Positions 1 through 64,000 of a stretch of 64,000 nucleotides of DNA are shown here, piece after piece. This DNA comes from a virus, in IMG/VR virus record IMGVR_UViG_3300035204_001027, positions 31,512-95,511 of that record, one strand, 5' to 3'. Position 1 is the stretch's first letter. Each line of letters begins with the position of its first letter. Below the pieces are notes generated by a model, which worked only from the letters and a program-made list of their open reading frames with translations, made no database searches and was not told the origin of the DNA. The translations under genes were made by a program, and so were the position numbers.

Positions 1-642
1 GTCGTAGTAAGCGATGGTGGAGCCAAAGTCCGTGGCATCTATGACTTTACTAATGAAGTCAAAAAGGTGAAGGGCGTTGGTGATGAGATGGGCTTCCGTC
101 TAATCGTTAACAATTCTTTTGACCGTAGCTTACGCATTAGCTTCCAACTTGGATTGCTGCGCCTAGTCTGCACCAATGGAATGACCACTCTTGAGAAAGA
201 GTTCGACCTAACCAAAAAGCATTCTGCTCAATGCAAACTTGATGACCTATTGACAGATGACAATCTGGACAAGGCTTTTAACAAGTTCGAGGCTTCTCTC
301 GGAGTGTACAGTCGTCTTGCTGATGTAAAGCTCAAGCAAGAAGAGGGGCTGAATGTTTTACAGCGTTTGGCAAAGGCTAACACCATTAGTGAAAAGCTGC
401 GCGAAGGTATCGCTCACATTTGGAATAATCCAACCTACTCGGAGGATAAGGCTCGCAACCTTTACAACCTCAACAATGCCGTGACCCAGTACGTCACTGA
501 AAACGTGTCAGAGGACAGGTTTGAGTACGCGAACCGTATCACCAGCCAAGTGCTGCGTTCCTTCAACCGTGCTACGAAGAGCAAGTCATCGCTGACCAAG
601 CTGACCTCTGCTCTCCCTGCACCAGTGGTTGCAAATAACTAA
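1..642 (+). CDS. DUF932-family phage protein, 5'-truncated by window edge
   Basis: Frame is open from base 1. The N-S-F-D...RLVCTNGM motif is characteristic of DUF932. Confidence 0.7.
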   Translation, partial: VVVSDGGAKVRGIYDFTNEVKKVKGVGDEMGFRLIVNNSFDRSLRISFQLGLLRLVCTNGMTTLEKEFDLTKKHSAQCKLDDLLTDDNLDKAFNKFEASLGVYSRLADVKLKQEEGLNVLQRLAKANTISEKLREGIAHIWNNPTYSEDKARNLYNLNNAVTQYVTENVSEDRFEYANRITSQVLRSFNRATKSKSSLTKLTSALPAPVVANN

Positions 643-666
643 ATAATAAAATACAAATAACAAATC

Positions 667-695
667 GCTCACCCTTACGGGTGGGCATTTTTTTT
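667..695 (+). terminator. Rho-independent terminator
   Basis: GCTCACCC-TTAC-GGGTGGGC hairpin followed by A and T8, just after the 642 stop. Confidence 0.8.
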
Positions 696-782
696 GCTTG
701 ACTTCGGGGCCCGGGTTGTCAAGCTTTTTCGGTGTGACATATTGTCTCTTGACTTTCGGTGTTTTGTGTGGTACATTGTAGT

Positions 783-896
783 ATGAAATCCGATCACAGA
801 GAATTGTTGTTTGTTATTGGCCTTGGAATGGCCTCGTTTATAGTTATCATACTTACGGGAGTTTACATGGAAACAAAAGGATTTGGCACTTGGTGA
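783..896 (+). CDS. 37-aa single-TM micropeptide (paralog of 8038-8136)
   Basis: Leaderless ATG 5 nt after the -10. MKSDHRELLFVIGLGMASFIVIILTGVYMETKGFGTW. Not in the ORF track. Confidence 0.75.
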   Translation: MKSDHRELLFVIGLGMASFIVIILTGVYMETKGFGTW

Positions 897-945
897 GTAA
901 AAAAAGTGCTTGACAAACTGACGGAAACCTGCTATACTATTATTT

Positions 946-1107
946 ATGACAGTTAAAGAAAAGAAGAAGTTGGACTTTGTGTTGTTCATGCAAGTGGTTG
1001 CTGGCACACGCAACGTGAAACCTATTGACCGTTTGATGGCTCTCGCAAAAGATGTTGTCGCTATCCGTGACGGTGAAGAACCTAAAGAATCGAAGGAGCT
1101 TATTTAA
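946..1107 (+). CDS. 53-aa hypothetical early protein
   Basis: Leaderless ATG 7 nt after the -10. MTVKEKKKLDFVLFMQ... Confidence 0.65.
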   Translation: MTVKEKKKLDFVLFMQVVAGTRNVKPIDRLMALAKDVVAIRDGEEPKESKELI

Positions 1108-1108
1108 C

Positions 1109-1573
1109 ATGGAAAATCATTGGAACAAAAAAGTAGAATTACTCTATCGTAACTGTGGCACAAACTGGGCTGTGTTTATTCGTGGCGCAGCCGATGACGT
1201 AGAACAGGAGTTTTATGGTATGTATAACCACGGAGCGACTGACGGAGAGATTCAATGGCAAACACCAGAGAACGCTTATTTTTGGACTACTAGAGAAAAG
1301 CTCGAAAAGTGTCTCACGAACCGAGCATTGTTCTGGCTATTGAATCAAGACGGACACGAAGAATCTGACGAGGAAGAATTGCTACCCGTAGCGAAACAGA
1401 TGGCTGAAACTCTTATGGGTGAGATGGTTCAACAGTCGAACTTGATGACCTTTGGGAATACTTATGACACTTATGAACTTGGTGAAGTGTCAGCGGAATC
1501 GAGCGAGGAGCATATCAACAACGGCCCATCTACCGTGCAAGTTAACATCAGCAGATTAATGGGATCTCTATAA
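1109..1573 (+). CDS. Hypothetical early protein
   Basis: Track ORF 1052..1573. Start moved to ATG 1109, which has an upstream AAGGAG and follows the previous stop directly. Confidence 0.7.
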   Translation: MENHWNKKVELLYRNCGTNWAVFIRGAADDVEQEFYGMYNHGATDGEIQWQTPENAYFWTTREKLEKCLTNRALFWLLNQDGHEESDEEELLPVAKQMAETLMGEMVQQSNLMTFGNTYDTYELGEVSAESSEEHINNGPSTVQVNISRLMGSL

Positions 1574-1616
1574 AAAAGGGCTTGACAATCAAGCTGAAAC
1601 GTGCTATATTATACTC

Positions 1617-2345
1617 ATGAAACTACTTGGAATCGACACAAACGCAAAAACCCGTAAAGGCCAGAAAAAAGGTTATATGACGGGAATCTCTTACCTCGCA
1701 CCCAGCAATGCCAGCGGTGTGATGAACACTTGCCCATCAGCGAGCAAAGGCTGTCGTGCAGCTTGCCTGTTTACGTCAGGGAGAGGCCGTATGAATCCTG
1801 TTATGGAAGCTAGAATCAACAAGACAAAACTTCTTGCCAGTGATTCGCTGTCATACTTAAAACAGCTTAAACGTGAGATTGAAGCTCTAATGAAACGCGC
1901 AGCGAAGAATGATAAAACCGCCTGTGTTCGTCTCAATGGCACTAGCGATATTGCTTGGGAGGAATACTTGTTAGACGGAAAGAATATCTTTGAGCATTTC
2001 CCGAATTGTCAATTTTACGACTACACAAAGCGTCTGGCTCGTGTTGCTGATTATGCAAACGGAAAGTTGCCGAGCAACTATCACTTGACCTTTTCTCATA
2101 GTGAAAACACTAGCGAAGAAACTGTGAAAGATGTTTTGAATCGTGGCGTGAATGTCGCTGTGGTTTACAAAGACGTTTTGCCGGTAGAAGATTTCGGTGG
2201 TGTAGAGGTCGTCAATGGTGATGAAGATGATTTGCGTTTTTTAGATGCTATCGGAAAAATCGTTGGCCTAATCTATAAGAAAACTAAAGCAACAGAAGAT
2301 GAATGGAATGGATTTGTGCGCCTCACGAAAGTAGAGGTGGCATAG
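1617..2345 (+). CDS. Gene product 88 (GP88)-family protein
   Basis: TCP-A-S-GC--AC, RLNGTSD, FYDYTK, YHLTFS and GDEDDLRFLD motifs. Leaderless start. Confidence 0.8.
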   Translation: MKLLGIDTNAKTRKGQKKGYMTGISYLAPSNASGVMNTCPSASKGCRAACLFTSGRGRMNPVMEARINKTKLLASDSLSYLKQLKREIEALMKRAAKNDKTACVRLNGTSDIAWEEYLLDGKNIFEHFPNCQFYDYTKRLARVADYANGKLPSNYHLTFSHSENTSEETVKDVLNRGVNVAVVYKDVLPVEDFGGVEVVNGDEDDLRFLDAIGKIVGLIYKKTKATEDEWNGFVRLTKVEVA

Positions 2346-2405
2346 ATGATAGCTATAACAATTTTCATGTGTTGGTGTGCGTGGTCTATGCTCAAAAGAA
2401 TGTAA
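2346..2405 (+). CDS. Possible 19-aa hydrophobic micropeptide
   Basis: ATG immediately after the GP88 stop. MIAITIFMCWCAWSMLKRM. Confidence 0.35.
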   Translation: MIAITIFMCWCAWSMLKRM

Positions 2406-2454
2406 CTCTTAAATAGATAATATTAAATAGGTTAGTAAAGTATTACAATTAAAT

Positions 2455-2528
2455 AGTGGTGTGGCCAAGTGGTAAGGCGTTGCTCTGCAAAAGCGAGATC
2501 GTGGGTTCGACTCCCACCACCACTTCCA
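2455..2528 (+). tRNA. tRNA-Cys (GCA)
   Basis: Acceptor AGTGGTG/CACCACT, D-loop AAGTGGTAA, anticodon arm TTGCT-CTGCAAA-AGCGA, T-arm GTGGG-TTCGACT-CCCAC, discriminator U, encoded CCA. Confidence 0.93.
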
Positions 2529-2611
2529 CTTTGGCGGCCCGGGCCGTCAAGCATAAAAAAACTTTAAAAAATCGCTTGACAAATGGGCGTTTATGTGTTA
2601 TATTATACCTA

Positions 2612-2896
2612 ATGAAAAACATAAAACCTATCGACGGCGGCGAATCTTTTGCAGTACATCAACACATCATCCTAAAGAACTTCTGGGAGTATTACCTCGG
2701 AGAGACTGATGAAGATGGCGTGGCTTTTGGCTATGTGATGGGGTTTGAGAATGAGTGGGGCAGCGTCTATATGCCAGAGATTGAGCCTCACATTATAAGC
2801 ATTGCACGGGGCAGAGAGCTTGAAGATGTTATGCCTCCATTTAACTATAAGTGGGAAGAGTCTGCCCTTCAAGATTTTCTCGAAGAAAGTGCTTGA
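2612..2896 (+). CDS. DUF2958-like protein
   Basis: The W-Y-L-E-D-DG-AFG-V-G-E-E-G-V---E pattern resembles DUF2958. Leaderless ATG at 2612. The stop TGA lies inside the next -35. Confidence 0.6.
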   Translation: MKNIKPIDGGESFAVHQHIILKNFWEYYLGETDEDGVAFGYVMGFENEWGSVYMPEIEPHIISIARGRELEDVMPPFNYKWEESALQDFLEESA

Positions 2897-2928
2897 CAAA
2901 CAGGAGAAAGTGTGGTATATTATAGCAT

Positions 2929-3180
2929 ATGAAGTTACAAGAAGGAAGAGAAAGAGCAAGTAATCTGAAACTGGGCGCAGTCTATTTTCATGATAATGAG
3001 GCAAAACGGCTAGACCAAATCATAAGCTGTCAAGGTGTGTGGCTTGTTGATGCCGTTGGTGATGGGTATGGTGAAACTATCCCCTTTGATGAGGTCGGGT
3101 ACGCTGACCTTGATGAGGTGCAAGATTTCGTTGATGATTGCGAAGTGGCACTAGGAGAGAAAGCTCCTTTAGATTATTAA
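2929..3180 (+). CDS. Hypothetical acidic early protein
   Basis: Leaderless ORF behind promoter 2893. Confidence 0.75.
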   Translation: MKLQEGRERASNLKLGAVYFHDNEAKRLDQIISCQGVWLVDAVGDGYGETIPFDEVGYADLDEVQDFVDDCEVALGEKAPLDY

Positions 3181-3242
3181 AATTAATCCTTGACAAAGTG
3201 GTCAAGTTTGTGGTATTATTATATACAGTTGAGCGAGAAATC

Positions 3243-3254
3243 GTTCTTTGAAAA
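3243..3254 (+). promoter_or_regulatory. boxA-like antitermination element
   Basis: GTTCTTTGAAAA ~20 nt after the predicted start site of promoter 3190. Matches the rrn boxA variant seen in many bacteria. Confidence 0.6.
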
Positions 3255-3258
3255 TTTA

Positions 3259-3407
3259 AGGGTGAAATTGGTGTTGCTGGACTGGATAACAAGGTTCGAA
3301 GGTCAAACAAGGCGACAGCCTGACGCAGGAAAGCCCCTAGTGGAAGCGCGACGAAGCTAGACGGTGATACGATACTGGTCGGGTCAGGTTCGAATCCTGA
3401 CACCCTG
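3259..3407 (+). ncRNA. tRNA-like structured RNA (unit 1)
   Basis: AGGGTG (3259-64) pairs with CACCCT (3401-06), stacked on a canonical T-arm TCAGG-TTCGAAT-CCTGA. The ~120-nt interior has several stems. No anticodon arm and no CCA. Confidence 0.65.
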
Positions 3408-3415
3408 AACAATTT

Positions 3416-3716
3416 AAGCTGACGACGGTTGGCTTAAGGGAATGGCTGAATATCCCTCCAACATAAGGGGAAAGGCATGGGGCCACCTGAGAGAGTGTTA
3501 TCGCATGACTCTTGTGGTTTTAGTAGACTGGTTAACTTGAACTGTATTGTGTGCTGGTCTTGATGGTAATGCAGCAATCCATCTTCCCATTAATTTATAG
3601 GGTGAAGTAACAAACGTCCGCAAAGAGGAAACGGCCCAATAAACAAAGTGCAAGGAGTTGTGGCGTAACGGTGCATCGTGCCACGTAAAGCACTTAAAAA
3701 ATTCTCCCTTTTTTTT
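3416..3716 (+). ncRNA. Two further candidate structured RNAs (units 2 and 3)
   Basis: No + strand ORF, and each unit is preceded by AATTT. Closing stems are GGGAA-TGG/CCA-TC-TTCCC (3438-3588) and AGGGTGAA/TTCTCCCT (3599-3709), followed by a T-run. Confidence 0.5.
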
Positions 3717-3765
3717 GTCGATCATAAATACCTTTTTTTGATCGGCAATTTTTTTTGTCGATCAT
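3711..3765. repeat. Direct repeat TTTTTTGTCGATCAT x2 (40-bp period) with an intervening T-tract/GATC
   Basis: Copies at 3711-3725 and 3751-3765. Confidence 0.7.
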
Positions 3766-4020
3766 TCGTGAGCGGCTAATTCTTTTGCCAATCAATTATG
3801 GCAATTAATGAGCGACAAAGAGGGTAATTGTTTTGCAAGATAATACTGTTTTCGTGGGATATCTCCTCCAATAATTTCGTAAATAGCACGAATTTCACAT
3901 CGGAGAAATACCCCCTTTTTACGAAACTTAAACGTGATACTCATCCGGCGGCCCGGGGCCTGAAAAAAAATGAAAAAACCGCTTGACAAACCCTGATTTG
4001 TGTGGTATATTATATCCATA

Positions 4021-4326
4021 ATGAACGACAAAATAGAAAACCTAATAAACAACCACATCACTCGACTTCAGCAGAACATCCTTGATCGTGACCACTCGGT
4101 CATGGCGTGTGGTGCTCGCAGCAATCCATTCCACGCTCAACTCGATGAGATTGACCTCAAGAATATAGCCTCTCTCAGAGAGGGTCGCATCCCACAGTAC
4201 AGCGACCACATGGCTTGCCTCGTTGGTGATGGCCCACATGATATGAGCGAGTTTCGTGACCTGACTTACGAGAAGGAGCATGAGGCTGCTGGCCTCTATG
4301 AGGGGGTTGAGCCGAGCCTAACTTAA
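4021..4326 (+). CDS. Hypothetical early protein
   Basis: ATG 9 nt after the -10. The track start at 4000 lies inside the promoter. Confidence 0.7.
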   Translation: MNDKIENLINNHITRLQQNILDRDHSVMACGARSNPFHAQLDEIDLKNIASLREGRIPQYSDHMACLVGDGPHDMSEFRDLTYEKEHEAAGLYEGVEPSLT

Positions 4327-4449
4327 TAGGCTACCCAGCCTAGCCGCCAAAGCTGCGCTTGAGACACAGCGCGACGAGGGGCTAGGCTCAGGGCCCGGGC
4401 CCTGAAGAAAGTGCTTGACAAACACCTGTTTATGTGTTACATTATAACA

Positions 4450-4578
4450 ATGAAACGACGAATCAAAGCACGGGTCAACAGAGATGGCCTGATGGGCAGC
4501 GCGTCTCGTGTCCATCGTGTGAGGAAGGGCAAGGGCTCTTATTGTCGTAAGTCTAAACACAAGAAAAATGAGTGGTAA
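4450..4578 (+). CDS. arfA: ArfA-like alternative ribosome-rescue factor (42 aa)
   Basis: MKRRIKARVNRDGLMGSASRVHRVRKGKGSYCRKSKHKKNEW contains the ArfA signature KGKGSYxRKxKH. Leaderless. Not in the ORF track. Confidence 0.72.
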   Translation: MKRRIKARVNRDGLMGSASRVHRVRKGKGSYCRKSKHKKNEW

Positions 4579-4744
4579 CTATTATGATGATGAAGGTTAC
4601 TTGGGCGATCACTATGTCGGTCAAAGTAAGTATGACTATGTGCTCAAGGAGTGCAAGCGGTGTGGTCAGAAGGTAGACATGAGTTCTGATCATGCTATCT
4701 GTAATTCATGTGCCGATGCAATGGAGCGAGGGTGGGAGTATTGA
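4568..4744 (+). CDS. 58-aa zinc-ribbon protein
   Basis: CKRC...CNSC. Overlaps the end of the upstream gene. Not in the ORF track. Confidence 0.65.
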   Translation: MSGNYYDDEGYLGDHYVGQSKYDYVLKECKRCGQKVDMSSDHAICNSCADAMERGWEY

Positions 4745-4869
4745 TACTCTTAACCCTATTAATAGTAATAACTATTTGGTTGATGGTTAAAAGATACTGA
4801 GGGCCCCGGCCCTGAAAAAAGTTAAAAAAACTGCTTGACAAACAGCCATTTGTGTGTTATATTATACCA

Positions 4870-5076
4870 ATGATAAGCGAGATGGATAAGTTTAAAGAAG
4901 ATGCAGCTTTCAAGCTGTTTGGTCGCAGCCGCATACTTGCCATCGCTGGCAACGGGTGCGTGAAGTGTGGCGAGAGCGCGGTTGATTTCCGTGACGAACT
5001 CTCCCGCAAGGAGTACGGCATCTCTGGCTTGTGCCAGTGCTGCCAAGACAGCGTCTTTGGTGTGGAGGAGGACTAA
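4870..5076 (+). CDS. Small zinc-finger protein
   Basis: CVKC...SGLCQCCQD. Leaderless ATG at 4870. Confidence 0.75.
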   Translation: MISEMDKFKEDAAFKLFGRSRILAIAGNGCVKCGESAVDFRDELSRKEYGISGLCQCCQDSVFGVEED

Positions 5077-5255
5077 TGAGATTAAACGAGATTAGCCCAG
5101 AGAGCATGGGCATGAGGCCCACGGACAAGCCTAAATTGATAGACGCTACGCCTACGCCTATGCATGACCAAAAGGATTGGATTCAGGACAGTGATGGGAC
5201 ATGGGTATGTGATTGGTACATGGAGGACGGGTATGATGTCAGATGCAGAGATTAG
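5076..5255 (+). CDS. Hypothetical protein
   Basis: TAATG coupling with the upstream gene. MRLNEISPES... Confidence 0.55.
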   Translation: MRLNEISPESMGMRPTDKPKLIDATPTPMHDQKDWIQDSDGTWVCDWYMEDGYDVRCRD

Positions 5256-5382
5256 ATTAAGTGAGTTATTAGATAGCTTTAATAGTGAAGAAGAATGGCT
5301 AGCATATAGGGAATCTTATCCCTTAATACCAATAAGCTCAAATGATGATGTCCCTTGGAATTATGATATGAAAATCTTCTGA
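5233..5382 (+). CDS. Hypothetical protein
   Basis: 3' part of track ORF 5164..5382. GGAGG lies upstream of ATGATG. Confidence 0.45.
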   Translation: MMSDAEIRLSELLDSFNSEEEWLAYRESYPLIPISSNDDVPWNYDMKIF

Positions 5383-5451
5383 GGCCCCGGGCCTGAAAAA
5401 AAGTAAAAAAACCCCTTGACAAGAGGCTGTTTCTGTGGTATATTATGTCAT

Positions 5452-5697
5452 ATGAAAAACGATACAGTAACTCAAACCATCACCGAAGCCCAAGTCACCC
5501 AGCGCAAGCTGAATGAGATCAACAACAATTTCAACCTCACCGATGAGTACGTCGAGCATTTGGATCAAGCCGTGACTCAACTACTAGCTAACAAGGAACG
5601 CCTGAATAAGGCTCTAGGCATCCTCAACAAGCTGCCTTCTTCCTTGGAGGATAAGTTCGTCAAGGTCAATCCTAACCAGCAAGAACGCCGCTGGTAG
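5452..5697 (+). CDS. Hypothetical coiled-coil early protein
   Basis: Leaderless ATG at 5452. Confidence 0.7.
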   Translation: MKNDTVTQTITEAQVTQRKLNEINNNFNLTDEYVEHLDQAVTQLLANKERLNKALGILNKLPSSLEDKFVKVNPNQQERRW

Positions 5698-5791
5698 GCC
5701 TTGGCCCTTCGGGGCCCGGGCCCTGAAAAAAAAGTAAAAAAAGTGCCCTCCAGCCCTTGACAAGGGGTCATTTGTGTGCTATATTATGGTA

Positions 5792-6073
5792 ATGAAAAAC
5801 GATACTCCAACTTACACCCTCTGGAACGGCCCTACTCTAATCGACACTTTTGAGCATAACCGTGAGGGCTATGACTCTGCTCTAGAGCGGGCTTTCGACC
5901 TTGGCCCTAGTGCCTCCATCTACTCCACTCGTGATGACCTTGTGTGGTCTGCCGAGGCAGATGAGCCAAATGAGCCTAGCGATGCGTGGCACGATGCCGA
6001 CGCGCTTGCCTCTGCTGGATGGGGTACTGATGAGGACTACGGCTGCTATGGCCCAGAGGATTGCTGGGAATAG
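5792..6073 (+). CDS. Hypothetical acidic early protein
   Basis: Leaderless ATG at 5792. C-terminal DADALASAGWGTDEDYG. Confidence 0.75.
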   Translation: MKNDTPTYTLWNGPTLIDTFEHNREGYDSALERAFDLGPSASIYSTRDDLVWSAEADEPNEPSDAWHDADALASAGWGTDEDYGCYGPEDCWE

Positions 6074-6175
6074 CAATCTCAGGCCCCGGGCTGTCAAGCA
6101 AAAAAAGTTATTCACAATCGAAGAAAGTGCCTTGACAAACGGGCGATTCTGTGGTATATTATAAGTATAACAACG

Positions 6176-6379
6176 ATGAAAAACTACACACCGACAATCG
6201 CCCAGAGAACTAGGATGATGACCGCTATTGAAAGCGAGCTAGAACGAGAGAATCCGAATTATGCACATTTGACTATTACCTTTGGTATGATGCAGCACGC
6301 TGCTGATGAAGGTACAGGAGGAGACCATTACGACTATTTAGAGAGATTGTGGAATATGTTCAATCTCGAAAAAAGATGA
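6176..6379 (+). CDS. Hypothetical early protein
   Basis: ORF behind promoter 6132. Confidence 0.7.
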   Translation: MKNYTPTIAQRTRMMTAIESELERENPNYAHLTITFGMMQHAADEGTGGDHYDYLERLWNMFNLEKR

Positions 6380-6431
6380 AAAAAGTGCTTGACAAACGGT
6401 CGATTATGTGGTATATTTAGGTATTAAGATT

Positions 6432-6686
6432 ATGATAAACGAGACAGAACTATTACTGAATCAAGAGGTAGAAGTGACATTCCAACGAAGCCAACTTTGG
6501 GGCAAGCGTGGTCACGTTCTAGGCATTATGGCTGATGGTCGTACATTAGATATTGAGCTACATGGTGGCAAACGGGTATTCCTAGATGTCACTTTTGTGG
6601 ATGAGATTCGTGAACGTACACAGTTCGCCAAGACCGAGCAAAGCCTCGGCCCAATCGCTAACCATCTCATTAAGGATACGCTTTAA
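6432..6686 (+). CDS. Hypothetical protein (KOW/SH3-like beta pattern)
   Basis: ORF behind promoter 6389. Start at ATG 6432. Confidence 0.65.
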   Translation: MINETELLLNQEVEVTFQRSQLWGKRGHVLGIMADGRTLDIELHGGKRVFLDVTFVDEIRERTQFAKTEQSLGPIANHLIKDTL

Positions 6687-6688
6687 TT

Positions 6689-6919
6689 ATGAAACTCATT
6701 GTAAAGGAAATGCCCGCAAGGCAAAAGTTCTATCAGTTAGTAGATGCTGCGTGTTACGCTAGAATGGGATGCTCCATGCATGACCTACCTGATTTCCCAT
6801 ATAGTGATTACTATGATGATGAGATTATGTCTCATGAGGAAATGGTTAATGCAGCAGATATGTGCATTGAGGATCTAGTGCTTGAGCTTAAGAATGATAA
6901 CGAAGGATATTGGTTATGA
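6689..6919 (+). CDS. Hypothetical acidic protein
   Basis: ORF track. Starts 2 nt after the upstream stop. Confidence 0.7.
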   Translation: MKLIVKEMPARQKFYQLVDAACYARMGCSMHDLPDFPYSDYYDDEIMSHEEMVNAADMCIEDLVLELKNDNEGYWL

Positions 6920-6999
6920 GGAATTGGCTTGATATGTATGGTGGGTGGCTTGCGATAGTTCTCTATTTCATTCTAACAACTATTATTTGGAAATGGTAA
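6916..6999 (+). CDS. 27-aa TM micropeptide
   Basis: ATGA overlap. MRNWLDMYGGWLAIVLYFILTTIIWKW. Confidence 0.5.
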   Translation: MRNWLDMYGGWLAIVLYFILTTIIWKW

Positions 7000-7148
7000 A
7001 AAAACAAAAAGAACAAAAGCCTGTAATGGCTGAATTAGTACGCGTGTTAAAAGATAAGCCTAAAGGTCTTACTCTTAACGAAGTCAAAGGCAAGGGCTTG
7101 CAACTACCTTCTGGCCCTGCTCTAATCAATGGACAATGGACTTGGTAA
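6993..7148 (+). CDS. Hypothetical basic protein
   Basis: 3' part of track ORF 6945..7148, from ATG 6993. Confidence 0.55.
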   Translation: MVKKQKEQKPVMAELVRVLKDKPKGLTLNEVKGKGLQLPSGPALINGQWTW

Positions 7149-7150
7149 TT

Positions 7151-7297
7151 ATGAATGAAGAATATGCAAAACATCTAATGAAAGAATATAAAGAAGAAAG
7201 CCCATTTGAATTATGGGTGTGGTTCGTTGCTGCTCAATTGCTTTTCGGTATTATACTTATAGGCGTAATAGGTCTTTGTATGTGGATGGCTTCTTAA
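7151..7297 (+). CDS. 48-aa protein with C-terminal TM helix
   Basis: MNEEYAKHLMKEYKEESPFELWVWFVAAQLLFGIILIGVIGLCMWMAS. Confidence 0.55.
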   Translation: MNEEYAKHLMKEYKEESPFELWVWFVAAQLLFGIILIGVIGLCMWMAS

Positions 7298-7431
7298 TCA
7301 GGGGCGTCTAATAGAGGGCCGTAATAGTAGTTGTAAGGCGCTTTCTCATAGCGCCTAGGCTCAGGGCCCGGGGCTCAAAAAAAAGTAAAAAAACCGCTTG
7401 ACAGCACCCCATATCTGTGGTATATTATAGC

Positions 7432-7605
7432 ATGATTAAACGACAAGATTGGACTATCACCTTCGACGATGGCAGCACTGCATCCTACTTTAACATGACC
7501 TCTCTGGAGGCTGTGAGGTGCGCTGTGAGTGACTGGTATCCAGCCAAGCGTGTGGTGGCATGGGTGCCCCGTCAGGTGGACGTGTACAGCATAGCACTGG
7601 ACTAG
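7432..7605 (+). CDS. Hypothetical early protein
   Basis: Leaderless ATG at 7432. Confidence 0.7.
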   Translation: MIKRQDWTITFDDGSTASYFNMTSLEAVRCAVSDWYPAKRVVAWVPRQVDVYSIALD

Positions 7606-7609
7606 GGTC

Positions 7610-7669
7610 ATGCTGCTACTGGCTCTAATAGTGGTGTGGTGGGTATGGCTAGCAGTAGACCAGTATTGA
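7610..7669 (+). CDS. Possible 19-aa TM micropeptide
   Basis: MLLLALIVVWWVWLAVDQY. Its stop lies at the start of the next palindrome. Confidence 0.4.
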   Translation: MLLLALIVVWWVWLAVDQY

Positions 7670-7727
7670 GGGCCCGGGCCTTGAAAAAAGTCCTTGACAA
7701 GGGGTCATTTGTGTGGTATATTATAGT

Positions 7728-7901
7728 ATGACATTTAACAAAGGTGACAAAGTAGCACACAGGGATAACCCGATCCATTGGAGAGGTGAGGTGACAGAGG
7801 TAAAATTAAATGGGCGAATAAAGGTGATGCTCATTAACGGTAATGAGGTAGAGGTCGGGCCATATGTGCCATTGAAGCTAGATGTCTTTGCTGACGAATA
7901 A
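7728..7901 (+). CDS. Small SH3/KOW-like protein
   Basis: F-KGDKV...GEV-EV pattern. Leaderless ATG at 7728. Confidence 0.65.
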   Translation: MTFNKGDKVAHRDNPIHWRGEVTEVKLNGRIKVMLINGNEVEVGPYVPLKLDVFADE

Positions 7902-8037
7902 GCAATGACCCACCCCCACGGGGGGAGGGGGTACCCCCACCCCTATTCGAGGCCCGGGGTTTGAGACATGACCCGGATGGGGTGCCTCTCTAGAAAAAAG
8001 CCCTTGACAGATCGACACTTTCGTGGTATATTATGGT

Positions 8038-8136
8038 ATGAAAGATGATTATAGAGACATTTATTTCGTGATTTGCATCGGTATATTTTCCTTCCTCGCT
8101 ATTCTAGCAACAGGAATTTACATCGAGACGCTTTAG
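8038..8136 (+). CDS. 32-aa single-TM micropeptide (paralog of 783-896)
   Basis: MKDDYRDIYFVICIGIFSFLAILATGIYIETL. Leaderless. Confidence 0.75.
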   Translation: MKDDYRDIYFVICIGIFSFLAILATGIYIETL

Positions 8137-8246
8137 CCGTTCTTTTTGACTCGGCTCGACCCCTGATTCGGCCCCCGGGGTGCCTGTGAATAACTTTTTT
8201 TAAAAAACCCCTTGACAAAGGGTCATTTCTGTGGTATATTATACTA

Positions 8247-8411
8247 ATGAAAACGATAAAAAGGTTCAACGACGAATTCAATCGCATGTTTAACGATGAG
8301 ATCTTCATGCCGATGATAAAAATTTCAGGTTTACTGATTTTCCTCGCCATTATTTTGGATTTTGGCTTTCAGATGATCGAAGCAATCGATATTTTAACGG
8401 TGGGACCGTAG
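8247..8411 (+). CDS. 54-aa TM protein
   Basis: Leaderless ATG at 8247. Hydrophobic segment ISGLLIFLAIILDFGF. Confidence 0.65.
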   Translation: MKTIKRFNDEFNRMFNDEIFMPMIKISGLLIFLAIILDFGFQMIEAIDILTVGP

Positions 8412-8440
8412 ATGTCTCACCCTATATGATAAACTATACT

Positions 8441-8566
8441 ATGTTTGAAGATCAATTAGACGAAAACGAAATTTTAATGCGGAATTTGCTTGACAAAGTC
8501 TGCGAAGGCGTAGAAGTTCCCTCGGATTCAGAAAGTGAAGAGGCGAACGAACTACAAAACGGATAA
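8441..8566 (+). CDS. 41-aa acidic peptide
   Basis: MFEDQLDENEILMRNLLDKVCEG... Short ORF only. Confidence 0.4.
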   Translation: MFEDQLDENEILMRNLLDKVCEGVEVPSDSESEEANELQNG

Positions 8567-8856
8567 ATCAAAAGATGAAAGAGGGAGATTTAAAAAAAAA
8601 TGTTATTAGCAGTAATTATTCTGGTTTATGTATTCGGCTCGATGACTCAACGACTTTAAATGATAAAAACGACATGACTAAATGAGTTAAAGTATTCAAG
8701 TGGGGGCGTAACCCCCCCCTATTTTTGAAAAAAAACGCTTAAGTTTTACGCTTTTGCGAAGGTGGGGGGGCTATTTATATCTGCCCGAGACTTGTCGAAA
8801 TACCTGTTTTTCATATATCTCTTGTAATATACTGATATAACTGTGTAATCACTTAT

Positions 8857-9087
8857 ATGGAACTTCTATTAGAAGGCTATCCAGTGATCGTCCATACAGA
8901 CAAAATGGGTAAGTGGCAAAATGATTTAGTCGAAATTGTAGACGCTGCTGAAGATCTATCCTCCTCGCACTATAAGTACATTATCAATTACCTTTACTCC
9001 GAGGGGTTCGTACTAGATAGAAGAGTAAATACTCATATCTTAGATAAAAACAACAACATCATTAAAACATATACAGGATTGGAATAA
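8857..9087 (+). CDS. Hypothetical protein
   Basis: ORF track. First gene after a GTGTAA motif. Confidence 0.7.
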   Translation: MELLLEGYPVIVHTDKMGKWQNDLVEIVDAAEDLSSSHYKYIINYLYSEGFVLDRRVNTHILDKNNNIIKTYTGLE

Positions 9088-9089
9088 AT

Positions 9090-9857
9090 ATGCCGAGAAG
9101 AAAGAAAAAAGATGAATTAGCGAAGGAAGAAGCGATAAAGGAAATAGAAGAAGCTTTAACACCTGAATGGTCGAATCCAAACCCGATCAAGAGTTTAATA
9201 AAACTTAAAAATTTTACTTGGACTAAAAAACAAAAAGACTTTTTTAGAATAGCTCTTCACCCAGATACTAAAATAATGTTTGTCAATGGGCCAGCTGGAA
9301 CTAGTAAAACTTTTCTATCCACATATTGCGGTTTACAATTACTCAATATGAAAGCGGTTTCAGATATAATGTACCTTAGATCTGCTGTGGAATCTTCCGA
9401 TAGGAGCTTGGGTTTTCTACCGGGATCGGCTGACGACAAATTAAAATTCTACAATTTGCCCTTCTTAGACAAATTAGATGAATTACTAGTAAATACGCGG
9501 CCAGAAAAACTTGAAGAACAAAAAAGAGTAAGTATGTTTCCTGTGAATTTCGCAAGAGGGATGAATTGGATATCAAAATGCATAATTCTCGATGAATCTC
9601 AAAACTGCACGGAGAAAGAAATCACAACCGTCTTAACTAGAATGGGTAAAGGTAGTAGAGCGTTCGTTTTAGCAGACCCCATGCAAACAGATATAAGAAC
9701 AGAAAGCAAGCAGGGGTCTTTTGAGAAAATGGTATCTACATTTAATGACCAAGAAAGTAGAGACAAGGGGATATATACCTTCACATTTGATGAAGATGAC
9801 ATTATGAGGTCAGAATTAATAAAATTTTTAATAAAAAGACTAAATTCTGTAAGATAA
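9090..9857 (+). CDS. phoH: PhoH-family ATPase
   Basis: GPAGTSKT, LGFLPG, FARG, ILDESQN, LTR-G and D--Q-D motifs. Confidence 0.93.
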   Translation: MPRRKKKDELAKEEAIKEIEEALTPEWSNPNPIKSLIKLKNFTWTKKQKDFFRIALHPDTKIMFVNGPAGTSKTFLSTYCGLQLLNMKAVSDIMYLRSAVESSDRSLGFLPGSADDKLKFYNLPFLDKLDELLVNTRPEKLEEQKRVSMFPVNFARGMNWISKCIILDESQNCTEKEITTVLTRMGKGSRAFVLADPMQTDIRTESKQGSFEKMVSTFNDQESRDKGIYTFTFDEDDIMRSELIKFLIKRLNSVR

Positions 9858-9876
9858 TAAGGAGAAGTAATACAAA

Positions 9877-10623
9877 ATGAGTGAAGAAAAAAAATCGAAA
9901 GCAGAGCTAGCCGCTGAAATTGCCGCAAAAGAAGCCGAAACTCGGAAATCTTTAGCAGAAGCAGCAAAAATCGAAGCGGAGACCGAAAAAGTAAAAGCAG
10001 AAGCTGGGAAAGCGCAACTTGAGTATCACGCCGAGCACCGAAAAAGAGAAAAAGAAATGGCAACGGACGAAGAAAATCATTTATACAGGTTTTCTAAAGA
10101 TGTAAATCATAATTCCGTTACAGCTTGCATGAGCAAATTGACACAATGGCATAGGCAAGATCCTAAATGCGAAATAGAAATCGTTTTCTCTTCTCCCGGG
10201 GGGAGTATTATCGATGGATTTGAATTATTTGACTTCATTCAAGAGCTTAGGGTCTCTCATAGAGTAACGACGGGCTCTTTAGGCATGGCTGCTTCTATGG
10301 CGGGTATTTTGCTCCAAGCTGGAACCCATAGGTGGATTGGTCACCAAGCATGGTTAATGATCCACAGAGCGGCATTTGGGGCCATTGGGAAGACGTTTGA
10401 AGTAGAAGACGAAGTTAAATTAGTAAAAAGAATTGAACAAAGAATTGTAGATATCTTCACATCGAGATCAAAATTAACAAATCAAAAAATTAAAAGAAAT
10501 TGGGATCGTAAAGATTGGTGGATTGATGCAGATGAATGTTTGGATCTTGGACTCGTCGACGAAGTAAGGGCTATGATGCCAGAACACCACTTAAGCAGTA
10601 AAAAGAAAAAAAGAAAAAAATAA
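9877..10623 (+). CDS. clpP: ClpP-family serine protease with N-terminal coiled coil
   Basis: SPGG---G, AASMA (Ser), MIH (His) and DWWIDADE (Asp). Confidence 0.88.
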   Translation: MSEEKKSKAELAAEIAAKEAETRKSLAEAAKIEAETEKVKAEAGKAQLEYHAEHRKREKEMATDEENHLYRFSKDVNHNSVTACMSKLTQWHRQDPKCEIEIVFSSPGGSIIDGFELFDFIQELRVSHRVTTGSLGMAASMAGILLQAGTHRWIGHQAWLMIHRAAFGAIGKTFEVEDEVKLVKRIEQRIVDIFTSRSKLTNQKIKRNWDRKDWWIDADECLDLGLVDEVRAMMPEHHLSSKKKKRKK

Positions 10624-11036
10624 TGAGTGAGACACATCCGGAAGCATCCCAATATCAAGAATATATGAAAACTTTTCATGAATCAGACAGACTTGCTCCC
10701 GAAGGGGAGCAAAAAATAGCATTAGTAGATATAGATGAGACTATTTGTTTCTATTCTGGCAAGCGTAGATATGATCTAGCTGAACCTCATGAAGGTAACG
10801 TGGCTAAAATTAACAAAATGTACGATGAAGGCTGGAAAATAATTTATTGGACTGCAAGAGGCGGCTCTAAAAGTTCAAAAGAAGCGGGTAGATGTTATTA
10901 TGATTTTACTTGGAAGCAATTAGAATCTTGGGGATGCAAATTCCATGAATTATCTACAGGTACTAAGGGGGATTATATTAAGCCTCCTTATGATTTAGTA
11001 ATAGATGATAAATCTAAAAGAATAGAAGAACTTTAA
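10623..11036 (+). CDS. HAD-superfamily phosphatase
   Basis: DIDET, WTAR, KP and IDDK motifs. Confidence 0.85.
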   Translation: MSETHPEASQYQEYMKTFHESDRLAPEGEQKIALVDIDETICFYSGKRRYDLAEPHEGNVAKINKMYDEGWKIIYWTARGGSKSSKEAGRCYYDFTWKQLESWGCKFHELSTGTKGDYIKPPYDLVIDDKSKRIEEL

Positions 11037-11065
11037 AAAGTGTAACATACAGAGGAAAGGAAATT

Positions 11066-11215
11066 ATGAAAAAAATTATTGCATTATTTTCGTGCATTTT
11101 TGTAATCGGCTGCAACTGGGGAAATTCCGGATGTTCGGACTGTTCCTGCGATGCAGGCTGCTGTTCATCCGACAGTTGCTCAGTTGCCGATTGCAATTGT
11201 GTATGTAAAAAGTAA
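11066..11215 (+). CDS. 49-aa Cys-rich lipoprotein, metallothionein-like
   Basis: MKKIIALFSCIFVIGC signal/lipobox, then 9 Cys in 33 aa. GAGGAAAGGA lies upstream. Not in the ORF track. Confidence 0.7.
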   Translation: MKKIIALFSCIFVIGCNWGNSGCSDCSCDAGCCSSDSCSVADCNCVCKK

Positions 11216-11230
11216 CAGAAGCTCGAAGCC

Positions 11231-11539
11231 GTGTGTGAACTTTGCGAGCTAAAAACTATAGAAGAAGAATTCTATAGGGATGACGACTTTGTGATTATAA
11301 GTTGTATGAATTGTCATGTTCCTATGGTGGTACCTTTTGAGCATATTGATCCAAAAGAGGGAGGATCTCCATATTTACGTGAAAAAATGGAAAATATGTT
11401 AATAAAAATTGCTGTAAGATTCTTTAAAGAGAAGGAATTCTTCATAGACAAAGAAGAAAAAACTATATTCGATCATATGCATTGGCACGCTAGAGAGAAA
11501 GGGAAAGATTATGGGAACTTGGAGCTCGGGAATAGGTAA
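11231..11539 (+). CDS. HIT-like protein
   Basis: N-terminal CxxC and a HMHWH histidine triad. Confidence 0.65.
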   Translation: MCELCELKTIEEEFYRDDDFVIISCMNCHVPMVVPFEHIDPKEGGSPYLREKMENMLIKIAVRFFKEKEFFIDKEEKTIFDHMHWHAREKGKDYGNLELGNR

Positions 11540-11753
11540 ATTCGTCAAAAAAGATCCAAATCATGGATGTTTATGGAAAAAGATCAAAAATTGGTGGTGT
11601 TCGGCGGGATTATGTAATTTAAATAAGTGCAAAAGAAAGATACATAAGAAAGCAAACATACCTAATAATTGTAAGAATCCTAAATGTGTTTGTAAGGGGG
11701 ATGATGATGATGCTATAAGACAATTTGAAAAAAGATTTTTAGATAAGTCTTAA
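11511..11753 (+). CDS. Small Cys/Lys-rich hypothetical protein
   Basis: ORF track. Confidence 0.55.
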   Translation: MGTWSSGIGKFVKKDPNHGCLWKKIKNWWCSAGLCNLNKCKRKIHKKANIPNNCKNPKCVCKGDDDDAIRQFEKRFLDKS

Positions 11754-11944
11754 TTTTTAATTTTTTGTATATCGTTGTACGCTTTATGCGCGGTTTGGTT
11801 AATAGCTACAGCCAATTCCCATTCGTGGTCTTTTCCGTAATCCATCTGACGGTGTGCTATAAATTTTAAAGATAGATCTCCTATATTCTTAAGCTTTTTT
11901 TCTAGTTCTTCTAGCTGATTTTTTAGCTCTTGTTTTGCTTTCAT
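11750..11944 (-). CDS. Hypothetical coiled-coil protein
   Basis: ORF track. AGGAG lies upstream on the minus strand. Confidence 0.65.
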   Translation of the reverse strand: MKAKQELKNQLEELEKKLKNIGDLSLKFIAHRQMDYGKDHEWELAVAINQTAHKAYNDIQKIKN

Positions 11945-12317
11945 TTTTATCTCCTTTAGGTTTCTCTAATAGCCCCGACTTGTGAGCATCTCCTTGTTTG
12001 TACTTTCTTCTTTCTAGTTTGCGCCATTTACAATAGCTATATAAAAATCTACTGAGAGTATCTCCAAATTTTTTAATTTGGGCCTCTGAGGCGTTCCAGA
12101 AAAAAGCGTGAGCAACTTCGTGTATTGACGTATTTAATTCTGATTGCTTCGTGAGATATGGGTTTATATATATTTTGGGGCTTTCTGATTCTGGATCTTG
12201 ACATGTACCATCCGCTTCTCCATAATGATGGGAATTGGGTTTCTTAAAGATAATTTCGTATTCTCGGCCTTCAAAATTTTTAAAGGTGAACTTACGTCTT
12301 TTCTTTCGTCTCGCCAT
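11889..12317 (-). CDS. HExxH zincin-like metallopeptidase
   Basis: G-C...I-IN...IHEVAHA motif. Confidence 0.7.
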   Translation of the reverse strand: MARRKKRRKFTFKNFEGREYEIIFKKPNSHHYGEADGTCQDPESESPKIYINPYLTKQSELNTSIHEVAHAFFWNASEAQIKKFGDTLSRFLYSYCKWRKLERRKYKQGDAHKSGLLEKPKGDKNESKTRAKKSARRTRKKA

Positions 12318-12547
12318 TTTTTAAAAAAGTATCATTGTTAATGCATATAGTGAGTGGGTCCGTTCCCAACCCCTAAAGTCAGATAGGCCCATCCTTTGCC
12401 ACTAATTGACTATTATATAATCCTTTCGTAACCCTTTCAGCTTTGGCCTCCGGGACGCGATCTGTCTATTCTATTTTACACTGTTGTCTTTAAATATAAG
12501 TATAATTTTATTTTTATTTTGACAAGAATAAGCAGTATAATTAGTGT

Positions 12548-12976
12548 ATGAGAGTTTATTGCCAAAAATGCGGCCAGCCAACCGAGTATTCTATACAAGG
12601 TGGAAAACCGAAGTTTTGTTCTCACTGCGGGCAATCATATGGAGTCTCAGAATATCATCTAGATGCCACTAAAGGGAGCAAATCTGCTTCTAAGAGTGCC
12701 CCTGAAGAACATAAGCCTATTATACAGCTGGAGGAGGAATTTCCTGATGATGCTGTGTATGTTCCTGATATTTCTAAATTACAAATAGATATCGACACCA
12801 CTCACGAACGACCCCCTCAAATGACGATAGGTGATTTGGCTGGTTCGAAGATTGATGGCGTTAAAGATGAACCCAGACTAGGGACCCCAGAAAGCAATAT
12901 GAGCAGCGAAGAATTTTTGCAAAGCTTCCAAAAAGAAGCTGGTTCATTGAGGCCGAAGGGATCTGATAATGGCTAA
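12548..12976 (+). CDS. Zinc-ribbon protein
   Basis: YCQKCG...KPKFCSHCG followed by an acidic tail. Confidence 0.75.
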   Translation: MRVYCQKCGQPTEYSIQGGKPKFCSHCGQSYGVSEYHLDATKGSKSASKSAPEEHKPIIQLEEEFPDDAVYVPDISKLQIDIDTTHERPPQMTIGDLAGSKIDGVKDEPRLGTPESNMSSEEFLQSFQKEAGSLRPKGSDNG

Positions 12977-13658
12977 AAAGAAAGCGCCGAAATACGAAGA
13001 GTACAGCGCTGTTATCGATACTGAGATAGCGAAGCGTCGAAGTAAGTGGAATCTCACTGCGTTAGCGTGGATGGACTTTGATGATGTTTCTCAGATCATT
13101 CGAATACATATCCATAAGAAATGGACGTTATACGATTCTTCCAAGCCTATTCTCCCGTGGATCAATCGTATAATCTCCAATCAATTAAAAAATTTAATTA
13201 GAAATCATTACGGTAACTTTTCTAGGCCATGCTTAAAATGTGCAGCGGCCGAGGCAGAAGATTTATGTAATATATACGTTAAACAATGTTCTACATGTCC
13301 ACTTTACGCCCATTGGGAAAAATTTAAGAAACGTGCGCACGACACCAAACTAGCTTTACCTTTAGAAAATCACGTGAAAGAAGTATCGAGCCAATTCGAA
13401 GATTCAATAGATATTGAGATGACTGCGGAATACATGCATAAACAGATGGAGAAAATTTTGAAGCCTACAGAATGGAAAATATATGAGGCCTTGTACATTA
13501 AGGGTATAGATGAAAAAAAATTATCAGAGACAATGGGATATTCTAGTTCTGAAAAAAATAGGGGTCCCGGATATAAGCATATAAAAAATATTAAAAAAAC
13601 TATCATTACAAAAGTCAAAAAGATGTTGGCTAGTGGCGAGATAGACATTTATGGTTAA
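12969..13658 (+). CDS. Phage RNA polymerase sigma factor (sigma70 regions 2 and 4) with Cys-rich insert
   Basis: DFDDVSQ...YD...W...I-N---N--R (region 2) and a C-terminal HTH-like region 4. Confidence 0.72.
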   Translation: MAKKKAPKYEEYSAVIDTEIAKRRSKWNLTALAWMDFDDVSQIIRIHIHKKWTLYDSSKPILPWINRIISNQLKNLIRNHYGNFSRPCLKCAAAEAEDLCNIYVKQCSTCPLYAHWEKFKKRAHDTKLALPLENHVKEVSSQFEDSIDIEMTAEYMHKQMEKILKPTEWKIYEALYIKGIDEKKLSETMGYSSSEKNRGPGYKHIKNIKKTIITKVKKMLASGEIDIYG

Positions 13659-14733
13659 TCATATGAAATTATCAGACGAACAATGTGAAAAAATTCTGAA
13701 TGCGTGGAATAAAAACCCACAGGACCCACCAGCTTTATTAAAGTTGATTAGGCTTGCTTTTCCTGATAAAGATGTTGACGGAAGAAGTAAGGAGGGGAGA
13801 GCAGTTAAGGAATTCTTAGCTTTAAACGACCTTAAGGCGCGTGCCGCGCACGAATATAAGCCTAAAGAAAAAATTGAGTTAACCGAGGAACAAAAAGAAT
13901 TTGTAAAAAACAATGTCTCAATGATGAATTGCGTAGAAATGGCTAGAGTGGTTTTTAAAAATGAAGAACTCGGTAATCTACATCAAGAAACCAGAACAGT
14001 TAATGAATACGCTGATACATTAGGTGGTGTGGAAATTCGATCTTCTCGAGAAGAGAGTGGCGTAGAAGAGTTCAAGCCGATTAGAACTTTTTACGCTATG
14101 TTGAATAAAATTAATAAATATGTCTATGAGGGTATAGATAAAGAGAAAATTACCAATCAACAGAAACGAGAAATAGAAGCTACTATAAAATATGTAAATA
14201 CTTATAGGTTTGGTCACCAGATGAATAGATACAATAATGTTACTGATAGAGATTTATTTGAAAGTAGTTTTGTTAGATATACGTATAATAAAGCTGATTT
14301 AACACAAGAGGAAGTTGACCAATTTATTGTTCTCTCTGCGGAGGTAGTTATAGCCTCAAACATTCAGGCTAGAGTAGCTCATCTTTCTAGACTATTAGAC
14401 GATGTTGCTGAAGATACGGAGGGCCGAAGAATTTCCATGGCTCTAGTAGATGCTATAAATACTGCTCAAACAGAATATAATCAATCAGTTGCTCGTCAAC
14501 AAAAATTACTGAGTGATTTAAAAGAAAAACGCAGCGATAGGCTCAAAAACCAAATAAGAGATAATGCCAGTATCTTAAATTTAGTTGAAATGTGGAAAAA
14601 TGAAGAATCTAGGCAGAAGATGATAAAACTCGCCCAACTGCGAAAAAAATCATTAAAAGAAGAAAAAGATAATCTAGAAAATATGGACGAAATGAAAGCT
14701 CGGATCATGGGATTATCGGAGGACGAAATATGA
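13651..14733 (+). CDS. Hypothetical helical protein upstream of terminase (possible small-terminase role)
   Basis: ORF track. Coiled-coil C-terminus. The role is inferred from position only. Confidence 0.5.
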   Translation: MVNHMKLSDEQCEKILNAWNKNPQDPPALLKLIRLAFPDKDVDGRSKEGRAVKEFLALNDLKARAAHEYKPKEKIELTEEQKEFVKNNVSMMNCVEMARVVFKNEELGNLHQETRTVNEYADTLGGVEIRSSREESGVEEFKPIRTFYAMLNKINKYVYEGIDKEKITNQQKREIEATIKYVNTYRFGHQMNRYNNVTDRDLFESSFVRYTYNKADLTQEEVDQFIVLSAEVVIASNIQARVAHLSRLLDDVAEDTEGRRISMALVDAINTAQTEYNQSVARQQKLLSDLKEKRSDRLKNQIRDNASILNLVEMWKNEESRQKMIKLAQLRKKSLKEEKDNLENMDEMKARIMGLSEDEI

Positions 14734-15674
14734 GTAAGCCAGCAAAATGCAAAGCGTGCGAAAAAGAGTTTGAATCGGAGGGCTCTTTACATAAACATCT
14801 TAAAGTCCACAAGCTAAGAATGGCTGCGTATTATCAGGAATATTACCCACGTCATGATAAGTATGATGGTAAAATAATTAAATTCAAGTCTAAACGTTAT
14901 TATTTTGAAACAGATTTTAACTCTAGACGAAATTTAAAACTATGGCTAACCAAGCAACCAGAAGATATAGCTAAGGCTTATTGTAAGGACAAACTGTTAG
15001 AACGTATCGAGTTAAAGAATATTGAGTATACCCCTACAGAAGTAGAGTTAAGGAGCCTAATGTCTCCCCCTATTACTTACCTGCATAAATTGTTTGGTAA
15101 TTACTATAATTTTTGTGAAAAGGAACTAGGGCTTAAAAATAAGTATAAAATTTTCCCCAAACATATATATTCGGAAGAGCCCTTAGGTAAAGGAGAGAAG
15201 ATATTTGTAGATACCAGAGAGCAAAAACCATTAAGGTTCGATTTACCCATAGAAGTTAAAACTTTAAATTTTGGAGATTATGCATTTAGCAATGAGGAGA
15301 ACTCTTGTAATACTTATATAGAGAGAAAATCTATAGGCGACTTCGTAGGAACGTTGAGTGGGGGATACGAAAGATTTGAAAAAGAAATTATAAGATCTGT
15401 AGAAAATAAGGCTTATTTAATAATTCTAGTAGAAGATGGTTTAGATAATTGTAAATCTTTCAATTACTTACCTCACGTATCTAAAAAAATCCGTGCCACT
15501 CCTGAATTTGTATTTCATAACGTTAGATCCCTCATTCAAAAATATCCAACTATACAGTTTCTATTCGTTAACGGTAGGAAAGAGGCTACTAGAGTAGTAC
15601 AGCGTATTTTTACATGTAAATGTTTTCATCAAAAAATAGACCTTCAATTAGCATATGATGCTAAAATATTATAA
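14730..15674 (+). CDS. C2H2 zinc finger + ERCC4/XPF-type nuclease
   Basis: CxxC-x12-HxxxH, plus VDTREQ, GDY and IERKS motifs. Confidence 0.82.
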   Translation: MSKPAKCKACEKEFESEGSLHKHLKVHKLRMAAYYQEYYPRHDKYDGKIIKFKSKRYYFETDFNSRRNLKLWLTKQPEDIAKAYCKDKLLERIELKNIEYTPTEVELRSLMSPPITYLHKLFGNYYNFCEKELGLKNKYKIFPKHIYSEEPLGKGEKIFVDTREQKPLRFDLPIEVKTLNFGDYAFSNEENSCNTYIERKSIGDFVGTLSGGYERFEKEIIRSVENKAYLIILVEDGLDNCKSFNYLPHVSKKIRATPEFVFHNVRSLIQKYPTIQFLFVNGRKEATRVVQRIFTCKCFHQKIDLQLAYDAKIL

Positions 15675-17503
15675 TGTGGTACGCCGAAGAAACAGAAAAA
15701 TCAAAAAATGCTATTGATTTTAACGAAGAGCTTCTAAAAATCGAAGGCGAGCTAAGCACTAAGGAGGCCAAAATATCGCTCGCTAAATTTCTTCATCATA
15801 ATTTAGGATTTACTACTGAATTAATTTCTGGTATAAAATTAGCGCCTTTCCAAGAAATAACCTTGAGGGGCATGATGGAAAATAACTTCGCTATGTGCGT
15901 ATGGGGACGCGGCTGCGGAAAAACTTTCATAGCAAGTGTTTTTTGTTTCTTGTATTGTATATTTAATCCCGGAGCTAAAATAATGTTAGCTGGACCAACT
16001 TTCCGTACTGCTAGATTTATATTTAATAATTTAGAAAAACTGGTCGAATCAAAGGGCGCAGAACTTTTAATGCAATGTTTTGGTGCGAAATCAAAACGAA
16101 ACGATCAATATGAGTGGAAAATCAACGACGGGACTATAACAGCTATACCCCTTAGTGGTGAAAAAATTCGTGGTTTTCGCGCTAACGTTTTACTACTTGA
16201 TGAGTATCTATTATTACCAGAAGAAACTATTAAAACCGTTCTTATGCCATTCTTGGTTGCTCCGCAAAACATGAAAGAACGCATAGAAATTAGAGAAATA
16301 GAAGATAAGCTTATTGCTAATGGAGAAATGAAAGAGAAAGATCGGATGGTCTTTGAAAATGATAGTAAAATGATAGCGCTTTCTTCGGCTTCTTACACTT
16401 TTGAGAATTTATACAAAACATATTGTGATTGGAAGGAGAAAATATACAACCCATCTGAAAATGATTCTGGTTCATATTTTATATCTCAATTAGGATACGA
16501 AGCTTTACCGGAGCACATGATAGATACCACCATTATTGACGAAGCTCAAAGCGGCGGTCAAAGTCACTCTAGTTTTCAACGAGAATATTGTGCTCAATTT
16601 ACAGACGGTTCTGATTCTTATTTTAGCGCAAAAAAAATGCACGAGTGCACTATTCCCGATGGACAAGATCCCACGACCTTAATAAAAGGAAAACAAGGAG
16701 AAAAATACATTTTAGCTATTGACCCCAGCTTCTCAAATAGTCCAACTTCAGATTATTTCGCAATGACGGTTTTGTCTATAGACGAAGAGAGTAAAGAAGG
16801 CACCCTCGTCCACTCTTATGCTGTTGCTGGTGGTAATTTAAAAGACCACATGAAATATATGCATTATGTAATAACTAATTTTAATATTGAGTTAATATGC
16901 ATTGATAATGCGGGTTATCAGTTTATTGATAGTTGTAATGAAACGAAATGGTTTCAGAATGACAGAATTAATTTACAATATATAGATTTTAATAGTGCGA
17001 AAGAAGGGGATGAATATGAAAAAGAAATTAGAAAATTTAAGAGATATTATGACAAACAAAAAGGAGCGATAGTCTTCAAACAAACTTTTACCTCTGATTT
17101 TATAAGAAAAGCTAACGAACATTTACAAGCATGTGTGGATCATAAGAGGATTTGGTTCGCTTCTAGGTGCTCCGCTAATGGTGCATCCTTTGATAAAACA
17201 GTTACTCAAAAAATACCGTTGTCCTATACTGGGCAAGAGACTCTTTTAGATTTAATCGAAGAGCAGGATAGCTTAGTATATCAGACCAAGAAGCAATGCG
17301 CTCTGGTTGAGGTTACAACGACCGCAAGAGGCACGCAGACGTTTGACCTTCCTTTGCACTTAAGACGCTCCACAAGCGCAAATAGGGCCCGTAAAGACAA
17401 CTATACGACCCTTATGTTATGCAACTGGGCCTTGAAGTGCTACTTCGATGCCAAATCAATTAAAGACGAAGGAAATCTTACATTTACGCCAAGAATGATT
17501 TGA
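15674..17503 (+). CDS. terL: Terminase large subunit
   Basis: Q-motif LAPFQ, Walker A GRGCGKT, RG-R...LLLDE, F-REY-AQF, and RNase H-like IDPS...D...KD. Confidence 0.92.
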   Translation: MWYAEETEKSKNAIDFNEELLKIEGELSTKEAKISLAKFLHHNLGFTTELISGIKLAPFQEITLRGMMENNFAMCVWGRGCGKTFIASVFCFLYCIFNPGAKIMLAGPTFRTARFIFNNLEKLVESKGAELLMQCFGAKSKRNDQYEWKINDGTITAIPLSGEKIRGFRANVLLLDEYLLLPEETIKTVLMPFLVAPQNMKERIEIREIEDKLIANGEMKEKDRMVFENDSKMIALSSASYTFENLYKTYCDWKEKIYNPSENDSGSYFISQLGYEALPEHMIDTTIIDEAQSGGQSHSSFQREYCAQFTDGSDSYFSAKKMHECTIPDGQDPTTLIKGKQGEKYILAIDPSFSNSPTSDYFAMTVLSIDEESKEGTLVHSYAVAGGNLKDHMKYMHYVITNFNIELICIDNAGYQFIDSCNETKWFQNDRINLQYIDFNSAKEGDEYEKEIRKFKRYYDKQKGAIVFKQTFTSDFIRKANEHLQACVDHKRIWFASRCSANGASFDKTVTQKIPLSYTGQETLLDLIEEQDSLVYQTKKQCALVEVTTTARGTQTFDLPLHLRRSTSANRARKDNYTTLMLCNWALKCYFDAKSIKDEGNLTFTPRMI

Positions 17504-17548
17504 TAATTAGTGTAATAATCGTTAACGATCATCGTTTAGGAGTAAGGA

Positions 17549-18799
17549 ATGTCTCAGAATTTAATAAGAATAAAACAGTTAGATCAAGACGAGCTAACTA
17601 ATTTTGTTTTAGAAACAGCACCTCAGGGACCCACTGGTGCTACAGGAGGCATAGGCTCTACTGGTTCTACTGGTGACGTTGGCGCTCAAGGCACGCAAGG
17701 TGTCACTGGACCAGCTGGTCCTACTGGCGTTGGTGGTCCAACTGGACCTACTGGGGTAAAGGGCGATACTCAATATGGAGGACCTACTGGACCCGTTGGT
17801 ATACAAGGACCCACTGGGCCAGCAGGACAATTTGGAGGCCCCACTGGACCCCAAGGAATCACTGGCCCCCAAGGATTGACGGGACCTACTGGGGCAGAAA
17901 TTCCCGGACCTACTGGAGAAGTCGGTGCACAAGGCATACAAGGTATACAGGGGCCCACAGGAAATTTAGGGCCTACTGGTTTTACTGGAGCAGTAGGGCA
18001 ACCCGGAGACAGGTACAGAACAACCTCCTATACTACTTTAACAATTCCTTATAACCCTACTCAAGTTCAAATAACTATAGAAGAAAATCTAGCTTTCACC
18101 GCTGGGCAAGAAATAATCATTGCTTTTGATAGCTCAAGGAACTTTACAGCAACTGTTGATTCCTACAATAAAGGCACAGGCATCATGCTTGCTACCTCTA
18201 TATTTTCTAATGGATCAGGGCAATTTTCGTACTGGACAGTAAATTTATCCAAAGCTCAAGGAAGGCAGGGAGAAATAGGACCCACCGGAAATCAGGGAGA
18301 TGTAGGAGGTATAACATATAATATAGGTATAGATAATGCTTTGGGTTATACTTTTGAAGGCTTCGTTGGTACTGATCCCGAACTAACAGTTGTTAAGGGG
18401 ATGACGTATATTTTTAATTTTATTGACCCCACAAATGCAATAACGCACCCGATGTTCATAAAAGACTTAAGCGGAAATTCTTTACAATCTACTGATGGTG
18501 TTTTAAATAATGGATCTTCAAATATAACTTTTAAAGTTCCTTTTAATGCTTCTGATAATTTGCAGTACGTTTGTAGCTCGTTTCCAGAATTTGTGGGATC
18601 AATTAGAGTATCTGACGTAGCCGGACCGCAAGGGCCGACGGGCGCAACAGGAGCAGTTGGAGCAACTGGGCCAGCTTGGGGGGCAACGGGAGCAACAGGC
18701 TCAACAGGATTACAAGGAATCACGGGCCCCACGGGTCCATCGCGTGTAATTAATACAGGAAAATTATTAGAATTAACTATGGTTTTCGGCTCAGAATAA
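17549..18799 (+). CDS. Collagen-like virion fibre protein
   Basis: Gly-X-Y (GPT-rich) tracts, a beta-domain and a degenerate cupredoxin-like domain. Confidence 0.85.
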
Positions 18800-18811
18800 G
18801 GGAAAAGAAAA

Positions 18812-19147
18812 ATGGTAACAGGAACATATATAGGAACAGGGGATTACACAACGCTTGTCCAAGCATTGGGAGTAAAACATATAGTTATGGGAATTACTTT
18901 CTGCAATTCTAACGAGAGTTCGGGAGAATTTGTGGATCTTCATGCGGTAACCAGTGGCGATTCGGCTGGTGGGCACAATCTTTTATTTAAAAACTTATTT
19001 CTACCTCCCGAAGAAACTTATAACATGCATCAACGTATTGTGCTAGGAAATGAAGAGAAAATTGTAGCTAAGACATTGGGTACGGTTCATAGCAACAATA
19101 TTATAAATGCAGTAACAACTTATACAAAATTAGATGGATTAGGATAA
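18812..19147 (+). CDS. Small beta-rich virion protein
   Basis: ORF between collagen genes. Confidence 0.6.
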   Translation: MVTGTYIGTGDYTTLVQALGVKHIVMGITFCNSNESSGEFVDLHAVTSGDSAGGHNLLFKNLFLPPEETYNMHQRIVLGNEEKIVAKTLGTVHSNNIINAVTTYTKLDGLG

Positions 19148-19150
19148 ATT

Positions 19151-20632
19151 ATGTCACATTTTATAAAACAAGGATATATCGGACCAACTGGAGCAACAGG
19201 AGCTATCGGGCCCACAGGCCCCGGGGCAGGGCCCACCGGACCACAAGGTATTCAAGGCATAACAGGAGAAGTGGGCCCACAGGGTACGGGCCCAACAGGG
19301 CCAGCTGGACCAATGGGACCAACAGGCGTCGGGGGTCCTACCGGGCCGCAGTCTACCGTAGCGGGACCAACAGGAATTCAAGGCATAATCGGGCCTACTG
19401 GAGATAGGTGGACAACCGCATATTCTAGTTCAATCACGGTCCCAGTTCCTAACCAAGTAATGCCATCTCTTAATATTGGGGGCGGGTTTGCTTATTCTAA
19501 AGAGCAAAAAATAATTATAGCAAATACAAATACTTCGACTTTAAATCTTGTTAATTTTATTAAAGGGTATGTAAATGCTTATGTAGGAGGTAATCTTACT
19601 GTAAGGGCTAGCGATGTGGCTGCGGAAATAGATGGAGTAACAGGAGCTACGGGATCAGACTGGTCTATTACATTAGACGGAGCAATAGCGAAGCAGGGAG
19701 AAACAGGACCGATTGGCGTAACGGGAGCGGCAGGACCCACTGGCCCACAAGGAGTAGCGGGAGCAACTGGCTCAATTGGTGCAACAGGAGCAGCTTCGAC
19801 AGTTATTGGTCCGACGGGTGCAGCAGGAGACAAATATAAAGGTACCTCAACCACTTCTTCTTATATTCCTCAAGTGAATAGCTCTGTAACAATTACCCTT
19901 GTAGAGGGAGACTTGGCGTATACATTGGGTCAAAAGGTGATTGTAGAAGCTGATTCTAGTAATCGTCTCACCGGGGAAATAACTACCATAGCAAATAGTA
20001 ATAAAGATTTAACTATTAAATGTTTAACTCGTCGTATAAATGGGGTAGATGGATCTACTCAAGCTGGCTCTTCACATTCTAGTTGGAATATTAATCTTGA
20101 TGGCGCAGTAGGAAAAGAGGGTCCCGTTGGCGCTGTGGGAGCAACTGGAGCAACTGGAACGCCGGGAGATTTATACGCCACACAAATAAACGCTGCTTCG
20201 ACCACCGCATTTCCCATCCCTTTGCCGGGAGCAACGGGATCAGCAGTAAATCAACAATTTACAATATCAACTAATTTAGCTTACACAATCGGTCAAAAGG
20301 TAATTGTAGCTCATGACGCAACCAATTGGTTCAAGGGGCCAGTGCTTGCATACAATTCTTCTACAGGAACAATGGCTGTTGAGGTTAAAGAATCAGCGAG
20401 AACTTATCCTTACGATTCTTGGAATGATCATAAAGTCAACCTCGATGGAGCGGTTGGTCAGCAAGGCATTCAGGGGGTTACTGGGCCAACTGGCTTAATA
20501 GGAGCAACCGGCGATATTGGACCCACTGGAGCAGCATCTATTGTTCCCGGACCGACAGGAAGCGTGGGTGCTACCGGGAATACTGGGGCTCAAGGAATTG
20601 CTGATGTAATATACGTTCAATTATTTAGTTAA
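19151..20632 (+). CDS. Collagen-like fibre protein with three repeated beta-domains
   Basis: Gly-X-Y tracts alternate with LAY--GQKVIV...W-I-LDGA domains. Confidence 0.85.
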   Translation: MSHFIKQGYIGPTGATGAIGPTGPGAGPTGPQGIQGITGEVGPQGTGPTGPAGPMGPTGVGGPTGPQSTVAGPTGIQGIIGPTGDRWTTAYSSSITVPVPNQVMPSLNIGGGFAYSKEQKIIIANTNTSTLNLVNFIKGYVNAYVGGNLTVRASDVAAEIDGVTGATGSDWSITLDGAIAKQGETGPIGVTGAAGPTGPQGVAGATGSIGATGAASTVIGPTGAAGDKYKGTSTTSSYIPQVNSSVTITLVEGDLAYTLGQKVIVEADSSNRLTGEITTIANSNKDLTIKCLTRRINGVDGSTQAGSSHSSWNINLDGAVGKEGPVGAVGATGATGTPGDLYATQINAASTTAFPIPLPGATGSAVNQQFTISTNLAYTIGQKVIVAHDATNWFKGPVLAYNSSTGTMAVEVKESARTYPYDSWNDHKVNLDGAVGQQGIQGVTGPTGLIGATGDIGPTGAASIVPGPTGSVGATGNTGAQGIADVIYVQLFS

Positions 20633-20643
20633 AAAGGAAAAAA

Positions 20644-21000
20644 ATGGCAGCATATACAAAACATAAATTAACAGGATCTACATACGGAAAGGGAATCAAT
20701 GTATCTAGCATTTCCTCCGCTAGCCCCAACTTAATCCATACAGCTATATCTGGTACTACGGATTTTGATGAACTATGGCTATGGGGGTATAATGACCACA
20801 CAGATACGCAGCCCGTAAATTTGACTTTGGAATTTGGAAGTACAAATCCCACCAAAATTGCAATGGCTATTACTAAGAGGTCTGGATTATATCTAGTGTG
20901 TCCGGGTTTACCGGTTCAATTTGGGTTGAATGTAAATGCGTACGCTGATCTAGCTAACAAGGTCACTCTTTATGGTTACGTAAACCGCATTTCTCATTAA
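20644..21000 (+). CDS. Stand-alone 'ELWLW...YGYVNR' module protein
   Basis: The same module recurs inside 42021 and twice inside 47221. Confidence 0.7.
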   Translation: MAAYTKHKLTGSTYGKGINVSSISSASPNLIHTAISGTTDFDELWLWGYNDHTDTQPVNLTLEFGSTNPTKIAMAITKRSGLYLVCPGLPVQFGLNVNAYADLANKVTLYGYVNRISH

Positions 21001-21023
21001 CTAAAAAATAAGACAACTAGTTT

Positions 21024-24000
21024 ATGAGTAGAAATACAAATACAGGTAGATCAGGTAAAACTAGAGTAACGGGGCCGGTAAATAATGAAACGAAAAAATC
21101 GGATGTTACTACTGGTAGATCTATCTCTAATACTCACAAACGAACTGGCCCAACAGATAAAGAGATAAATAAATTCAATAAGGTATTAGTTCCTACGGTT
21201 TCACCGGGCGAAGGTAAAGTAACTAAAAATTTCAATTTAACCTTAACTAACCCTCAATCTTCAGTCACCTATAAGTACACTATAGATGGATCTTCTCCCA
21301 CTGGTGCTGGAGCGCAAACTATAGTTAATAACCAAATCTCTTTAGCATTAACTGGTTCCCCGGGATATTTAAACGTAAAAATATATGGATATAGAAATGA
21401 TTATTCCCCTTCTGAAATAACTGATTTAGAATATAATATAAAACCTACTCAAGATGTGGTGGTTGTTCCTCAGGCTGGTTCTATTCCCGACAATCAGTTA
21501 GTGAAATTAAATGTAGAATCTGAGGCGACAGGTTATTACACTTTAGATGGCTCTACCCCATCCGGAGACGCTAATACAACATCCACAAAATATACAGGAC
21601 CATTCGTAATGAACTTTACGAACTCCTCTTCTGTTGTACTTAAGACAATTGCAGAAAAGCACGATCACGCAAGCAGTTCTATCACCACTGGCACTTTCAC
21701 TTTAGATTCTGCGGTTACATATGGCGGACCTTATGACGGGGTTAGAGATCTTAACGGGAAATTAGTAACTTATTCTCCGACGGGAGATAGAATTCCGTTC
21801 CCATCTAAGATTTTTATGTCCACCACGGAAGGGTTACCAATAGAAAGAAAGGTCTCTTTTTGGGGTACGGATTATTATGTTGAAAATAATCGCCCTTCAA
21901 CAGTTAATAATTATACATCTTTAAAAGCTGGCCAAAATCACGCAATAGCCTTAACTAAGAGCGGTACTGTCGTGGCGTGGGGAGACAACTCGTTAAATCA
22001 AACTACCCTATCCGATGCAAATTTGACTACGAGTGGGAAAATTACTTATATAGACGCTGGAGATTCTCACAATTTAAGTCTAACCTCTGATAATGATGTG
22101 ATAGCTTGGGGAAGCAACGCGCAAGGACAAATCACTATCCCAACTAGTTTAAAAGCTATAAGGATTGCGGCAGGAGGAGAACACAGCATAGCGCTAAAAG
22201 CGGATAGAACTCTAGTGGGTTGGGGAGAGAATTCTGATGGACAAATAAATTTTCCTTTAAATTTAAATGATGTCATAGAAATTTCCGCTGGACAGAATCA
22301 TAGTGCAGCTTTAGTGGGGTACGGATCAAAGACTTGTCAATCTTTAGATTATGATTCCGAGAGCGATACATGGATAGTCTCAAATAAGTCAAAATCTATT
22401 GGTAAAGCGGTTGCTTGGGGTATAAACGACATGAACCAAAAGGATGTTCCTAACAACTTAGCGAATGGAGCTCCTGATTTAATAGCCATTTCTTGTGGGG
22501 GTAATCACACCCTAACGCTGGACGCTAATGGAAATGTTTCGGGATGGGGGGATAATGGACACGGGCAAATAACTATACCTACATTAAATGAAATTGACGG
22601 AACGAAAGCTCACATAGTTTCTATAGATGCTGGATTTAGTCATAGCTTGGCCCTTTCTAAAAATGGGACCATTTTTGCTTGGGGCAGTAATCAACATAAT
22701 CAAACTAATATTACAAATTTATTAAGCAAATCAGCCTTGATAGCTGGAGGTGATAATTACAGTTTAGCATTTGGTCTTGAGCCGAGCGAGTATATATATT
22801 ACAACGTCGGCAATCTTGATCCAAGTATTTTGTATACTGGTTCTATTGATGTGTCTGCGGATACCACATTTAAGGCTATATCAATAAATAAAACTAGCCA
22901 AGCTGCTAGTAATATTGCTCAAAAATCTTACGCTCAACAAAAATTAAATGCGATCCAATCTGCTGGGGCAATTTCTAGTAGAGGAACAAGTCAGCCACTA
23001 GAAACCAGCGTTTTAAATCCTGCCACTTTTCATTCTAAAAGGTTATTCGCGGTTAAATTAGATAGCGAAGATGTAGACAAGAAGCCGAGCGTTACGTATA
23101 AATTGACTCACCCCGGTCATCATACCGCCTACGCAACAGAAGATCTAACAAATGATGACGCAACCGAAAAAAGATTTTCAAGCACTCTAATAACGGGAGA
23201 CGTCAACAAGCCCTATGATGGTGACAAAACAATAGATAATTATGCAGCTTTTTACCCCGGGGGGTATGTCGGTTATAAATTTGACGAAGCGAAAAGAATT
23301 ACTCAATTAAATTTTGCAACTAATGCGGATGATTTTCATAAATTAGGAGCGGGATTAATTCAGGGTTCTAATGATAATGTAACTTGGCATGATATAGACT
23401 TTTTCTCAAATAAATTTCCAGATAATTATCCAGCATTTCTTTCTTTAGATGGGCAAGCTTTAGATAGAATAGCGACTTTAGAAATGACTTCTAAAGGTAC
23501 GGGCTATACAGAAGATCCAATTATAAGATTTGTAAATGATACGGATGAAGAAGGGCAAGACGCAAAGGCTAAAGCTCTATTTTCTCCATTTAGCTTAGCA
23601 GGCTTTTCGATGATAAATAATGGTTCTGGTTACACATCAGTTCCCACAGTTAACATAGCTTCAGTACACGGTGGAGCGGGAGCAGCAGGAACAGCGGTGT
23701 TATCGAGCACGTCTGTCGTTCATGGAATTTCTCTAGATTGCGGATCTTGCTCTAAAGGAAATGGGTATACAACTGCGCCGACGGTTACAGTTCAAGGAGG
23801 ACACACTGACGCTAATACTCCCACGACCAATCCTGAGCGGGTGGCTAGCGGCATAGCGCATCTAACCCCAACAAAATTAACAGGTATAGAAATTATAGAA
23901 AATAAAGTCCCCTATAGAACTTCTCCTACGGTAAATTTCGCAGGAGGTGGAGGCATAAACGCTGCGGCTGTTGCTCATTTATCGTCTTTTGTGGTAGGGC

Positions 24001-27000
24001 AAATAAATCCAAGTGGAATACTTATAGGGAATGCTGATGAAAAACCCCCATTTGGTTATCACGTATATGATGGAGTAATCGTCCCCGGAATCGGTGCACC
24101 TACAATAGGAAACTTTGGGGGCGGTTATTATGGGAATAGCGATGATGATCCAACTGGTTTGTATAAATTAGACCATTTTGATTTAACAAATTTAGGTACT
24201 GGTTACACAAGTGCGCCAAGCGTTTCACTTGACGGCGGTTTATTAACTAAAACTGGACAACCATATGCTATTGAATTTGAAGTAGTCAGAAGAGGGCCGG
24301 TTAGCGGAGCACCAGAGACAGAGGTGGCGGATTGGGAAATTACTAATAAAGATTATCTTTCTGGATACTTTGTTAACCCTAAACACGCGGGGGCCGACGG
24401 CACGCAACAAGTTACAAGTGGGCATCATTATTGGGATAGTAATTTCGCTACAGAAATGGCGGCAGCGTGGAATAACTTAAGCAATGTGTCACAGGCTGGC
24501 AGCCCGGTTCTTGGTCCCCTTAGATATTTCTTTAATCATTACAATGATCATGAATTTGATAGATATCACACAATTGATACTAGACCATATCATTTAAAAT
24601 TTCATAAAGATTCAGCGCGCACCCAAAAAATAATGGTTACTGGAGGGGGTGGCGCAGGCATGTCGGGATACGTGGAGTTAAGAAATCATAATGAACTTTT
24701 AGGATTTGATGACAGTGATACTCTATTAGATAAATTAATTGCTCTTAATACTCACTCTGATTATAGAAATAGCAGGCTAGATTACGACGCCTTAGATAAT
24801 AATAATATATCATATGAAGAATTATTATGGAGTACCCCGACGAGCAAAGGGGGCGTTCTACCCGATGAAGATGCGACTTTAATTCCTTACAAATTACATA
24901 TAACCGAAGCGGGTCAAGGATATACTGGTGCGCCTATAATTACTGAAGAATTTGATAGATCATTCCCGGGGATGATGTTTATGCTTGAATCAGGTGGACT
25001 AAAACTACATGAAGATAGACCCTCGCCACTGCCCTTAACCGGGGGCCACAACGAGAATGGGCTTTACACGAATGGTCAGCCGGAAGGATACACACTACTT
25101 TGGGGAAGCGGCGAATGCAATGGTAATGATGCGGCATTGGCAACTGGACCGTTTGGTACTTGTAGTGAATCGTTAACGGGGCAATATGATACAGTATATA
25201 GCAACAACTCCTACCTAACTGGTCACTATTTAAAGAATAAATATTTAAGTACTAATAATAAATTCTACAGATATTGGCCTCAATATTTTGATTCTAATTG
25301 TTACGATACTCATTTTCCATTACAATTTGAAGTTTACGCCCCTACGATAACTGGTACGGCTGGAGTTCATACAAACGATATGAATAACGCTAACTCAGCT
25401 GCTAGATTAAACTTCGAAAATAAATTAGCAGATAATATTAAATTTGCAGCTATTATGCCAGAGCATTCAGAAGTTGATTCTTTTCTAGCTAGTGGTTCTT
25501 TGGATAGGGTTGAGATAACTAATATGGGCTCCCATTATTCGAGTACACCCACAATAGTCTTCGCGGGGGGGACTACGGCTACCGCTGCAACAGGTGAAGC
25601 GCTGACATCGAAGACAGTGGACTCAGTTTCAATGACGAATGCAGGTTCAGCTTATAGAGCTTTTCCAGACATTACTTTGGTGGGTGGGGGCGGAGCAGAT
25701 GCAGCCGTAGTCGGAACTAAATCTGCTAGCGAAATAACGGGAATGTTATTAGTGTCAGGAGGTAAAAACTTTACAAATTCACCTACGATAGATGTTTCTG
25801 GAGGCGGAGCAGGGGTTACTTCAAAAGCTACAGCGAAATGTAGGTTACCAGTCGCTTTAAGTTCTGCGAATTTCACAAATAATAATTTTTACGACCATTA
25901 CAGAATACTAGGCCAAGGAGACAACGCGTTAATTACTAGTCAAATTAATGAATTAGAATTTTATTCTGGAGACAATAGAGTTTCAAAATATTCTAATAGA
26001 AAAGATCACGCCTTAGCTATTAAAAGCAATGGGGAGTTAATGAGTTGGGGAGACAACTCTAATTCTCAATTAATGTCGTCAGGAGTAACTAATGCTTTAG
26101 AAGTTTCTGCTGGTGATAAACATAGCTTAGTTTTAAAGAATAATGGTACGGTTATTGCTTTCGGGAATAATGATTATGGTCAATGTAATATACCTAGTGA
26201 TCTGAATAATGTGATAACTGTTTCCGCTGGAGAAAATCATAGCTTAGGGCTGTTAGCTGGAGGAATTGTTAGGGCATGGGGAAGAAATCATTCAGGACAA
26301 GCAAATGTGCCATCTAGCCTGTCTAGCTACCAAAGTGGAAACAATGGCGCTATATCAATAAAAGCAGGCAACAATCACAGCTTAGCTCTTAGGGGGGACG
26401 GCTCAGTTTTAGCTTGGGGAGCTACAGAGGCTTCTACAGTGCCTGCAGATTTGACTAGGGTAAGAGAAATTGCAGCGGGTAATAGATTTAGTTTGGCCTT
26501 GAGAGAAAATGGAGATGTCATAAGTTGGGGCAATGGATACGGGGCTGATGTACCCACGGGTTTAAAGGATGTTGTTTCTATTGCAGCGAACAATGATCAC
26601 GTAATAGCATTGCAGGTTGATGGCGCTGTTACTGGGTGGGGTAAAGTTTACGATGGCTCGAATTATGTAAATTTATCAGATACTATACCTCATAATTTAA
26701 ATAGCGGCATCGGCGTTTTCGCTGGCAAAGATCATGGGGCTATTCTAAAAAGCGACGGATCATTGCTAGTTTTCGGTTCTATTTGCGCCAGCGGCACAGA
26801 GCAATATTATGATGGGGTTGTGCCTAGTTCATTTGGAAATTCTCATTGCTGCGGAACAACTGGATTTGTCACTTTCGATTTGGGAAGCTTACATAGTGGA
26901 AAATTAGATACTAATGAAAATTTATCTTATCGTAGTATAAATGTGGGAACCAAAACTAGTGCGGATGCAGCTTTCCCACCAGACAACGCATCCTTACAAA

Positions 27001-27620
27001 ATAAAGTAAGAATAGTCACTCAAGTAACTGGTTTGGGCTATTTGAGCTCTGATCCTACCACTGGTGATTATCCATTAGTTAAATTGGCCCCAGTCGTTTC
27101 TCCAGAAACAAATGTAAATTATGGTCCATCTATTACAGTTTCTAATTGGGATCAAGACTCGATAGATAATTTAGTAGTTAGATATACTACCGACGGAACT
27201 GACCCTAAAGCTGGGAATAGCTACAGTTATATATCTCTACCTCCCAATAGTGGAGATTTCTTACATACAATACCTGCTGCCAACTTTAATAATAGCACTA
27301 CTTTGAAGGTTTACGCTTTCTCAGACGTCTATTTAGACTCAGATATAGTATCATATCAGAGACAGCAACTTGCTGCTCCGACTGCAAATATTACAGCAAC
27401 TGGTACAAATGTGCTTTATATAACAATGAATGGATCAGCGCCTTCTCCAGAAACAAGAGATGTAAATATTTATTATACATTAGATGGATCTGCGCCGACG
27501 TCTAGCTCATATTTATACACAAACCCAATCACTTTACAAGGCAACTCTGCAACCGTCAAAGCTTTCTCTTCCTTGGTTGGATATATAGATAGCAGTGTAA
27601 CTACCGAAACACATCCGTAA
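21024..27620 (+). CDS. 2198-aa adhesin-like virion protein (RCC1 repeats, Fn3-like YTxDGSxP domains, G-GY---P repeats)
   Basis: Repeated AG--HS-AL--DG-V-AWG-N--GQ, YTLDGSxP and NxGxGYTxxPxV motifs. Confidence 0.85.
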   Translation: MSRNTNTGRSGKTRVTGPVNNETKKSDVTTGRSISNTHKRTGPTDKEINKFNKVLVPTVSPGEGKVTKNFNLTLTNPQSSVTYKYTIDGSSPTGAGAQTIVNNQISLALTGSPGYLNVKIYGYRNDYSPSEITDLEYNIKPTQDVVVVPQAGSIPDNQLVKLNVESEATGYYTLDGSTPSGDANTTSTKYTGPFVMNFTNSSSVVLKTIAEKHDHASSSITTGTFTLDSAVTYGGPYDGVRDLNGKLVTYSPTGDRIPFPSKIFMSTTEGLPIERKVSFWGTDYYVENNRPSTVNNYTSLKAGQNHAIALTKSGTVVAWGDNSLNQTTLSDANLTTSGKITYIDAGDSHNLSLTSDNDVIAWGSNAQGQITIPTSLKAIRIAAGGEHSIALKADRTLVGWGENSDGQINFPLNLNDVIEISAGQNHSAALVGYGSKTCQSLDYDSESDTWIVSNKSKSIGKAVAWGINDMNQKDVPNNLANGAPDLIAISCGGNHTLTLDANGNVSGWGDNGHGQITIPTLNEIDGTKAHIVSIDAGFSHSLALSKNGTIFAWGSNQHNQTNITNLLSKSALIAGGDNYSLAFGLEPSEYIYYNVGNLDPSILYTGSIDVSADTTFKAISINKTSQAASNIAQKSYAQQKLNAIQSAGAISSRGTSQPLETSVLNPATFHSKRLFAVKLDSEDVDKKPSVTYKLTHPGHHTAYATEDLTNDDATEKRFSSTLITGDVNKPYDGDKTIDNYAAFYPGGYVGYKFDEAKRITQLNFATNADDFHKLGAGLIQGSNDNVTWHDIDFFSNKFPDNYPAFLSLDGQALDRIATLEMTSKGTGYTEDPIIRFVNDTDEEGQDAKAKALFSPFSLAGFSMINNGSGYTSVPTVNIASVHGGAGAAGTAVLSSTSVVHGISLDCGSCSKGNGYTTAPTVTVQGGHTDANTPTTNPERVASGIAHLTPTKLTGIEIIENKVPYRTSPTVNFAGGGGINAAAVAHLSSFVVGQINPSGILIGNADEKPPFGYHVYDGVIVPGIGAPTIGNFGGGYYGNSDDDPTGLYKLDHFDLTNLGTGYTSAPSVSLDGGLLTKTGQPYAIEFEVVRRGPVSGAPETEVADWEITNKDYLSGYFVNPKHAGADGTQQVTSGHHYWDSNFATEMAAAWNNLSNVSQAGSPVLGPLRYFFNHYNDHEFDRYHTIDTRPYHLKFHKDSARTQKIMVTGGGGAGMSGYVELRNHNELLGFDDSDTLLDKLIALNTHSDYRNSRLDYDALDNNNISYEELLWSTPTSKGGVLPDEDATLIPYKLHITEAGQGYTGAPIITEEFDRSFPGMMFMLESGGLKLHEDRPSPLPLTGGHNENGLYTNGQPEGYTLLWGSGECNGNDAALATGPFGTCSESLTGQYDTVYSNNSYLTGHYLKNKYLSTNNKFYRYWPQYFDSNCYDTHFPLQFEVYAPTITGTAGVHTNDMNNANSAARLNFENKLADNIKFAAIMPEHSEVDSFLASGSLDRVEITNMGSHYSSTPTIVFAGGTTATAATGEALTSKTVDSVSMTNAGSAYRAFPDITLVGGGGADAAVVGTKSASEITGMLLVSGGKNFTNSPTIDVSGGGAGVTSKATAKCRLPVALSSANFTNNNFYDHYRILGQGDNALITSQINELEFYSGDNRVSKYSNRKDHALAIKSNGELMSWGDNSNSQLMSSGVTNALEVSAGDKHSLVLKNNGTVIAFGNNDYGQCNIPSDLNNVITVSAGENHSLGLLAGGIVRAWGRNHSGQANVPSSLSSYQSGNNGAISIKAGNNHSLALRGDGSVLAWGATEASTVPADLTRVREIAAGNRFSLALRENGDVISWGNGYGADVPTGLKDVVSIAANNDHVIALQVDGAVTGWGKVYDGSNYVNLSDTIPHNLNSGIGVFAGKDHGAILKSDGSLLVFGSICASGTEQYYDGVVPSSFGNSHCCGTTGFVTFDLGSLHSGKLDTNENLSYRSINVGTKTSADAAFPPDNASLQNKVRIVTQVTGLGYLSSDPTTGDYPLVKLAPVVSPETNVNYGPSITVSNWDQDSIDNLVVRYTTDGTDPKAGNSYSYISLPPNSGDFLHTIPAANFNNSTTLKVYAFSDVYLDSDIVSYQRQQLAAPTANITATGTNVLYITMNGSAPSPETRDVNIYYTLDGSAPTSSSYLYTNPITLQGNSATVKAFSSLVGYIDSSVTTETHP

Positions 27621-27639
27621 TAATGGAGGATAAATAAAG

Positions 27640-29781
27640 ATGCCAGAAGAAAAACCAAAACAAAAAAGAGCGCCAAGACCCAAACAGATAACCCCTTTGA
27701 TGGCTGAAGGTGCCGCGTCTGGAACTACAGAATCCACGCGCGTAAGAAGAAATATAACTTCACAAATCGAGAGTGTAAATCGATTTGCTAATATTAATGA
27801 TGGATTAATTCCTTTCAAGAATTCTTCCTCAATGTCTAGTTCTAGTAGCGTTTCTGTAAGAGATGCTGTTGTTTTGTGTCAAAAAGCTTATTATAATTTT
27901 TCAACATTTAGAAACATTATAGATTTAATGACGGAGTTTTCTACTGGAGAATTGCATTTTAAAGGCGGAACTAAAAAAACTAGACAATTTTTTGAAGCAT
28001 TTTTTAAGAAGATAGGTTTGAGACAATTTCAAGATAAGTGGTTTAGAGAATATTATAGAAGCGGCAATGTGTTTATATACAGGTTCGAATCAAAACTCAG
28101 AAAACAAGACGTAAGAAAAATTACGCAAGTATTTGGTGGCGGATCTGATCCAGATACAGGTTATACAGATCTAGTCTTAACAAACCCGCCTAGATCTTCT
28201 AAGAAGCTTTCTGGTCCACCGGGGGTTAAGAATTTAGTTGTTCCAGCTAGGTATCTTGTTCTAAATCCAGCAGACATACAGATGGAAGGCTCTGCGTCTT
28301 TCGCAAAAGGGAAATACTCGAAAGCCATGACGGATTATGAGCTAGAGAGGCTAAGAAAACCTTATACTGAAGAAGATGAAGAAATTTTAAGAAATCTGGA
28401 TTCAGACACTAAACAAAAGATAAAAGATGCTAGAGTTAGTTCTTTACTACTTCCTTTAGATCCAGAAAAAATGATAGTAGTTTTTTACAAAAAGCAAGAT
28501 TATGAGCCATTTGCTGTTCCCATGGGATTTCCGGTGTTAGATGATATTAATTTAAAAGCCGAAATGAAAAAGATGGACGCAGCTATCTTAAGAACCATGC
28601 AGCAAGCTATTCTTTTAGTAACTATGGGTGCAGAGCCAGATAAAGGAGGTATTAACCAAAAGAATTTATTAGCAATGCAAAAGCTATTTGAAAATGAATC
28701 CGTTGGAAGAGTTTTAATTTCTGATTATACAACTAAAGCAGAATTCGTAGTTCCGAAAATTGCTGATCTACTTGATCCTAGAAAATATGAAGTTGTTGAA
28801 AGGGACATTAATGTAGGACTAAATAATATATTATTTTCTGGAGAAACTTTTTCTAATCAATCAGGCAAAGTAGATGTGTTTATCGCGAGGCTAAATCATG
28901 GAAGACAATCCTTCATTGAGGAGTTTCTCTTGCCAGAAATTAAAAGAATCGCTAAAGCCCTAGGGTTCAGAAGTTATCCAACTCCTCATTTTAATAAAGT
29001 TCTATTAAAAGAAGCTTCTCAAATGGGCAGATTATGGAATCAGTTAGCTCAGTATGGATTGTTAACTCCCGAAGAAGTTGTTCAAGCGCACGAAACAGGA
29101 AGATTACCATCTCCAGAGGAATCAGAAGAATCTCAGAAAAAGTATAAAAGTGCGAAAGATGCTGGTCTTTATGAGCCAGTCACGGGTGGACCTCATACCC
29201 AGCTAGAAATGGCAGATCGCCAGATAGAGGGACAAATAGAGGTTACAGATAAAACTGGTGAAAACCAATTAAAACTAGCAGACAAAACAGCCAAGACGCA
29301 AGAAAAGATAGCGGACAAAAAGCAAGATCAACCCGGTAATGGCGCTCCTCCCCCTCCCGGCATAAGGGAGCCAGTGGGTAGACCTCCGGGCACAAGCACT
29401 CCTCAATCTACCAAGAATGTATCACCAAGGGGACAAGGAGAGCAATCAAAGATGGCTGCAAAATATTTTAGCATCGACAAGATAAAAGATAATTTGATTT
29501 TAGCTGGCAAATTATACAAAGAAATAGAGAAGATTTTACGAAAAAAACATAGCATTAAACGACTTAATAAGCTGCAAAAAGAATCTGCAGAAGCACTAAC
29601 CGAGTTAATTGTTTCTAATGAATCCTCTGAAGCTTGGCTGGAAAAAGCAGAACTTTATTGTGATAAGCCGAATATTAGTGTAAACAAAGATGTATTTAAT
29701 GAAGTGTTAGAGATTTCAGGAGAGCACCAAGTAGATAATTACTTGGCCAGCATTTTGAGAGCTAGTAGGACCAAAGGATAA
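27640..29781 (+). CDS. Portal protein
   Basis: Y-NF...R-IIDLM-EF, REYYRSGNVF-YR and Y--FAVP-GFP-L-D motifs. Lies between TerL and the head genes. Confidence 0.78.
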   Translation: MPEEKPKQKRAPRPKQITPLMAEGAASGTTESTRVRRNITSQIESVNRFANINDGLIPFKNSSSMSSSSSVSVRDAVVLCQKAYYNFSTFRNIIDLMTEFSTGELHFKGGTKKTRQFFEAFFKKIGLRQFQDKWFREYYRSGNVFIYRFESKLRKQDVRKITQVFGGGSDPDTGYTDLVLTNPPRSSKKLSGPPGVKNLVVPARYLVLNPADIQMEGSASFAKGKYSKAMTDYELERLRKPYTEEDEEILRNLDSDTKQKIKDARVSSLLLPLDPEKMIVVFYKKQDYEPFAVPMGFPVLDDINLKAEMKKMDAAILRTMQQAILLVTMGAEPDKGGINQKNLLAMQKLFENESVGRVLISDYTTKAEFVVPKIADLLDPRKYEVVERDINVGLNNILFSGETFSNQSGKVDVFIARLNHGRQSFIEEFLLPEIKRIAKALGFRSYPTPHFNKVLLKEASQMGRLWNQLAQYGLLTPEEVVQAHETGRLPSPEESEESQKKYKSAKDAGLYEPVTGGPHTQLEMADRQIEGQIEVTDKTGENQLKLADKTAKTQEKIADKKQDQPGNGAPPPPGIREPVGRPPGTSTPQSTKNVSPRGQGEQSKMAAKYFSIDKIKDNLILAGKLYKEIEKILRKKHSIKRLNKLQKESAEALTELIVSNESSEAWLEKAELYCDKPNISVNKDVFNEVLEISGEHQVDNYLASILRASRTKG

Positions 29782-29785
29782 TAAT

Positions 29786-30943
29786 ATGGAAGAAAATCAA
29801 AATTCAGAAGATAAAGTAAAAGCCATGTACGGCGAGACCTCTGCTGTAGATGTTTCGTTACCAGATATGCTTGTTCCTCCTCCGCCAGAGAAAGAAGAGA
29901 AAAAAGAAATTAAAGATGAGGTAGATGTTTCATTTAATTTTGCATTCATTGGTGCTGGACAAGGAGGATCTAGAATAGCAGAGACTTTTCACAAATTAGG
30001 CTATAGAAGAGTTGCGGCTTTGAATACTGCAGAGCAAGATTTAAATACAGTAAATTTAGAAAATAAGCTTTTAATAGGAGATGGCGGAGCAGGGAAAGAT
30101 AGATCTATCGCCAACAAAGCGTTCTCCAAGAGAAAAGAAGATGTGTTAGATTTTATGAGGTACTCCTTTGGCGAAGAATTAGATAGAATCTTCGTTTGCG
30201 CTGGCGCGGGAGGCGGAACTGGTGCAGGGGTTGTTTCTTCATTAGCTCGTTCTGCTCAAGAATTGCAAGAAACATTAAATTGTAAATCGAAGCAGGTAGG
30301 TGTTATTTTGGCCTTGCCCAAGGTTTCCGAGGGAAAAAGAGCAGCAGCTAACGCTTACCAAACATTAAATGAAGCTTATGACCTAATAGAAGAAGGAGTA
30401 GTTTCTCCGTTGATTCTTCTAGATAACGAAAAAATTAGTAGATTGTATCCTAATTTGGTTGTGTCTAATTTTTGGCAAACTGCTAATATGAGCATGGCTG
30501 GTTTATTCCATTTATTTAATTTAACCACTGCTAGAGATAGTAGTTATACTTCTTTTGATTCTAATGATTATAAAACTATTTTAGACTCTGGGCTAATGAG
30601 TTTCGGAGCATCTCCCGTAGAAAGCTGGGAAGATCCAGTTAGTATATCTCGCGCTGTGAGAGAAAATTTACAAAACAATTTACTTTCGGGTGGCATAGAT
30701 CTTAGTACGGGAAAATCCGCCGCTGCTATTGTTATAGGGGGCAAAGAGCAACTCGATAATATTCCGCAGTCAAGTATCGATCAGGCATTCGGTCAATTAA
30801 ATAGAATGCTTAGTGATAATAGCGTGGTACATGGTGGTATTTACGTGGGTGATAAGCCCACGCTAACAGTATTTACTTCAGTGGGTGGTCTTGATAGGCC
30901 ACAAGAAAAACTGAGTGAACTTAAAAGACTAGGTGGTCTTTAA
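29786..30943 (+). CDS. Tubulin/FtsZ-family GTPase (PhuZ/TubZ/CetZ-like)
   Basis: IGAGQGG-RIA, NT---DL, GAGKD, tubulin signature GGGTGAG, DN, and T7-loop FD-ND. Confidence 0.9.
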   Translation: MEENQNSEDKVKAMYGETSAVDVSLPDMLVPPPPEKEEKKEIKDEVDVSFNFAFIGAGQGGSRIAETFHKLGYRRVAALNTAEQDLNTVNLENKLLIGDGGAGKDRSIANKAFSKRKEDVLDFMRYSFGEELDRIFVCAGAGGGTGAGVVSSLARSAQELQETLNCKSKQVGVILALPKVSEGKRAAANAYQTLNEAYDLIEEGVVSPLILLDNEKISRLYPNLVVSNFWQTANMSMAGLFHLFNLTTARDSSYTSFDSNDYKTILDSGLMSFGASPVESWEDPVSISRAVRENLQNNLLSGGIDLSTGKSAAAIVIGGKEQLDNIPQSSIDQAFGQLNRMLSDNSVVHGGIYVGDKPTLTVFTSVGGLDRPQEKLSELKRLGGL

Positions 30944-30954
30944 GAAAGATAGAG

Positions 30955-31023
30955 ATAAAAAGGACAAAGTAAGGCACTTTAGATTTATGAAAATCTAGAG
31001 AATGTCTTTTTTGTGTCTTTTAT
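30955..31023. terminator. Long imperfect inverted repeat after the tubulin gene
   Basis: ATAAAA..ACAA..AAGGCA..AGATTT-ATGA-AAATCT..TGTCTT..TTGT..TTTTAT. Confidence 0.5.
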
Positions 31024-31083
31024 TTGTGTTTTTAACAAAATATACAAAATATACATAATATTAGTGTAACTATTAATTAGAAA

Positions 31084-31620
31084 ATGGAAATAGACTTTAC
31101 ATCAAAAATTAGGGCCGCTGACGAATGTAGTTGCGGAGTATGCGACGAAGAAGATTGCCAGTGTCCTTGCCATTGTGAAAAAAACGAACTCCCCTCTCAA
31201 GAAGAGTTGATTGCTTTTTCCATTGATATCGTAAAGATATTTGAAAACAAGGTAAAAGCTCATAACGAAGCTTTTCCAAAGAATCAGGTATCTGTGGATG
31301 ATCTAAAGAAGATGTTTATGCAAGGAGCGTCTTCTGAAAATCGTGGCGGTTTTTCCCTCGTTGAACTTGGTTTGGCGGGGGTTAATGCTTTTCTGAATTT
31401 GAAAGCTGGAAACTGCGGTTCTTACGAAGCCAAGTTTTCTTTAACTCTACCAAAGGAATCTTTAAACGTCTCTGCTCATCTATCGCCAAACGAAGAAGAT
31501 TTCAATAAAGCAAAAGAAGATATAACAAAATATAACTTAGATATTTCAAAAGCTAAGAGTTCAGAAGATTTTTATATTGAAACTCAAGATCAAGTTAGAA
31601 GAAGGTGGATAGAATACTAA
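31084..31620 (+). CDS. Hypothetical head-module protein with N-terminal Cys cluster
   Basis: CSCGVCDEEDCQCPCHC. The KVKAHNE...LKK...G segment resembles DUF5824-like phage proteins. Confidence 0.55.
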   Translation: MEIDFTSKIRAADECSCGVCDEEDCQCPCHCEKNELPSQEELIAFSIDIVKIFENKVKAHNEAFPKNQVSVDDLKKMFMQGASSENRGGFSLVELGLAGVNAFLNLKAGNCGSYEAKFSLTLPKESLNVSAHLSPNEEDFNKAKEDITKYNLDISKAKSSEDFYIETQDQVRRRWIEY

Positions 31621-31621
31621 A

Positions 31622-33229
31622 ATGAAACACAAGTATACTACGATTTTCAGTTCTACAATCAAGCCATTGGTTTCGGAAGAGAAAGATAAATATTTAGCCA
31701 TGGCTAGTTTATTAGATGTAGGAAGTTTTCTGCCTGAGATTGATACCGAGACAAATATAGATCTTTTACCGGTCGCTTTTAACGCTTGCGTAATAAATCG
31801 TGTTAACAAAAATGGAGATGTTATTGACACGGAAACAGCGGCGCGGATATGTGAGTCTTTTATAAATAAACCCATTAATATAGAACATAATAGACAAAGA
31901 GTAATGGGAACGATTTTAACTGCTGGATTCAGCGAGTTCGGTACAGATCAAGTTTTATCTGCCGAACAAATAAGGGAATTAAAAGGGCCATTCAATATTA
32001 CGCTGGGAGGCGTGCTTTGGAAGGTCGTAAATAATGAACTAACTGATATTGTTGAAGAATCAGCAGATCCAACTAGCGACAAATACTTAAGCGTATCTGC
32101 TAGTTGGGAATTAGGATTTACTGACTATAACCTTGTGGCTATAGAAGGTGACAATAAAAACCTAGAAGGTGCGGACATTATCAATGATAAAGACCGTGTT
32201 GAATCTCTCAAAGATAACTTGAAGTGCTTTGGGGGAGACGGCAAACTTGAGGATGACCGGTATGTCTATCGTCAAGTTATAAATGAAGTTGTTCCTTTGG
32301 GTATTGGACTAACTAATAATCCTGCAGCGGAAGTTGAAGGTGTAGCAGTTAAGAAAAAATCTGAAGAAAACAACGACAAACAAACAGATGAGAATGAATC
32401 AGACGATTCAACTAAAACCAAAACCAATAAAAAACCAGACAAAAAACGGTGGGAAAATAAAAGTTCCCAATATAATAAACAACAAATGAATAAACCCGAG
32501 AGCGAAAAGAATATTATGAAAATTGAAAAATTAACAGATATTACTGATGAGTCCATGCAGACTCTTAGTGCCTCGGCTATTACTACCTTCGTAGAGGAGG
32601 AGTTGCAAAAGGCTTCCGAACGTTTCGCTGAAGAGCGCGACGGTCACAAAAAGGCCATCGAAGACGGTAAAGAAAAATTCGAAAATCTCACTAAAGAGCA
32701 CGATGCTCTAAAGGAGGATAGCGATAAGATCAAAGCCGCCTTGGAGAAGCTTGAAGCCGAGAGAGCAGCTAAAGAAGCCGAGGAGAAATTCAATCAAAGA
32801 ATGTCCTACATGGATGAAGAATATGTGCTTAACGATGAAGATCGAGAAGTGCTTGCTTCTGATATTAAGGAGATGAATGATGAGGACTTCGAAGCGTTTT
32901 CTAAAAAATTGGCTGTTCTTATGTCGGCCAAGAATAGAAAGGCTATTGAAGATAGAGAAGCTAAAGCAGCAGAAACGAAAGCTGAAGAGGAGAAATCCGA
33001 AAAAGCTGAAACAGAAACTGTTGAAAGCAACGTAAAGGAAAAAGTTTTAAATGCTGAGTCTGAAACTAAGGAAACCGAAGATGTTTCCAGCGTTGTAGAC
33101 GAGGCTGTTGATCAAGCTGAAGCAACTGAGAATGTGGCCATGCCAAATTCTACAGATCCTTCTGAGCCTTCCGCATATGATAAATATCGGAGAGCTTTTG
33201 GCTTAGATCAGTTCACAATTAGTCGATAA
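31622..33229 (+). CDS. Prohead protease-scaffold fusion
   Basis: N-NGD, KP-N-EH, SASWE (Ser) and G-GLT-NPA motifs, then a long acidic coiled coil. Confidence 0.75.
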   Translation: MKHKYTTIFSSTIKPLVSEEKDKYLAMASLLDVGSFLPEIDTETNIDLLPVAFNACVINRVNKNGDVIDTETAARICESFINKPINIEHNRQRVMGTILTAGFSEFGTDQVLSAEQIRELKGPFNITLGGVLWKVVNNELTDIVEESADPTSDKYLSVSASWELGFTDYNLVAIEGDNKNLEGADIINDKDRVESLKDNLKCFGGDGKLEDDRYVYRQVINEVVPLGIGLTNNPAAEVEGVAVKKKSEENNDKQTDENESDDSTKTKTNKKPDKKRWENKSSQYNKQQMNKPESEKNIMKIEKLTDITDESMQTLSASAITTFVEEELQKASERFAEERDGHKKAIEDGKEKFENLTKEHDALKEDSDKIKAALEKLEAERAAKEAEEKFNQRMSYMDEEYVLNDEDREVLASDIKEMNDEDFEAFSKKLAVLMSAKNRKAIEDREAKAAETKAEEEKSEKAETETVESNVKEKVLNAESETKETEDVSSVVDEAVDQAEATENVAMPNSTDPSEPSAYDKYRRAFGLDQFTISR

Positions 33230-33254
33230 AATATTAAAATAAAGGAATAAAATT

Positions 33255-33845
33255 ATGGCATATACTGATAGAGATCTACGTCCATTCAGACAGTATAGTG
33301 AATATGATGTCATTAACTTGTTTTCTCTTGAAGCTCGCGCTTCCGAAAGCTTGCCGGTAAATAAAGGAACTATTGTTTCTATTAATCCGACAGCAGGTTG
33401 GGAAGCTACTGATGAGCTTACTCAAGAGACTATTCATGCAAATGCAGCGACTTACGCTAATACCGTAAGCCCTCGTTTCGCAGTACAAGCTAAGTGTTAT
33501 GTTAATACTGGACTCGCCACCGATAAGGTGATGGGTCTCCTCTTACATGATGTAAGAGATACTGATGAAAATGGAGAGTTATTGATTTATAACCCCAGAA
33601 AAGCGGCAGAAATGCAAGCATCTGTAAGCGGACAGGTGGTCCCCGTGGCAACAAAGGGACTCTTCCTGTATAAAGGATTCGTTGGAACGGCTGCGGCCGG
33701 AGCTAGTGTTGTTCTTTCCAGTAATGGAAGAATGGGAGTAACTCCTGTAGTCGCTGGTCAAAGTGTTAGAGTTGGTACCTGCTTGGGTGCCGCTGACACA
33801 GACGGACACGTATTAATCGATTTCAACCCGGCTGCTTTCCAGTAA
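33255..33845 (+). CDS. Capsid decoration/cement-like protein
   Basis: Beta-rich 196 aa directly upstream of the major capsid gene. Confidence 0.6.
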   Translation: MAYTDRDLRPFRQYSEYDVINLFSLEARASESLPVNKGTIVSINPTAGWEATDELTQETIHANAATYANTVSPRFAVQAKCYVNTGLATDKVMGLLLHDVRDTDENGELLIYNPRKAAEMQASVSGQVVPVATKGLFLYKGFVGTAAAGASVVLSSNGRMGVTPVVAGQSVRVGTCLGAADTDGHVLIDFNPAAFQ

Positions 33846-33880
33846 GATTGAAAGCGTAAATAAATAGGAGAGAAATTATT

Positions 33881-35050
33881 ATGAGATTAAAATTAAAAAA
33901 TACACCCGAGCAAATCGAACTTGTTAAGGCGTTAGGTTCTAGAAACGCAAATGCTTCGCGCGAGGCGCAAGAAGCTTTCGCAGCTTTTCTTGGACCGGTA
34001 ATTCAGGAAGTATTAAATGTTGCTGGCACTGCTAGCACTATTTATACTAATTCTGAGTTCGATGAGGATGATTCCCCGTCTTACCCGCTTGATTTGTATT
34101 ATAACGAGGGGGCTGGATATACAACTGTCTGGTCGCAAAACATGGCCGGTGGTCTTCCTAGCTCGCAAGTCGAAGGCGTTGCTGAGATGAAAATCGCAAC
34201 CTATCGTATTGATAGTGCGGTTAGCTTCTTGAAGCGTTATGCGCGTAAATCGCGTTTAGACGTTGTTAGCAAGGCTCTAGAGCGCATGTCCCAAGAGGTT
34301 CTCCTCAAGCAGGAGAGAAACGCTTGGGCTGTTATCTTGCGTGCATTAGCTGAGGCTAAGACGAAGACATCGATTCACAATGAAACCAAGCACGTTCTTC
34401 ACTGCGCTAGTTCCGATGGAACTACCGACGGTTCAGGATCTGGTGCTAATAAGCTGAGCGATTTGAAGCTCGCTGATTTCAGCAGGCTTCTTACCCGCAT
34501 GAAGAGACTCAATGAGTCTTTCGCGCAGGGAACTCCTGACAGCGTTTACAGTAATGGTATTACTGATCTATACGTTAGTCCTGAGTTGAAAGAGAAGATT
34601 CGTTCATTCGCATACAATCCAATGAATACCAAGGGTTCGGTTACCGACATCGCATTGCCAGACGCAATGCGTGAGGACATCTACCGTAATGCTGGTATGC
34701 AAGAGATCTATGGCGTTAATATCGTTGAATTGTTGGAGCTTGGCCAAGCCAAGAAATACAACAAACTTTACTCTGAGTTCATTACTGGACAGGGTAATGG
34801 TGGTGGATATGATGTATCTACCTTCTCTGATGCTGATGACGAGATCATGGTTGGTGTTGACAATAGTAAGGGCGCGTTTATTCGTGCTGTTGCTCGTCAG
34901 GCTGAAGGCGGCGCTACATTTAGTGCTTTGCCGGATGACCAGTTCAACTTGAATCGTGCTGATCGCGCTGGCTTCTATGGCTTCATGGAAGAGGGTCGCG
35001 TTTGCATCGACGGTCGCGCAGTAGCAGGTATGGTTTATCGCCACGCCTAA
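33881..35050 (+). CDS. Major capsid protein
   Basis: 389 aa after the protease and decoration genes, strongly biased codons, AGGAG SD, followed by a strong terminator. Confidence 0.8.
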   Translation: MRLKLKNTPEQIELVKALGSRNANASREAQEAFAAFLGPVIQEVLNVAGTASTIYTNSEFDEDDSPSYPLDLYYNEGAGYTTVWSQNMAGGLPSSQVEGVAEMKIATYRIDSAVSFLKRYARKSRLDVVSKALERMSQEVLLKQERNAWAVILRALAEAKTKTSIHNETKHVLHCASSDGTTDGSGSGANKLSDLKLADFSRLLTRMKRLNESFAQGTPDSVYSNGITDLYVSPELKEKIRSFAYNPMNTKGSVTDIALPDAMREDIYRNAGMQEIYGVNIVELLELGQAKKYNKLYSEFITGQGNGGGYDVSTFSDADDEIMVGVDNSKGAFIRAVARQAEGGATFSALPDDQFNLNRADRAGFYGFMEEGRVCIDGRAVAGMVYRHA

Positions 35051-35074
35051 AACACTGGGTAAAAATTAAACACT

Positions 35075-35103
35075 TTCCCCGCCTTCGGGCGGGGAATTTT
35101 TTT
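35075..35103 (+). terminator. Rho-independent terminator
   Basis: TTCCCCGCC-TTCG-GGCGGGGAA followed by T7. Confidence 0.92.
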
Positions 35104-35148
35104 GTTCCCAATGCGTCTAAAAAAGTGTAACTCAGGTTAAGGAAAAAT

Positions 35149-35514
35149 ATGAAAAAAAAGACTAAATCAACCAAAACGCAGAAAAAAGTAAATAAATTGT
35201 CCCAAGCCCACGGCAAGGAAGACAAGTTTGTACCCACCACTTTAGATCAGGTATGGGGAGATGATGGAGTATGGAAATATGACACTTCAGACGAAAGAAT
35301 TTATGAAGATAGATTAAAGTCTATGACCAGAATTGATATCCAGACTCATGCTACTAAAATTGGCCTAATTCCAGTAGATAATAGAGATACTCTAGAAAAA
35401 AGACTAATGAGGGAATTTAGAAGGCATATAGCCTCTTATCAAAGGCCGAACACTACAGATTCTAGCGTTGAGCTTTCTAAAGAAGCAAGACAAATTCTAG
35501 AAGAAGGTAGGTAG
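35149..35514 (+). CDS. Hypothetical protein
   Basis: ORF track, with a GTGTAA motif upstream. Confidence 0.7.
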   Translation: MKKKTKSTKTQKKVNKLSQAHGKEDKFVPTTLDQVWGDDGVWKYDTSDERIYEDRLKSMTRIDIQTHATKIGLIPVDNRDTLEKRLMREFRRHIASYQRPNTTDSSVELSKEARQILEEGR

Positions 35515-35545
35515 TTCTGCCGCGGTATTGTGTAATTTATAGTGT

Positions 35546-35941
35546 ATGCCTGTAAATTACGATTTAAATATTATAAAAGGATCTACGTTCACTGCTAGAG
35601 TAGTAGCTAAAAACGCAGATGGTACCCCAATCGATTTAACGCATTATCAATGTAGGGGGTATGTAAAACAAAGATATAGTGACACGGGTATTCTTCTAAA
35701 TTTAAATCCCGTACCAACCCCCGCATATCAAGCTAGTGGATATATAGATATTGCTGTACCAGCTACAGGGACAGCGGTGTTACCCGTAACACAGGCGGTG
35801 TATGATATAGAAATGTATGGACCAACTGGTACGGAAGATTTCGTTATAAAACTTCTAGACGGGAGAGTAAACATATATCCAGAAGTTACAAATCCGCCAA
35901 GTAAAATGATACAGTATACCCCCCTGAGTGGACTCGGCTAA
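35546..35941 (+). CDS. Virion structural protein (Ig-like beta fold)
   Basis: L-I--G-TF...DLT-Y...YDIE...L-G---I-PEVT pattern of phage structural proteins. Confidence 0.6.
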   Translation: MPVNYDLNIIKGSTFTARVVAKNADGTPIDLTHYQCRGYVKQRYSDTGILLNLNPVPTPAYQASGYIDIAVPATGTAVLPVTQAVYDIEMYGPTGTEDFVIKLLDGRVNIYPEVTNPPSKMIQYTPLSGLG

Positions 35942-35950
35942 GATAGATGA

Positions 35951-38887
35951 ATGACTGGAATAAACCAAAACGTAGTAATAGATGTAACTCTTGGTAATCC
36001 TAGCGCGGACCCAAAGGTAACAGAAGTTTTTTTTCCAACAATCCAAGGTCAAGGACTAGTTGGCCCAACTGGTCCCACTGGTCCTAGAGGTTCTCAAGGC
36101 GCACGAGGACCCACGGGTCCAACTGGATTATTTGGTCCGACTGGATTTACGGGTCCTTCTGGTCCTCCGGGGGATACTTACATATCTTCATTTATTGTCG
36201 CTGGCGGAATGCAAGTTCCTGCTATAGGCGCTATCTTGAATTTACAGGTAGACACTAGCTTAGCTTTTACCCCGGGCCAACAAGCTATCGTTATAGCTGC
36301 TAGTATATCAGGAGGTAGTTTAACCTATGATGAAAATAATAAATTCGTAGCAGAAGTTCAAGACTATAGTCCAACAACGGGCATTTTAAATTTAAAAACC
36401 ATAGGCAGAACCGTCGATGGTCAGGAAGGCTCCTCTGTGGGGGGTACTATATTTACTAATTGGATAACAAATCTAAGAGCCTCTGCCGCGCGAAAAGGAG
36501 CGACAGGAGCAGCCGGAGAAACAGGCCCAATTGGAAACACTGGTCCTCAAGGACTACAAGGGATTACGGGGGCGACGGGCATAACTGGCCCACAAGGAGT
36601 TACTGGACCCGGTGGAGGAGAAAAGGGCGATGATGGAGCAATGGGGCCTACGGGACCCACTGGACCTATTGGAGCAACTGGAGAAGTTGGTCCAGAAGGC
36701 CCAACTGGAGATTCTGGTCCTGCTGGTCCCGCTGGAGACGTAGGACCTACGGGGCTTCCAAATGGCCCACAAGGGCCACAAGGACCAGCTGGCCCCATAG
36801 GCGCTGCAGGAGCACAAGGACCAGTAGGCCCAACTGGAGAAATTGGCCCCGTGGGACCTCAAGGTGTCGCTGGGCCCGCTGGATCAACGGGTCCTATCGG
36901 ACCAGTAGGACCCCAAGGAATTGTGGGGCCAACAGGTGCAACGGGTTTTACTGGGCTTACTGGGGGGCTTGGACCGACAGGACTAGCGGGCCCTATAGGA
37001 GCGACTGGACCGCAAGGAGGAGTAGGGCCAACTGGTTCTACAGGAAACGTAGGCCCAATAGGTCCAACGGGACCACAAGGCCCCACAGGAGTCCAAGGAG
37101 AGGTGTATACGGCCGTTTCTACCACAAACATAGATGTTCCATCCGTGGGCCAGACAAGGACGATAAGGCTGCAAACAGGAACATATAATAATAAGCTCCA
37201 GCACGCAGACAAACTTACATACAGTAGAGGCCAAAGATTAAAAATTTATGCCGCAGCAGGAGATTATTTTGTTGCAGATATTGATACGATCACAAATCAA
37301 TTTTCTACTACCCCATATTATATAGATCTAAGTTTAACTTGTGTTTCTAGTACGAGTACCGGAAGCTACTTCTCGCTTTGGGATGTAAATTTAGAGGGAG
37401 TAAAAGGGAAACAGGGCCACACTGGGCCAATAGGACCCATTGGTCCTTTGGGGGTAACTGGACCCATTGGAGGAACTGGTCCAACTGGTCCTCAGGGTAA
37501 TGTAGGACCAATAGGATTAGCGGGTCCAACTGGCTCTCAAGGAACTACGGGTCCAGTAGGTCCAACTGGCCCTCAAGGAGGTATAGGTCCTACCGGAATA
37601 TCTCATCCTGAAAGATTATTTGCTAACTCTTCGTACGCATCTAATATAACATCTGTATTTTCCGCCGCACAAAGAATTAATGGAACAGATACCGCTTCCA
37701 ATTATCTAGATTTAACTTCAACTCAACCCACTTCTCAAACAGTTAGAAGGAATATAGGTAATTTAGGAAAATATTTCGAAATAGGATCCGATGCTAGCTT
37801 TTCAAGCGTGCTTTATGATTCGAGACAAAATTTGACAATAAACGGAGATAGCATTGGTGCGAATTTAAATTTCGGGATAACTTATTTTATAAGAATCAAT
37901 GGAAGGTCAATAGCTAATAATAGTTTTCAGTTTAATTTAACTTCCAGAACCCCTTCCGAAAAAACTTCTGGAGGCAGTCCTGTAAGAATTTCTGTTAATT
38001 CTAATCCAGTAGATGCAGTTTATGTTCCATCTATAGATAAAATTTATGTTTCCACTTTGGGAGGCTCACCTAATATAGAGGTTATAGACCCCCAAACAGA
38101 GACCTTATCTTCTACGATATCGAGCAATATACCATCTAATCCCCAAGGTATGGCTTATTGTCCCTCTACTGATAAAGTCTTTGTGTCTAGTTCTTCTGGT
38201 AGCACTGTATTCACCATAAACCCTTCTACGTCCGCCGTGACAGCAAGTATAGCTGTGCAAAACGCTCCGTTTGGAATAATTTACTCACCAATAAATGATA
38301 GAATATATGTTACAAATAAGGGTTCCGACACTGTGAGTGTTATAGATCCTTCTACATCTGCTGTGGTCGCAACTTTTTCGGTTGGTGTATCTCCGAGAGG
38401 AATTGAATACTGTCCGACGAACAATAAGATTTATGTAGTCAACTATCAGTCAGGATCTCTATCCATAATAGATCCATTATTGAACAAGGTTATCAAAACT
38501 ATTCAACTCACTAATTGGCCTACTGATGTTTTATATTGCCCGTCTAATGACAGAATATATATAACTCATTTTTCGCCAACGAGTGTTTATGTAATTAATC
38601 CTCATTCAGATAGTATAAGTTATTTCACCGGAGGATTGGGAGCGAACCCAGTGAATTTGTCATATAATCCGAATCTAGACAGAGTCTACGTTAGTAATTA
38701 TGGAGGGAATAGCGTTAGTTTAATAAATCCAAGATCTGGTTGGCATACTAATCCAAGCTCCACCACAACCCCAGTGGTAACTTCTTTGGCTGTAGGTACT
38801 AATCCTAGGGGCATGGCATTTTCACCAAGTACCGACAGAATTTATCTTGTAAATCAGGTGTCAAATAATGTTTCAATTATAGAATAA
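35951..38887 (+). CDS. Collagen-like fibre with C-terminal YVTN/YncE beta-propeller
   Basis: Gly-X-Y tracts and repeats of P-G--Y-P--DRIYVTN---SVSVID. Confidence 0.87.
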
Positions 38888-38888
38888 A

Positions 38889-39083
38889 ATGTATTTAAAA
38901 TTAGATAATAATTTCATTACAGTAATGAGCAAAGACCCCTTCGAGGGCTGTATAGAGGCTCCAGATCCTAGCGATGACGTTATCAAATGGTTTGCGGTAA
39001 ACAAGTACCTTTTCATAAATAATAAATATGAAATGAATCAGGGCTGGAACGAACCAATGATAATAAGTCCAGATGAGCTATAA
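38889..39083 (+). CDS. Small protein after fibre gene (possible chaperone)
   Basis: ORF track. The role is inferred from position. Confidence 0.55.
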
Positions 39084-42006
39084 CATACAGAGTGGGGTTA
39101 ATCTAAGCGTTAATACAGGAGAGTTTACTTCTAAATCAATTGTACAGACGCAGTATATACAACCTAATTTTAAAGTCGGTCCAACGGGGCCCATTGGTGA
39201 ACCGGGTACCGCAGAAGAAATGGTCGGTTGGACTGGTCATACTGGAGCGCAAGGAGTTACTGGGCCAGTAGGCATTACTGGGGGATACGGGAATAGATAC
39301 GCGGGGCGCACTGGAGCGGCCACAGGGAGCTCTTGGCCTCTTCCTTCTGCAGGCGATTTAATAGACCTATTAGTAGAAACTGGGTTATCATTTTTGCCCG
39401 GGTCTATAGCGCAAATTTCTTTTAAAACAACTAACTGGGGCTCAGCACAAGACGCTCCTCTTTACTATAAAGCTGAGGTGCTAGAATACGATAAATATAC
39501 TGGAGCTTTAAAAGTAAAAGTCCTTGCTACTCAGGGTAGTGACTTCGGTACAGCGAGAACAGATTTAGCAATCAATTTAGAAGGGGCGATAGGAAAAGCT
39601 GGACCCACGGGCGCTACAGGATTTATGCCTCCGGGGCCCGCTGGAGTAACAGGAATAATAGGGGTAACCGGCCCCATCGGCTTAGCTGGTCCAGTGGGAC
39701 CTATGGGGCCAGCCAAGGGTGAGACAGGTGATGATGGACCGTTTGGACCAACTGGTAATATAGGTGAAGTAGGGCCAATAGGAATTACAGGACCAACTGG
39801 CTCTGGCGTAACTGGAGATTCTGGCCCAATGGGTCCAACGGGACCTAAATATTCTGGACCTACCGGAAACACTGGGGCCACTGGTATAACAGGTCCTACG
39901 GGTGAAACAGGTTATACTGGTTGGGGAGGATTTAAGGGGGAGCCAAATTACACAATGGGGGCTCAAGGAATTACGGGGCCCACGGGAGCTTTTCCAACAG
40001 GACCTATTGGGCCAACTGGACCCGTAGGTTCCGTTGGTCCGACTGGTATCATGCCGCAAGGGCCAGATGGTGAAACTGGGGCAATCGGTCCAACTGGAGA
40101 CATTGGTCCCACCGGAATAATCGGATTGGCTGGTTTTCAGGGAGCTTCTAACAACACGACTGGAAACACGGGAGCTACTGGAGCAACTGGTTTAGGGGGA
40201 GATTTTTATAGATGCTTTTTTAATACTAGTAATCACGAAACAATTCCAAACGTTTCTAGTAATGCGAATTATCAATTAAGCGGTCACATGTCCTTCTCAG
40301 AAGGGCAAAATGTTATGGTTGCTAATGATGCTAGGGACTCCAATGGGGTTCTTTCTGGGTACGCTCACAGATTCGTCGGAGAAATACAATCTTATAATAA
40401 ATCAAATGGAGACATAACATTAAAATGTATATCTACTGTGCCCGCTGCAGGATTTCAAAACGTATCTTTTAAAGATTGGGTCATTGGATTATATAATTCT
40501 CGTGGAGAAACGGGAGACATAGGCCCCACAGGGTTAACTGGACCAATCGGATTAACGGGACCGATTGGGCTGACAGGAATCACCGGTGGAGCTACTGGAT
40601 CAGGAGGGGTGACTGGGCCTATAGGGAATACTGGTCCTACTGGAGAAACTAATTCTTTAGTAGGATTAGCTGGGGCGACAGGCCCAATTGGAAATACTGG
40701 TCCTACTGGATTTAGTTTAAACCCCTATAGGAAAAGCGATTATATAGAAAAATTAGTTTCAAAAACCAGCGAGAGCCAACAACTTAGTGGAGCTTTAGAT
40801 GTATCTAATTATATTATTTTAAATAGCTTTCAACCTACACAGCAGTCATTTAGAAGGGGTTTGGCTAATGACGGAACTTATTTTGAAATAGCAACTGATA
40901 CAAATTTTTCAAATATTGTGGTTGATTCTAGAAAGGCTGAATGTCAAAACGAGCATTTTTTCTCAGAAGATATTAACTTTGATACGACTTATTATGTCAG
41001 AATAGATGGCGGCACGCTGGGGTATACATTTAATGATAATTCCTTTAAGTTTGTTAAGAGTTCAGAAACTCCCGTGGTTGTTAATAATCCGGCTCCAGTG
41101 AACTCTCCTTATAATATGGCTTATTCTTTGGCTGATGAAAAAATTTATATTACATCAAAAGATGATAAGAAAATCGCAGTATTCAATACGGACATTACCG
41201 TTGAGGGGTATTACGCTGGGGGGAGTATAGAGAAAAATATCGAGCTAGAAGGTACTGGGGCAACAGATATTGTCTATTGCCCCTCTAACGAATCTCTTTA
41301 TGTTACTAATTTTGATTCTAATGACGTTAGCGTTTTGAGGGGTAACCCCGTGGGTGAAGACAAAAGGGTAAGCGTTGGAGTCAATCCCGTTGGAGCCGTT
41401 TACTCTCCTAGGCATGATAGGATTTACGTTATAAATAGTGGAGAAAATTCAATTAACGTAATTAATCCAGAGAACTTTGATCAGTCCACTAAGATTATGC
41501 CAAACGGGTATCTAAGCGGCTGTAATTATGGAGCATTTTGCCCTTCAAATGATAAGCTTTATATAACTAATCCGCTAAATACTAATTTAACTTGTTTAAA
41601 CACAATTACGGAAGATGTTCAACTAATTCCTATTCCAGCGAAATCAGATAAAGCCCTTTATTGCCCATTTAACAACAGAATATATGTTACTCACTCTCAT
41701 GATAGTATAATAAGTGTAATTAATCCACAGGAGAATGTAGTTGAAAAGGTTATTAATAGTGGAGTGGGACAAGGAGTGCATGGGATTGCGTATTCGCCAG
41801 TAATTAATAAAATATTGGTTACCAATCACAAAAACGACACCAATTCTCAAGGTTCTGTTTCTGTATTAGATCCTCAAACTAATACGTTTTCTGATACAAT
41901 GGCGGTGGATACATACCCAACTGACGTAATATATAATTTAAAAAATGGAATGATGTATGTTTCCAATTATAGTGCTGAAAATGTGTGGTTTATTAAAAAT
42001 TTGTAG
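39073..42006 (+). CDS. Collagen-like fibre with YVTN beta-propeller (paralog of 35951-38887)
   Basis: Same architecture and nearly the same length (977 vs 978 aa). Confidence 0.87.
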
Positions 42007-42020
42007 TATAATATAAAAAT

Positions 42021-43709
42021 ATGAGCGTTGTAGCAACAAAATTAAATTATTCGATGTTGGCTGGTAAATACATCTTACCCACCACAGGTATCATTACTGG
42101 TGCCAACGGTTTTAATGCTAATGATAAAATCGTAATAGACAAAGACTTAAATACAAAAGAAGAGAATCATGTAAAAGCTATTTATGGAAATAAATTATTA
42201 TTAAATCACCCCTTAAAATATTCGCATGATTATTCAGGAGTAGTAACGAATAGGTTTCAGGGTGCAAACGAAATCACTGAATTTCAGAACCCAAACACCC
42301 CTAGCCTTAATTTACCAAGAACGAAAAGGAAGCCGCTTTCCGCAGTTGACCAAAATACTGGTTCTATACTTGTAACCTCCAGCACAGCAAGCTCTAGAAA
42401 TTTAGTACACCAAACAGAAAACGGAGATTCAGATTATGAAGAGATATGGCTGTGGGCTTACAATGATGACGAAAATGATGTAGACTTGACTATAGAATTT
42501 GGAGGATTATCTTGGGCAGCAAATTCCGGACAGCCAATTAACTATAGGAATGATAGCGTTTTAAAATTCAAAGTCCCGAGTAGGAAAGGTTTGTATAAAA
42601 TCTTCGCGGGTTTTATTTTGCAAAATTCACTTAGAATTACGGCTTATTCTAGCGCGGCAAATAAAGTGGTTTTACATGGGTATGTAAATAAAATCATACA
42701 ATCTGATTTGAACTCTCCAATTGGACAAAGCCCAATTAAATTAAGTGATTCAATAATTGGCTGGGGGGAGAATTTTTACGGTCAAGCATCTGTCCCGGGA
42801 TCTCTTTCTTTTACAAAAGAAAAAACAGTAAAACATATAGCGGCTGGATATAATAATTCTTTCGCTGTTCTTGGCGATGACAATATTTCTGGATGGGGCA
42901 CGAATGTAAATAATCAACTTGACATTCCTGATATATTTCAAACCAAGGCTTCTACGACTACGGCCATACATTCTATAGAAAAAATATCCATTGGATCTAA
43001 GCATGTTATAGCTTTATATAAAGATGCAAATCAAAATTCATATATACGTAGTTGGGGATACTATGGAGAAAATACTGTACCTTTAAATTTAGGCACCGTT
43101 GTAGATATAGCTGCTGGAGCAGAACATAGTCTAGCATTAGCGAGTAATGGGAGCGTAGTTGGATGGGGTAAGAATGATCATGGTCAAGCGCTAGGTGTTG
43201 CTAGTTCTGGGCTAATGACGGGTACCCTTGGCGGCAACGTAAGCGGCTCAGGTGGGGAACTTCTTCAAGACGTAACCGCTTTGTCAGCCGGATCTAGTCA
43301 TAGTTTAGCTTTAAGGTCTAATTCTGGAGTGGTCGCTTGGGGGAGCAATTGGGGAGATCAGTGCTCTGTTCCTTCTAGCGCTACGGGAGTAATTCAAATA
43401 GCTGCAGGATTTAATCATTCTTTAGCTTTGAGATCAGATGGTGCAGTGGTTAGTTGGGGGGATGATACTTACGATCAGTGCACAATTCCTTCTGGAATAT
43501 CTATTGCAAATACAGGGGTAATAGGGATTGCGGCCGCAGGGAATACTAGTATGGCTTGGAAGAATGATGGACAAATTATTGTTTGGGGTAAATCAACTAA
43601 GCTTATTAATGCTCCAAATTTTAAATTAAAATCTGTTTATTGTGGAGCGGAGCACGCGATAGCTACGGATATATCTGAATTATCAATAAATGGAAAACCG
43701 GTAATATAA
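42021..43709 (+). CDS. RCC1-repeat virion protein with 'EIWLW' module
   Basis: RCC1-type repeats in the C-terminal half. Confidence 0.8.
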   Translation: MSVVATKLNYSMLAGKYILPTTGIITGANGFNANDKIVIDKDLNTKEENHVKAIYGNKLLLNHPLKYSHDYSGVVTNRFQGANEITEFQNPNTPSLNLPRTKRKPLSAVDQNTGSILVTSSTASSRNLVHQTENGDSDYEEIWLWAYNDDENDVDLTIEFGGLSWAANSGQPINYRNDSVLKFKVPSRKGLYKIFAGFILQNSLRITAYSSAANKVVLHGYVNKIIQSDLNSPIGQSPIKLSDSIIGWGENFYGQASVPGSLSFTKEKTVKHIAAGYNNSFAVLGDDNISGWGTNVNNQLDIPDIFQTKASTTTAIHSIEKISIGSKHVIALYKDANQNSYIRSWGYYGENTVPLNLGTVVDIAAGAEHSLALASNGSVVGWGKNDHGQALGVASSGLMTGTLGGNVSGSGGELLQDVTALSAGSSHSLALRSNSGVVAWGSNWGDQCSVPSSATGVIQIAAGFNHSLALRSDGAVVSWGDDTYDQCTIPSGISIANTGVIGIAAAGNTSMAWKNDGQIIVWGKSTKLINAPNFKLKSVYCGAEHAIATDISELSINGKPVI

Positions 43710-43720
43710 GGAATTAGAAT

Positions 43721-45385
43721 ATGGCAGAACCAATTACATTTAGTTATTCTACTGGGGGAGAGTATAAAGATCTTAATATAATCGAGAGCATAACTCCTTC
43801 GCCCTTTGTTATAACGTGTCATTATGATCACAATTTAAAAACGGGTAACGCTATCAAAATAGGTACATCATCGACAACATATTATATAAGAAAATTAACT
43901 TCAAAGGATTTTTCAATACATGCAACGGCCGCGGACGCCTCGACAAATCAAACGGGAGTTACTGAGGCCCAAGCAGCAGCTGGTAAAGATATTTTCGTTT
44001 TAGTTAAGAGCTCTAAGTCTAATTCAATTAAAACAGTAGAAAATAGTTTAATAGAAACAGATGGTTGGCATGGGTTTACTACGGGTGATAAAATTAAATT
44101 TGAAATTAGTTCTCTCAATAAGAAAAAAACTGCTGCAGTAAAAATATTAAACGGAGGAGATAATTTTACTATTTCTCCCACTGTAACAATATCCGCTCCT
44201 TCAGAATCTTCTTCCTCTTCCGTTTTAGCTACAGCTATTGCTTTAATTGATTCCAATGGGGTTATTAAAAAGATTGTAGTAACAAATCCGGGATCAGGGT
44301 ATTCTTCTGCTCCAACTATATCTTTATCAAATTTAAGCTTCTCCGTTAAAAGCGTGGCGGTAACTAACCAAGGTAGTGGGTACATAACTGCTCCTTTAGT
44401 TAGATTTATTGGTGGCGGCGGTAGTGGAGCAGAGGCTGTGGTAGCCCTAGACGGAATGAGTGGTTCGTGGCATGTTGAATCTATAACCTTGACAAAAGCG
44501 GGAACTGGATATTCTTCTACCCCGACTGTAAAATTAGTGGGAGGTGGCGTGGATCAACTATCAAGTTTAAGTTTAATAAATAAGGGGTCAGGATACACTT
44601 CTGCTCCCACTATATCTTTTAATGGTGGAGGCGGCGCAGGAGCATCAGCTACAGCCTCCATTCAAGAAACCGTGCAAACAGGAACAGACTGGCAAGGTAA
44701 TCCTACTTATGGAACAGTAACGAGGGATTATGTTACCTCCATAACCCTCACTAATGCAGGTAGTGGGTATAGTACGCCTCCTGCTGTGGTATTTTCTGGA
44801 GGAGGCGGATCGAATGCTACTGCTACGGTTGACCTAGCAGGCTTAAATCCAAATGGAACTAGCGCCACGGCGACAGCAACAATTTCTAGTTCTACAGCTG
44901 ATCTACAGGGTACTTCAACGGGAACATTGGGGACATTGGAGAATGAACTCGTTGACGAAATAAGCTTAAATCATGTTTATTTTATAAGAAAGCTTTCTAA
45001 CTCTACTGTGACGATTCATAGGAGTCAAGCGGACGCTACAAATAATGTAAAAGCTTTAGATTTTGGTACAGATAACGTTTTTAGTCAAATAGCTATAACT
45101 AAATTGATAAATGATTCAGAACAAAGCGCTTCCACTGCGCCTCCAGTAATTAATCAAACAACTTTGGCTCATTCGGTTTTGGCTGGAAGCGTAACTCTAC
45201 CAGTAGAAAACTCTAACGGGTTTGAATCAGGAAAAAATATAATAATAGATGAAAATGATTGTCAAGAAGAAACTAATACAATTTTAAGAGCGACAACGAG
45301 TTATCTTGTCCTAACTAAGGGGTTGTCGTTCCCTCATGAAAAGGGACATAATGTTCGCCTAGTCCTAGCTAACGAACAAACATAA
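43721..45385 (+). CDS. Virion structural protein with GSGY---P repeats
   Basis: Five N/K-xGxGYxxxPx(V/I) units, a repeat type typical of large-phage baseplate/tail proteins. Confidence 0.7.
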
Positions 45386-45390
45386 ATGAT

Positions 45391-47163
45391 ATGTCTTCGC
45401 CACCTCAAAGAGTTATCGTTAGAAGTGACTCTTCTTCTAACTGGTACGCTAAAAATGAAATTTTGGCGCTTGGAGAACTAGGACTAGAATCAGACACGGA
45501 GAAAATAAAAGTCGGAGACGGAACTCGCTCTTGGCAATCTCTTCCTTACTTACAACAATCCGGAGCAACTGGCCCAAAGGGGATAGATGGGATAACTGGG
45601 CCCGCAGGAGATGCTTATTCCACTCAAGCGATTGGTTTACAAATGACTGTTCCTCATCCCGGGAGCACTGTCTTGCTGCAAGTCCCAAGTGGTCTAGCTT
45701 ATTCCCCGGGACAAAGAGTAATAGTTTCTTATGACGCATTGAATTATTTCGTTGCAGACATTTCTAATATAACCCATTATTCCAATATGTCTCACTTATA
45801 TGTTAATACATATAAAAGGGTAGTGCATGGTCTAGAGCATTCTCCTTATGTAAGTGAATCTTTTAGTCAGTGGCACATAAATTTATATTCTGCTCAGGCT
45901 GTTGGGGTTACTGGTCCCATAGGAGTAACTGGCCCAATTGGAGCAACAGGTCCGATAGGTGGACAAGGAGTCATAGGAGTAACTGGTATAATGGGTCTTC
46001 CGGGACCAGCAGGAATACAAGGGGTCCAAGGAACAACTGGCCCCATAGGAAGCGCGGGACCATTAGGACCCACAGGAGTAGCTGGGCCACAAGGTAATAT
46101 AGGACCCACAGGCTTAACGGGTCTACAAGGTAATATAGGTCCCACGGGTGTAACTGGGGCAGCCTCCACCGTTGCTGGGCCACAGGGGCCGCAAGGAAGC
46201 GTTGGGCCAACTGGGCCAACTGGTGTAACTGGAGCAGCCTCCACTGTTGCTGGGCCACAAGGCCCCCAAGGAATCACTGGCCCGACTGGGTCAACTGGTG
46301 CAGATTCGACTGTAGCTGGTCCTACTGGCCCTACTGGCATCACTGGCGGCATAGGTCCAACTGGTATAACTGGAGCACAAGGTGGTATAGGACCGACCGG
46401 ACCAAGCCAAGGCCCGACTGGACCAACAGGGGGCACGGGTGCCACGGGCATTTCTTCTGGCGGCGGGATGTTTTCTTTTCAATTTGAAAATTCAGAAGGG
46501 TCAAGCACTGACGATGAGCCTACTAATCTAGCGGCGTTTCAGGGGAAAATAAGAAAAAGTACCATATACGAGTATGATGCAAATAACTATATCTGTAAAG
46601 GGGCTTATAATGAACTTACTTCAGGTACGGCGGCCGCGGATACATATATATATTTAAGTAGATGGGATAGATATGGAAATGATTTAATGGGTGTTTTCGA
46701 AAACGGCTACTCGGGCGCGAATACCGATGAATGGTGGGACGGTTGGTTAAAAATACAGAGAGGAGAAAGATTTCTTATCTTCGAGGTCGGAGGGTGGCAG
46801 GACATGGGCAGCGTCGACTTGAGACAAAGATGGACTAAATTAGAAGATGGTAATAACAACACTATAGGTTATAAAATTTGGATAGGTGATTGGGACTCGA
46901 ACAATGCAGCGTGGACTACGTCACCCATGGTCCAAAGCTCCAATTTTGATACGCCTAACACAAATTGTAATCCCAACAGTACTCCGGTGGGGGCCGCAGA
47001 AATCTTAACCGTTACGTATGAATTCCGCGAAAGCGTAGGGTCATTTCTGCCAAATGCGCTACCAGATACAGGTAGTGGTGAAAAATATTTCTTAAAATTT
47101 AATCAGGGCGGCTCGATGTCCCTCAACAGTTGGGACATATCTTGGGTGCAAGATGATACTTAA
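45391..47163 (+). CDS. Mtd_N (tropism determinant N-terminal)-like domain + collagen fibre
   Basis: R-D---W---N-IL--GE-G-E-DT---K-GDG---W--LPY followed by Gly-X-Y tracts. Confidence 0.82.
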
Positions 47164-47220
47164 TAATTAAGGTTGGGAAAGAGACGAAAAGTGTAATATA
47201 ATAAAAGGTATAAGGAATAA

Positions 47221-50200
47221 ATGGCTTATTTAAATAAATTAAAATTAAGTGAATCTGCTTTCGGTAGGGGCATTAAGATTGGTGCTACTCATGGGGATTT
47301 TGATACCCTTATTCATAGTGTAAATTGCGAAGAAAAGGATGTACAAGAATTATGGGTCTGGGCTCATAATGAGTCTACTTCTTCAATCGATATATATCTT
47401 TGCCTGTACAAGCCCGACTCTAATGAAAAAACTTCTTACAAAGTATCTATTCCGCCGGGGCTAGAAAATTCTCCCACCTTAGTTTCTCCGGGGTTGGTAA
47501 TAAAAAATGGATCAAAAGTCAAAGCTTATACTTCTGTTTCGGATACTATAACTATATACGGTTATGTGAATCAACTGAATCAAACGACAATTTTAGCTGA
47601 GCTAAAAGGGTTTGGCTCTAACGCCTTTGGAGAATCAACTCATCCTTCCATTGGAGGGAAAAATCATGAAATTTTATTTAATAAAAACGGAGAAACAATA
47701 GCATGTGGAAATCAATGGAACTTGGCAGTTAGACCTAATGGAAGCATTTTTTCTTGGGGGGCTGGTAATATAGTTAACCAATTATTGTTAACGGGAGACA
47801 ATTCTCCTTGGAAAAATAATGTAGATGTTTATGGAACGAATGATTCCACTATTGTTGCTAGTAATGGAATTCCACCTCACGATACTCCTTATAAAAATTT
47901 AAACGCAACAAATCCCGGAGGTAATCCAAATAAGGCTTACGCTCAAGATCATTATTTTATTTTACCCAAAACGCCAGAGGTCACAGGATATGGGATACAA
48001 ACCCCAAGAGGGAATGTGGGTGTTGCTATAGACGGCATTCCATTTGATACACGAACAGCAGAAACATGGAGCGGCATGCATCAATGGGAGGAAGTTGGCG
48101 GGCCAAATGATCTAGGCATAGATTCTTGCGGTGGCCATACGCAACCCAATGGTAAATATCATTACCATATAAATCCGAAGTGCCTTTACTCTGTAAATAC
48201 AGGTTCGCATTCACCAATTATAGGATACGCATTCGATGGTTTACCAATATATGGACCTATTGGGTATACTGAAGCCAATAACACGGGAAGCGGGGTTTCC
48301 GTTATGGAGAGCAGTTACCGATTGAAGCAAGGAAATAGACCTTCTGGTAGTGGAATAGGCCCCGGAGGAGTTTACGATGGAAAATACGTTGCAGATTATG
48401 AGTATGTAACCGGTTTAGGAACCTTGGATAAAGCGAATGCTAGATTTGCAATCACTCCTGAGCATCCTACTGGCTCTTGGCATTATCACACAACAGTAAC
48501 AGGAATAACTTCTCAAAATACTCATGGAATATCAGTTTATCCATTTGTTGTGGGTCCGATGTTTAAAGGAACAGTAAAAGCCTGTAGTATTTCTGGCGTC
48601 TGTGACAGACCTGTGGTTTTCCCTCCAAAAGCACTTAGTAACATTTCTCAAATAGAAGTGGGCGAAAATCATGCAATTGCATTAAAAAGTGATGGGGGTA
48701 TTGTAACTTGGGGAGATAATACCTACGGCCAATGCCAACAACCGACCCAATTAAGCAACGGCGTAACTAAAATTTCTGCGGGCGCAGATCATAGTATGGC
48801 CATTCAAGCTGGCAAGATAATTTCTTGGGGAAGAAATGACTTGGGCCAAGTAGATGGAGTGGCTGCTCCCAGACTAGTCTCTGGGGTAATAATGACTAAT
48901 TCTGGTTCGAATTATTCTTTGCCCCCTTCTGTTAGTATCGATGGCGGTGGCGGAGAAGGGGCTGCTGGCACAGCCGTTCTGGCTGGCAGAGCTCTTGCTA
49001 GCGTATCTTTAGTTACTGGTGGCTCTGATTATACACAGGCTCCGACTATATTGTTCGAGGGAGGCGGAGGCCAAGGAGCTTCTGGGGTAGCTACTTTAAC
49101 TAGTAGTTCAGAAAATCCAGCATTGGGATATGTATCTAATGTAACTTTGACTAATTCTGGTAGTGGATATACTTCTGCTCCAATAGTAAGATTTATAGAT
49201 GATAGTTCTGCGTGTTTAACGCAAGCGGTTTGTGGGACTGGTGCTTCGGGCATAGTTAATCTAGACGTCACTTCTGTTTCTGGAGTTTTAATAACTAATG
49301 CGGGAAATGGGTATTCCACTGCGCCTAGTATACTTTTAACCAATGATGGTGAAGATAATACGGGGGGTGATGCGGCTGGAACAGTGGTTATTAGCGGAGT
49401 AGAAACTGGATTAGCTTATCCACTATCAATGGGTGGAGCAGAGATCTCTGGCGCAACTCATTTATCAGCAGGAGTAAAACATTCTCTAGCTATCGTTAAT
49501 AATGCTCAAGGTAATAAAGTTTTTTCTTCTTGGGGGGATAATACCCATGGTCAAATTAATGCTCCTAATTTATTAAATGGAGTTGAAACACCAAAAGATA
49601 TCAAAGCTGGAGGCTATCATGGCATAGCTATAGTATACAACAATTCAGAAAATCAGAATTATGCCACAGCATGGGGAGGTCAAGGGACTCAGAATTATGA
49701 TCAAGCTAGCGTTCCAGTCTATGCCAAATTAGGAACAACTAATATCATAGGCGATAAAAATTTACAAATAGCCGCGGGTTCTCAACATAGTCTTATTTTA
49801 AATCCAGACGGAACTATAAGTGGATTTGGAAACAATGGAGATGGAAGGTCTACTGGGGGAGCATCATTCGTGGGAGTGAACTCTGTTATCGCTGGACCAA
49901 TGTCTCAACATTCATTTTCTACTATAAACGACGTCTCAAGCAAGCAATGTTTACTCCGTTCTTCTGGGGGCGCAGCTATATCTGTAGATAAAGAAGTATT
50001 TGATTGGAAAACTTGCGCCGACAAAACTCACATCCATAGGACAAGTGATAACCCCAATGGAGTAGAGGAACTTTGGTTGTGGGCATATAATACTAGTTCG
50101 ACTAGTGGAACTCTGGAATTATATTTGGAGCCAAAAGAAGTTTCTACTGTCACAGGAATTTCTATGATCGATGGGGGCGCTGGGTATACAGCTAATCCGA

Positions 50201-50976
50201 CTGTCGTAATAGAAGGCGGCGCAGGGCAAAACGCAACCGCTTCGGCAGAGATGCTAACTAATAGCTTAACCGATACAACTGGTTACTTAGGTAATTTAAC
50301 ATTATCAACCAATGGCTCTGGCTACTATTATGAACCGAAAATAACATTTACCGGGGGAGCAGATGATCCTAGCGAATTAGTTCAAGCAACCGCTAAGGCT
50401 CATATAGAAACGGGGCAAACGATCCGTTATTCTATACCTCCTCAAAGTGGGCTTTTCTTATTGCAGCCCGGATTAAAATTAGAGAATTTATACAACATAA
50501 GAGCAGCGTCTCCCGCTTCTCACTTGTCTAAAATACAACTTTATGGATACGTCAATAGATTAGAAAAAGGAACTCAAGGTTCTTCGTTTTACCATGATAA
50601 CCCTTATCAAATTTCTGGTTCACTTGATTGCGTTCCTTTAACCGCTCTTGTTGGTAACGCCGCTTCTGGAGACACGGTTTTGTCCGTTGCAAACGAAGAA
50701 GGTTTTGTAAATGGAAATGAGGTTACTATAAATCCATATAGCACAAACGAAGAGCAAGTGACCATTACCGGATTTGGTGCATCATTTAAAATTTCTGGTT
50801 CTGGAGGAGGAGCGGGCATTTTCCAAGCTCATTCTGCGGGAGAAAGGATTATTCTAAAAGCAGCGGGTAGTCTCCCGTCTGGTAGCGGCGGTAGTAGCGG
50901 TGGTAATAACGGTGGTAGTAGCGGTGGCGATCCTTATGGTGGAGAAAGTGGTGGTGGCACGATAGACCCACCCTAA
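47221..50976 (+). CDS. Multidomain virion protein: YHYH domain, RCC1 repeats, GSGY repeats, two 'ELW-W' modules
   Basis: GH----G-YHYH, HSPIIGYAFDG-PIYGP and LD--N motifs, plus RCC1 repeats. Confidence 0.82.
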   Translation: MAYLNKLKLSESAFGRGIKIGATHGDFDTLIHSVNCEEKDVQELWVWAHNESTSSIDIYLCLYKPDSNEKTSYKVSIPPGLENSPTLVSPGLVIKNGSKVKAYTSVSDTITIYGYVNQLNQTTILAELKGFGSNAFGESTHPSIGGKNHEILFNKNGETIACGNQWNLAVRPNGSIFSWGAGNIVNQLLLTGDNSPWKNNVDVYGTNDSTIVASNGIPPHDTPYKNLNATNPGGNPNKAYAQDHYFILPKTPEVTGYGIQTPRGNVGVAIDGIPFDTRTAETWSGMHQWEEVGGPNDLGIDSCGGHTQPNGKYHYHINPKCLYSVNTGSHSPIIGYAFDGLPIYGPIGYTEANNTGSGVSVMESSYRLKQGNRPSGSGIGPGGVYDGKYVADYEYVTGLGTLDKANARFAITPEHPTGSWHYHTTVTGITSQNTHGISVYPFVVGPMFKGTVKACSISGVCDRPVVFPPKALSNISQIEVGENHAIALKSDGGIVTWGDNTYGQCQQPTQLSNGVTKISAGADHSMAIQAGKIISWGRNDLGQVDGVAAPRLVSGVIMTNSGSNYSLPPSVSIDGGGGEGAAGTAVLAGRALASVSLVTGGSDYTQAPTILFEGGGGQGASGVATLTSSSENPALGYVSNVTLTNSGSGYTSAPIVRFIDDSSACLTQAVCGTGASGIVNLDVTSVSGVLITNAGNGYSTAPSILLTNDGEDNTGGDAAGTVVISGVETGLAYPLSMGGAEISGATHLSAGVKHSLAIVNNAQGNKVFSSWGDNTHGQINAPNLLNGVETPKDIKAGGYHGIAIVYNNSENQNYATAWGGQGTQNYDQASVPVYAKLGTTNIIGDKNLQIAAGSQHSLILNPDGTISGFGNNGDGRSTGGASFVGVNSVIAGPMSQHSFSTINDVSSKQCLLRSSGGAAISVDKEVFDWKTCADKTHIHRTSDNPNGVEELWLWAYNTSSTSGTLELYLEPKEVSTVTGISMIDGGAGYTANPTVVIEGGAGQNATASAEMLTNSLTDTTGYLGNLTLSTNGSGYYYEPKITFTGGADDPSELVQATAKAHIETGQTIRYSIPPQSGLFLLQPGLKLENLYNIRAASPASHLSKIQLYGYVNRLEKGTQGSSFYHDNPYQISGSLDCVPLTALVGNAASGDTVLSVANEEGFVNGNEVTINPYSTNEEQVTITGFGASFKISGSGGGAGIFQAHSAGERIILKAAGSLPSGSGGSSGGNNGGSSGGDPYGGESGGGTIDPP

Positions 50977-51022
50977 TTCAAATTAATTTAGTTCTTTAAG
51001 CGTTTATCTTATATTATAAGGT

Positions 51023-52306
51023 ATGAAAATTTTCGTACAAATCGCGTCATATCGCGATCCAGAATTAGTTCCAACAATTAAAGATTGCATAGAAAACGCA
51101 AAGTATCCAGAAGATTTAACATTTGGAATTTGCTGGCAAAGAGACGAATCAGAAGATCTATCGGAATATCAAAACGACCCCAGATTTAGAATATTAGAAT
51201 ATAATTGGAAAGAAAGCAAGGGGCTTTGTTGGGCTAGGCATTTAATTCAAAAATTATACAGAGGAGAAGAGTACACGCTGCAGTTAGATTCTCATCATAG
51301 GTTTGCAAAAAACTGGGATGAAAAATTAATAAAAATGATGGAGCTTACTGGGAGCGAAAAGCCCATTTTAACTTCTTACGCGGGCATGTATAATCCGGAG
51401 GGAAATAAAAAATTAAATATAGATCCATATAAAGTCATTATGGATAAATTTACGCCCGAGGGAACTATACTTTTTCGGCCATGGGGAATTAATAATTATG
51501 AAGAATTAAAAAAACCTATCCCGGCGAGAGTCGTTTCTGGGCACTTCTTTTTCACAATAGGAAGGCACTGTGAAGATTATAAATATGATCCAAATCTATA
51601 TTTCGCAGGGGATGAGATAAGCTTGTCTATAAGATCTTATACATTGGGTTATGATTTATTTCACCCTCACGAAACAGTTGTATGGCACGAATATACTAGA
51701 AAATACAGAACTAAGCATTGGTCTGATCACAATAAAGGTTTAGTAAAAAAAGGACAAACTGATTTAGCTTGGCATGAAAGGGATGTTATAAGTAAAAAAC
51801 GATTAAGGCACATGTTAAGAGAGGAAAACGAAAATGTAAATTTAGGAGAATACGACGTAGGAGACAAGAGGTCTCATCACGAATACGAGCTATATGCAGG
51901 GGTAGATTTCGCCAATAAAGTTATTCACGAACGAGCCAAGACAGGAGAAGATCCCGTTATAGTCTCCGAAGAGCAATGGGTGAAAGACTCTCAACAAGCG
52001 ATTAAGGCACAAGACCTAGATAAAGAATGGCCTATCCATGCGCAATGGGATATAAACAAAATACCAGATGATAATTATAAGTTTTGGTATTTCGGAGTAG
52101 AAGACCAACATGAAAAGATACTTTTTAGAAAAGATTTTAATCCAGAGGACGACCCCTATATCATAAGTAAAAAAATAAATAATTTTACCACAGTTATCAA
52201 AAGCCGACGTAAACCTAAAAAATGGGTCCTTTGGGTCTATAGTAATACCCGAGGAGGGTGGGCAGAAAGAATAGAAAAGGACATTAATGTTGCTGAATTT
52301 CGATGA
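51023..52306 (+). CDS. GT60-like (Skp1 hydroxyproline GlcNAc-transferase family) glycosyltransferase
   Basis: IFVQIASYRDPE, G--WAR, LQ-DSH-RF---WD and F-G-EI----R-YT-GYD motifs. Confidence 0.82.
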   Translation: MKIFVQIASYRDPELVPTIKDCIENAKYPEDLTFGICWQRDESEDLSEYQNDPRFRILEYNWKESKGLCWARHLIQKLYRGEEYTLQLDSHHRFAKNWDEKLIKMMELTGSEKPILTSYAGMYNPEGNKKLNIDPYKVIMDKFTPEGTILFRPWGINNYEELKKPIPARVVSGHFFFTIGRHCEDYKYDPNLYFAGDEISLSIRSYTLGYDLFHPHETVVWHEYTRKYRTKHWSDHNKGLVKKGQTDLAWHERDVISKKRLRHMLREENENVNLGEYDVGDKRSHHEYELYAGVDFANKVIHERAKTGEDPVIVSEEQWVKDSQQAIKAQDLDKEWPIHAQWDINKIPDDNYKFWYFGVEDQHEKILFRKDFNPEDDPYIISKKINNFTTVIKSRRKPKKWVLWVYSNTRGGWAERIEKDINVAEFR

Positions 52307-54495
52307 AAATACCCCAAAATATAGCTGTTATTTTTATTGGGTTGGGTAAGTATTCTTTGTTCTATGATAGGTTTTATGAATCTATACAAGAGAATTTTTT
52401 ACCCGATACAAAGAAGCAATTCTTTATATTTAGTGACGAAGATTTTCTTGTAAGAGGGCGTGTCGCTGATTATTCTGATGACGAAACTTTCATAAAGACT
52501 GGAACATTCAATTCAGCACGCGACATTAAGCTTCATAAATTTCATTTTATAAAATCAGCTTGGGACAAAATAAAAGAGTATGAATATGTAGTTTATTTCG
52601 ACGCGGACAATCTAGTCAGGCAACCCATTAAAGAGGAAGATTTTTTTAATCATAACAAGGCGCTTGTCGGCGTGGTACACCCTTGGGGCAGCATAAGAGA
52701 TTCTAAGGAGAAATTCGAATCAAACCCATTATCCGGAGCATTTATAGAAGAAGATAAAATTAATATACTTTATCACCAAAGCTGTTTTTGGGGAGGTACA
52801 ACCTCGAAAATTGAAGAGATGGTTAATGAGTGTTATGACTCTTTAGAGAAAGATATAGAAACGGGTCACAAAAATAAAGATAAAATTTGTGACGAGGTTC
52901 ATGTTAATAGGTATTTCGCTTTAAACGAGGAGAACCTACACTCTTTAGGGAAGGAATACGCTAATCCCGGTGAAGCTTACCAAGCCGAAAGGAACGCGGT
53001 GAAAAAACCTTTTGGTAATGATATAATAATATCACATGACAACGCGAATCAAACTTACAAAAATTCCCTACTCCTTTTAGAGCAACAGAAAGAAAATAAA
53101 AGAAATTTTAATTTTGCTGGGTGGGCTCAGGTTAAAGACAATACAAAAGCTACGTTCGAAATGTTAAAAAAATTTAAGAACGTAAATCCAGATGCTCATG
53201 TACATATAACAAACAGTGGGCAAAAAAATTACGAGCCGATATACAAGGGGTTTCATTGTTCGTATAACGACGACAAATCAATAAAGGGGTGGTCATCGGG
53301 AAACAGAGTCGTAGAGTATGATATATGGTCTTGGTTGAATAATCTAAAAGAAGTTTGTTCTATTTATTTAAAAAATTATGACTGGATTGTGCTGCTAGAG
53401 GATGATGTAGAATCATTTTGTAAGCCGCAAAAGGAACCAGAATATGCATTAGGAGGTCCAAATGGACCAAGCATGGGAGATAGTTTATACAAAATAATAT
53501 CAGAAAAATATCCAGACAGAGAACTACCAAAAAGATACACTGGTTGTGGAGGCTCTCTTCTAAATAGAAAGTGTTTCATAAAATGCATGGAAACTATGAC
53601 CGAGGAAAAATGGAGAGAATATACAAAAATAGATAGAAAATTAGAAATTTATGCAGATATTGCTCTTTCTTTTCTACTTATGCAAGAGGGGTACCCAGTG
53701 GGAGAGTGGAACGAATTTACGGGTTGGACAGATGAGAGAAAAGAGTATTATGCATTTGCGCATGGTAATAAAGAGTTCTATGGGGAAGAGCTAAAAGAAG
53801 AGGATTTAGAAGAACTAAACTACATAAGATACAGTAAGATATATATCAATGACCGCGTTCGTACGACATCTAATCAAAATTTTGTACCGAAGGAAAGACT
53901 TTCTAAAATCAATGATCACTCTTTCTTTAGTTATTTACTTTCCAAAAATGGAGTATGTCTAGATGTGGGCTGCAGAAATTTTGAATTTTCAAAAGTTATA
54001 AAAGATAGTTTTTCTAAAATTATAGCGATAGATCCGGGGCCAGATATCGAACCCCCAGAAGACGAAAAGATTATATTCCTTAATCAGGCTCTAACTACTT
54101 CTGATCTAAGTAGCGTTTATCTAGTTAGAGATGGTAGGTTAACTTGGCACTACATATCTTTTGAAAAAATTTCTCATAATTGTTTAAAAGTACCGAATAT
54201 AAGCTTAGACAATTTAATGAAGACTTTGAAAATAAAAGAGTTTGATTTGATCAAATTAGATTGCGAGGGGTCAGAGTACTCCCTAATGTATTGGTTAGCT
54301 AAGCATCCGGTAGCAAAGCAAATCTCTGTTAATTTCCACGATTGGTGCAATAGGAACCCTTACTCTGATCCTGAGAATTATTATAGCAAACTGTTTGAGA
54401 AGCTAAGGAAAAATTACCATATCTACCAACATAAGAAAAACAAAAAAGGAGACGGATCTTCGAATTACGACGACTCTCTTTTCATAAGGAAATAA
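52303..54495 (+). CDS. GT6 (ABO-like) glycosyltransferase + second GT-A-like domain + FkbM-type methyltransferase
   Basis: GKY--F...FLP...F-D, DAD, HP, FWGG and DE-H-NRYF (GT6); LLEDDV (second domain); LDVG...KLDCEGSEY (FkbM). Confidence 0.8.
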   Translation: MKIPQNIAVIFIGLGKYSLFYDRFYESIQENFLPDTKKQFFIFSDEDFLVRGRVADYSDDETFIKTGTFNSARDIKLHKFHFIKSAWDKIKEYEYVVYFDADNLVRQPIKEEDFFNHNKALVGVVHPWGSIRDSKEKFESNPLSGAFIEEDKINILYHQSCFWGGTTSKIEEMVNECYDSLEKDIETGHKNKDKICDEVHVNRYFALNEENLHSLGKEYANPGEAYQAERNAVKKPFGNDIIISHDNANQTYKNSLLLLEQQKENKRNFNFAGWAQVKDNTKATFEMLKKFKNVNPDAHVHITNSGQKNYEPIYKGFHCSYNDDKSIKGWSSGNRVVEYDIWSWLNNLKEVCSIYLKNYDWIVLLEDDVESFCKPQKEPEYALGGPNGPSMGDSLYKIISEKYPDRELPKRYTGCGGSLLNRKCFIKCMETMTEEKWREYTKIDRKLEIYADIALSFLLMQEGYPVGEWNEFTGWTDERKEYYAFAHGNKEFYGEELKEEDLEELNYIRYSKIYINDRVRTTSNQNFVPKERLSKINDHSFFSYLLSKNGVCLDVGCRNFEFSKVIKDSFSKIIAIDPGPDIEPPEDEKIIFLNQALTTSDLSSVYLVRDGRLTWHYISFEKISHNCLKVPNISLDNLMKTLKIKEFDLIKLDCEGSEYSLMYWLAKHPVAKQISVNFHDWCNRNPYSDPENYYSKLFEKLRKNYHIYQHKKNKKGDGSSNYDDSLFIRK

Positions 54496-54522
54496 AAAAG
54501 TGAATAGATCGTCAAATATAAA

Positions 54523-56592
54523 ATGAAATTATACGACTGCTTCTTATTTAATAACGAATTAGATCTACTAGAGATTAGATTGAAATACCTCTGGGACGTG
54601 GTAGATATATTTGTAATTGTTGAATCAGACACGACGTTTGCAGGTAAAGAAAAGCCTTCCTATTTTCAAGAAAATATAAAAAGATTTGAATGGGCCAAGT
54701 CTAAAATAAAACACATAGTAAGAAAAGTAGATAGAAGCGAAATAGATTTTTCTGATGAAAGCGCTGAGGCCTCTTTGCATCATGCCACTTTTAGGTGGGA
54801 CATAGAGAGAGCACAAAGGAATCATTTAGAAGTCGGAGTGACTGATGCTAAGGATGAAGATTTAGTGATTCTTGGGGACGTAGATGAAATACCCAGAAAA
54901 AGTATAGTACAAAAAATACTTAAAGAAGGTTTGCCTAGAGACGATAAGCCGATGTTCTTTAATCTTATTAACTGTTATTATTTTCTAAATTGCCAAGGGG
55001 TCGGGGAGAATAGATGGTTCCCTTGCTCTTCTATTTTCAAAAAAGAGATACTGGGTAAACCATTAGTTACTTCTGATGCTGGATTTACTTTAGTCGATGA
55101 AGAAGGTATTCCAGATGATTTACCCGATTTTATTAAAAAAGATTTACTAGCCAATAAAGAGGCTATTGCTAATCAATATCCCCCAGCTACATTACAGAAA
55201 ATAAGAGACGCTCGGTGGACTTACGATATTTATGAAAATGGTGGGTGGCATTTTAGCTACGTAGGTAACATTGAATTTATAAAGAATAAAATAGGCTCTA
55301 TATCTCATACGGAATATGATACCCCTGAATATAAAAATAACGAGAGAATAGAGAGGGCTATAGCCGAAGGTGAAGATTTATTCGGAAGAGAGGGACATAA
55401 ATTTAAATATGTAGACATAAATAATTCCCCCGACTATGATGACGAATTAAACGACATAATCAAAGATTATCCGTCTTTAGTGAAAGGGGTAAAGAAGGAA
55501 ACGGCTAAGGTCTGTTTAAATATGATTGTTAAGAATGAATCAGAGATTATAGAAAGATGTTTAAGGTCGGTTGCTCCCCATGTAGATTGTTATGTAATTT
55601 GTGACACGGGATCCACGGACGACACAAAGAAGAAGATAGTCGACATAATGAAAGAGTATGGTGTACCCGGAGAAGTGCATGATATAGAATTTAAAAATTT
55701 TCAATATGCTAGAAATAAAGCTTTAGAGCTAGCAAAAGCTTCTGATTTGGATTTTAATTATATTTTATTAGACGATGCAGATATGGAGTTCCAGATAAAT
55801 GATAACAATTGGAGAGAGAAGTTGAATGCTGATTGCTATACAGTAAGGCAATATAACGCTATGTCTTATTACAATACAAGAGTCTTAAAAAGGAGTATTG
55901 ACACTAAATATGTAGGAGTTACTCATGAGTATGTAGATTGCAAAGGCAGTCATAGAGAAAGACTGGATAATGTACAGTATTATGATCACGCTTGTGGGTC
56001 TAGCAGAAAAGAAAAATTTACAAGAGATTGCAGGCTCTTGACTGAGGGTCTAAAAAAAGAGAAGAAGGGGTCCGCCTTGCATACGAGGTATCTGTTTTAT
56101 TTGGCTCAAACATATTTTGACATGGGCGAGCATTTAAAAAGCGTAGAATGGTATAAGAAGAGGATACATGCTGGTGGCTGGCCAGAGGAGGTGTATTATT
56201 CTTGGTATAGAATTGGGCTAGCTTATAAATTGTTGGGCGATGAAAAAGAGATGCTTCATGAGTCTTTGGGGGCTTACAACTATCGCCCGGGTAGGATCGA
56301 GCCTCTATATGAGCTCGCGGCCTATTATAGGGTTAAAGAAAAGTATCATTCTGCTTATGCATTTGCAAAGATGGCTTGTACAATGGACTATCCAAAAGAC
56401 GATGATTTATTCGTTTCTAAAGATGTTTATTTTTGGAAAAGGTGGGATGAGCTAGCTATCGCCGCTTATTGGATAGGCTCTTATCAAGAAAGTTATGATA
56501 TTTACCAGATGTTATCTAAAGAAAATCTAATCCCTAATGATCAATTAGATAGAGTAAGAAAAAATATAAAATATGCAGAGGATAAATTATGA
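54523..56592 (+). CDS. GT17-like + GT2/TPR glycosyltransferase fusion
   Basis: YDCF-F-NELDLLEIRL, DVDEIP and GWHFSY (GT17); CLNMIVKNE...CDTGSTD, DAD, VTHE and TPR-like helices (GT2). Confidence 0.85.
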   Translation: MKLYDCFLFNNELDLLEIRLKYLWDVVDIFVIVESDTTFAGKEKPSYFQENIKRFEWAKSKIKHIVRKVDRSEIDFSDESAEASLHHATFRWDIERAQRNHLEVGVTDAKDEDLVILGDVDEIPRKSIVQKILKEGLPRDDKPMFFNLINCYYFLNCQGVGENRWFPCSSIFKKEILGKPLVTSDAGFTLVDEEGIPDDLPDFIKKDLLANKEAIANQYPPATLQKIRDARWTYDIYENGGWHFSYVGNIEFIKNKIGSISHTEYDTPEYKNNERIERAIAEGEDLFGREGHKFKYVDINNSPDYDDELNDIIKDYPSLVKGVKKETAKVCLNMIVKNESEIIERCLRSVAPHVDCYVICDTGSTDDTKKKIVDIMKEYGVPGEVHDIEFKNFQYARNKALELAKASDLDFNYILLDDADMEFQINDNNWREKLNADCYTVRQYNAMSYYNTRVLKRSIDTKYVGVTHEYVDCKGSHRERLDNVQYYDHACGSSRKEKFTRDCRLLTEGLKKEKKGSALHTRYLFYLAQTYFDMGEHLKSVEWYKKRIHAGGWPEEVYYSWYRIGLAYKLLGDEKEMLHESLGAYNYRPGRIEPLYELAAYYRVKEKYHSAYAFAKMACTMDYPKDDDLFVSKDVYFWKRWDELAIAAYWIGSYQESYDIYQMLSKENLIPNDQLDRVRKNIKYAEDKL

Positions 56593-56801
56593 TAAATACG
56601 ACAAGCGAGAAAGACCTGCATGCCTCAGGGGGGCAGAATTACTACGATTATCTACTAGATCAATGCTCCCAACCGCAACTAGAGAAAGAAGAATCGAAAG
56701 ACCATAAGCCGAATAACCCCTTAATTATAGAAAGGTGGGGAAAGAAATTAATATACAATGGCCACGTGGGGACTTTTGTAGATTACAATAGAAATGAGTG
56801 A
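56589..56801 (+). CDS. Hypothetical protein
   Basis: ATGA-coupled ORF. Confidence 0.5.
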   Translation: MINTTSEKDLHASGGQNYYDYLLDQCSQPQLEKEESKDHKPNNPLIIERWGKKLIYNGHVGTFVDYNRNE

Positions 56802-58806
56802 GATAATTTCATTATTAAAAAGAGAAAGTCGATTGCAAAAAGAATTAGAAAGTTCTTCAGCTGGCGGGTTTAGGTTAAAAGAATACTCTAGCAGTAAGTG
56901 CGCTGTTATAGTGGAGCCTAGAAATCATGAAATGCTTGAGCCAGTTATAAGGAATATAATGCCTCGTTTAAATAAAAATTGGGAATTCGATAAAAAAGAG
57001 AACAACAAATGGAATTTACATATATTTTGCGGTAACCAAAATCATGAGCTTGTAAAAAGTCTTTTGCCAAATTGGAAGTATAAGATAACTAATATGGAGG
57101 TAGATGATTTGACTCGTGAAGAATATAGCTCTATGCTAATGAATAGAGATTTTTGGGAGAAAATCGATGCAGAAGACATATTAATTTTTCAAACAGATTG
57201 CGCTATTTTCAATGGTTTTGATATCGATCATTGGTTAGATAAAGGGTATGGCTATATTGGGGCGGCTTATAGTTGGGGACCTAGGGATGAGGATGGTAAT
57301 TTAATACGAGATTCAATTTGTCCGCCGGGCAAGTGGTTTAATATGAACGGAGGCTTTTCTTTGAGAAAAAAAAGCGCAATGTTGAAATGTATAGAAGAAG
57401 TAACCTTACAAGACATTATAAAGCATAGAAAAGAGAATGATTTAGACACGTCGTATTTTGAACAAGTAAGCGGGGACCCCTTTAAAGAGGGGCTCGATAT
57501 CGAAAAGTCTATTAAGTTTTTAGCACAAAGCGAGTCTGTACATGAAGATACATTTTTCGACGCTGCTTTATCTGTGCTTAATATGGATACAGAATTATGC
57601 GATAAAGATTCTTTTGAGTTCGCCTATCAACATAAATACTCCGATGCTAGTCTCGATGCCAAAGCAATACATGCGTACGAAAGCTATTGTACAGATGAAG
57701 ATCAGAGGTTCTTTTGTAGAAATCATCAAGGACACAAGCCTAAATTATTATTTTACGCTGGGTACGGATACGAACCATTTAATGGAGAAGATTACTCTGG
57801 TAAAAAGGGCGTAAGAGGAAGCGAGATAGCTTTAGTAAAGATAGCTGAACAACTGACTTCTTATTATGATGTGTATATCTCTGGGCCTTGTATATCAAAT
57901 AATATATACAATAATGTTTCTTATTTTAATTCGGGAGAGGGAAAACTACAGTGGTTTTTAGATAACGTAGATATACATACCGTCATTGTAAATAGATATA
58001 TACATTTTTTTGTAGATTATACTAGTCGTGCAAAAAAGCACTTTGTGTGGCTGCATGATATGTGCTATCAACCATTTTGGAATGGTCAGGAATTTCCAGA
58101 GTTAGGCAAACATTTAATTAATAATCTATTAGATAAAATCAATGGTTTTATATGCTTGTCAGATTGGCATATCAATAATATTAAAGATTTATACAACATA
58201 CCAGACGAAAAAATATATAAGATAGGAAATGGAATTGATGCAGAAATGTTTAAAATTAATACTCCAAAAGTAGAAAATAGATTTATATATTCTTCTCTAC
58301 CTGAAAGAGGATTGGAGATTTTATTAGATTGGTTCCCTGATATTGTAAAAGATTTACCAGATGCAGAATTGCACGTATTTACCGATAATGTTGATGAGCG
58401 CTTAGAGGCAAATATGAAAGCCACAGAAAATGTTTATTTCCATGGTAAAGTATCTTATGAAGATATAATTTCTGAGTTTATGAAAGCAGACGTTTGGTTG
58501 TATCCAAACACGTTTTTAGAGACGTTTTGCACTAGCGCTCTTGAAGCTCAAGCTTCTAACTGTATATGTGCGACGAGAGATTACGGGTCATTAGGAGAGG
58601 TCGTCGGAGCGCGGGGAATCGTTGTGGATGGTGATCCCGGGTCTAAAGAATTTAAAGAGAAAATTATTGAAAAATTATTAAATGTTCTAAAGGATAGAAA
58701 AGAGAAGGAAAAGCTTCAAAACGACGCTAAAAAATGGGCCCTAAGTAATTCTTGGGAAAATAGGGGGGTAGAATGGGTCAAAATATTAACAAAATTTCCT
58801 AATTAA
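56794..58806 (+). CDS. DUF5672 + GT4 (GT-B) glycosyltransferase fusion
   Basis: IVEPR, LIFQTD, YIGA, NGGFSLR and ED-FF (DUF5672); GSE, WLHD, NGID, RGL and ETFC--ALEA (GT4). Confidence 0.83.
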   Translation: MSEIISLLKRESRLQKELESSSAGGFRLKEYSSSKCAVIVEPRNHEMLEPVIRNIMPRLNKNWEFDKKENNKWNLHIFCGNQNHELVKSLLPNWKYKITNMEVDDLTREEYSSMLMNRDFWEKIDAEDILIFQTDCAIFNGFDIDHWLDKGYGYIGAAYSWGPRDEDGNLIRDSICPPGKWFNMNGGFSLRKKSAMLKCIEEVTLQDIIKHRKENDLDTSYFEQVSGDPFKEGLDIEKSIKFLAQSESVHEDTFFDAALSVLNMDTELCDKDSFEFAYQHKYSDASLDAKAIHAYESYCTDEDQRFFCRNHQGHKPKLLFYAGYGYEPFNGEDYSGKKGVRGSEIALVKIAEQLTSYYDVYISGPCISNNIYNNVSYFNSGEGKLQWFLDNVDIHTVIVNRYIHFFVDYTSRAKKHFVWLHDMCYQPFWNGQEFPELGKHLINNLLDKINGFICLSDWHINNIKDLYNIPDEKIYKIGNGIDAEMFKINTPKVENRFIYSSLPERGLEILLDWFPDIVKDLPDAELHVFTDNVDERLEANMKATENVYFHGKVSYEDIISEFMKADVWLYPNTFLETFCTSALEAQASNCICATRDYGSLGEVVGARGIVVDGDPGSKEFKEKIIEKLLNVLKDRKEKEKLQNDAKKWALSNSWENRGVEWVKILTKFPN

Positions 58807-58857
58807 TACTTCTGATCTTGCTTTTTTTACTGTAATATATAGAGTATATTACGTAAA

Positions 58858-60387
58858 ATGAAGGTTGTTGACATAGCTGATGAGATCTATCGCGATTTTT
58901 CTTACCCAAAGGAAATCGATATACCTGTTATATCGTATTGGTTAAGGACAAATCTCGGTCAATTAAACAATGCTCTTCAAACTCATTATGTATATGATGA
59001 AGCTTCGTTGGAGATCTTTGAATCCAGCACTCAAGAAGAAATAGGAGAAGCAGAGAAAGCTGTTCTTAAAAAGCTTTTTTTAATCTATTTCTGCGAAAAG
59101 CAAATAAGATCAACACTAGAGTCTACGAAAACAGATTCTATAGTTTCTATATCAGACGAAAAGACTAGTTTAACTAGGATAGACAAGACTCAAATAACGA
59201 AGACTTGGATAAGTACGAAAAAAGAAGCTAATGAAGATTTAGACAAAGTAATCTCTAATTATAAAAATAAGGGGTCAACGGTTCTCTCTCCTAAGACTAT
59301 AGGAATAAAAGGGAATGCTGTAGTAGATTGGGGGCCAACAGGTTTAACTGGGCCTGCTGGTCCAGCGGGGCCCGCAGGACCCTTAGGCCCAACTGGACCT
59401 CAAGGAGAATCGATTTTCGGGGGGCCCACTGGAGAGAGAGGGTTTCGAGGATTTACTGGAAGAACAGGGTCAACTGGTCCAGTCGGGTCGATTGGGCCTA
59501 GCGGTGCAAAAGGAAACACTGGGGATATTGGAGCTATTGGTCCAATTGGGCCAACTGGTCTAAGCGTAATTGGGCCAACTGGGCCCCAAGGAATTTCTGG
59601 TGTCACGGGTTCTACTGGGCATACAGGAAAAGAAGGACCTAGGGGGGTAGAGGGGCGCACTGGTCCCACTGGAGGAACTGGGCCTATTGGAGGAATAGGT
59701 CCCACAGGACCTTCTGATGGACCCACTGGTCCGATAGGATTTACTGGACCTGTTGGGCCAGCTTCTACAATAGAGGGCCCTACTGGACCAATAGGATTAA
59801 CAGGGCCTACTGGAGAAGTGGGACCGATTGGAAATACAGGACCGGTTGGAGAAGTGGGTCCCACTGGAGATATAGGACCACAAGGAGACCAAGGAATAAC
59901 TGGTCCCGTTGGAATAACAGGGCCTACAGGTAACGCTGGTTCAGATGGTTCAGATGGTTCAGATGGTTCAGATGGTGAGCGAGGAGCAACAGGATCACAA
60001 GGTATACAAGGCATTACGGGTTCTGTTGGCCCCCAAGGGGCACAAGGAATAATTGGCCCAATAGGACCACAGGGACCGCAAGGGGTCACGGGTCCATTAG
60101 GGCCACAAGGTGCGCAAGGCGTTACTGGTCCCGTGGGACCACAAGGTATACAAGGCGTTGCTGGTAGCACCGGTTCTCCCGGTCCTGCTGGAACTGGACC
60201 TACTGGTAGTGCTGGGCCCACTGGTTCAATTGGTGCAACAGGAGCAGCTTCGACGGTGGTTGGTCCGACGGGTCCGACAGGATACATAGGAGTGGATGGA
60301 GCAGTTGGTCCAACAGGCCCAATTGGTCCCACTGGGGCAGGAAAAAGCGGAAAAGTAGATATAAAACAAGTTTGGCTGTATAATTAA
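58858..60387 (+). CDS. Helical N-terminal domain + long collagen-like tract
   Basis: ~155-aa non-collagen N-terminus, then ~340 aa of Gly-X-Y. Confidence 0.82.
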
Positions 60388-60413
60388 ATAAGTGTAAATA
60401 GAGTGGGAAAAGT

Positions 60414-60800
60414 ATGTCTGAAACAAATTTAATTCATAAATTAATTGCTTCTGGTCAATTAGCTGATGATACTATTCAAGGTAATGTTGGATGGTCTTCT
60501 CCCGGATGGACAGGGGCTCCTATTTATACTTGTCCTGCGTCAGGAGGTGCGGATGTTAAATTTTTTCTATTACATAATACAGATGATACTTACGGTTTAG
60601 ATACCCGTTTTCATTTCTACAGAACGGGTATAGAAGATAGAGTTCTGTATATTAATATTCCTGCTTACGAAACAGCGGAATGGGAATTTAGTTATATTGC
60701 CCATATTAAAAGTGGAGAGTCAATATATGGAAATGTAGAAAGCGGTTATTCTAATAAAATAAATTATTTCCTTTATGGAGCAGAGAATTATCCTAGTTAA
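60414..60800 (+). CDS. Small beta-rich virion protein
   Basis: ORF with GTGTAA upstream, placed before a collagen gene like 18812. Confidence 0.65.
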
Positions 60801-60802
60801 AA

Positions 60803-63800
60803 ATGCCAATAAAATTTAATAGATCATCAGCAGCGGGTGGTCCCACTGGTCCTACTGGAGCAACGGGAGCAGGGTCTTCTGTAGCTGGTCCAACTGGTGC
60901 AACTGGAGCAGTTGGAGGAGTTGGTCCGACAGGACCCGGTGGAGGACCCGTTGGACCCACTGGCCCCCAAGGAACGCAAGGTAATATCGGTCTCGCTGGT
61001 CCCGCTGGTGCTGGTGGTCCCGCTGGACCTACTGGGGCGCAAGGAGTACAAGGAAATGCTGGGCCCGCAGGGTCGCAAGGTCCTACTGGAAATACTGGTA
61101 ATATTGGTCCTACTGGAGTAGTAGGACCGCAAGGAAACGCGGGTCCGACTGGTGCAGATTCTACCGTAGCCGGTCCTACTGGCCCCACAGGCGCAGTTGG
61201 GTCTCAAGGAAATGTGGGACCCACAGGCTCCCAAGGTAATCAAGGGGTTACTGGGCCTACTGGAGTAGTAGGACCGCAAGGAAACGCGGGTCCGACTGGT
61301 GCAGATTCTACCGTAGCTGGTCCCACTGGCGCTACTGGTTCAATAGGTCCGACTGGTGCGGATTCTACCGTGGCTGGTCCTGCTGGTCCTACTGGGGGAA
61401 TTGGTCCTACTGGTGATACTGGACCATTAAGTCATGCTGAAGAATTTACGATAACAGTTTCTAACCCCGGCTCTGGAAATAAATTCTATATAGATAGTTC
61501 TCTTACTCCGGATATTAAACTACACAAGGGATTTACTTATAAATTTATTACCTCTGATAGTAGTGGCACTGGTCACACATTTAAAATTTCTACCACTCCA
61601 AATGGAACTCATGGAGGAGGATCTCAATATACAAGTGGTTGGACTGATTATGGTACAGTAGGGAGTTCTGGAAGTTATTCCACGTTTACTGTTCCTCAGA
61701 ATGCGCCTGCCACGTTATATTATTATTGTGGGACTCATTCAGGCATGGGTGGAACCGCAAGCATAACTATTCAAACAGTAGAAAAAGGTGATACAGGAGC
61801 CACTGGAGCGCAAGGAGAATACGGGGGCGATAGCGTATCTTATAAATTCAACACCGAAACTGATGATTGGACTGGGGGATCAAGTACGAGTGATTTCGAT
61901 ACTGGAAATGGCAAGCTAAGATTTAGCGTTGCTTTTATGGGAAGTTATAGTTCAAGCGCCACATATTACCCAAATGATGTTGTACGATATGGGGATGATG
62001 TTCGTCAGATGAAGGCGAATACTCTTTCGTCAGTAACGGCAACTGCTAGTAATGATACTTGGACAAAGGCTGGACATGGTTTTAGTTCTGCGGATGCTAC
62101 TAAAGTTAGGTATATGCCTTCAGGTGTGGGTCCATCTTTGGATACGGAATATTATGTAGGAAGCATAGCTGGAAACGATTTTAAATTATACACAGATGCT
62201 GGGTTATCAAATTTAGTAAATGTTAATAGTAATCTAACCAGTGGAATTTTACAAAAATCAATTAAAAATATATCTCCTGATAATAATTCTTATTGGATGG
62301 ACCACGTTTATACGTATGTTTATTGTGACGTTTTAAACGCTAATTTTGATGATGTAAGAAGATGGCAAAATACTCTAGATGATTCTACAAGCACAGTCAA
62401 GGGGAAAATAAGAGTTTTTAAAGAGAGTGATTCTACTACATTCGCCGTATTTAATACTACGGCGAGTGTTTACAGCAAGAATACTTTAGTATCCGCAACA
62501 GCAAGTAATGATACTTGGACGTTAGCGAATCATGGATTATCAAATGGGGAAGCTATCGTTTTTGCAAGTATGTCTAGCGGTGCCGGACCCATAGTTGGGA
62601 CGACTTATTACGTTGGAAATATATCTGGAAGTGATTTCAAATTGTATACAGACAGCGGTCTTACTAGTTTGCTTGATGTTACTACTGATGTCTCTTCTGC
62701 GGTGTTTGATAAATGGCTCAGAATAGACACGACTCATATAGAAAATCATGGCACATTTTCTGAAAACGATGATGTAATTATTACTTTTTGCGCAGTGGGA
62801 GATAAGGGAGATGTGGGCCCTACTGGCCCTACTGGTTCTATCGGACCCATTGGACCCACTGGTGCAGATGGTGCTGATTCTAGCGTGGCTGGTCCTCCCG
62901 GTCCCGCTGGTGATACTGGTGCAGCTGGTCCTGCTGGTGCAGCTGGTCCTGCTGGTGCAGCTGGTCCTGCTGGTGCAGCTGGTCCTGCTGGTGCAGCTGG
63001 TCCTGCTGGTCCTACTGGTGCAGATGGTGCTGATTCTAGCGTGGCTGGTCCTCCCGGTCCCGCTGGTCCCGCTGGTCCCACTGGTAATAATGGCAGCACT
63101 GGTGCTACTGGTGCTACTGGGGAAATTGGTCCCACTGGTCCTGCTGGTTCTGATGGTTCTAATGGCGGCGCTGGTCCCACTGGTGATACTGGTGCAGCTG
63201 GCGCTACTGGCGCTGCTGGTTCGAATGGCTCAGATGGTTCAAATGGTACCGATGGTGTTACTGGGCCTACTGGCGCTGCCGGAGCGACTGGCGCTGCCGG
63301 AGCGACTGGCGCTGCTGGCGCTACTGGTGCTGCAGGATCAGATGGCTCGAATGGTTCAGATGGTACCGATGGTGTTACCGGACCCGCTGGCGCAACTGGC
63401 GCTGCCGGAGCGACTGGCGCTGCTGGCGCTACTGGCGCTGCCGGAGCGACTGGCGCTGCTGGCGCTACTGGCGCTGCAGGATCAGATGGCTCAGATGGTT
63501 CAAATGGTACCGATGGTGTTACTGGGCCTACTGGCGCTGTTGGGGCAACTGGGCCTGCTGGTGCTGATGGCGATGATGGCTCGGACGGTTCAAATGGTGT
63601 AACTGGGCCCGCTGGCCCAACTGGTCCGGGTGGTGGAGCAACTGGACCTGCTGGCGATGATGGCTCAGATGGCGTAACTGGACCTGTTGGTCCCACTGGG
63701 CCTGCTGGCGCGACTGGCCCTGCTGGTTCGAATGGTTCGGATGGTGACGATGGTGCTGCTGGTGCGACTGGTGCTGCTGGTGCTGCTGGTGCGACTGGCC

Positions 63801-64000
63801 CTGCTGGTGCAGCTGGTCCCGCTGGTCCCGCTGGTCCTGCTGGTGCAGCTGGTCCCGCTGGTCCCGCTGGTCCCGCTGGTGCAGCTGGTCCCGCTGGTCC
63901 TGCTGGCGCGACTGGCCCTGCTGGTTCGAATGGTTCGGATGGTGACGATGGTGCTGCTGGTGCGACTGGTGCTGCTGGTGCTGCTGGTGCGACTGGCCCT
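60803..64000 (+). CDS. Collagen-like fibre protein with cupredoxin-like domain, 3'-truncated (>1066 aa)
   Basis: ATG at 60803 ([16 protein letters not shown]...). The frame reads by hand with no stop to the window end, so it is absent from the track. Contains [13 protein letters not shown]. Confidence 0.88.
62910..64000 (+). repeat. DNA-level tandem/segmental repeats in collagen tract
   Basis: Tandem 18-mer GCTGGTCCTGCTGGTGCA at ~62923-63010. The ~95-nt block at ~63706-63800 repeats at ~63904-64000. Confidence 0.85.

Follow-up and report, generated by a model that had tools for sequence, protein, structure and literature searches.

Small-gene cassettes with near-consensus promoters and GC palindromes in an uncultured marine phage: a non-T4 variant of PeSL shuffling cassettes, with predicted leaderless first genes

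What is the role of 17 small-gene units that follow one another over 8 kb, all on the + strand and all built on one plan, in the genome of an uncultured marine phage? In the 64,000-nt stretch of DNA analysed here (the window), these units occupy positions 697-8411. Their plan combines a near-perfect bacterial promoter adjoining a start codon with, usually, a GC palindrome located behind the stop codon of the preceding gene. The array carries about 30 ORFs of 19-242 aa, almost all of them ORFans; family matches were found for only three, and these are weak or uninformative. The 95.5-kb contig, which covers about half of the genome, shows no match to a T4-type capsid protein (Gp23) or portal, including in its structural module, the Gp23 control search being silent too, and the terminase of this phage displays at most 24% identity to that of any GenBank phage. 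Since units have changed places, been replaced or been lost at the repeats in related phages, we conclude that the array represents a non-T4 form, with predicted leaderless mRNAs, of the promoter-early stem-loop (PeSL) shuffling cassettes of T4-type phages. Its architecture is confined to a single block and conserved in the clade, and natural rearrangements break in its linkers.

Two canonical intrinsic terminators bracket the array on the + strand. The first one (667-686), an 8-bp GC stem followed by T8, closes a DUF932 gene and forms the left border; the second one (8702-8716) closes the array on the right. A preliminary description had delimited the array to 697-8411. This block itself stands but its start position does not, as the array begins slightly upstream of the window, where the DUF932 gene has a further palindrome and a promoter of its own, with a leader of 45 nt.

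All 17 promoters are of the sigma70 type (TTGACA, 17 nt, TGnTATATT). With the strict pattern TTGACA-N14-TGnTAYAYT, 15 sites match exactly and one has a single mismatch, all on the + strand between positions 749 and 8240 of the window, for 0.12 expected by chance. All 15 exact matches of the 95.5-kb contig fall inside the array, and no promoter of comparable quality was found elsewhere in this contig. The 17th promoter, at 3190, was detected by a consensus scan and has an 18-nt spacer and a TATTAT box. Fifteen promoters match 11 of the 12 hexamer positions and also carry the TG of an extended -10 element. One or two A-tracts resembling UP elements (consensus AAAAAA(G/C)nGC) lie directly upstream of TTGACA. 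Pattern and consensus scans thus agree with the preliminary description, which had proposed 17 strong promoters heading 1-5 small ORFs each and an exact 24-nt promoter repeat at 5755 and 7692, both of which are found. Its further suggestion that the genes act in host takeover or anti-defence is conjectural, nearly all of them being ORFans.

In 14 of the 16 strict-pattern promoters, 5-9 nt separate the -10 box and the ATG; the remaining two have 14-15 nt. A ribosome-binding site does not fit into a gap of 5-9 nt, so that the mRNAs should be leaderless; this spacing agrees with the leaderless first genes proposed earlier. The same geometry occurs in relatives (14/16 promoters in L001, 9/13 in L138, 9/11 in L140, 5/6 in L142 and 4/5 in L143). 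The downstream genes of the cassettes possess Shine-Dalgarno sites, as do the other genes of the phage. Transcription starts, timing and leaderless translation should be as proposed here, judging from geometry alone. On read-through transcripts, the AU-rich -10 region could allow Shine-Dalgarno-independent initiation.

The first cassette (697-896) carries a palindrome (708-715) between inverted GCTTGAC and GTCAAGC sequences, a promoter (749-777) and a leaderless gene (783-896) encoding a 37-aa membrane peptide. The second one (897-1573), devoid of palindrome, includes a promoter (910-938), a leaderless gene (946-1107) and a gene with a Shine-Dalgarno sequence (1109-1573). In cassette 3 (1574-2545), the promoter (1582-1610) is followed by a leaderless Gp37/Gp68-like gene (1617-2345), a 19-codon ORF (2346-2405), a tRNA-Cys gene (2455-2528) and a palindrome (2536-2545). 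Cassette 4 (2546-2896) starts with a linker made of GTCAAGC and an A-tract; its promoter (2576-2604) precedes a leaderless gene (2612-2896) whose TGA stop codon sits within the -35 hexamer of cassette 5 (2893-3180), which has a promoter (2893-2921) without palindrome and a leaderless gene (2929-3180). Cassette 6 (3181-3960) is non-coding: its promoter (3190-3219) is followed by a tRNA-like element, a manA RNA (3415-3593), T-rich GATC repeats (3700-3940) and a palindrome (3950-3960). Cassette 7 (3961-4402) harbours a double A-tract, a promoter (3983-4011), a gene located 9 nt beyond the -10 box (4021-4326), a GC-rich tail and a palindrome (4392-4402).

The next four cassettes are designated A to D. 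Cassette A (4403-4812) has a promoter (4415-4443), a leaderless gene encoding an ArfA-like protein of 42 aa (4450-4578), a zinc-ribbon gene (4568-4744) and a 19-codon ORF (4741-4800), the stop codon of which abuts a palindrome (4802-4812). The mobile cassette B (4813-5393) comprises A-tracts, a promoter (4835-4863), three genes (4870-5076, 5076-5255 and 5233-5382) and a palindrome (5383-5393) that also abuts a stop codon. Cassette C (5394-5723) includes A-tracts, a promoter (5416-5444), a leaderless gene (5452-5697) and a compound hairpin containing the palindrome (5713-5723), and cassette D (5724-6091) includes A-tracts, a promoter (5757-5785), a leaderless gene (5792-6073) and a palindrome (6082-6091).

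Two cassettes with longer gaps follow. In cassette 6092-6379, the promoter (6132-6160) and the gene (6176-6379) are separated by 15 nt, which predicts a short leader. Cassette 6380-7374 has a promoter without palindrome (6389-6417), a 14-nt gap, five genes (6432-6686, 6689-6919, 6917-6997, 6993-7148 and 7151-7297), a GC-rich tail and a terminal palindrome (7365-7374). Cassette 7375-7680 carries a promoter (7398-7426), a leaderless gene (7432-7605) and a 19-codon ORF (7610-7669), whose stop codon is again abutted by the palindrome (7671-7680), and cassette 7681-7959 carries a promoter (7694-7722), a leaderless gene (7728-7901), a GC-rich tail and a palindrome (7951-7959). In cassette 7960-8180, the promoter (8004-8032) drives a leaderless gene (8038-8136) encoding a 32-aa membrane peptide, a paralogue of gene 783-896, and a palindrome is found at 8170-8180. 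The last cassette (8181-8716) displays the motif GTGAATAAC, a promoter (8212-8240), a leaderless gene (8247-8411) and two small ORFs (8426-8566 and 8575-8685).

The whole linker, i.e. stop codon, palindrome, A-tract, promoter and ATG, is repeated at 72-90% identity over 40-100 nt, and would therefore double as a complete expression signal and a homology patch. Comparison of assembled contigs with a close relative, L001, whose backbone is 94-98% identical, reveals exchanges in these linkers. The window has the order A-B-C-D and L001 the order A-C-B-D, cassette C being 98% identical despite its different position. In this swap, the promoter and A-tract travelled with the downstream gene and the palindrome with the upstream gene, and the crossover lies inside a 13-nt stretch common to both linkers, at the border between palindrome and A-tract.

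Dense repeats, and the many short-sided joints between promoters seen in metagenome contigs, could suggest that the swap results from misassembly. This is hardly credible: exact identity at the joint extends over just 13 nt, far below assembler word sizes, and both orders recur independently. Indeed, an IMG/VR contig shows A-C-B, and so do contigs of three further marine metagenome studies (runs X4, X7 and X10), whose joints share 13 letters and are flanked on either side by 113-255 nt; the A-B-C junctions of the window are spanned by contigs of run X2 without any mismatch.

Besides the swap, six more replacements or deletions separate the window from L001. The ORF of cassette 1 is replaced by an unrelated 40-aa ORF; the orthologue of the cassette 4 gene carries another linker, of the type found at promoter 5757, which indicates an exchange between the linkers themselves; the promoter spacer and ORF of cassette 7 are only 73-78% identical, for flanks at 98%; the middle gene of cassette B is missing from L001; cassette 6380-7374 ends differently, both in the last part of its fifth gene and in its 68-nt tail; and the ORF of cassette 7375-7680 is only 70% identical. 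Cassettes without palindrome vary as well. Overall, 11 of the 15 event boundaries fall in linkers, which represent about 20% of the span (P about 3e-5), and left breakpoints lie exactly at a shared ATGAAA or at the -35 box. In distant relatives, whose flanking gene is 39-48% identical, the promoter remains set against the ATG, the upstream hairpins differ, and cassettes have been gained, lost or reordered (L142 versus L143 and L138 versus L140). The alternative outcome considered beforehand, identical gene order without breakpoints at the repeats, is therefore not what relatives display.

Such data could also be produced by an ordinary early operon whose promoters are alike through selection for strength, with illegitimate or generic recombination surviving between genes and repeats playing no special part. 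Selection for viable recombinants also leaves intergenic breakpoints, so that a causal role of the repeats in the exchanges does not follow from the linker enrichment; four of the 15 boundaries lie outside linkers, and other large phages, such as L007 and L045, have similar promoter rows without palindromes. We nevertheless regard this explanation as quite unlikely, given the swap joint within 13 nt common to two linkers, the orthologous gene with a different linker type, the exact positions of the left breakpoints and a linker similarity that reaches past the functional hexamers.

The palindrome raises a question of its own. As announced in the preliminary description, 12 of the 17 promoters are preceded by a palindrome, centred on GGCCC(C)GGG and often located at the upstream stop codon (at 4800, 5382 and 7669, it abuts this codon), and the block CTAGGCTCAGGGCCCGGG occurs exactly at 4382 and 7355. 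The sequence GGCCCGGG has 8 copies in the array versus one in the other 88 kb, i.e. a roughly 100-fold enrichment; elsewhere in the window, two palindrome look-alikes (19217 and 36271) both lie within long ORFs. The motif, which might have been equally common in intergenic DNA without promoters, is absent from such DNA. The stems are short, uneven and GC-rich, with 3-4-nt loops and fold energies of -3 to -12.7 kcal/mol, and none of the 12 is followed by a U-tract, A-tracts or mixed sequence being found instead. A role as intrinsic terminator is therefore doubtful, whereas canonical terminators bracket the array.

The core sequence of the palindrome is more conserved than hairpin strength, leaving room for a protein-binding site. 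The palindrome could thus be mainly an operator, bound by a phage or host protein (for instance a repressor for early shut-off, or an activator bound upstream of the UP element), with shuffling incidental. The enrichment fits this idea, as does the fact that 8 of the 12 distances from its centre to the -35 box are near 18.5, 28.5, 39.5 or 48.5 bp. These distances, however, spread from 18 to 48 bp, and the presence of zero, one or two A-tract modules of 9-10 nt plus the GTCAAGC insert accounts for their steps. Moreover, five promoters lack the palindrome, its centre varies (10- and 11-nt forms; CCCCGGG versus CCCGGGG between orthologous copies), it moved with the upstream gene in the swap, and unrelated hairpins occupy the same place in distant relatives, in one of which, on inspection by eye, copies differ by a compensatory base-pair change. 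For these reasons, an operator appears unlikely and we favour a structural or homology role.

Early promoters of phage N4 are short GC-rich hairpins with small loops, and the palindromes superficially resemble them. They could thus be hairpin promoters for a virion-borne RNA polymerase, giving two promoters per cassette. We find this highly improbable: in the swap, the palindrome goes with the upstream cassette, and a 2198-aa protein matches virion structural repeats rather than a polymerase. The contig also has no match to a single-subunit RNA polymerase, which weighs little as the control search was silent too.

The position of the crossover at the palindrome border and the flipped centres of orthologous palindromes may also recall an integron-like system, in which att-like palindromes would be cut by a dedicated phage recombinase or a structure-specific nuclease; the contig does encode an ERCC4-type nuclease with a zinc finger (14730-15674). 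However, nothing ties this gene to the array, no tyrosine or serine recombinase (Phage_integrase, Resolvase) matches in the 95.5-kb contig, i.e. about 50% of the genome, several breakpoints map to the promoter or ATG instead of the palindrome, and palindrome-free cassettes also vary. Furthermore, integron cassettes are promoterless whereas every cassette of the marine phage has its own promoter. Such a system is very unlikely.

We consider it probable that the array is an early-gene region of autonomous cassettes whose linkers serve both as expression signal and as homology patch. Host RNA polymerase would transcribe the cassettes, presumably early, from near-consensus extended -10 promoters preceded by one or two UP-like A-tracts. 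The predicted transcription start is the A of the ATG or a position no more than 1-2 nt away, which would yield a leaderless mRNA for the first gene. The GC palindrome, which directly follows the stop codon in most cassettes, would most likely contribute to the homology patch and form a hairpin that attenuates transcription or protects 3' ends; of all the steps, this is the least certain. The general recombination of the phage would move, replace or delete cassettes at short linker homologies, as proposed for PeSL elements, and a cassette excised as a circle and inserted again would account for the B/C swap.

Rows of strong host-RNA-polymerase promoters before small genes are typical of the host-takeover or early regions of T4, T5 and SPO1. 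Like them, the array has many strong sigma70/sigmaA promoters on one strand and small, mostly uncharacterised genes. The early genes of these phages, however, have leaders with ribosome-binding sites and, to our knowledge, no conserved linker running from stop codon through palindrome and promoter to ATG has been described in them. Leaderless mRNAs, as treated in PMC4007540 and by Brock et al. 2008 (cited in PMC5312081), include lambda cI transcribed from PRM and those of many genes of Actinobacteria and Deinococcus. As in these mRNAs, the 5'-terminal AUG would be the sole initiation signal; unlike them, leaderless starts appear to be the rule for the first genes of the array, while the other genes of the phage use Shine-Dalgarno sites.

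The closest parallel is provided by the PeSL cassettes of the T4-type phages RB49/phi1, T4/PST and KVP40/nt-1 (Arbiol et al. 2010, PMC2839356; Comeau et al. 2014, PMC4122927). Their repeated intergenic modules contain an AT-rich stretch, a near-consensus promoter of the TTGACA-N17-TATAAT type and a stem-loop made of a G-run and a C-run, and end at the 3' side with a Shine-Dalgarno sequence and a start codon; close relatives differ by indels and replacements and by one ORF that has been displaced, the crossovers lying within modules (PMC2839356, PMC4122927). In the marine array, by contrast, the first genes lack a Shine-Dalgarno sequence and their ATG lies next to the -10 box, the stem-loop is a CCCGGG-centred palindrome abutting the upstream stop codon without U-tract, and the carrier lacks T4-type capsid or portal matches (with the above reserve about the Gp23 control). 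Mini-circles and terminator activity were demonstrated experimentally for RB49 (PMC2839356, PMC4122927), whereas the marine array is known from its sequence. Both systems nevertheless share repeated near-consensus intergenic sigma70 promoters (17 here), an AT-rich stretch (here the A-tracts directly before TTGACA), an adjacent stem-loop-forming sequence (in 12 of the 17 linkers), clustering in a plastic block of small ORFans, and indels, replacements and displacement that distinguish close relatives and have their crossovers in the elements. The swap, the further events and the linker breakpoints thus support the initial proposal of a platform for small-gene expression and shuffling that is analogous to PeSL and distinct from it in sequence.

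Promoters of a single type define the small-gene cassette array. The pattern TTGACA-N14-TGnTAYAYT has 16 matches (15 exact) in the window, all on the + strand and lying from 749 to 8240, where 0.12 would be expected. All 15 exact matches of the whole 95.5-kb contig sit in the array block (697-8411), and a looser promoter scan of the whole contig revealed nothing comparable outside the array. With P3190 (promoters are named after their window position), which has an 18-nt spacer, the total is the 17 strong promoters of the preliminary description. The palindromes that it reported at 12 promoters, centred on GGCCC(C)GGG, were located in 12 linkers, i.e. the stretches running from stop codon through palindrome, A-tract and promoter to ATG, and the exact blocks that it described are indeed shared between 4382 and 7355 and between 5755 and 7692. 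The motif is not equally abundant in the rest of the contig, GGCCCGGG being present in 8 copies in the array and 1 in the remaining 88 kb; the two palindrome look-alikes found elsewhere in the window (19217 and 36271) both lie within long ORFs. The palindrome is absent at five promoters (910, 1582, 2893, 3190 and 6389), and at P2893 the TGA stop codon of the upstream gene sits within the -35 hexamer. Canonical terminators, each a hairpin followed by a T-tract, bracket the array on the left (667-686) and on the right (8702-8716). A further palindrome, GGCCCGGGCC, is found upstream of the window (15140-15285 of L132, the adjacent part of the same record; genome 31140-31285), beside a TTGACT-N18-TATACT promoter that drives a DUF932 gene via a 45-nt leader; this palindrome-promoter-leader-DUF932 layout is conserved in the fragments L135 and L136.

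Within the linkers, the TGA of the upstream gene often abuts the palindrome (4800, 5382, 7669), which is followed by one or two A-tracts, AAAAAAAGT and then AAAAAAA. The proximal A-tract, AAAAAA(G/C)nGC, which we take to resemble a proximal UP-element subsite, immediately precedes TTGACA, and the 17-nt spacer ends with TGTGG before TATATT. The ATG (usually ATGAAA) lies 5-9 nt past the -10 box in 14 of the 16 promoters and 14-15 nt past it in the other two. As transcription by RNA polymerase usually begins some 7 nt downstream of the -10 hexamer, the A of the ATG is expected at or beside +1, and the mRNA of the first gene of each cassette should be leaderless, a prediction drawn from the sequence. 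The second and later genes of the cassettes have AAGGAG- or GGAGG-type sites. The motif (T)GTCAAGC, the reverse complement of the GCTTGAC of the -35 region, follows three palindromes (697-725, 2546-2552, 6092-6099), and at 697-725 both orientations flank the palindrome, leading to a larger inverted repeat; these copies may have been left by template switching or by linkers recombining in inverted orientation.

A strict scan of IMG/VR for palindrome plus promoter retrieved only contig 3300009103_000097, which carries the close relative L001, while a promoter-only scan gave 119 matches, mostly single and uninformative. L001 is 94-98% identical over most cassettes and displays seven differences in 8 kb. 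The first one is a swap: the neighbouring cassettes A (P4415), B (P4835), C (P5416) and D (P5757) follow one another as A-B-C-D in the window and as A-C-B-D in L001. Since the swap junctions keep the A-tract and promoter with the downstream gene and the palindrome with the upstream gene, the mobile unit is composed of A-tract, promoter, gene(s) and palindrome. The second difference is the replacement of the ORF of the first cassette, from the common ATGAAA to the next A-tract. In the third, the gene orthologous to 2612 is preceded by a P5757-type linker in L001, indicating an exchange between the linkers themselves. In the fourth, identity falls to 73-78% over the promoter spacer and ORF of cassette 3983, against 98% in the flanks. 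In L001, cassette B is also without its middle gene; cassette 6389 differs at its end and in a 68-nt GC-rich tail, homology resuming at the palindrome; and the ORF at 7432 is just 70% identical. Among 15 boundaries called by hand, 11 fall in linkers, which represent about 20% of the span (P ~3e-5), an enrichment that must be read bearing in mind that intergenic breakpoints would also be favoured by selection alone. Gene order is not kept between relatives, and the core proposal of the preliminary description, a platform for both expression and shuffling of small genes, is supported by the repeated linkers and the rearranged relatives.

The swap is also found in other samples. Logan contigs from three sequencing runs of three other studies (X4, X7 and X10) place C (5396-5718) after A, and B (4808-5064) after C, with 113-255 nt on the sides of the joints and 13 nt, GGCCCTGAAAAAA, in common at the 5718>4808 joint; this overlap is too short for misassembly. 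Contigs from another run, X2, cross the A|B and B|C|D junctions of the window with zero mismatches. Therefore, both orders exist in nature. Many other candidate joints between promoters, all short-sided (among them 2582>2906, 3993>4852, 8217>4849 and 5763>2590), were rejected as matches to repeats or to other phages, and the 2478>3385 joint as a tRNA look-alike.

The role of the palindrome can be addressed from its structure and surroundings. A terminator is disfavoured by the short stems (-3 to -12.7 kcal/mol) and by the lack of a U-tract after any of the 12 copies. A fixed operator is disfavoured as well: the distance to the -35 box varies from 18 to 48 bp, the centre exists in 10- and 11-nt forms and is flipped between orthologous copies (CCCCGGG vs CCCGGGG), five promoters are devoid of any palindrome, the palindrome moves with the upstream gene, and relatives have unrelated hairpins at this position. 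A spacing quantised at the helical turn fits 8 of the 12 copies and is explained by the modular A-tracts, and was therefore set aside as a sign of protein binding. Conservation is higher for the core than for the fold, which argues for some constraint at the sequence level, and the RNA folds of the two strands differ by a mean of only 1.5 kcal/mol, too little to decide between a role in RNA and one in DNA. Within the main explanation, the chances are about evenly balanced that the palindrome is a modest attenuator, or a hairpin protecting 3' ends, that also forms part of a patch of homology.

No integrase or resolvase was found in the available half-genome (the 95.5-kb contig). Just before the terminase gene, 14730-15674 encodes an ERCC4-type (XPF/Mus81-like) nuclease domain with an N-terminal C2H2 zinc finger. 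Such a structure-specific enzyme could act on branched or cruciform DNA; nothing ties it to the array.

Pfam and PHROGs searches with 20 cassette proteins gave almost no matches, nearly all being ORFans; the exceptions are a Gp37/Gp68-like protein, widespread in phages, a zinc-ribbon protein and an ArfA-like peptide. The latter is encoded by the first gene of cassette A (4450-4578), in the leaderless position; this very basic 42-aa peptide contains RKGKGSYCRKSKH, which matches the C-terminal motif of the ribosome-rescue factor ArfA. It scores 24.3 bits against PF03889, just below the cut-off of 25.5 (Pfam E 2e-5), and its six top PDB hits are all ArfA (E ~0.03). ArfA occurs in beta- and gammaproteobacteria, so that the peptide gives a hint at the host. 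A role of the cassette genes in host takeover or anti-defence is plausible only by analogy.

Various other elements are included in the array. Three ORFs of exactly 19 codons (2346-2405, 4741-4800 and 7610-7669) encode hydrophobic peptides; all three close their cassettes, just ahead of a palindrome or the tRNA, and one has a TTG start overlapping the preceding stop codon. The first and second-last cassettes encode paralogous single-pass membrane peptides (MK.D.R...F.I..G..SF...; 783-896 and 8038-8136), the former being replaced by an unrelated ORF in L001. P3190 is the sole promoter without an ORF (3190-3716); downstream of it come a tRNA-like element, whose T-arm near 3385-3410 is perfect, and a match to the manA RNA motif (RF01745; 3415-3593; 59.7 bits, gathering score 55.2). 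A depth peak at 3190-3716 in four metagenomes indicates that this motif is common to many other marine phages. The T-rich region 3700-3945 carries repeated TTTTTTTGTCGATCA / TGATCGGCAA units with GATC, and a joint going back by 59 nt (3794>3736) in X7 and X10 contigs indicates that the number of GATC repeats varies among strains.

The window covers bases 31512-95511 of its parent record, a linear IMG/VR contig with an estimated completeness of about 50%, nearly all of whose genes lie on the + strand; sequencing runs from eight studies contain this stretch, and they are metagenomes of seawater and marine plankton. No GenBank phage matched the array at the DNA level by megablast, the terminase shares no more than 24% identity with that of any GenBank phage, and searches of the contig, including its structural module, for T4-type capsid and portal families gave no match, a weak negative since the Gp23 control search was also silent. 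These data point to an unclassified marine lineage whose likeness to T4 is not demonstrable. The half-genome contig gave no match to a single-subunit RNA polymerase, and the control search was silent too. The product of 12969-13658 has a weak sigma-70 region 2 match (E 4e-4, below cut-off); it is a candidate sigma factor of the phage for later genes, and the array would then fit as an early class transcribed by the host polymerase. SD-like motifs (36%, background 16%) come from a crude count that is too rough for host identification. The contig also encodes a Tubulin/FtsZ-family GTPase in the middle of the structural module (29786-30943; Pfam E 8e-13), at least seven long collagen-like (Gly-X-Y) tail-fibre-type genes (ranges 17549-20632, 35951-42006, 45391-47163 and 58858-64000) and four glycosyltransferase genes in one block (51-59 kb), and its GC content reaches 53% at the window end.

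Distant relatives were located via the flanking DUF932 gene (protein 39-48% identical). In these contigs, the ATG lies 4-9 nt past the -10 box at 9/13 (L138), 9/11 (L140), 5/6 (L142) and 4/5 (L143) promoter-like sites, and the location of the promoter against the ATG appears to be a design of the whole clade. The upstream elements differ; in L140, a longer GC hairpin precedes GTGAATAAC, and a compensatory change from a C-G to a T-A pair, read by eye, distinguishes two hairpin copies. GTGAATAAC also lies between hairpin and promoter in the last linker of the window (8188-8196), as in L140 near 4230, 5460 and 7280, and may be a common ancestral linker piece. Cassette insertions and deletions separate L142 from L143, and blocks have changed order between L138 and L140. 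L007, located via the Gp37/Gp68-like gene, carries a repeated promoter with a leader and ribosome-binding site, without palindrome.

The linker is minimal, with a stop codon at one end and a start codon at the other. A broader reading, which we regard as improbable taken as a whole, is that the promoter-AUG fusion may have evolved convergently as a general design for portable early genes of phages and that the linker, from stop codon and hairpin through UP element and promoter to AUG, would act as one recombination adaptor bringing every expression signal along. Each cassette would be insulated in translation from read-through, given that a leaderless AUG must stand at the 5' terminus of an mRNA to work, and the ERCC4-type nuclease would target the GC palindrome in this marine non-T4 clade, lifting the rate of cassette excision and insertion above that of plain homologous recombination. 

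Should the mRNAs indeed prove leaderless, translation by the 5'-AUG route, regarded as marginal in SD-using bacteria, would extend to a whole class of early genes in phages; this would bear on phage takeover of translation and provide a compact natural promoter-to-AUG expression module. Annotators gain a rule for calling micro-ORFs in such regions.

A limited full-text literature search found no paper describing leaderless cassette arrays of this kind; leaderless transcripts were not found in the phiKZ map, and the only remark on this theme in the AR9 paper is that phage transcripts are often leaderless. The closest known system is the promoter-early stem-loop (PeSL) cassette, which combines an AT-rich stretch, a sigma70-like promoter (near-perfect TTGACA-N17-TATAAT in RB49), a G/C stem-loop attenuating transcription and a Shine-Dalgarno site with its ATG; PeSLs cluster in hyperplastic ORFan regions, with crossovers within the element and mini-circles (PMC2839356, PMC4122927). 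The array shares the promoter, AT-rich stretch, stem-loop, ORFan cluster and breakpoints within the elements, but lacks a Shine-Dalgarno site at its first genes and belongs to a phage without demonstrable T4-type features. The array would therefore work like a PeSL set, as a leaderless non-T4 variant. PeSL-mediated modular shuffling has so far been described only in T4-type phages, with ordinary ribosome-binding sites; the array extends this logic to an unrelated marine phage lineage, with both gene orders documented across several studies.

Follow-up and report, generated by a model that had tools for sequence, protein, structure and literature searches.

A conserved array of predicted RNA modules behind an early promoter of an uncultured marine phage combines a tRNA-shaped RNA with manA

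What is transcribed from an early phage promoter that is followed by no gene? This question is raised by a promoter at 3190-3219 of the window, which is the whole 64-kb stretch of viral DNA that was analysed and corresponds to the final 64 kb of an IMG/VR record of 95.5 kb, estimated to be ~50% complete. The promoter consists of TTGACA (3190-3195), an 18-nt spacer and a TG-extended TATTAT as the -10 element (3214-3219); positions 1-9000 of the window contain 35 promoter-like sites as compared to 16.8 expected. The original prediction, that this early promoter has no open reading frame behind it, was confirmed. Only two small frames are found in 3190-3760, a 56-aa TTG frame that starts within the promoter and a 32-aa frame within manA, and neither is credible. 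Relatives differ by indels whose lengths are not divisible by three, so the stretch is non-coding. From the comparison of related loci, what follows the promoter is a conserved, protein-free, promoter-led array of predicted folded RNA modules, whose order is shuffled between phages (Table 1).

The source of this DNA is an uncultured large marine phage. Nearly every gene of the record is on the plus strand, and the PHROG matches in the record include the large terminase, a weak portal match, and tail-fibre and baseplate proteins. The identity of the large terminase to any cultured phage is only ~24%, which indicates an uncultured lineage. A blastn search of the RNA region against 50,697 cultured-phage records, in both near and distant modes, gave no match. 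A tRNA-Cys was found by Rfam cmscan at 2455-2528, 730 nt upstream of the tRNA-shaped RNA described below. When positions 2300-4200 were compared with 4,227 Rfam families at E values up to 10, only manA, this tRNA-Cys and chance-level matches were returned; the match to LhrC at 3639-3755 was rejected as chance, with 20 bits as compared to a gathering score of 110.

Table 1. Positions in the window and supporting observations for the predicted elements of the RNA unit.
Feature	Position	Strand	Observation
Sigma-70-type early promoter	3190-3219	+	Matches 11/12; belongs to 16 near-identical promoters in window 1-9000
Leader hairpin, 6-bp stem, GAAA loop	3231-3246	+	Read from the sequence; overlaps the boxA-like motif
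boxA-like motif	3243-3253	+	11-mer; single exact match in the 64-kb window
AAUUU spacers	3253-3257, 3411-3415, 3592-3596	+	AATTT at all three unit boundaries
tRNA-shaped RNA (unit 1), uncatalogued family	3258-3408	+	44 distinct homologues, covariation, covariance model R1
P1, acceptor, 7 bp	3258-3264 with 3401-3407	+	Two-sided changes at pairs 2:71 (24 sequences) and 3:70 (26 sequences)
J1/2	3265-3271	+	Invariant UUGG where a D-loop would meet the T-loop
P2, D-arm position, hairpin with widely varying length	3272-3317	+	Three covarying base pairs
P3, 9 bp, in the anticodon-stem position	3319-3328 with 3375-3383	+	99.5% of cells paired, one compensatory event
P4, variable hairpin, with conserved junction (3329-3334, 3364-3374)	within 3329-3374	+	Borne by P3
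T-arm, 5-bp stem, invariant 7-nt loop	3384-3400	+	Canonical; pair 191:205 changes from C-G to G-C in four sequences
Discriminator A	3408	+	Invariant; CCA not encoded
manA RNA (RF01745; unit 2)	3415-3593	+	59.7 bits, gathering score 55.2, E 1e-12, model positions 1-192 of 192
Module H, two-tier hairpin, 47 nt (unit 3)	3596-3642	+	Outer stem 3596-3602/3636-3642; inner stem 3615-3619/3627-3633
Terminal hairpin (unit 3)	3646-3716	+	3646-3651/3690-3695 plus inner stem; A-run, U8 at 3709-3716
Second terminator-like hairpin	3716-3756	+	U8 at 3749-3756; -12.9 kcal/mol, z -3.8, 1/200 shuffles as good

The first unit of the array belongs to what its homologues indicate is a real, uncatalogued RNA family. 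Relatives were gathered by pattern scans of IMG/VR and of JGI metagenome contigs, which gave 66 loci, 44 of them distinct, with lengths of 124-173 nt. All 44 distinct relatives are on uncultured virus or metagenome contigs, mostly from marine samples. The unit 1 pattern was also scanned against 185,579 prokaryote species (one genome each), where all of the 26 matches were due to chance and had no T-arm; the family is virus-only. Because the search patterns include parts of the conserved core, the apparent invariance there is inflated. A scan with the 3' core only returned the same viral contigs, and the 5' motif was present wherever the 5' end was (one locus, L007, is cut at the contig edge), so its invariance is not solely a search artefact. 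Members score 85-152 bits with the covariance model R1, while ordinary tRNAs reach at most 26 bits; exactly one R1 copy is present per locus, and one in the whole record.

The fold of this unit was derived from a MAFFT alignment, RNAalifold and pair counts over the 44 variants. Covariation across homologues had been suggested as a test of the original prediction, and compensatory changes were indeed found in P1, P2, P3 and the T-stem. Overall, 96.9% of the cells are paired, as compared to 31-39% with slid partners; eight pairs have changes on both sides, and the observed covariation value was reached by none of 500 shuffles. These compensatory changes support a predicted cloverleaf-like fold, and the G-U pairs at several positions place it in the plus-strand RNA rather than in DNA. 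The compensatory event in P3 comes from a single relative (L099), the remaining support for this helix being mostly invariant pairs, and the divergent member L012 has two U-U mismatches in P3; the support for both P3 and P4 comes from few independent changes. In half of the variants, acceptor position 1:72 has A opposite G and does not pair. When folded as single sequences, units 1 and 3 reach energies no better than those of shuffled sequences (z -0.28, +0.48, -0.76 and -0.38), and the consensus fold of unit 1 differs from its minimum-energy fold. Since these energies are not significant, the structural case rests on covariation.

How closely does this RNA resemble a tRNA? The predicted T-arm on an acceptor-like stem was recovered, with both the T-arm and a 7-bp P1 supported by covariation, and the 7-bp acceptor is stacked on a 5-bp T-stem with a 7-nt loop. 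The further claim, that other structure takes the place of the D and anticodon arms, also held, since these positions are occupied by the variable hairpin P2 and by the junction-bearing helix P3. Beyond the acceptor/T-arm stack, ~50 positions show little or no variation across the reshuffled arrays. No tRNA was called in unit 1 by ARAGORN, RF00005 gave no match at E values up to 10, and the anticodon position is a junction-bearing 9-bp helix. ARAGORN detected neither a tRNA nor a tmRNA in units 1 and 3, and in the Rfam cmscan no family matched unit 1 at E values up to 10.

The tRNA-like domains of tmRNA and of the bacterial Y RNA, YrlA, likewise combine an acceptor/T-arm stack with other structure in place of the D and anticodon parts, and the original prediction had placed unit 1 beside these RNAs. 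Membership in either group was not borne out, as there is no Rfam or ARAGORN match, no G3-U70 and no TROVE gene. Unlike tmRNA, unit 1 carries neither a tag frame nor G3-U70, and it keeps a four-way junction that the tRNA-like domain of tmRNA lacks. As for YrlA, a Ro-binding stem was not identified in unit 1, no Y RNA was matched in Rfam, and no TROVE (Ro) domain was found in the 95.5-kb record, an absence that is weak evidence in a record that is ~50% complete.

The strand CCTGAC, which the original prediction located at 3319-3324, is present there. It had been proposed to compete for the T-stem strand GTCAGG, and is better explained as one strand of P3. A CCTGAC:GTCAGG helix is compatible with 98% of the cells, but it was equalled by 33 of 500 shuffles and breaks in the four sequences with the covarying T-stem pair, and it was rejected as the conserved fold. 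The pairing of 3319-3324 with the adjacent 3375-3383 is retained in all but a few cells. Both pairings are open to the strand, as the segments 3378-3383 and 3383-3388 nearly repeat each other. The alignment indicates a conserved fold that combines P3 with an unbroken T-arm, and the CCTGAC:GTCAGG helix is possible as a transient alternative. A likeness to a hammerhead core at 3320-3333, noticed by eye, was discarded, as a conserved A is missing, stem II is absent and no Rfam ribozyme was matched.

The second unit is already known. Three unannotated RNAs had been predicted, and this holds for unit 1, which has no Rfam match, whereas unit 2 was identified by Rfam cmscan as a full-length member of the manA motif. 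The original prediction had named a confident match to a catalogued family as an outcome against it, and for unit 2 this outcome was obtained. It had been placed at 3438-3588, and the Rfam match extends beyond both ends. The manA copies in relatives score 68-74 bits. They lie directly after the tRNA-shaped RNA in four loci (L002, L088, L097 and L052) and after another module in four others (L027, ~100 nt on, and L031, L034 and L037). In L088 and L097, manA is directly followed by a stem-loop and a U-run, which reads as an intrinsic terminator. In the window, manA is followed by module H, by putative terminators and then by the next promoter at 3983-4011; given these terminators and the separate promoter, no gene downstream lies within the RNA unit. 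manA was first proposed as a cis-regulatory 5'-UTR element (Weinberg et al. 2010, PMC2864571). Compared with the usual manA, the copy described here lies outside any 5' UTR and occupies the middle position of a terminated, protein-free operon, beside a tRNA-shaped RNA, and the next gene has its own promoter. The absence of a downstream gene from the unit argues that manA would act here as a free-standing RNA rather than as a 5'-UTR switch. It was recently reported that manA RNAs build 8-, 10- and 60-mer cages in vitro (bioRxiv 10.64898/2026.07.01.735769).

The third unit, previously read as one RNA shut by a terminal stem, proved to be composite, with module H followed by terminator hairpins. 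Eight distinct copies of module H were found in relatives, in which RNAalifold retains six pairs despite changes on both sides; the inner stem includes a U-A to C-G change among the copies. The terminal hairpin folds with -16.3 kcal/mol (z -0.38), which is not significant alone; it is near-identical in L002, and no further relative of it was found. The terminal hairpin may act as a terminator. The position of module H varies by locus, being before, after or apart from the tRNA-shaped RNA, and in L008 and L013 it is ahead of it. In further relatives, other unrecognised and uncatalogued modules fill these places of the array.

An iteron-like non-coding element is present at 3744-3830, just downstream. 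A minus-strand ORF of 50 codons at 3792-3944 was dropped, as it has stops in relatives, including the 98%-identical L002.

The RNA arrays of relatives have the same promoter type upstream, and the leader between promoter and array has recurring elements as well. The predicted boxA-like motif after the promoter is present, and because its 11-mer is unique in the window, it is absent behind the other 15 promoters. The pattern G[TC]TC[TG]TTGA[GA]A occurs within 45 nt after the -10 element in 26 of the 47 distinct related upstream contexts, with ~21 of the 47 giving no pattern match. The rrn boxA of Gram-positive bacteria carries a G at position 8. The motif in the window has G for A at this position and matches 10 of 11 positions of GYTCTTTAANA, the gamma-proteobacterial boxA consensus (PMC5725501), which may not be that of the host. 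At the corresponding place in the leader, five relatives (L023, L036, L074, L079 and L027) carry another hairpin, whose loop is of the GAAA/GGAA type. The leader hairpin followed by the boxA-like motif would correspond to the boxB-then-boxA order of rrn leaders. With rRNA-operon leaders (boxB-boxA, with NusB/NusE/NusA/NusG/SuhB), the phage unit shares a hairpin and a boxA-like motif ahead of a long untranslated structured transcript; it differs from them in being only ~500 nt, and boxC was not identified.

AATTT had been noted ahead of each unit, and the three copies mark the exact unit boundaries. Among the 44 relatives, AATTT is found within 12 nt upstream of unit 1 in 24 and within 12 nt downstream in 33, as compared to a background of 3.5 per kb in the window, and is thus strongly enriched at the ends of unit 1. 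RNase E has a preference for RN/WUU. AA/UUU fits this preference, and the spacers may be RNase E-type cleavage sites, which we regard as a lead rather than a test.

The tRNA cluster of phage T4 yields two stable RNAs of unknown role (PMC3014915). One of them, species 1 RNA (rnaC, which lies with rnaD at the end of the cluster), is the closest analogue of the tRNA-shaped RNA: it is a 139-nt phage stable RNA, co-transcribed with small RNAs, which combines a 7-bp acceptor-like helix and a canonical T-arm with intervening non-tRNA structure. With filters off, R1 gives rnaC 16.7 bits, which is within the range of T4 tRNAs (8-20 bits) and indicates no homology with the tRNA-shaped RNA. The tRNA-like part of rnaC comprises its 3' 92 nt and is preceded by a 5' extension; T4 has no manA partner, and no boxA-led dedicated promoter was seen there. 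GOLLD and ROOL form RNA-only multimers. They are phage-associated structured RNAs like those of this array, but they are far larger single RNAs as compared to small modules in series; they too are often located near tRNAs in phages (PMC5737381).

Taken together, the region 3190-3756 is probably a protein-free early unit that produces a tRNA-shaped RNA acting in trans as a tRNA look-alike, manA and a hairpin RNA, all released by processing. In this model, host RNA polymerase would start at the strong sigma-70-type promoter, and the boxA-like motif in the leader of ~30 nt would most probably attract the NusB/NusE antitermination complex of the host, in the manner of rRNA operons. Antitermination would let ~500 nt of untranslated, highly folded RNA escape Rho. 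The transcript would comprise the 150-nt tRNA-shaped RNA, manA RNA and the 47-nt hairpin RNA in a chain, which would end at one or two intrinsic terminators. The modules are most probably freed as stable RNAs through the tRNA-processing route of the host, with RNase P presumably cutting on the 5' side of the tRNA-shaped module and RNase E-type cleavage within the A/U spacers, followed by 3' trimming and perhaps CCA addition of the tRNA-shaped RNA. CCA addition is considered because no CCA is encoded; a gene for a CCA-adding enzyme was not found in the 95.5-kb record, which is weak evidence as the record covers about half the genome. The tRNA half would draw the RNA to a tRNA-binding factor of the host or the phage, and its conserved extra domain would be used for a purpose specific to the phage. 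The free variation of acceptor pairs 1-3 speaks against a specific aminoacyl-tRNA synthetase, and the strict conservation outside the tRNA-like half would point to a specific partner rather than to a mere processing handle. A decoy role, as suggested originally, is compatible with a look-alike acting in trans.

The main rival to this model is that the tRNA-shaped module has no function in trans and is a processing or stabilising handle that acts in cis to set the ends of manA and the other modules. tRNA punctuation is known, for example, from mascRNA and from mitochondrial transcripts. Several observations would agree with such a handle: every locus has exactly one copy per array, this copy shifts in position between arrays and yet always has other modules flanking it, acceptor pairs 1-3 vary freely as is expected if only shape counts, and CCA is not encoded. 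We nevertheless consider the handle unlikely, since RNase P recognition does not need the ~50 near-invariant positions beyond the stack, which include the junction 3329-3334 and 3364-3374, and since an ordinary tRNA, such as the tRNA-Cys upstream, would suffice. A second reading takes 3190-3980 as a long regulatory 5' leader, in which manA would be a riboswitch and the other folds attenuators for the genes from ~4000 onwards. The first proposal of manA as a cis-regulatory 5'-UTR element and the location of the genes beyond 4000 on the same strand would fit; it is very improbable given that two terminator-like hairpins with U8 tracts close the unit, that the next genes have their own full-strength promoter, that manA in L088 and L097 lies directly before a terminator-like stem-loop and U-run, and that the modules are reshuffled between phages whatever lies after them.

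Two further readings concern the nature of the sequence itself. Unit 1 could be a reduced tmRNA-like RNA, or an RNA that is otherwise aminoacylated and enters the ribosome, as might be suggested by its acceptor/T-arm stack, by the invariance of its discriminator A and by a UUGG stretch that resembles a D-loop but has no D-stem, a trait of the tRNA-like domain of tmRNA. This possibility is largely refuted and hardly credible: ARAGORN found no tmRNA and the Rfam tmRNA models gave no match at E values up to 10, the 3:70 pair is G-C, U-A or C-G and never the G-U that AlaRS needs, and a length of 124-173 nt leaves no room for pseudoknots. A tag frame through 3326-3362 was considered and rejected, as the frames there are not conserved between variants with different P4 types. 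Alternatively, the region could act as DNA, for example as a replication origin or a protein-binding array, or unit 1 could be a decaying tRNA pseudogene, with the folds being incidental. The neighbouring iteron-like element and the unremarkable single-sequence folding energies are what such a reading would lean on, and we give it next to no weight, because compensatory changes with many G-U pairs make sense only in plus-strand RNA, the same core is kept in 44 distinct variants, and manA is an established RNA family.

A processed, protein-free RNA unit with a tRNA look-alike acting in trans, which we favour over these readings, would add to a small class. Phages have been known to encode stable RNAs that end like a tRNA ever since T4 species 1 RNA, and, to our knowledge, no function has been assigned to any of these RNAs. 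The tRNA-shaped RNA represents a second such family, unrelated to that of T4, much better sampled (44 variants) and virus-only. Its sharply conserved non-tRNA domain, together with these variants, gives a clean comparative handle on tRNA-ended phage RNAs, and the RNA is physically tied to manA, a builder of cages in vitro according to the 2026 preprint. The boxA-led, spacer-punctuated and shuffled layout suggests that some marine phages have dedicated RNA operons, like miniature rRNA or tRNA operons. More speculatively, such an operon could be a shuffled toolkit of small folded RNAs that cooperate, in which the tRNA-shaped RNA, after maturation and CCA tailing by enzymes of the host, serves as a decoy for a host factor directed at tRNAs, as an adaptor for such a factor, or as a client of the manA cage. 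Candidates for the host factor would include a defence nuclease and a tRNA-end-modifying toxin. We regard this toolkit as a long shot; if it were true, manA-type cages would have a biological partner for the first time, and the T4-type tRNA-like stable RNAs, a riddle for 50 years, would obtain a function.

A minor observation concerns the 8-mer with which units 1 and 3 were predicted to start. It was verified at 3259 and 3599, and in both units it is located at a helix-junction boundary.

In the arrays, which are promoter-led chains of folded RNA modules numbering about 2 to 6, only manA and tRNA matched Rfam families. An unrecognised module of ~75–90 nt recurs immediately after the tRNA-shaped RNA, in about 19 of the 44 contexts. 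We found that its 7-bp closing stem occurs in two versions, both of which are fully compensated. No Rfam family matched this module in the loci scanned. At least four additional distinct modules are present in the arrays, on either side of the tRNA-shaped RNA; they are closed by hairpins, and each is bounded by AAUUU-type spacers.

Features of the window and of related loci (L-numbers, on uncultured virus or metagenome contigs)
Feature	Location	Position or context
Near-identical promoters (16)	window 900-8250	
tRNA-Cys (GCA)	window 2455-2528	sole tRNA gene of the 95.5-kb record
UGGU	window 3265-3273	adjoins acceptor stem of tRNA-shaped RNA
P4	window 3335-3363	equivalent position in relatives
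Conserved non-coding element	window 3744-3944	inverted relative to RNA array
Same conserved non-coding element	L040, L062, L092	directly after array, co-directional
~75–90-nt module	L003, L022, L028, L040, L044, L048, L060, L062, L092, L101 and others	immediately 3' of tRNA-shaped RNA
Additional hairpin-closed modules	L008, L013, L029, L100, L049, L027, L059	downstream of tRNA-shaped RNA
Additional hairpin-closed modules	L044, L045, L052, L060, L062, L084, L093, L101	upstream of tRNA-shaped RNA
Mixed acceptor strands	L039:3-144, L089:41-173	tRNA-shaped RNA variants

Within the tRNA-shaped RNA, P4, the hairpin inside the conserved junction, is variable and falls into at least five types. Three of these expose a palindromic loop word (GCGC or AUGCAU), and self-association through kissing loops could be possible, judging from the loop sequences; two other types contain a small hairpin whose loop, GACG, is the loop word that the first hairpin of manA also has. 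A single-stranded UGGU adjoining the acceptor stem is invariant. By sequence reading, UGGU is the complement of an ACCA 3' end, such as the tRNA-shaped RNA itself would carry following CCA addition to its discriminator A, and such pairing would be reminiscent of the contacts that T-box and RNase P make with tRNA 3' ends. In two variants, from related loci, the 5' and 3' acceptor strands belong to different types and leave mismatches, a pattern that points to recombined variants or to chimeric assembly.

The 16 promoters in the window are almost identical (TTGACA, 17 nt, TG-extended TATATT), most having a GC-rich palindrome and an A-run upstream, with one to a few small genes behind each; the same cassettes are also present in related contigs. 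The tRNA-Cys gene, which does not encode CCA, lies behind protein genes and outside the RNA operon. The conserved non-coding element contains about five iteron-like repeats of a GGCAATT-type word. In relatives, its DNA is kept at 70–80% identity, the sole long frame is interrupted by stops, and its orientation with respect to the RNA array varies among phages. Possible roles for the element are a site for protein binding, an origin-like site or an additional RNA module.
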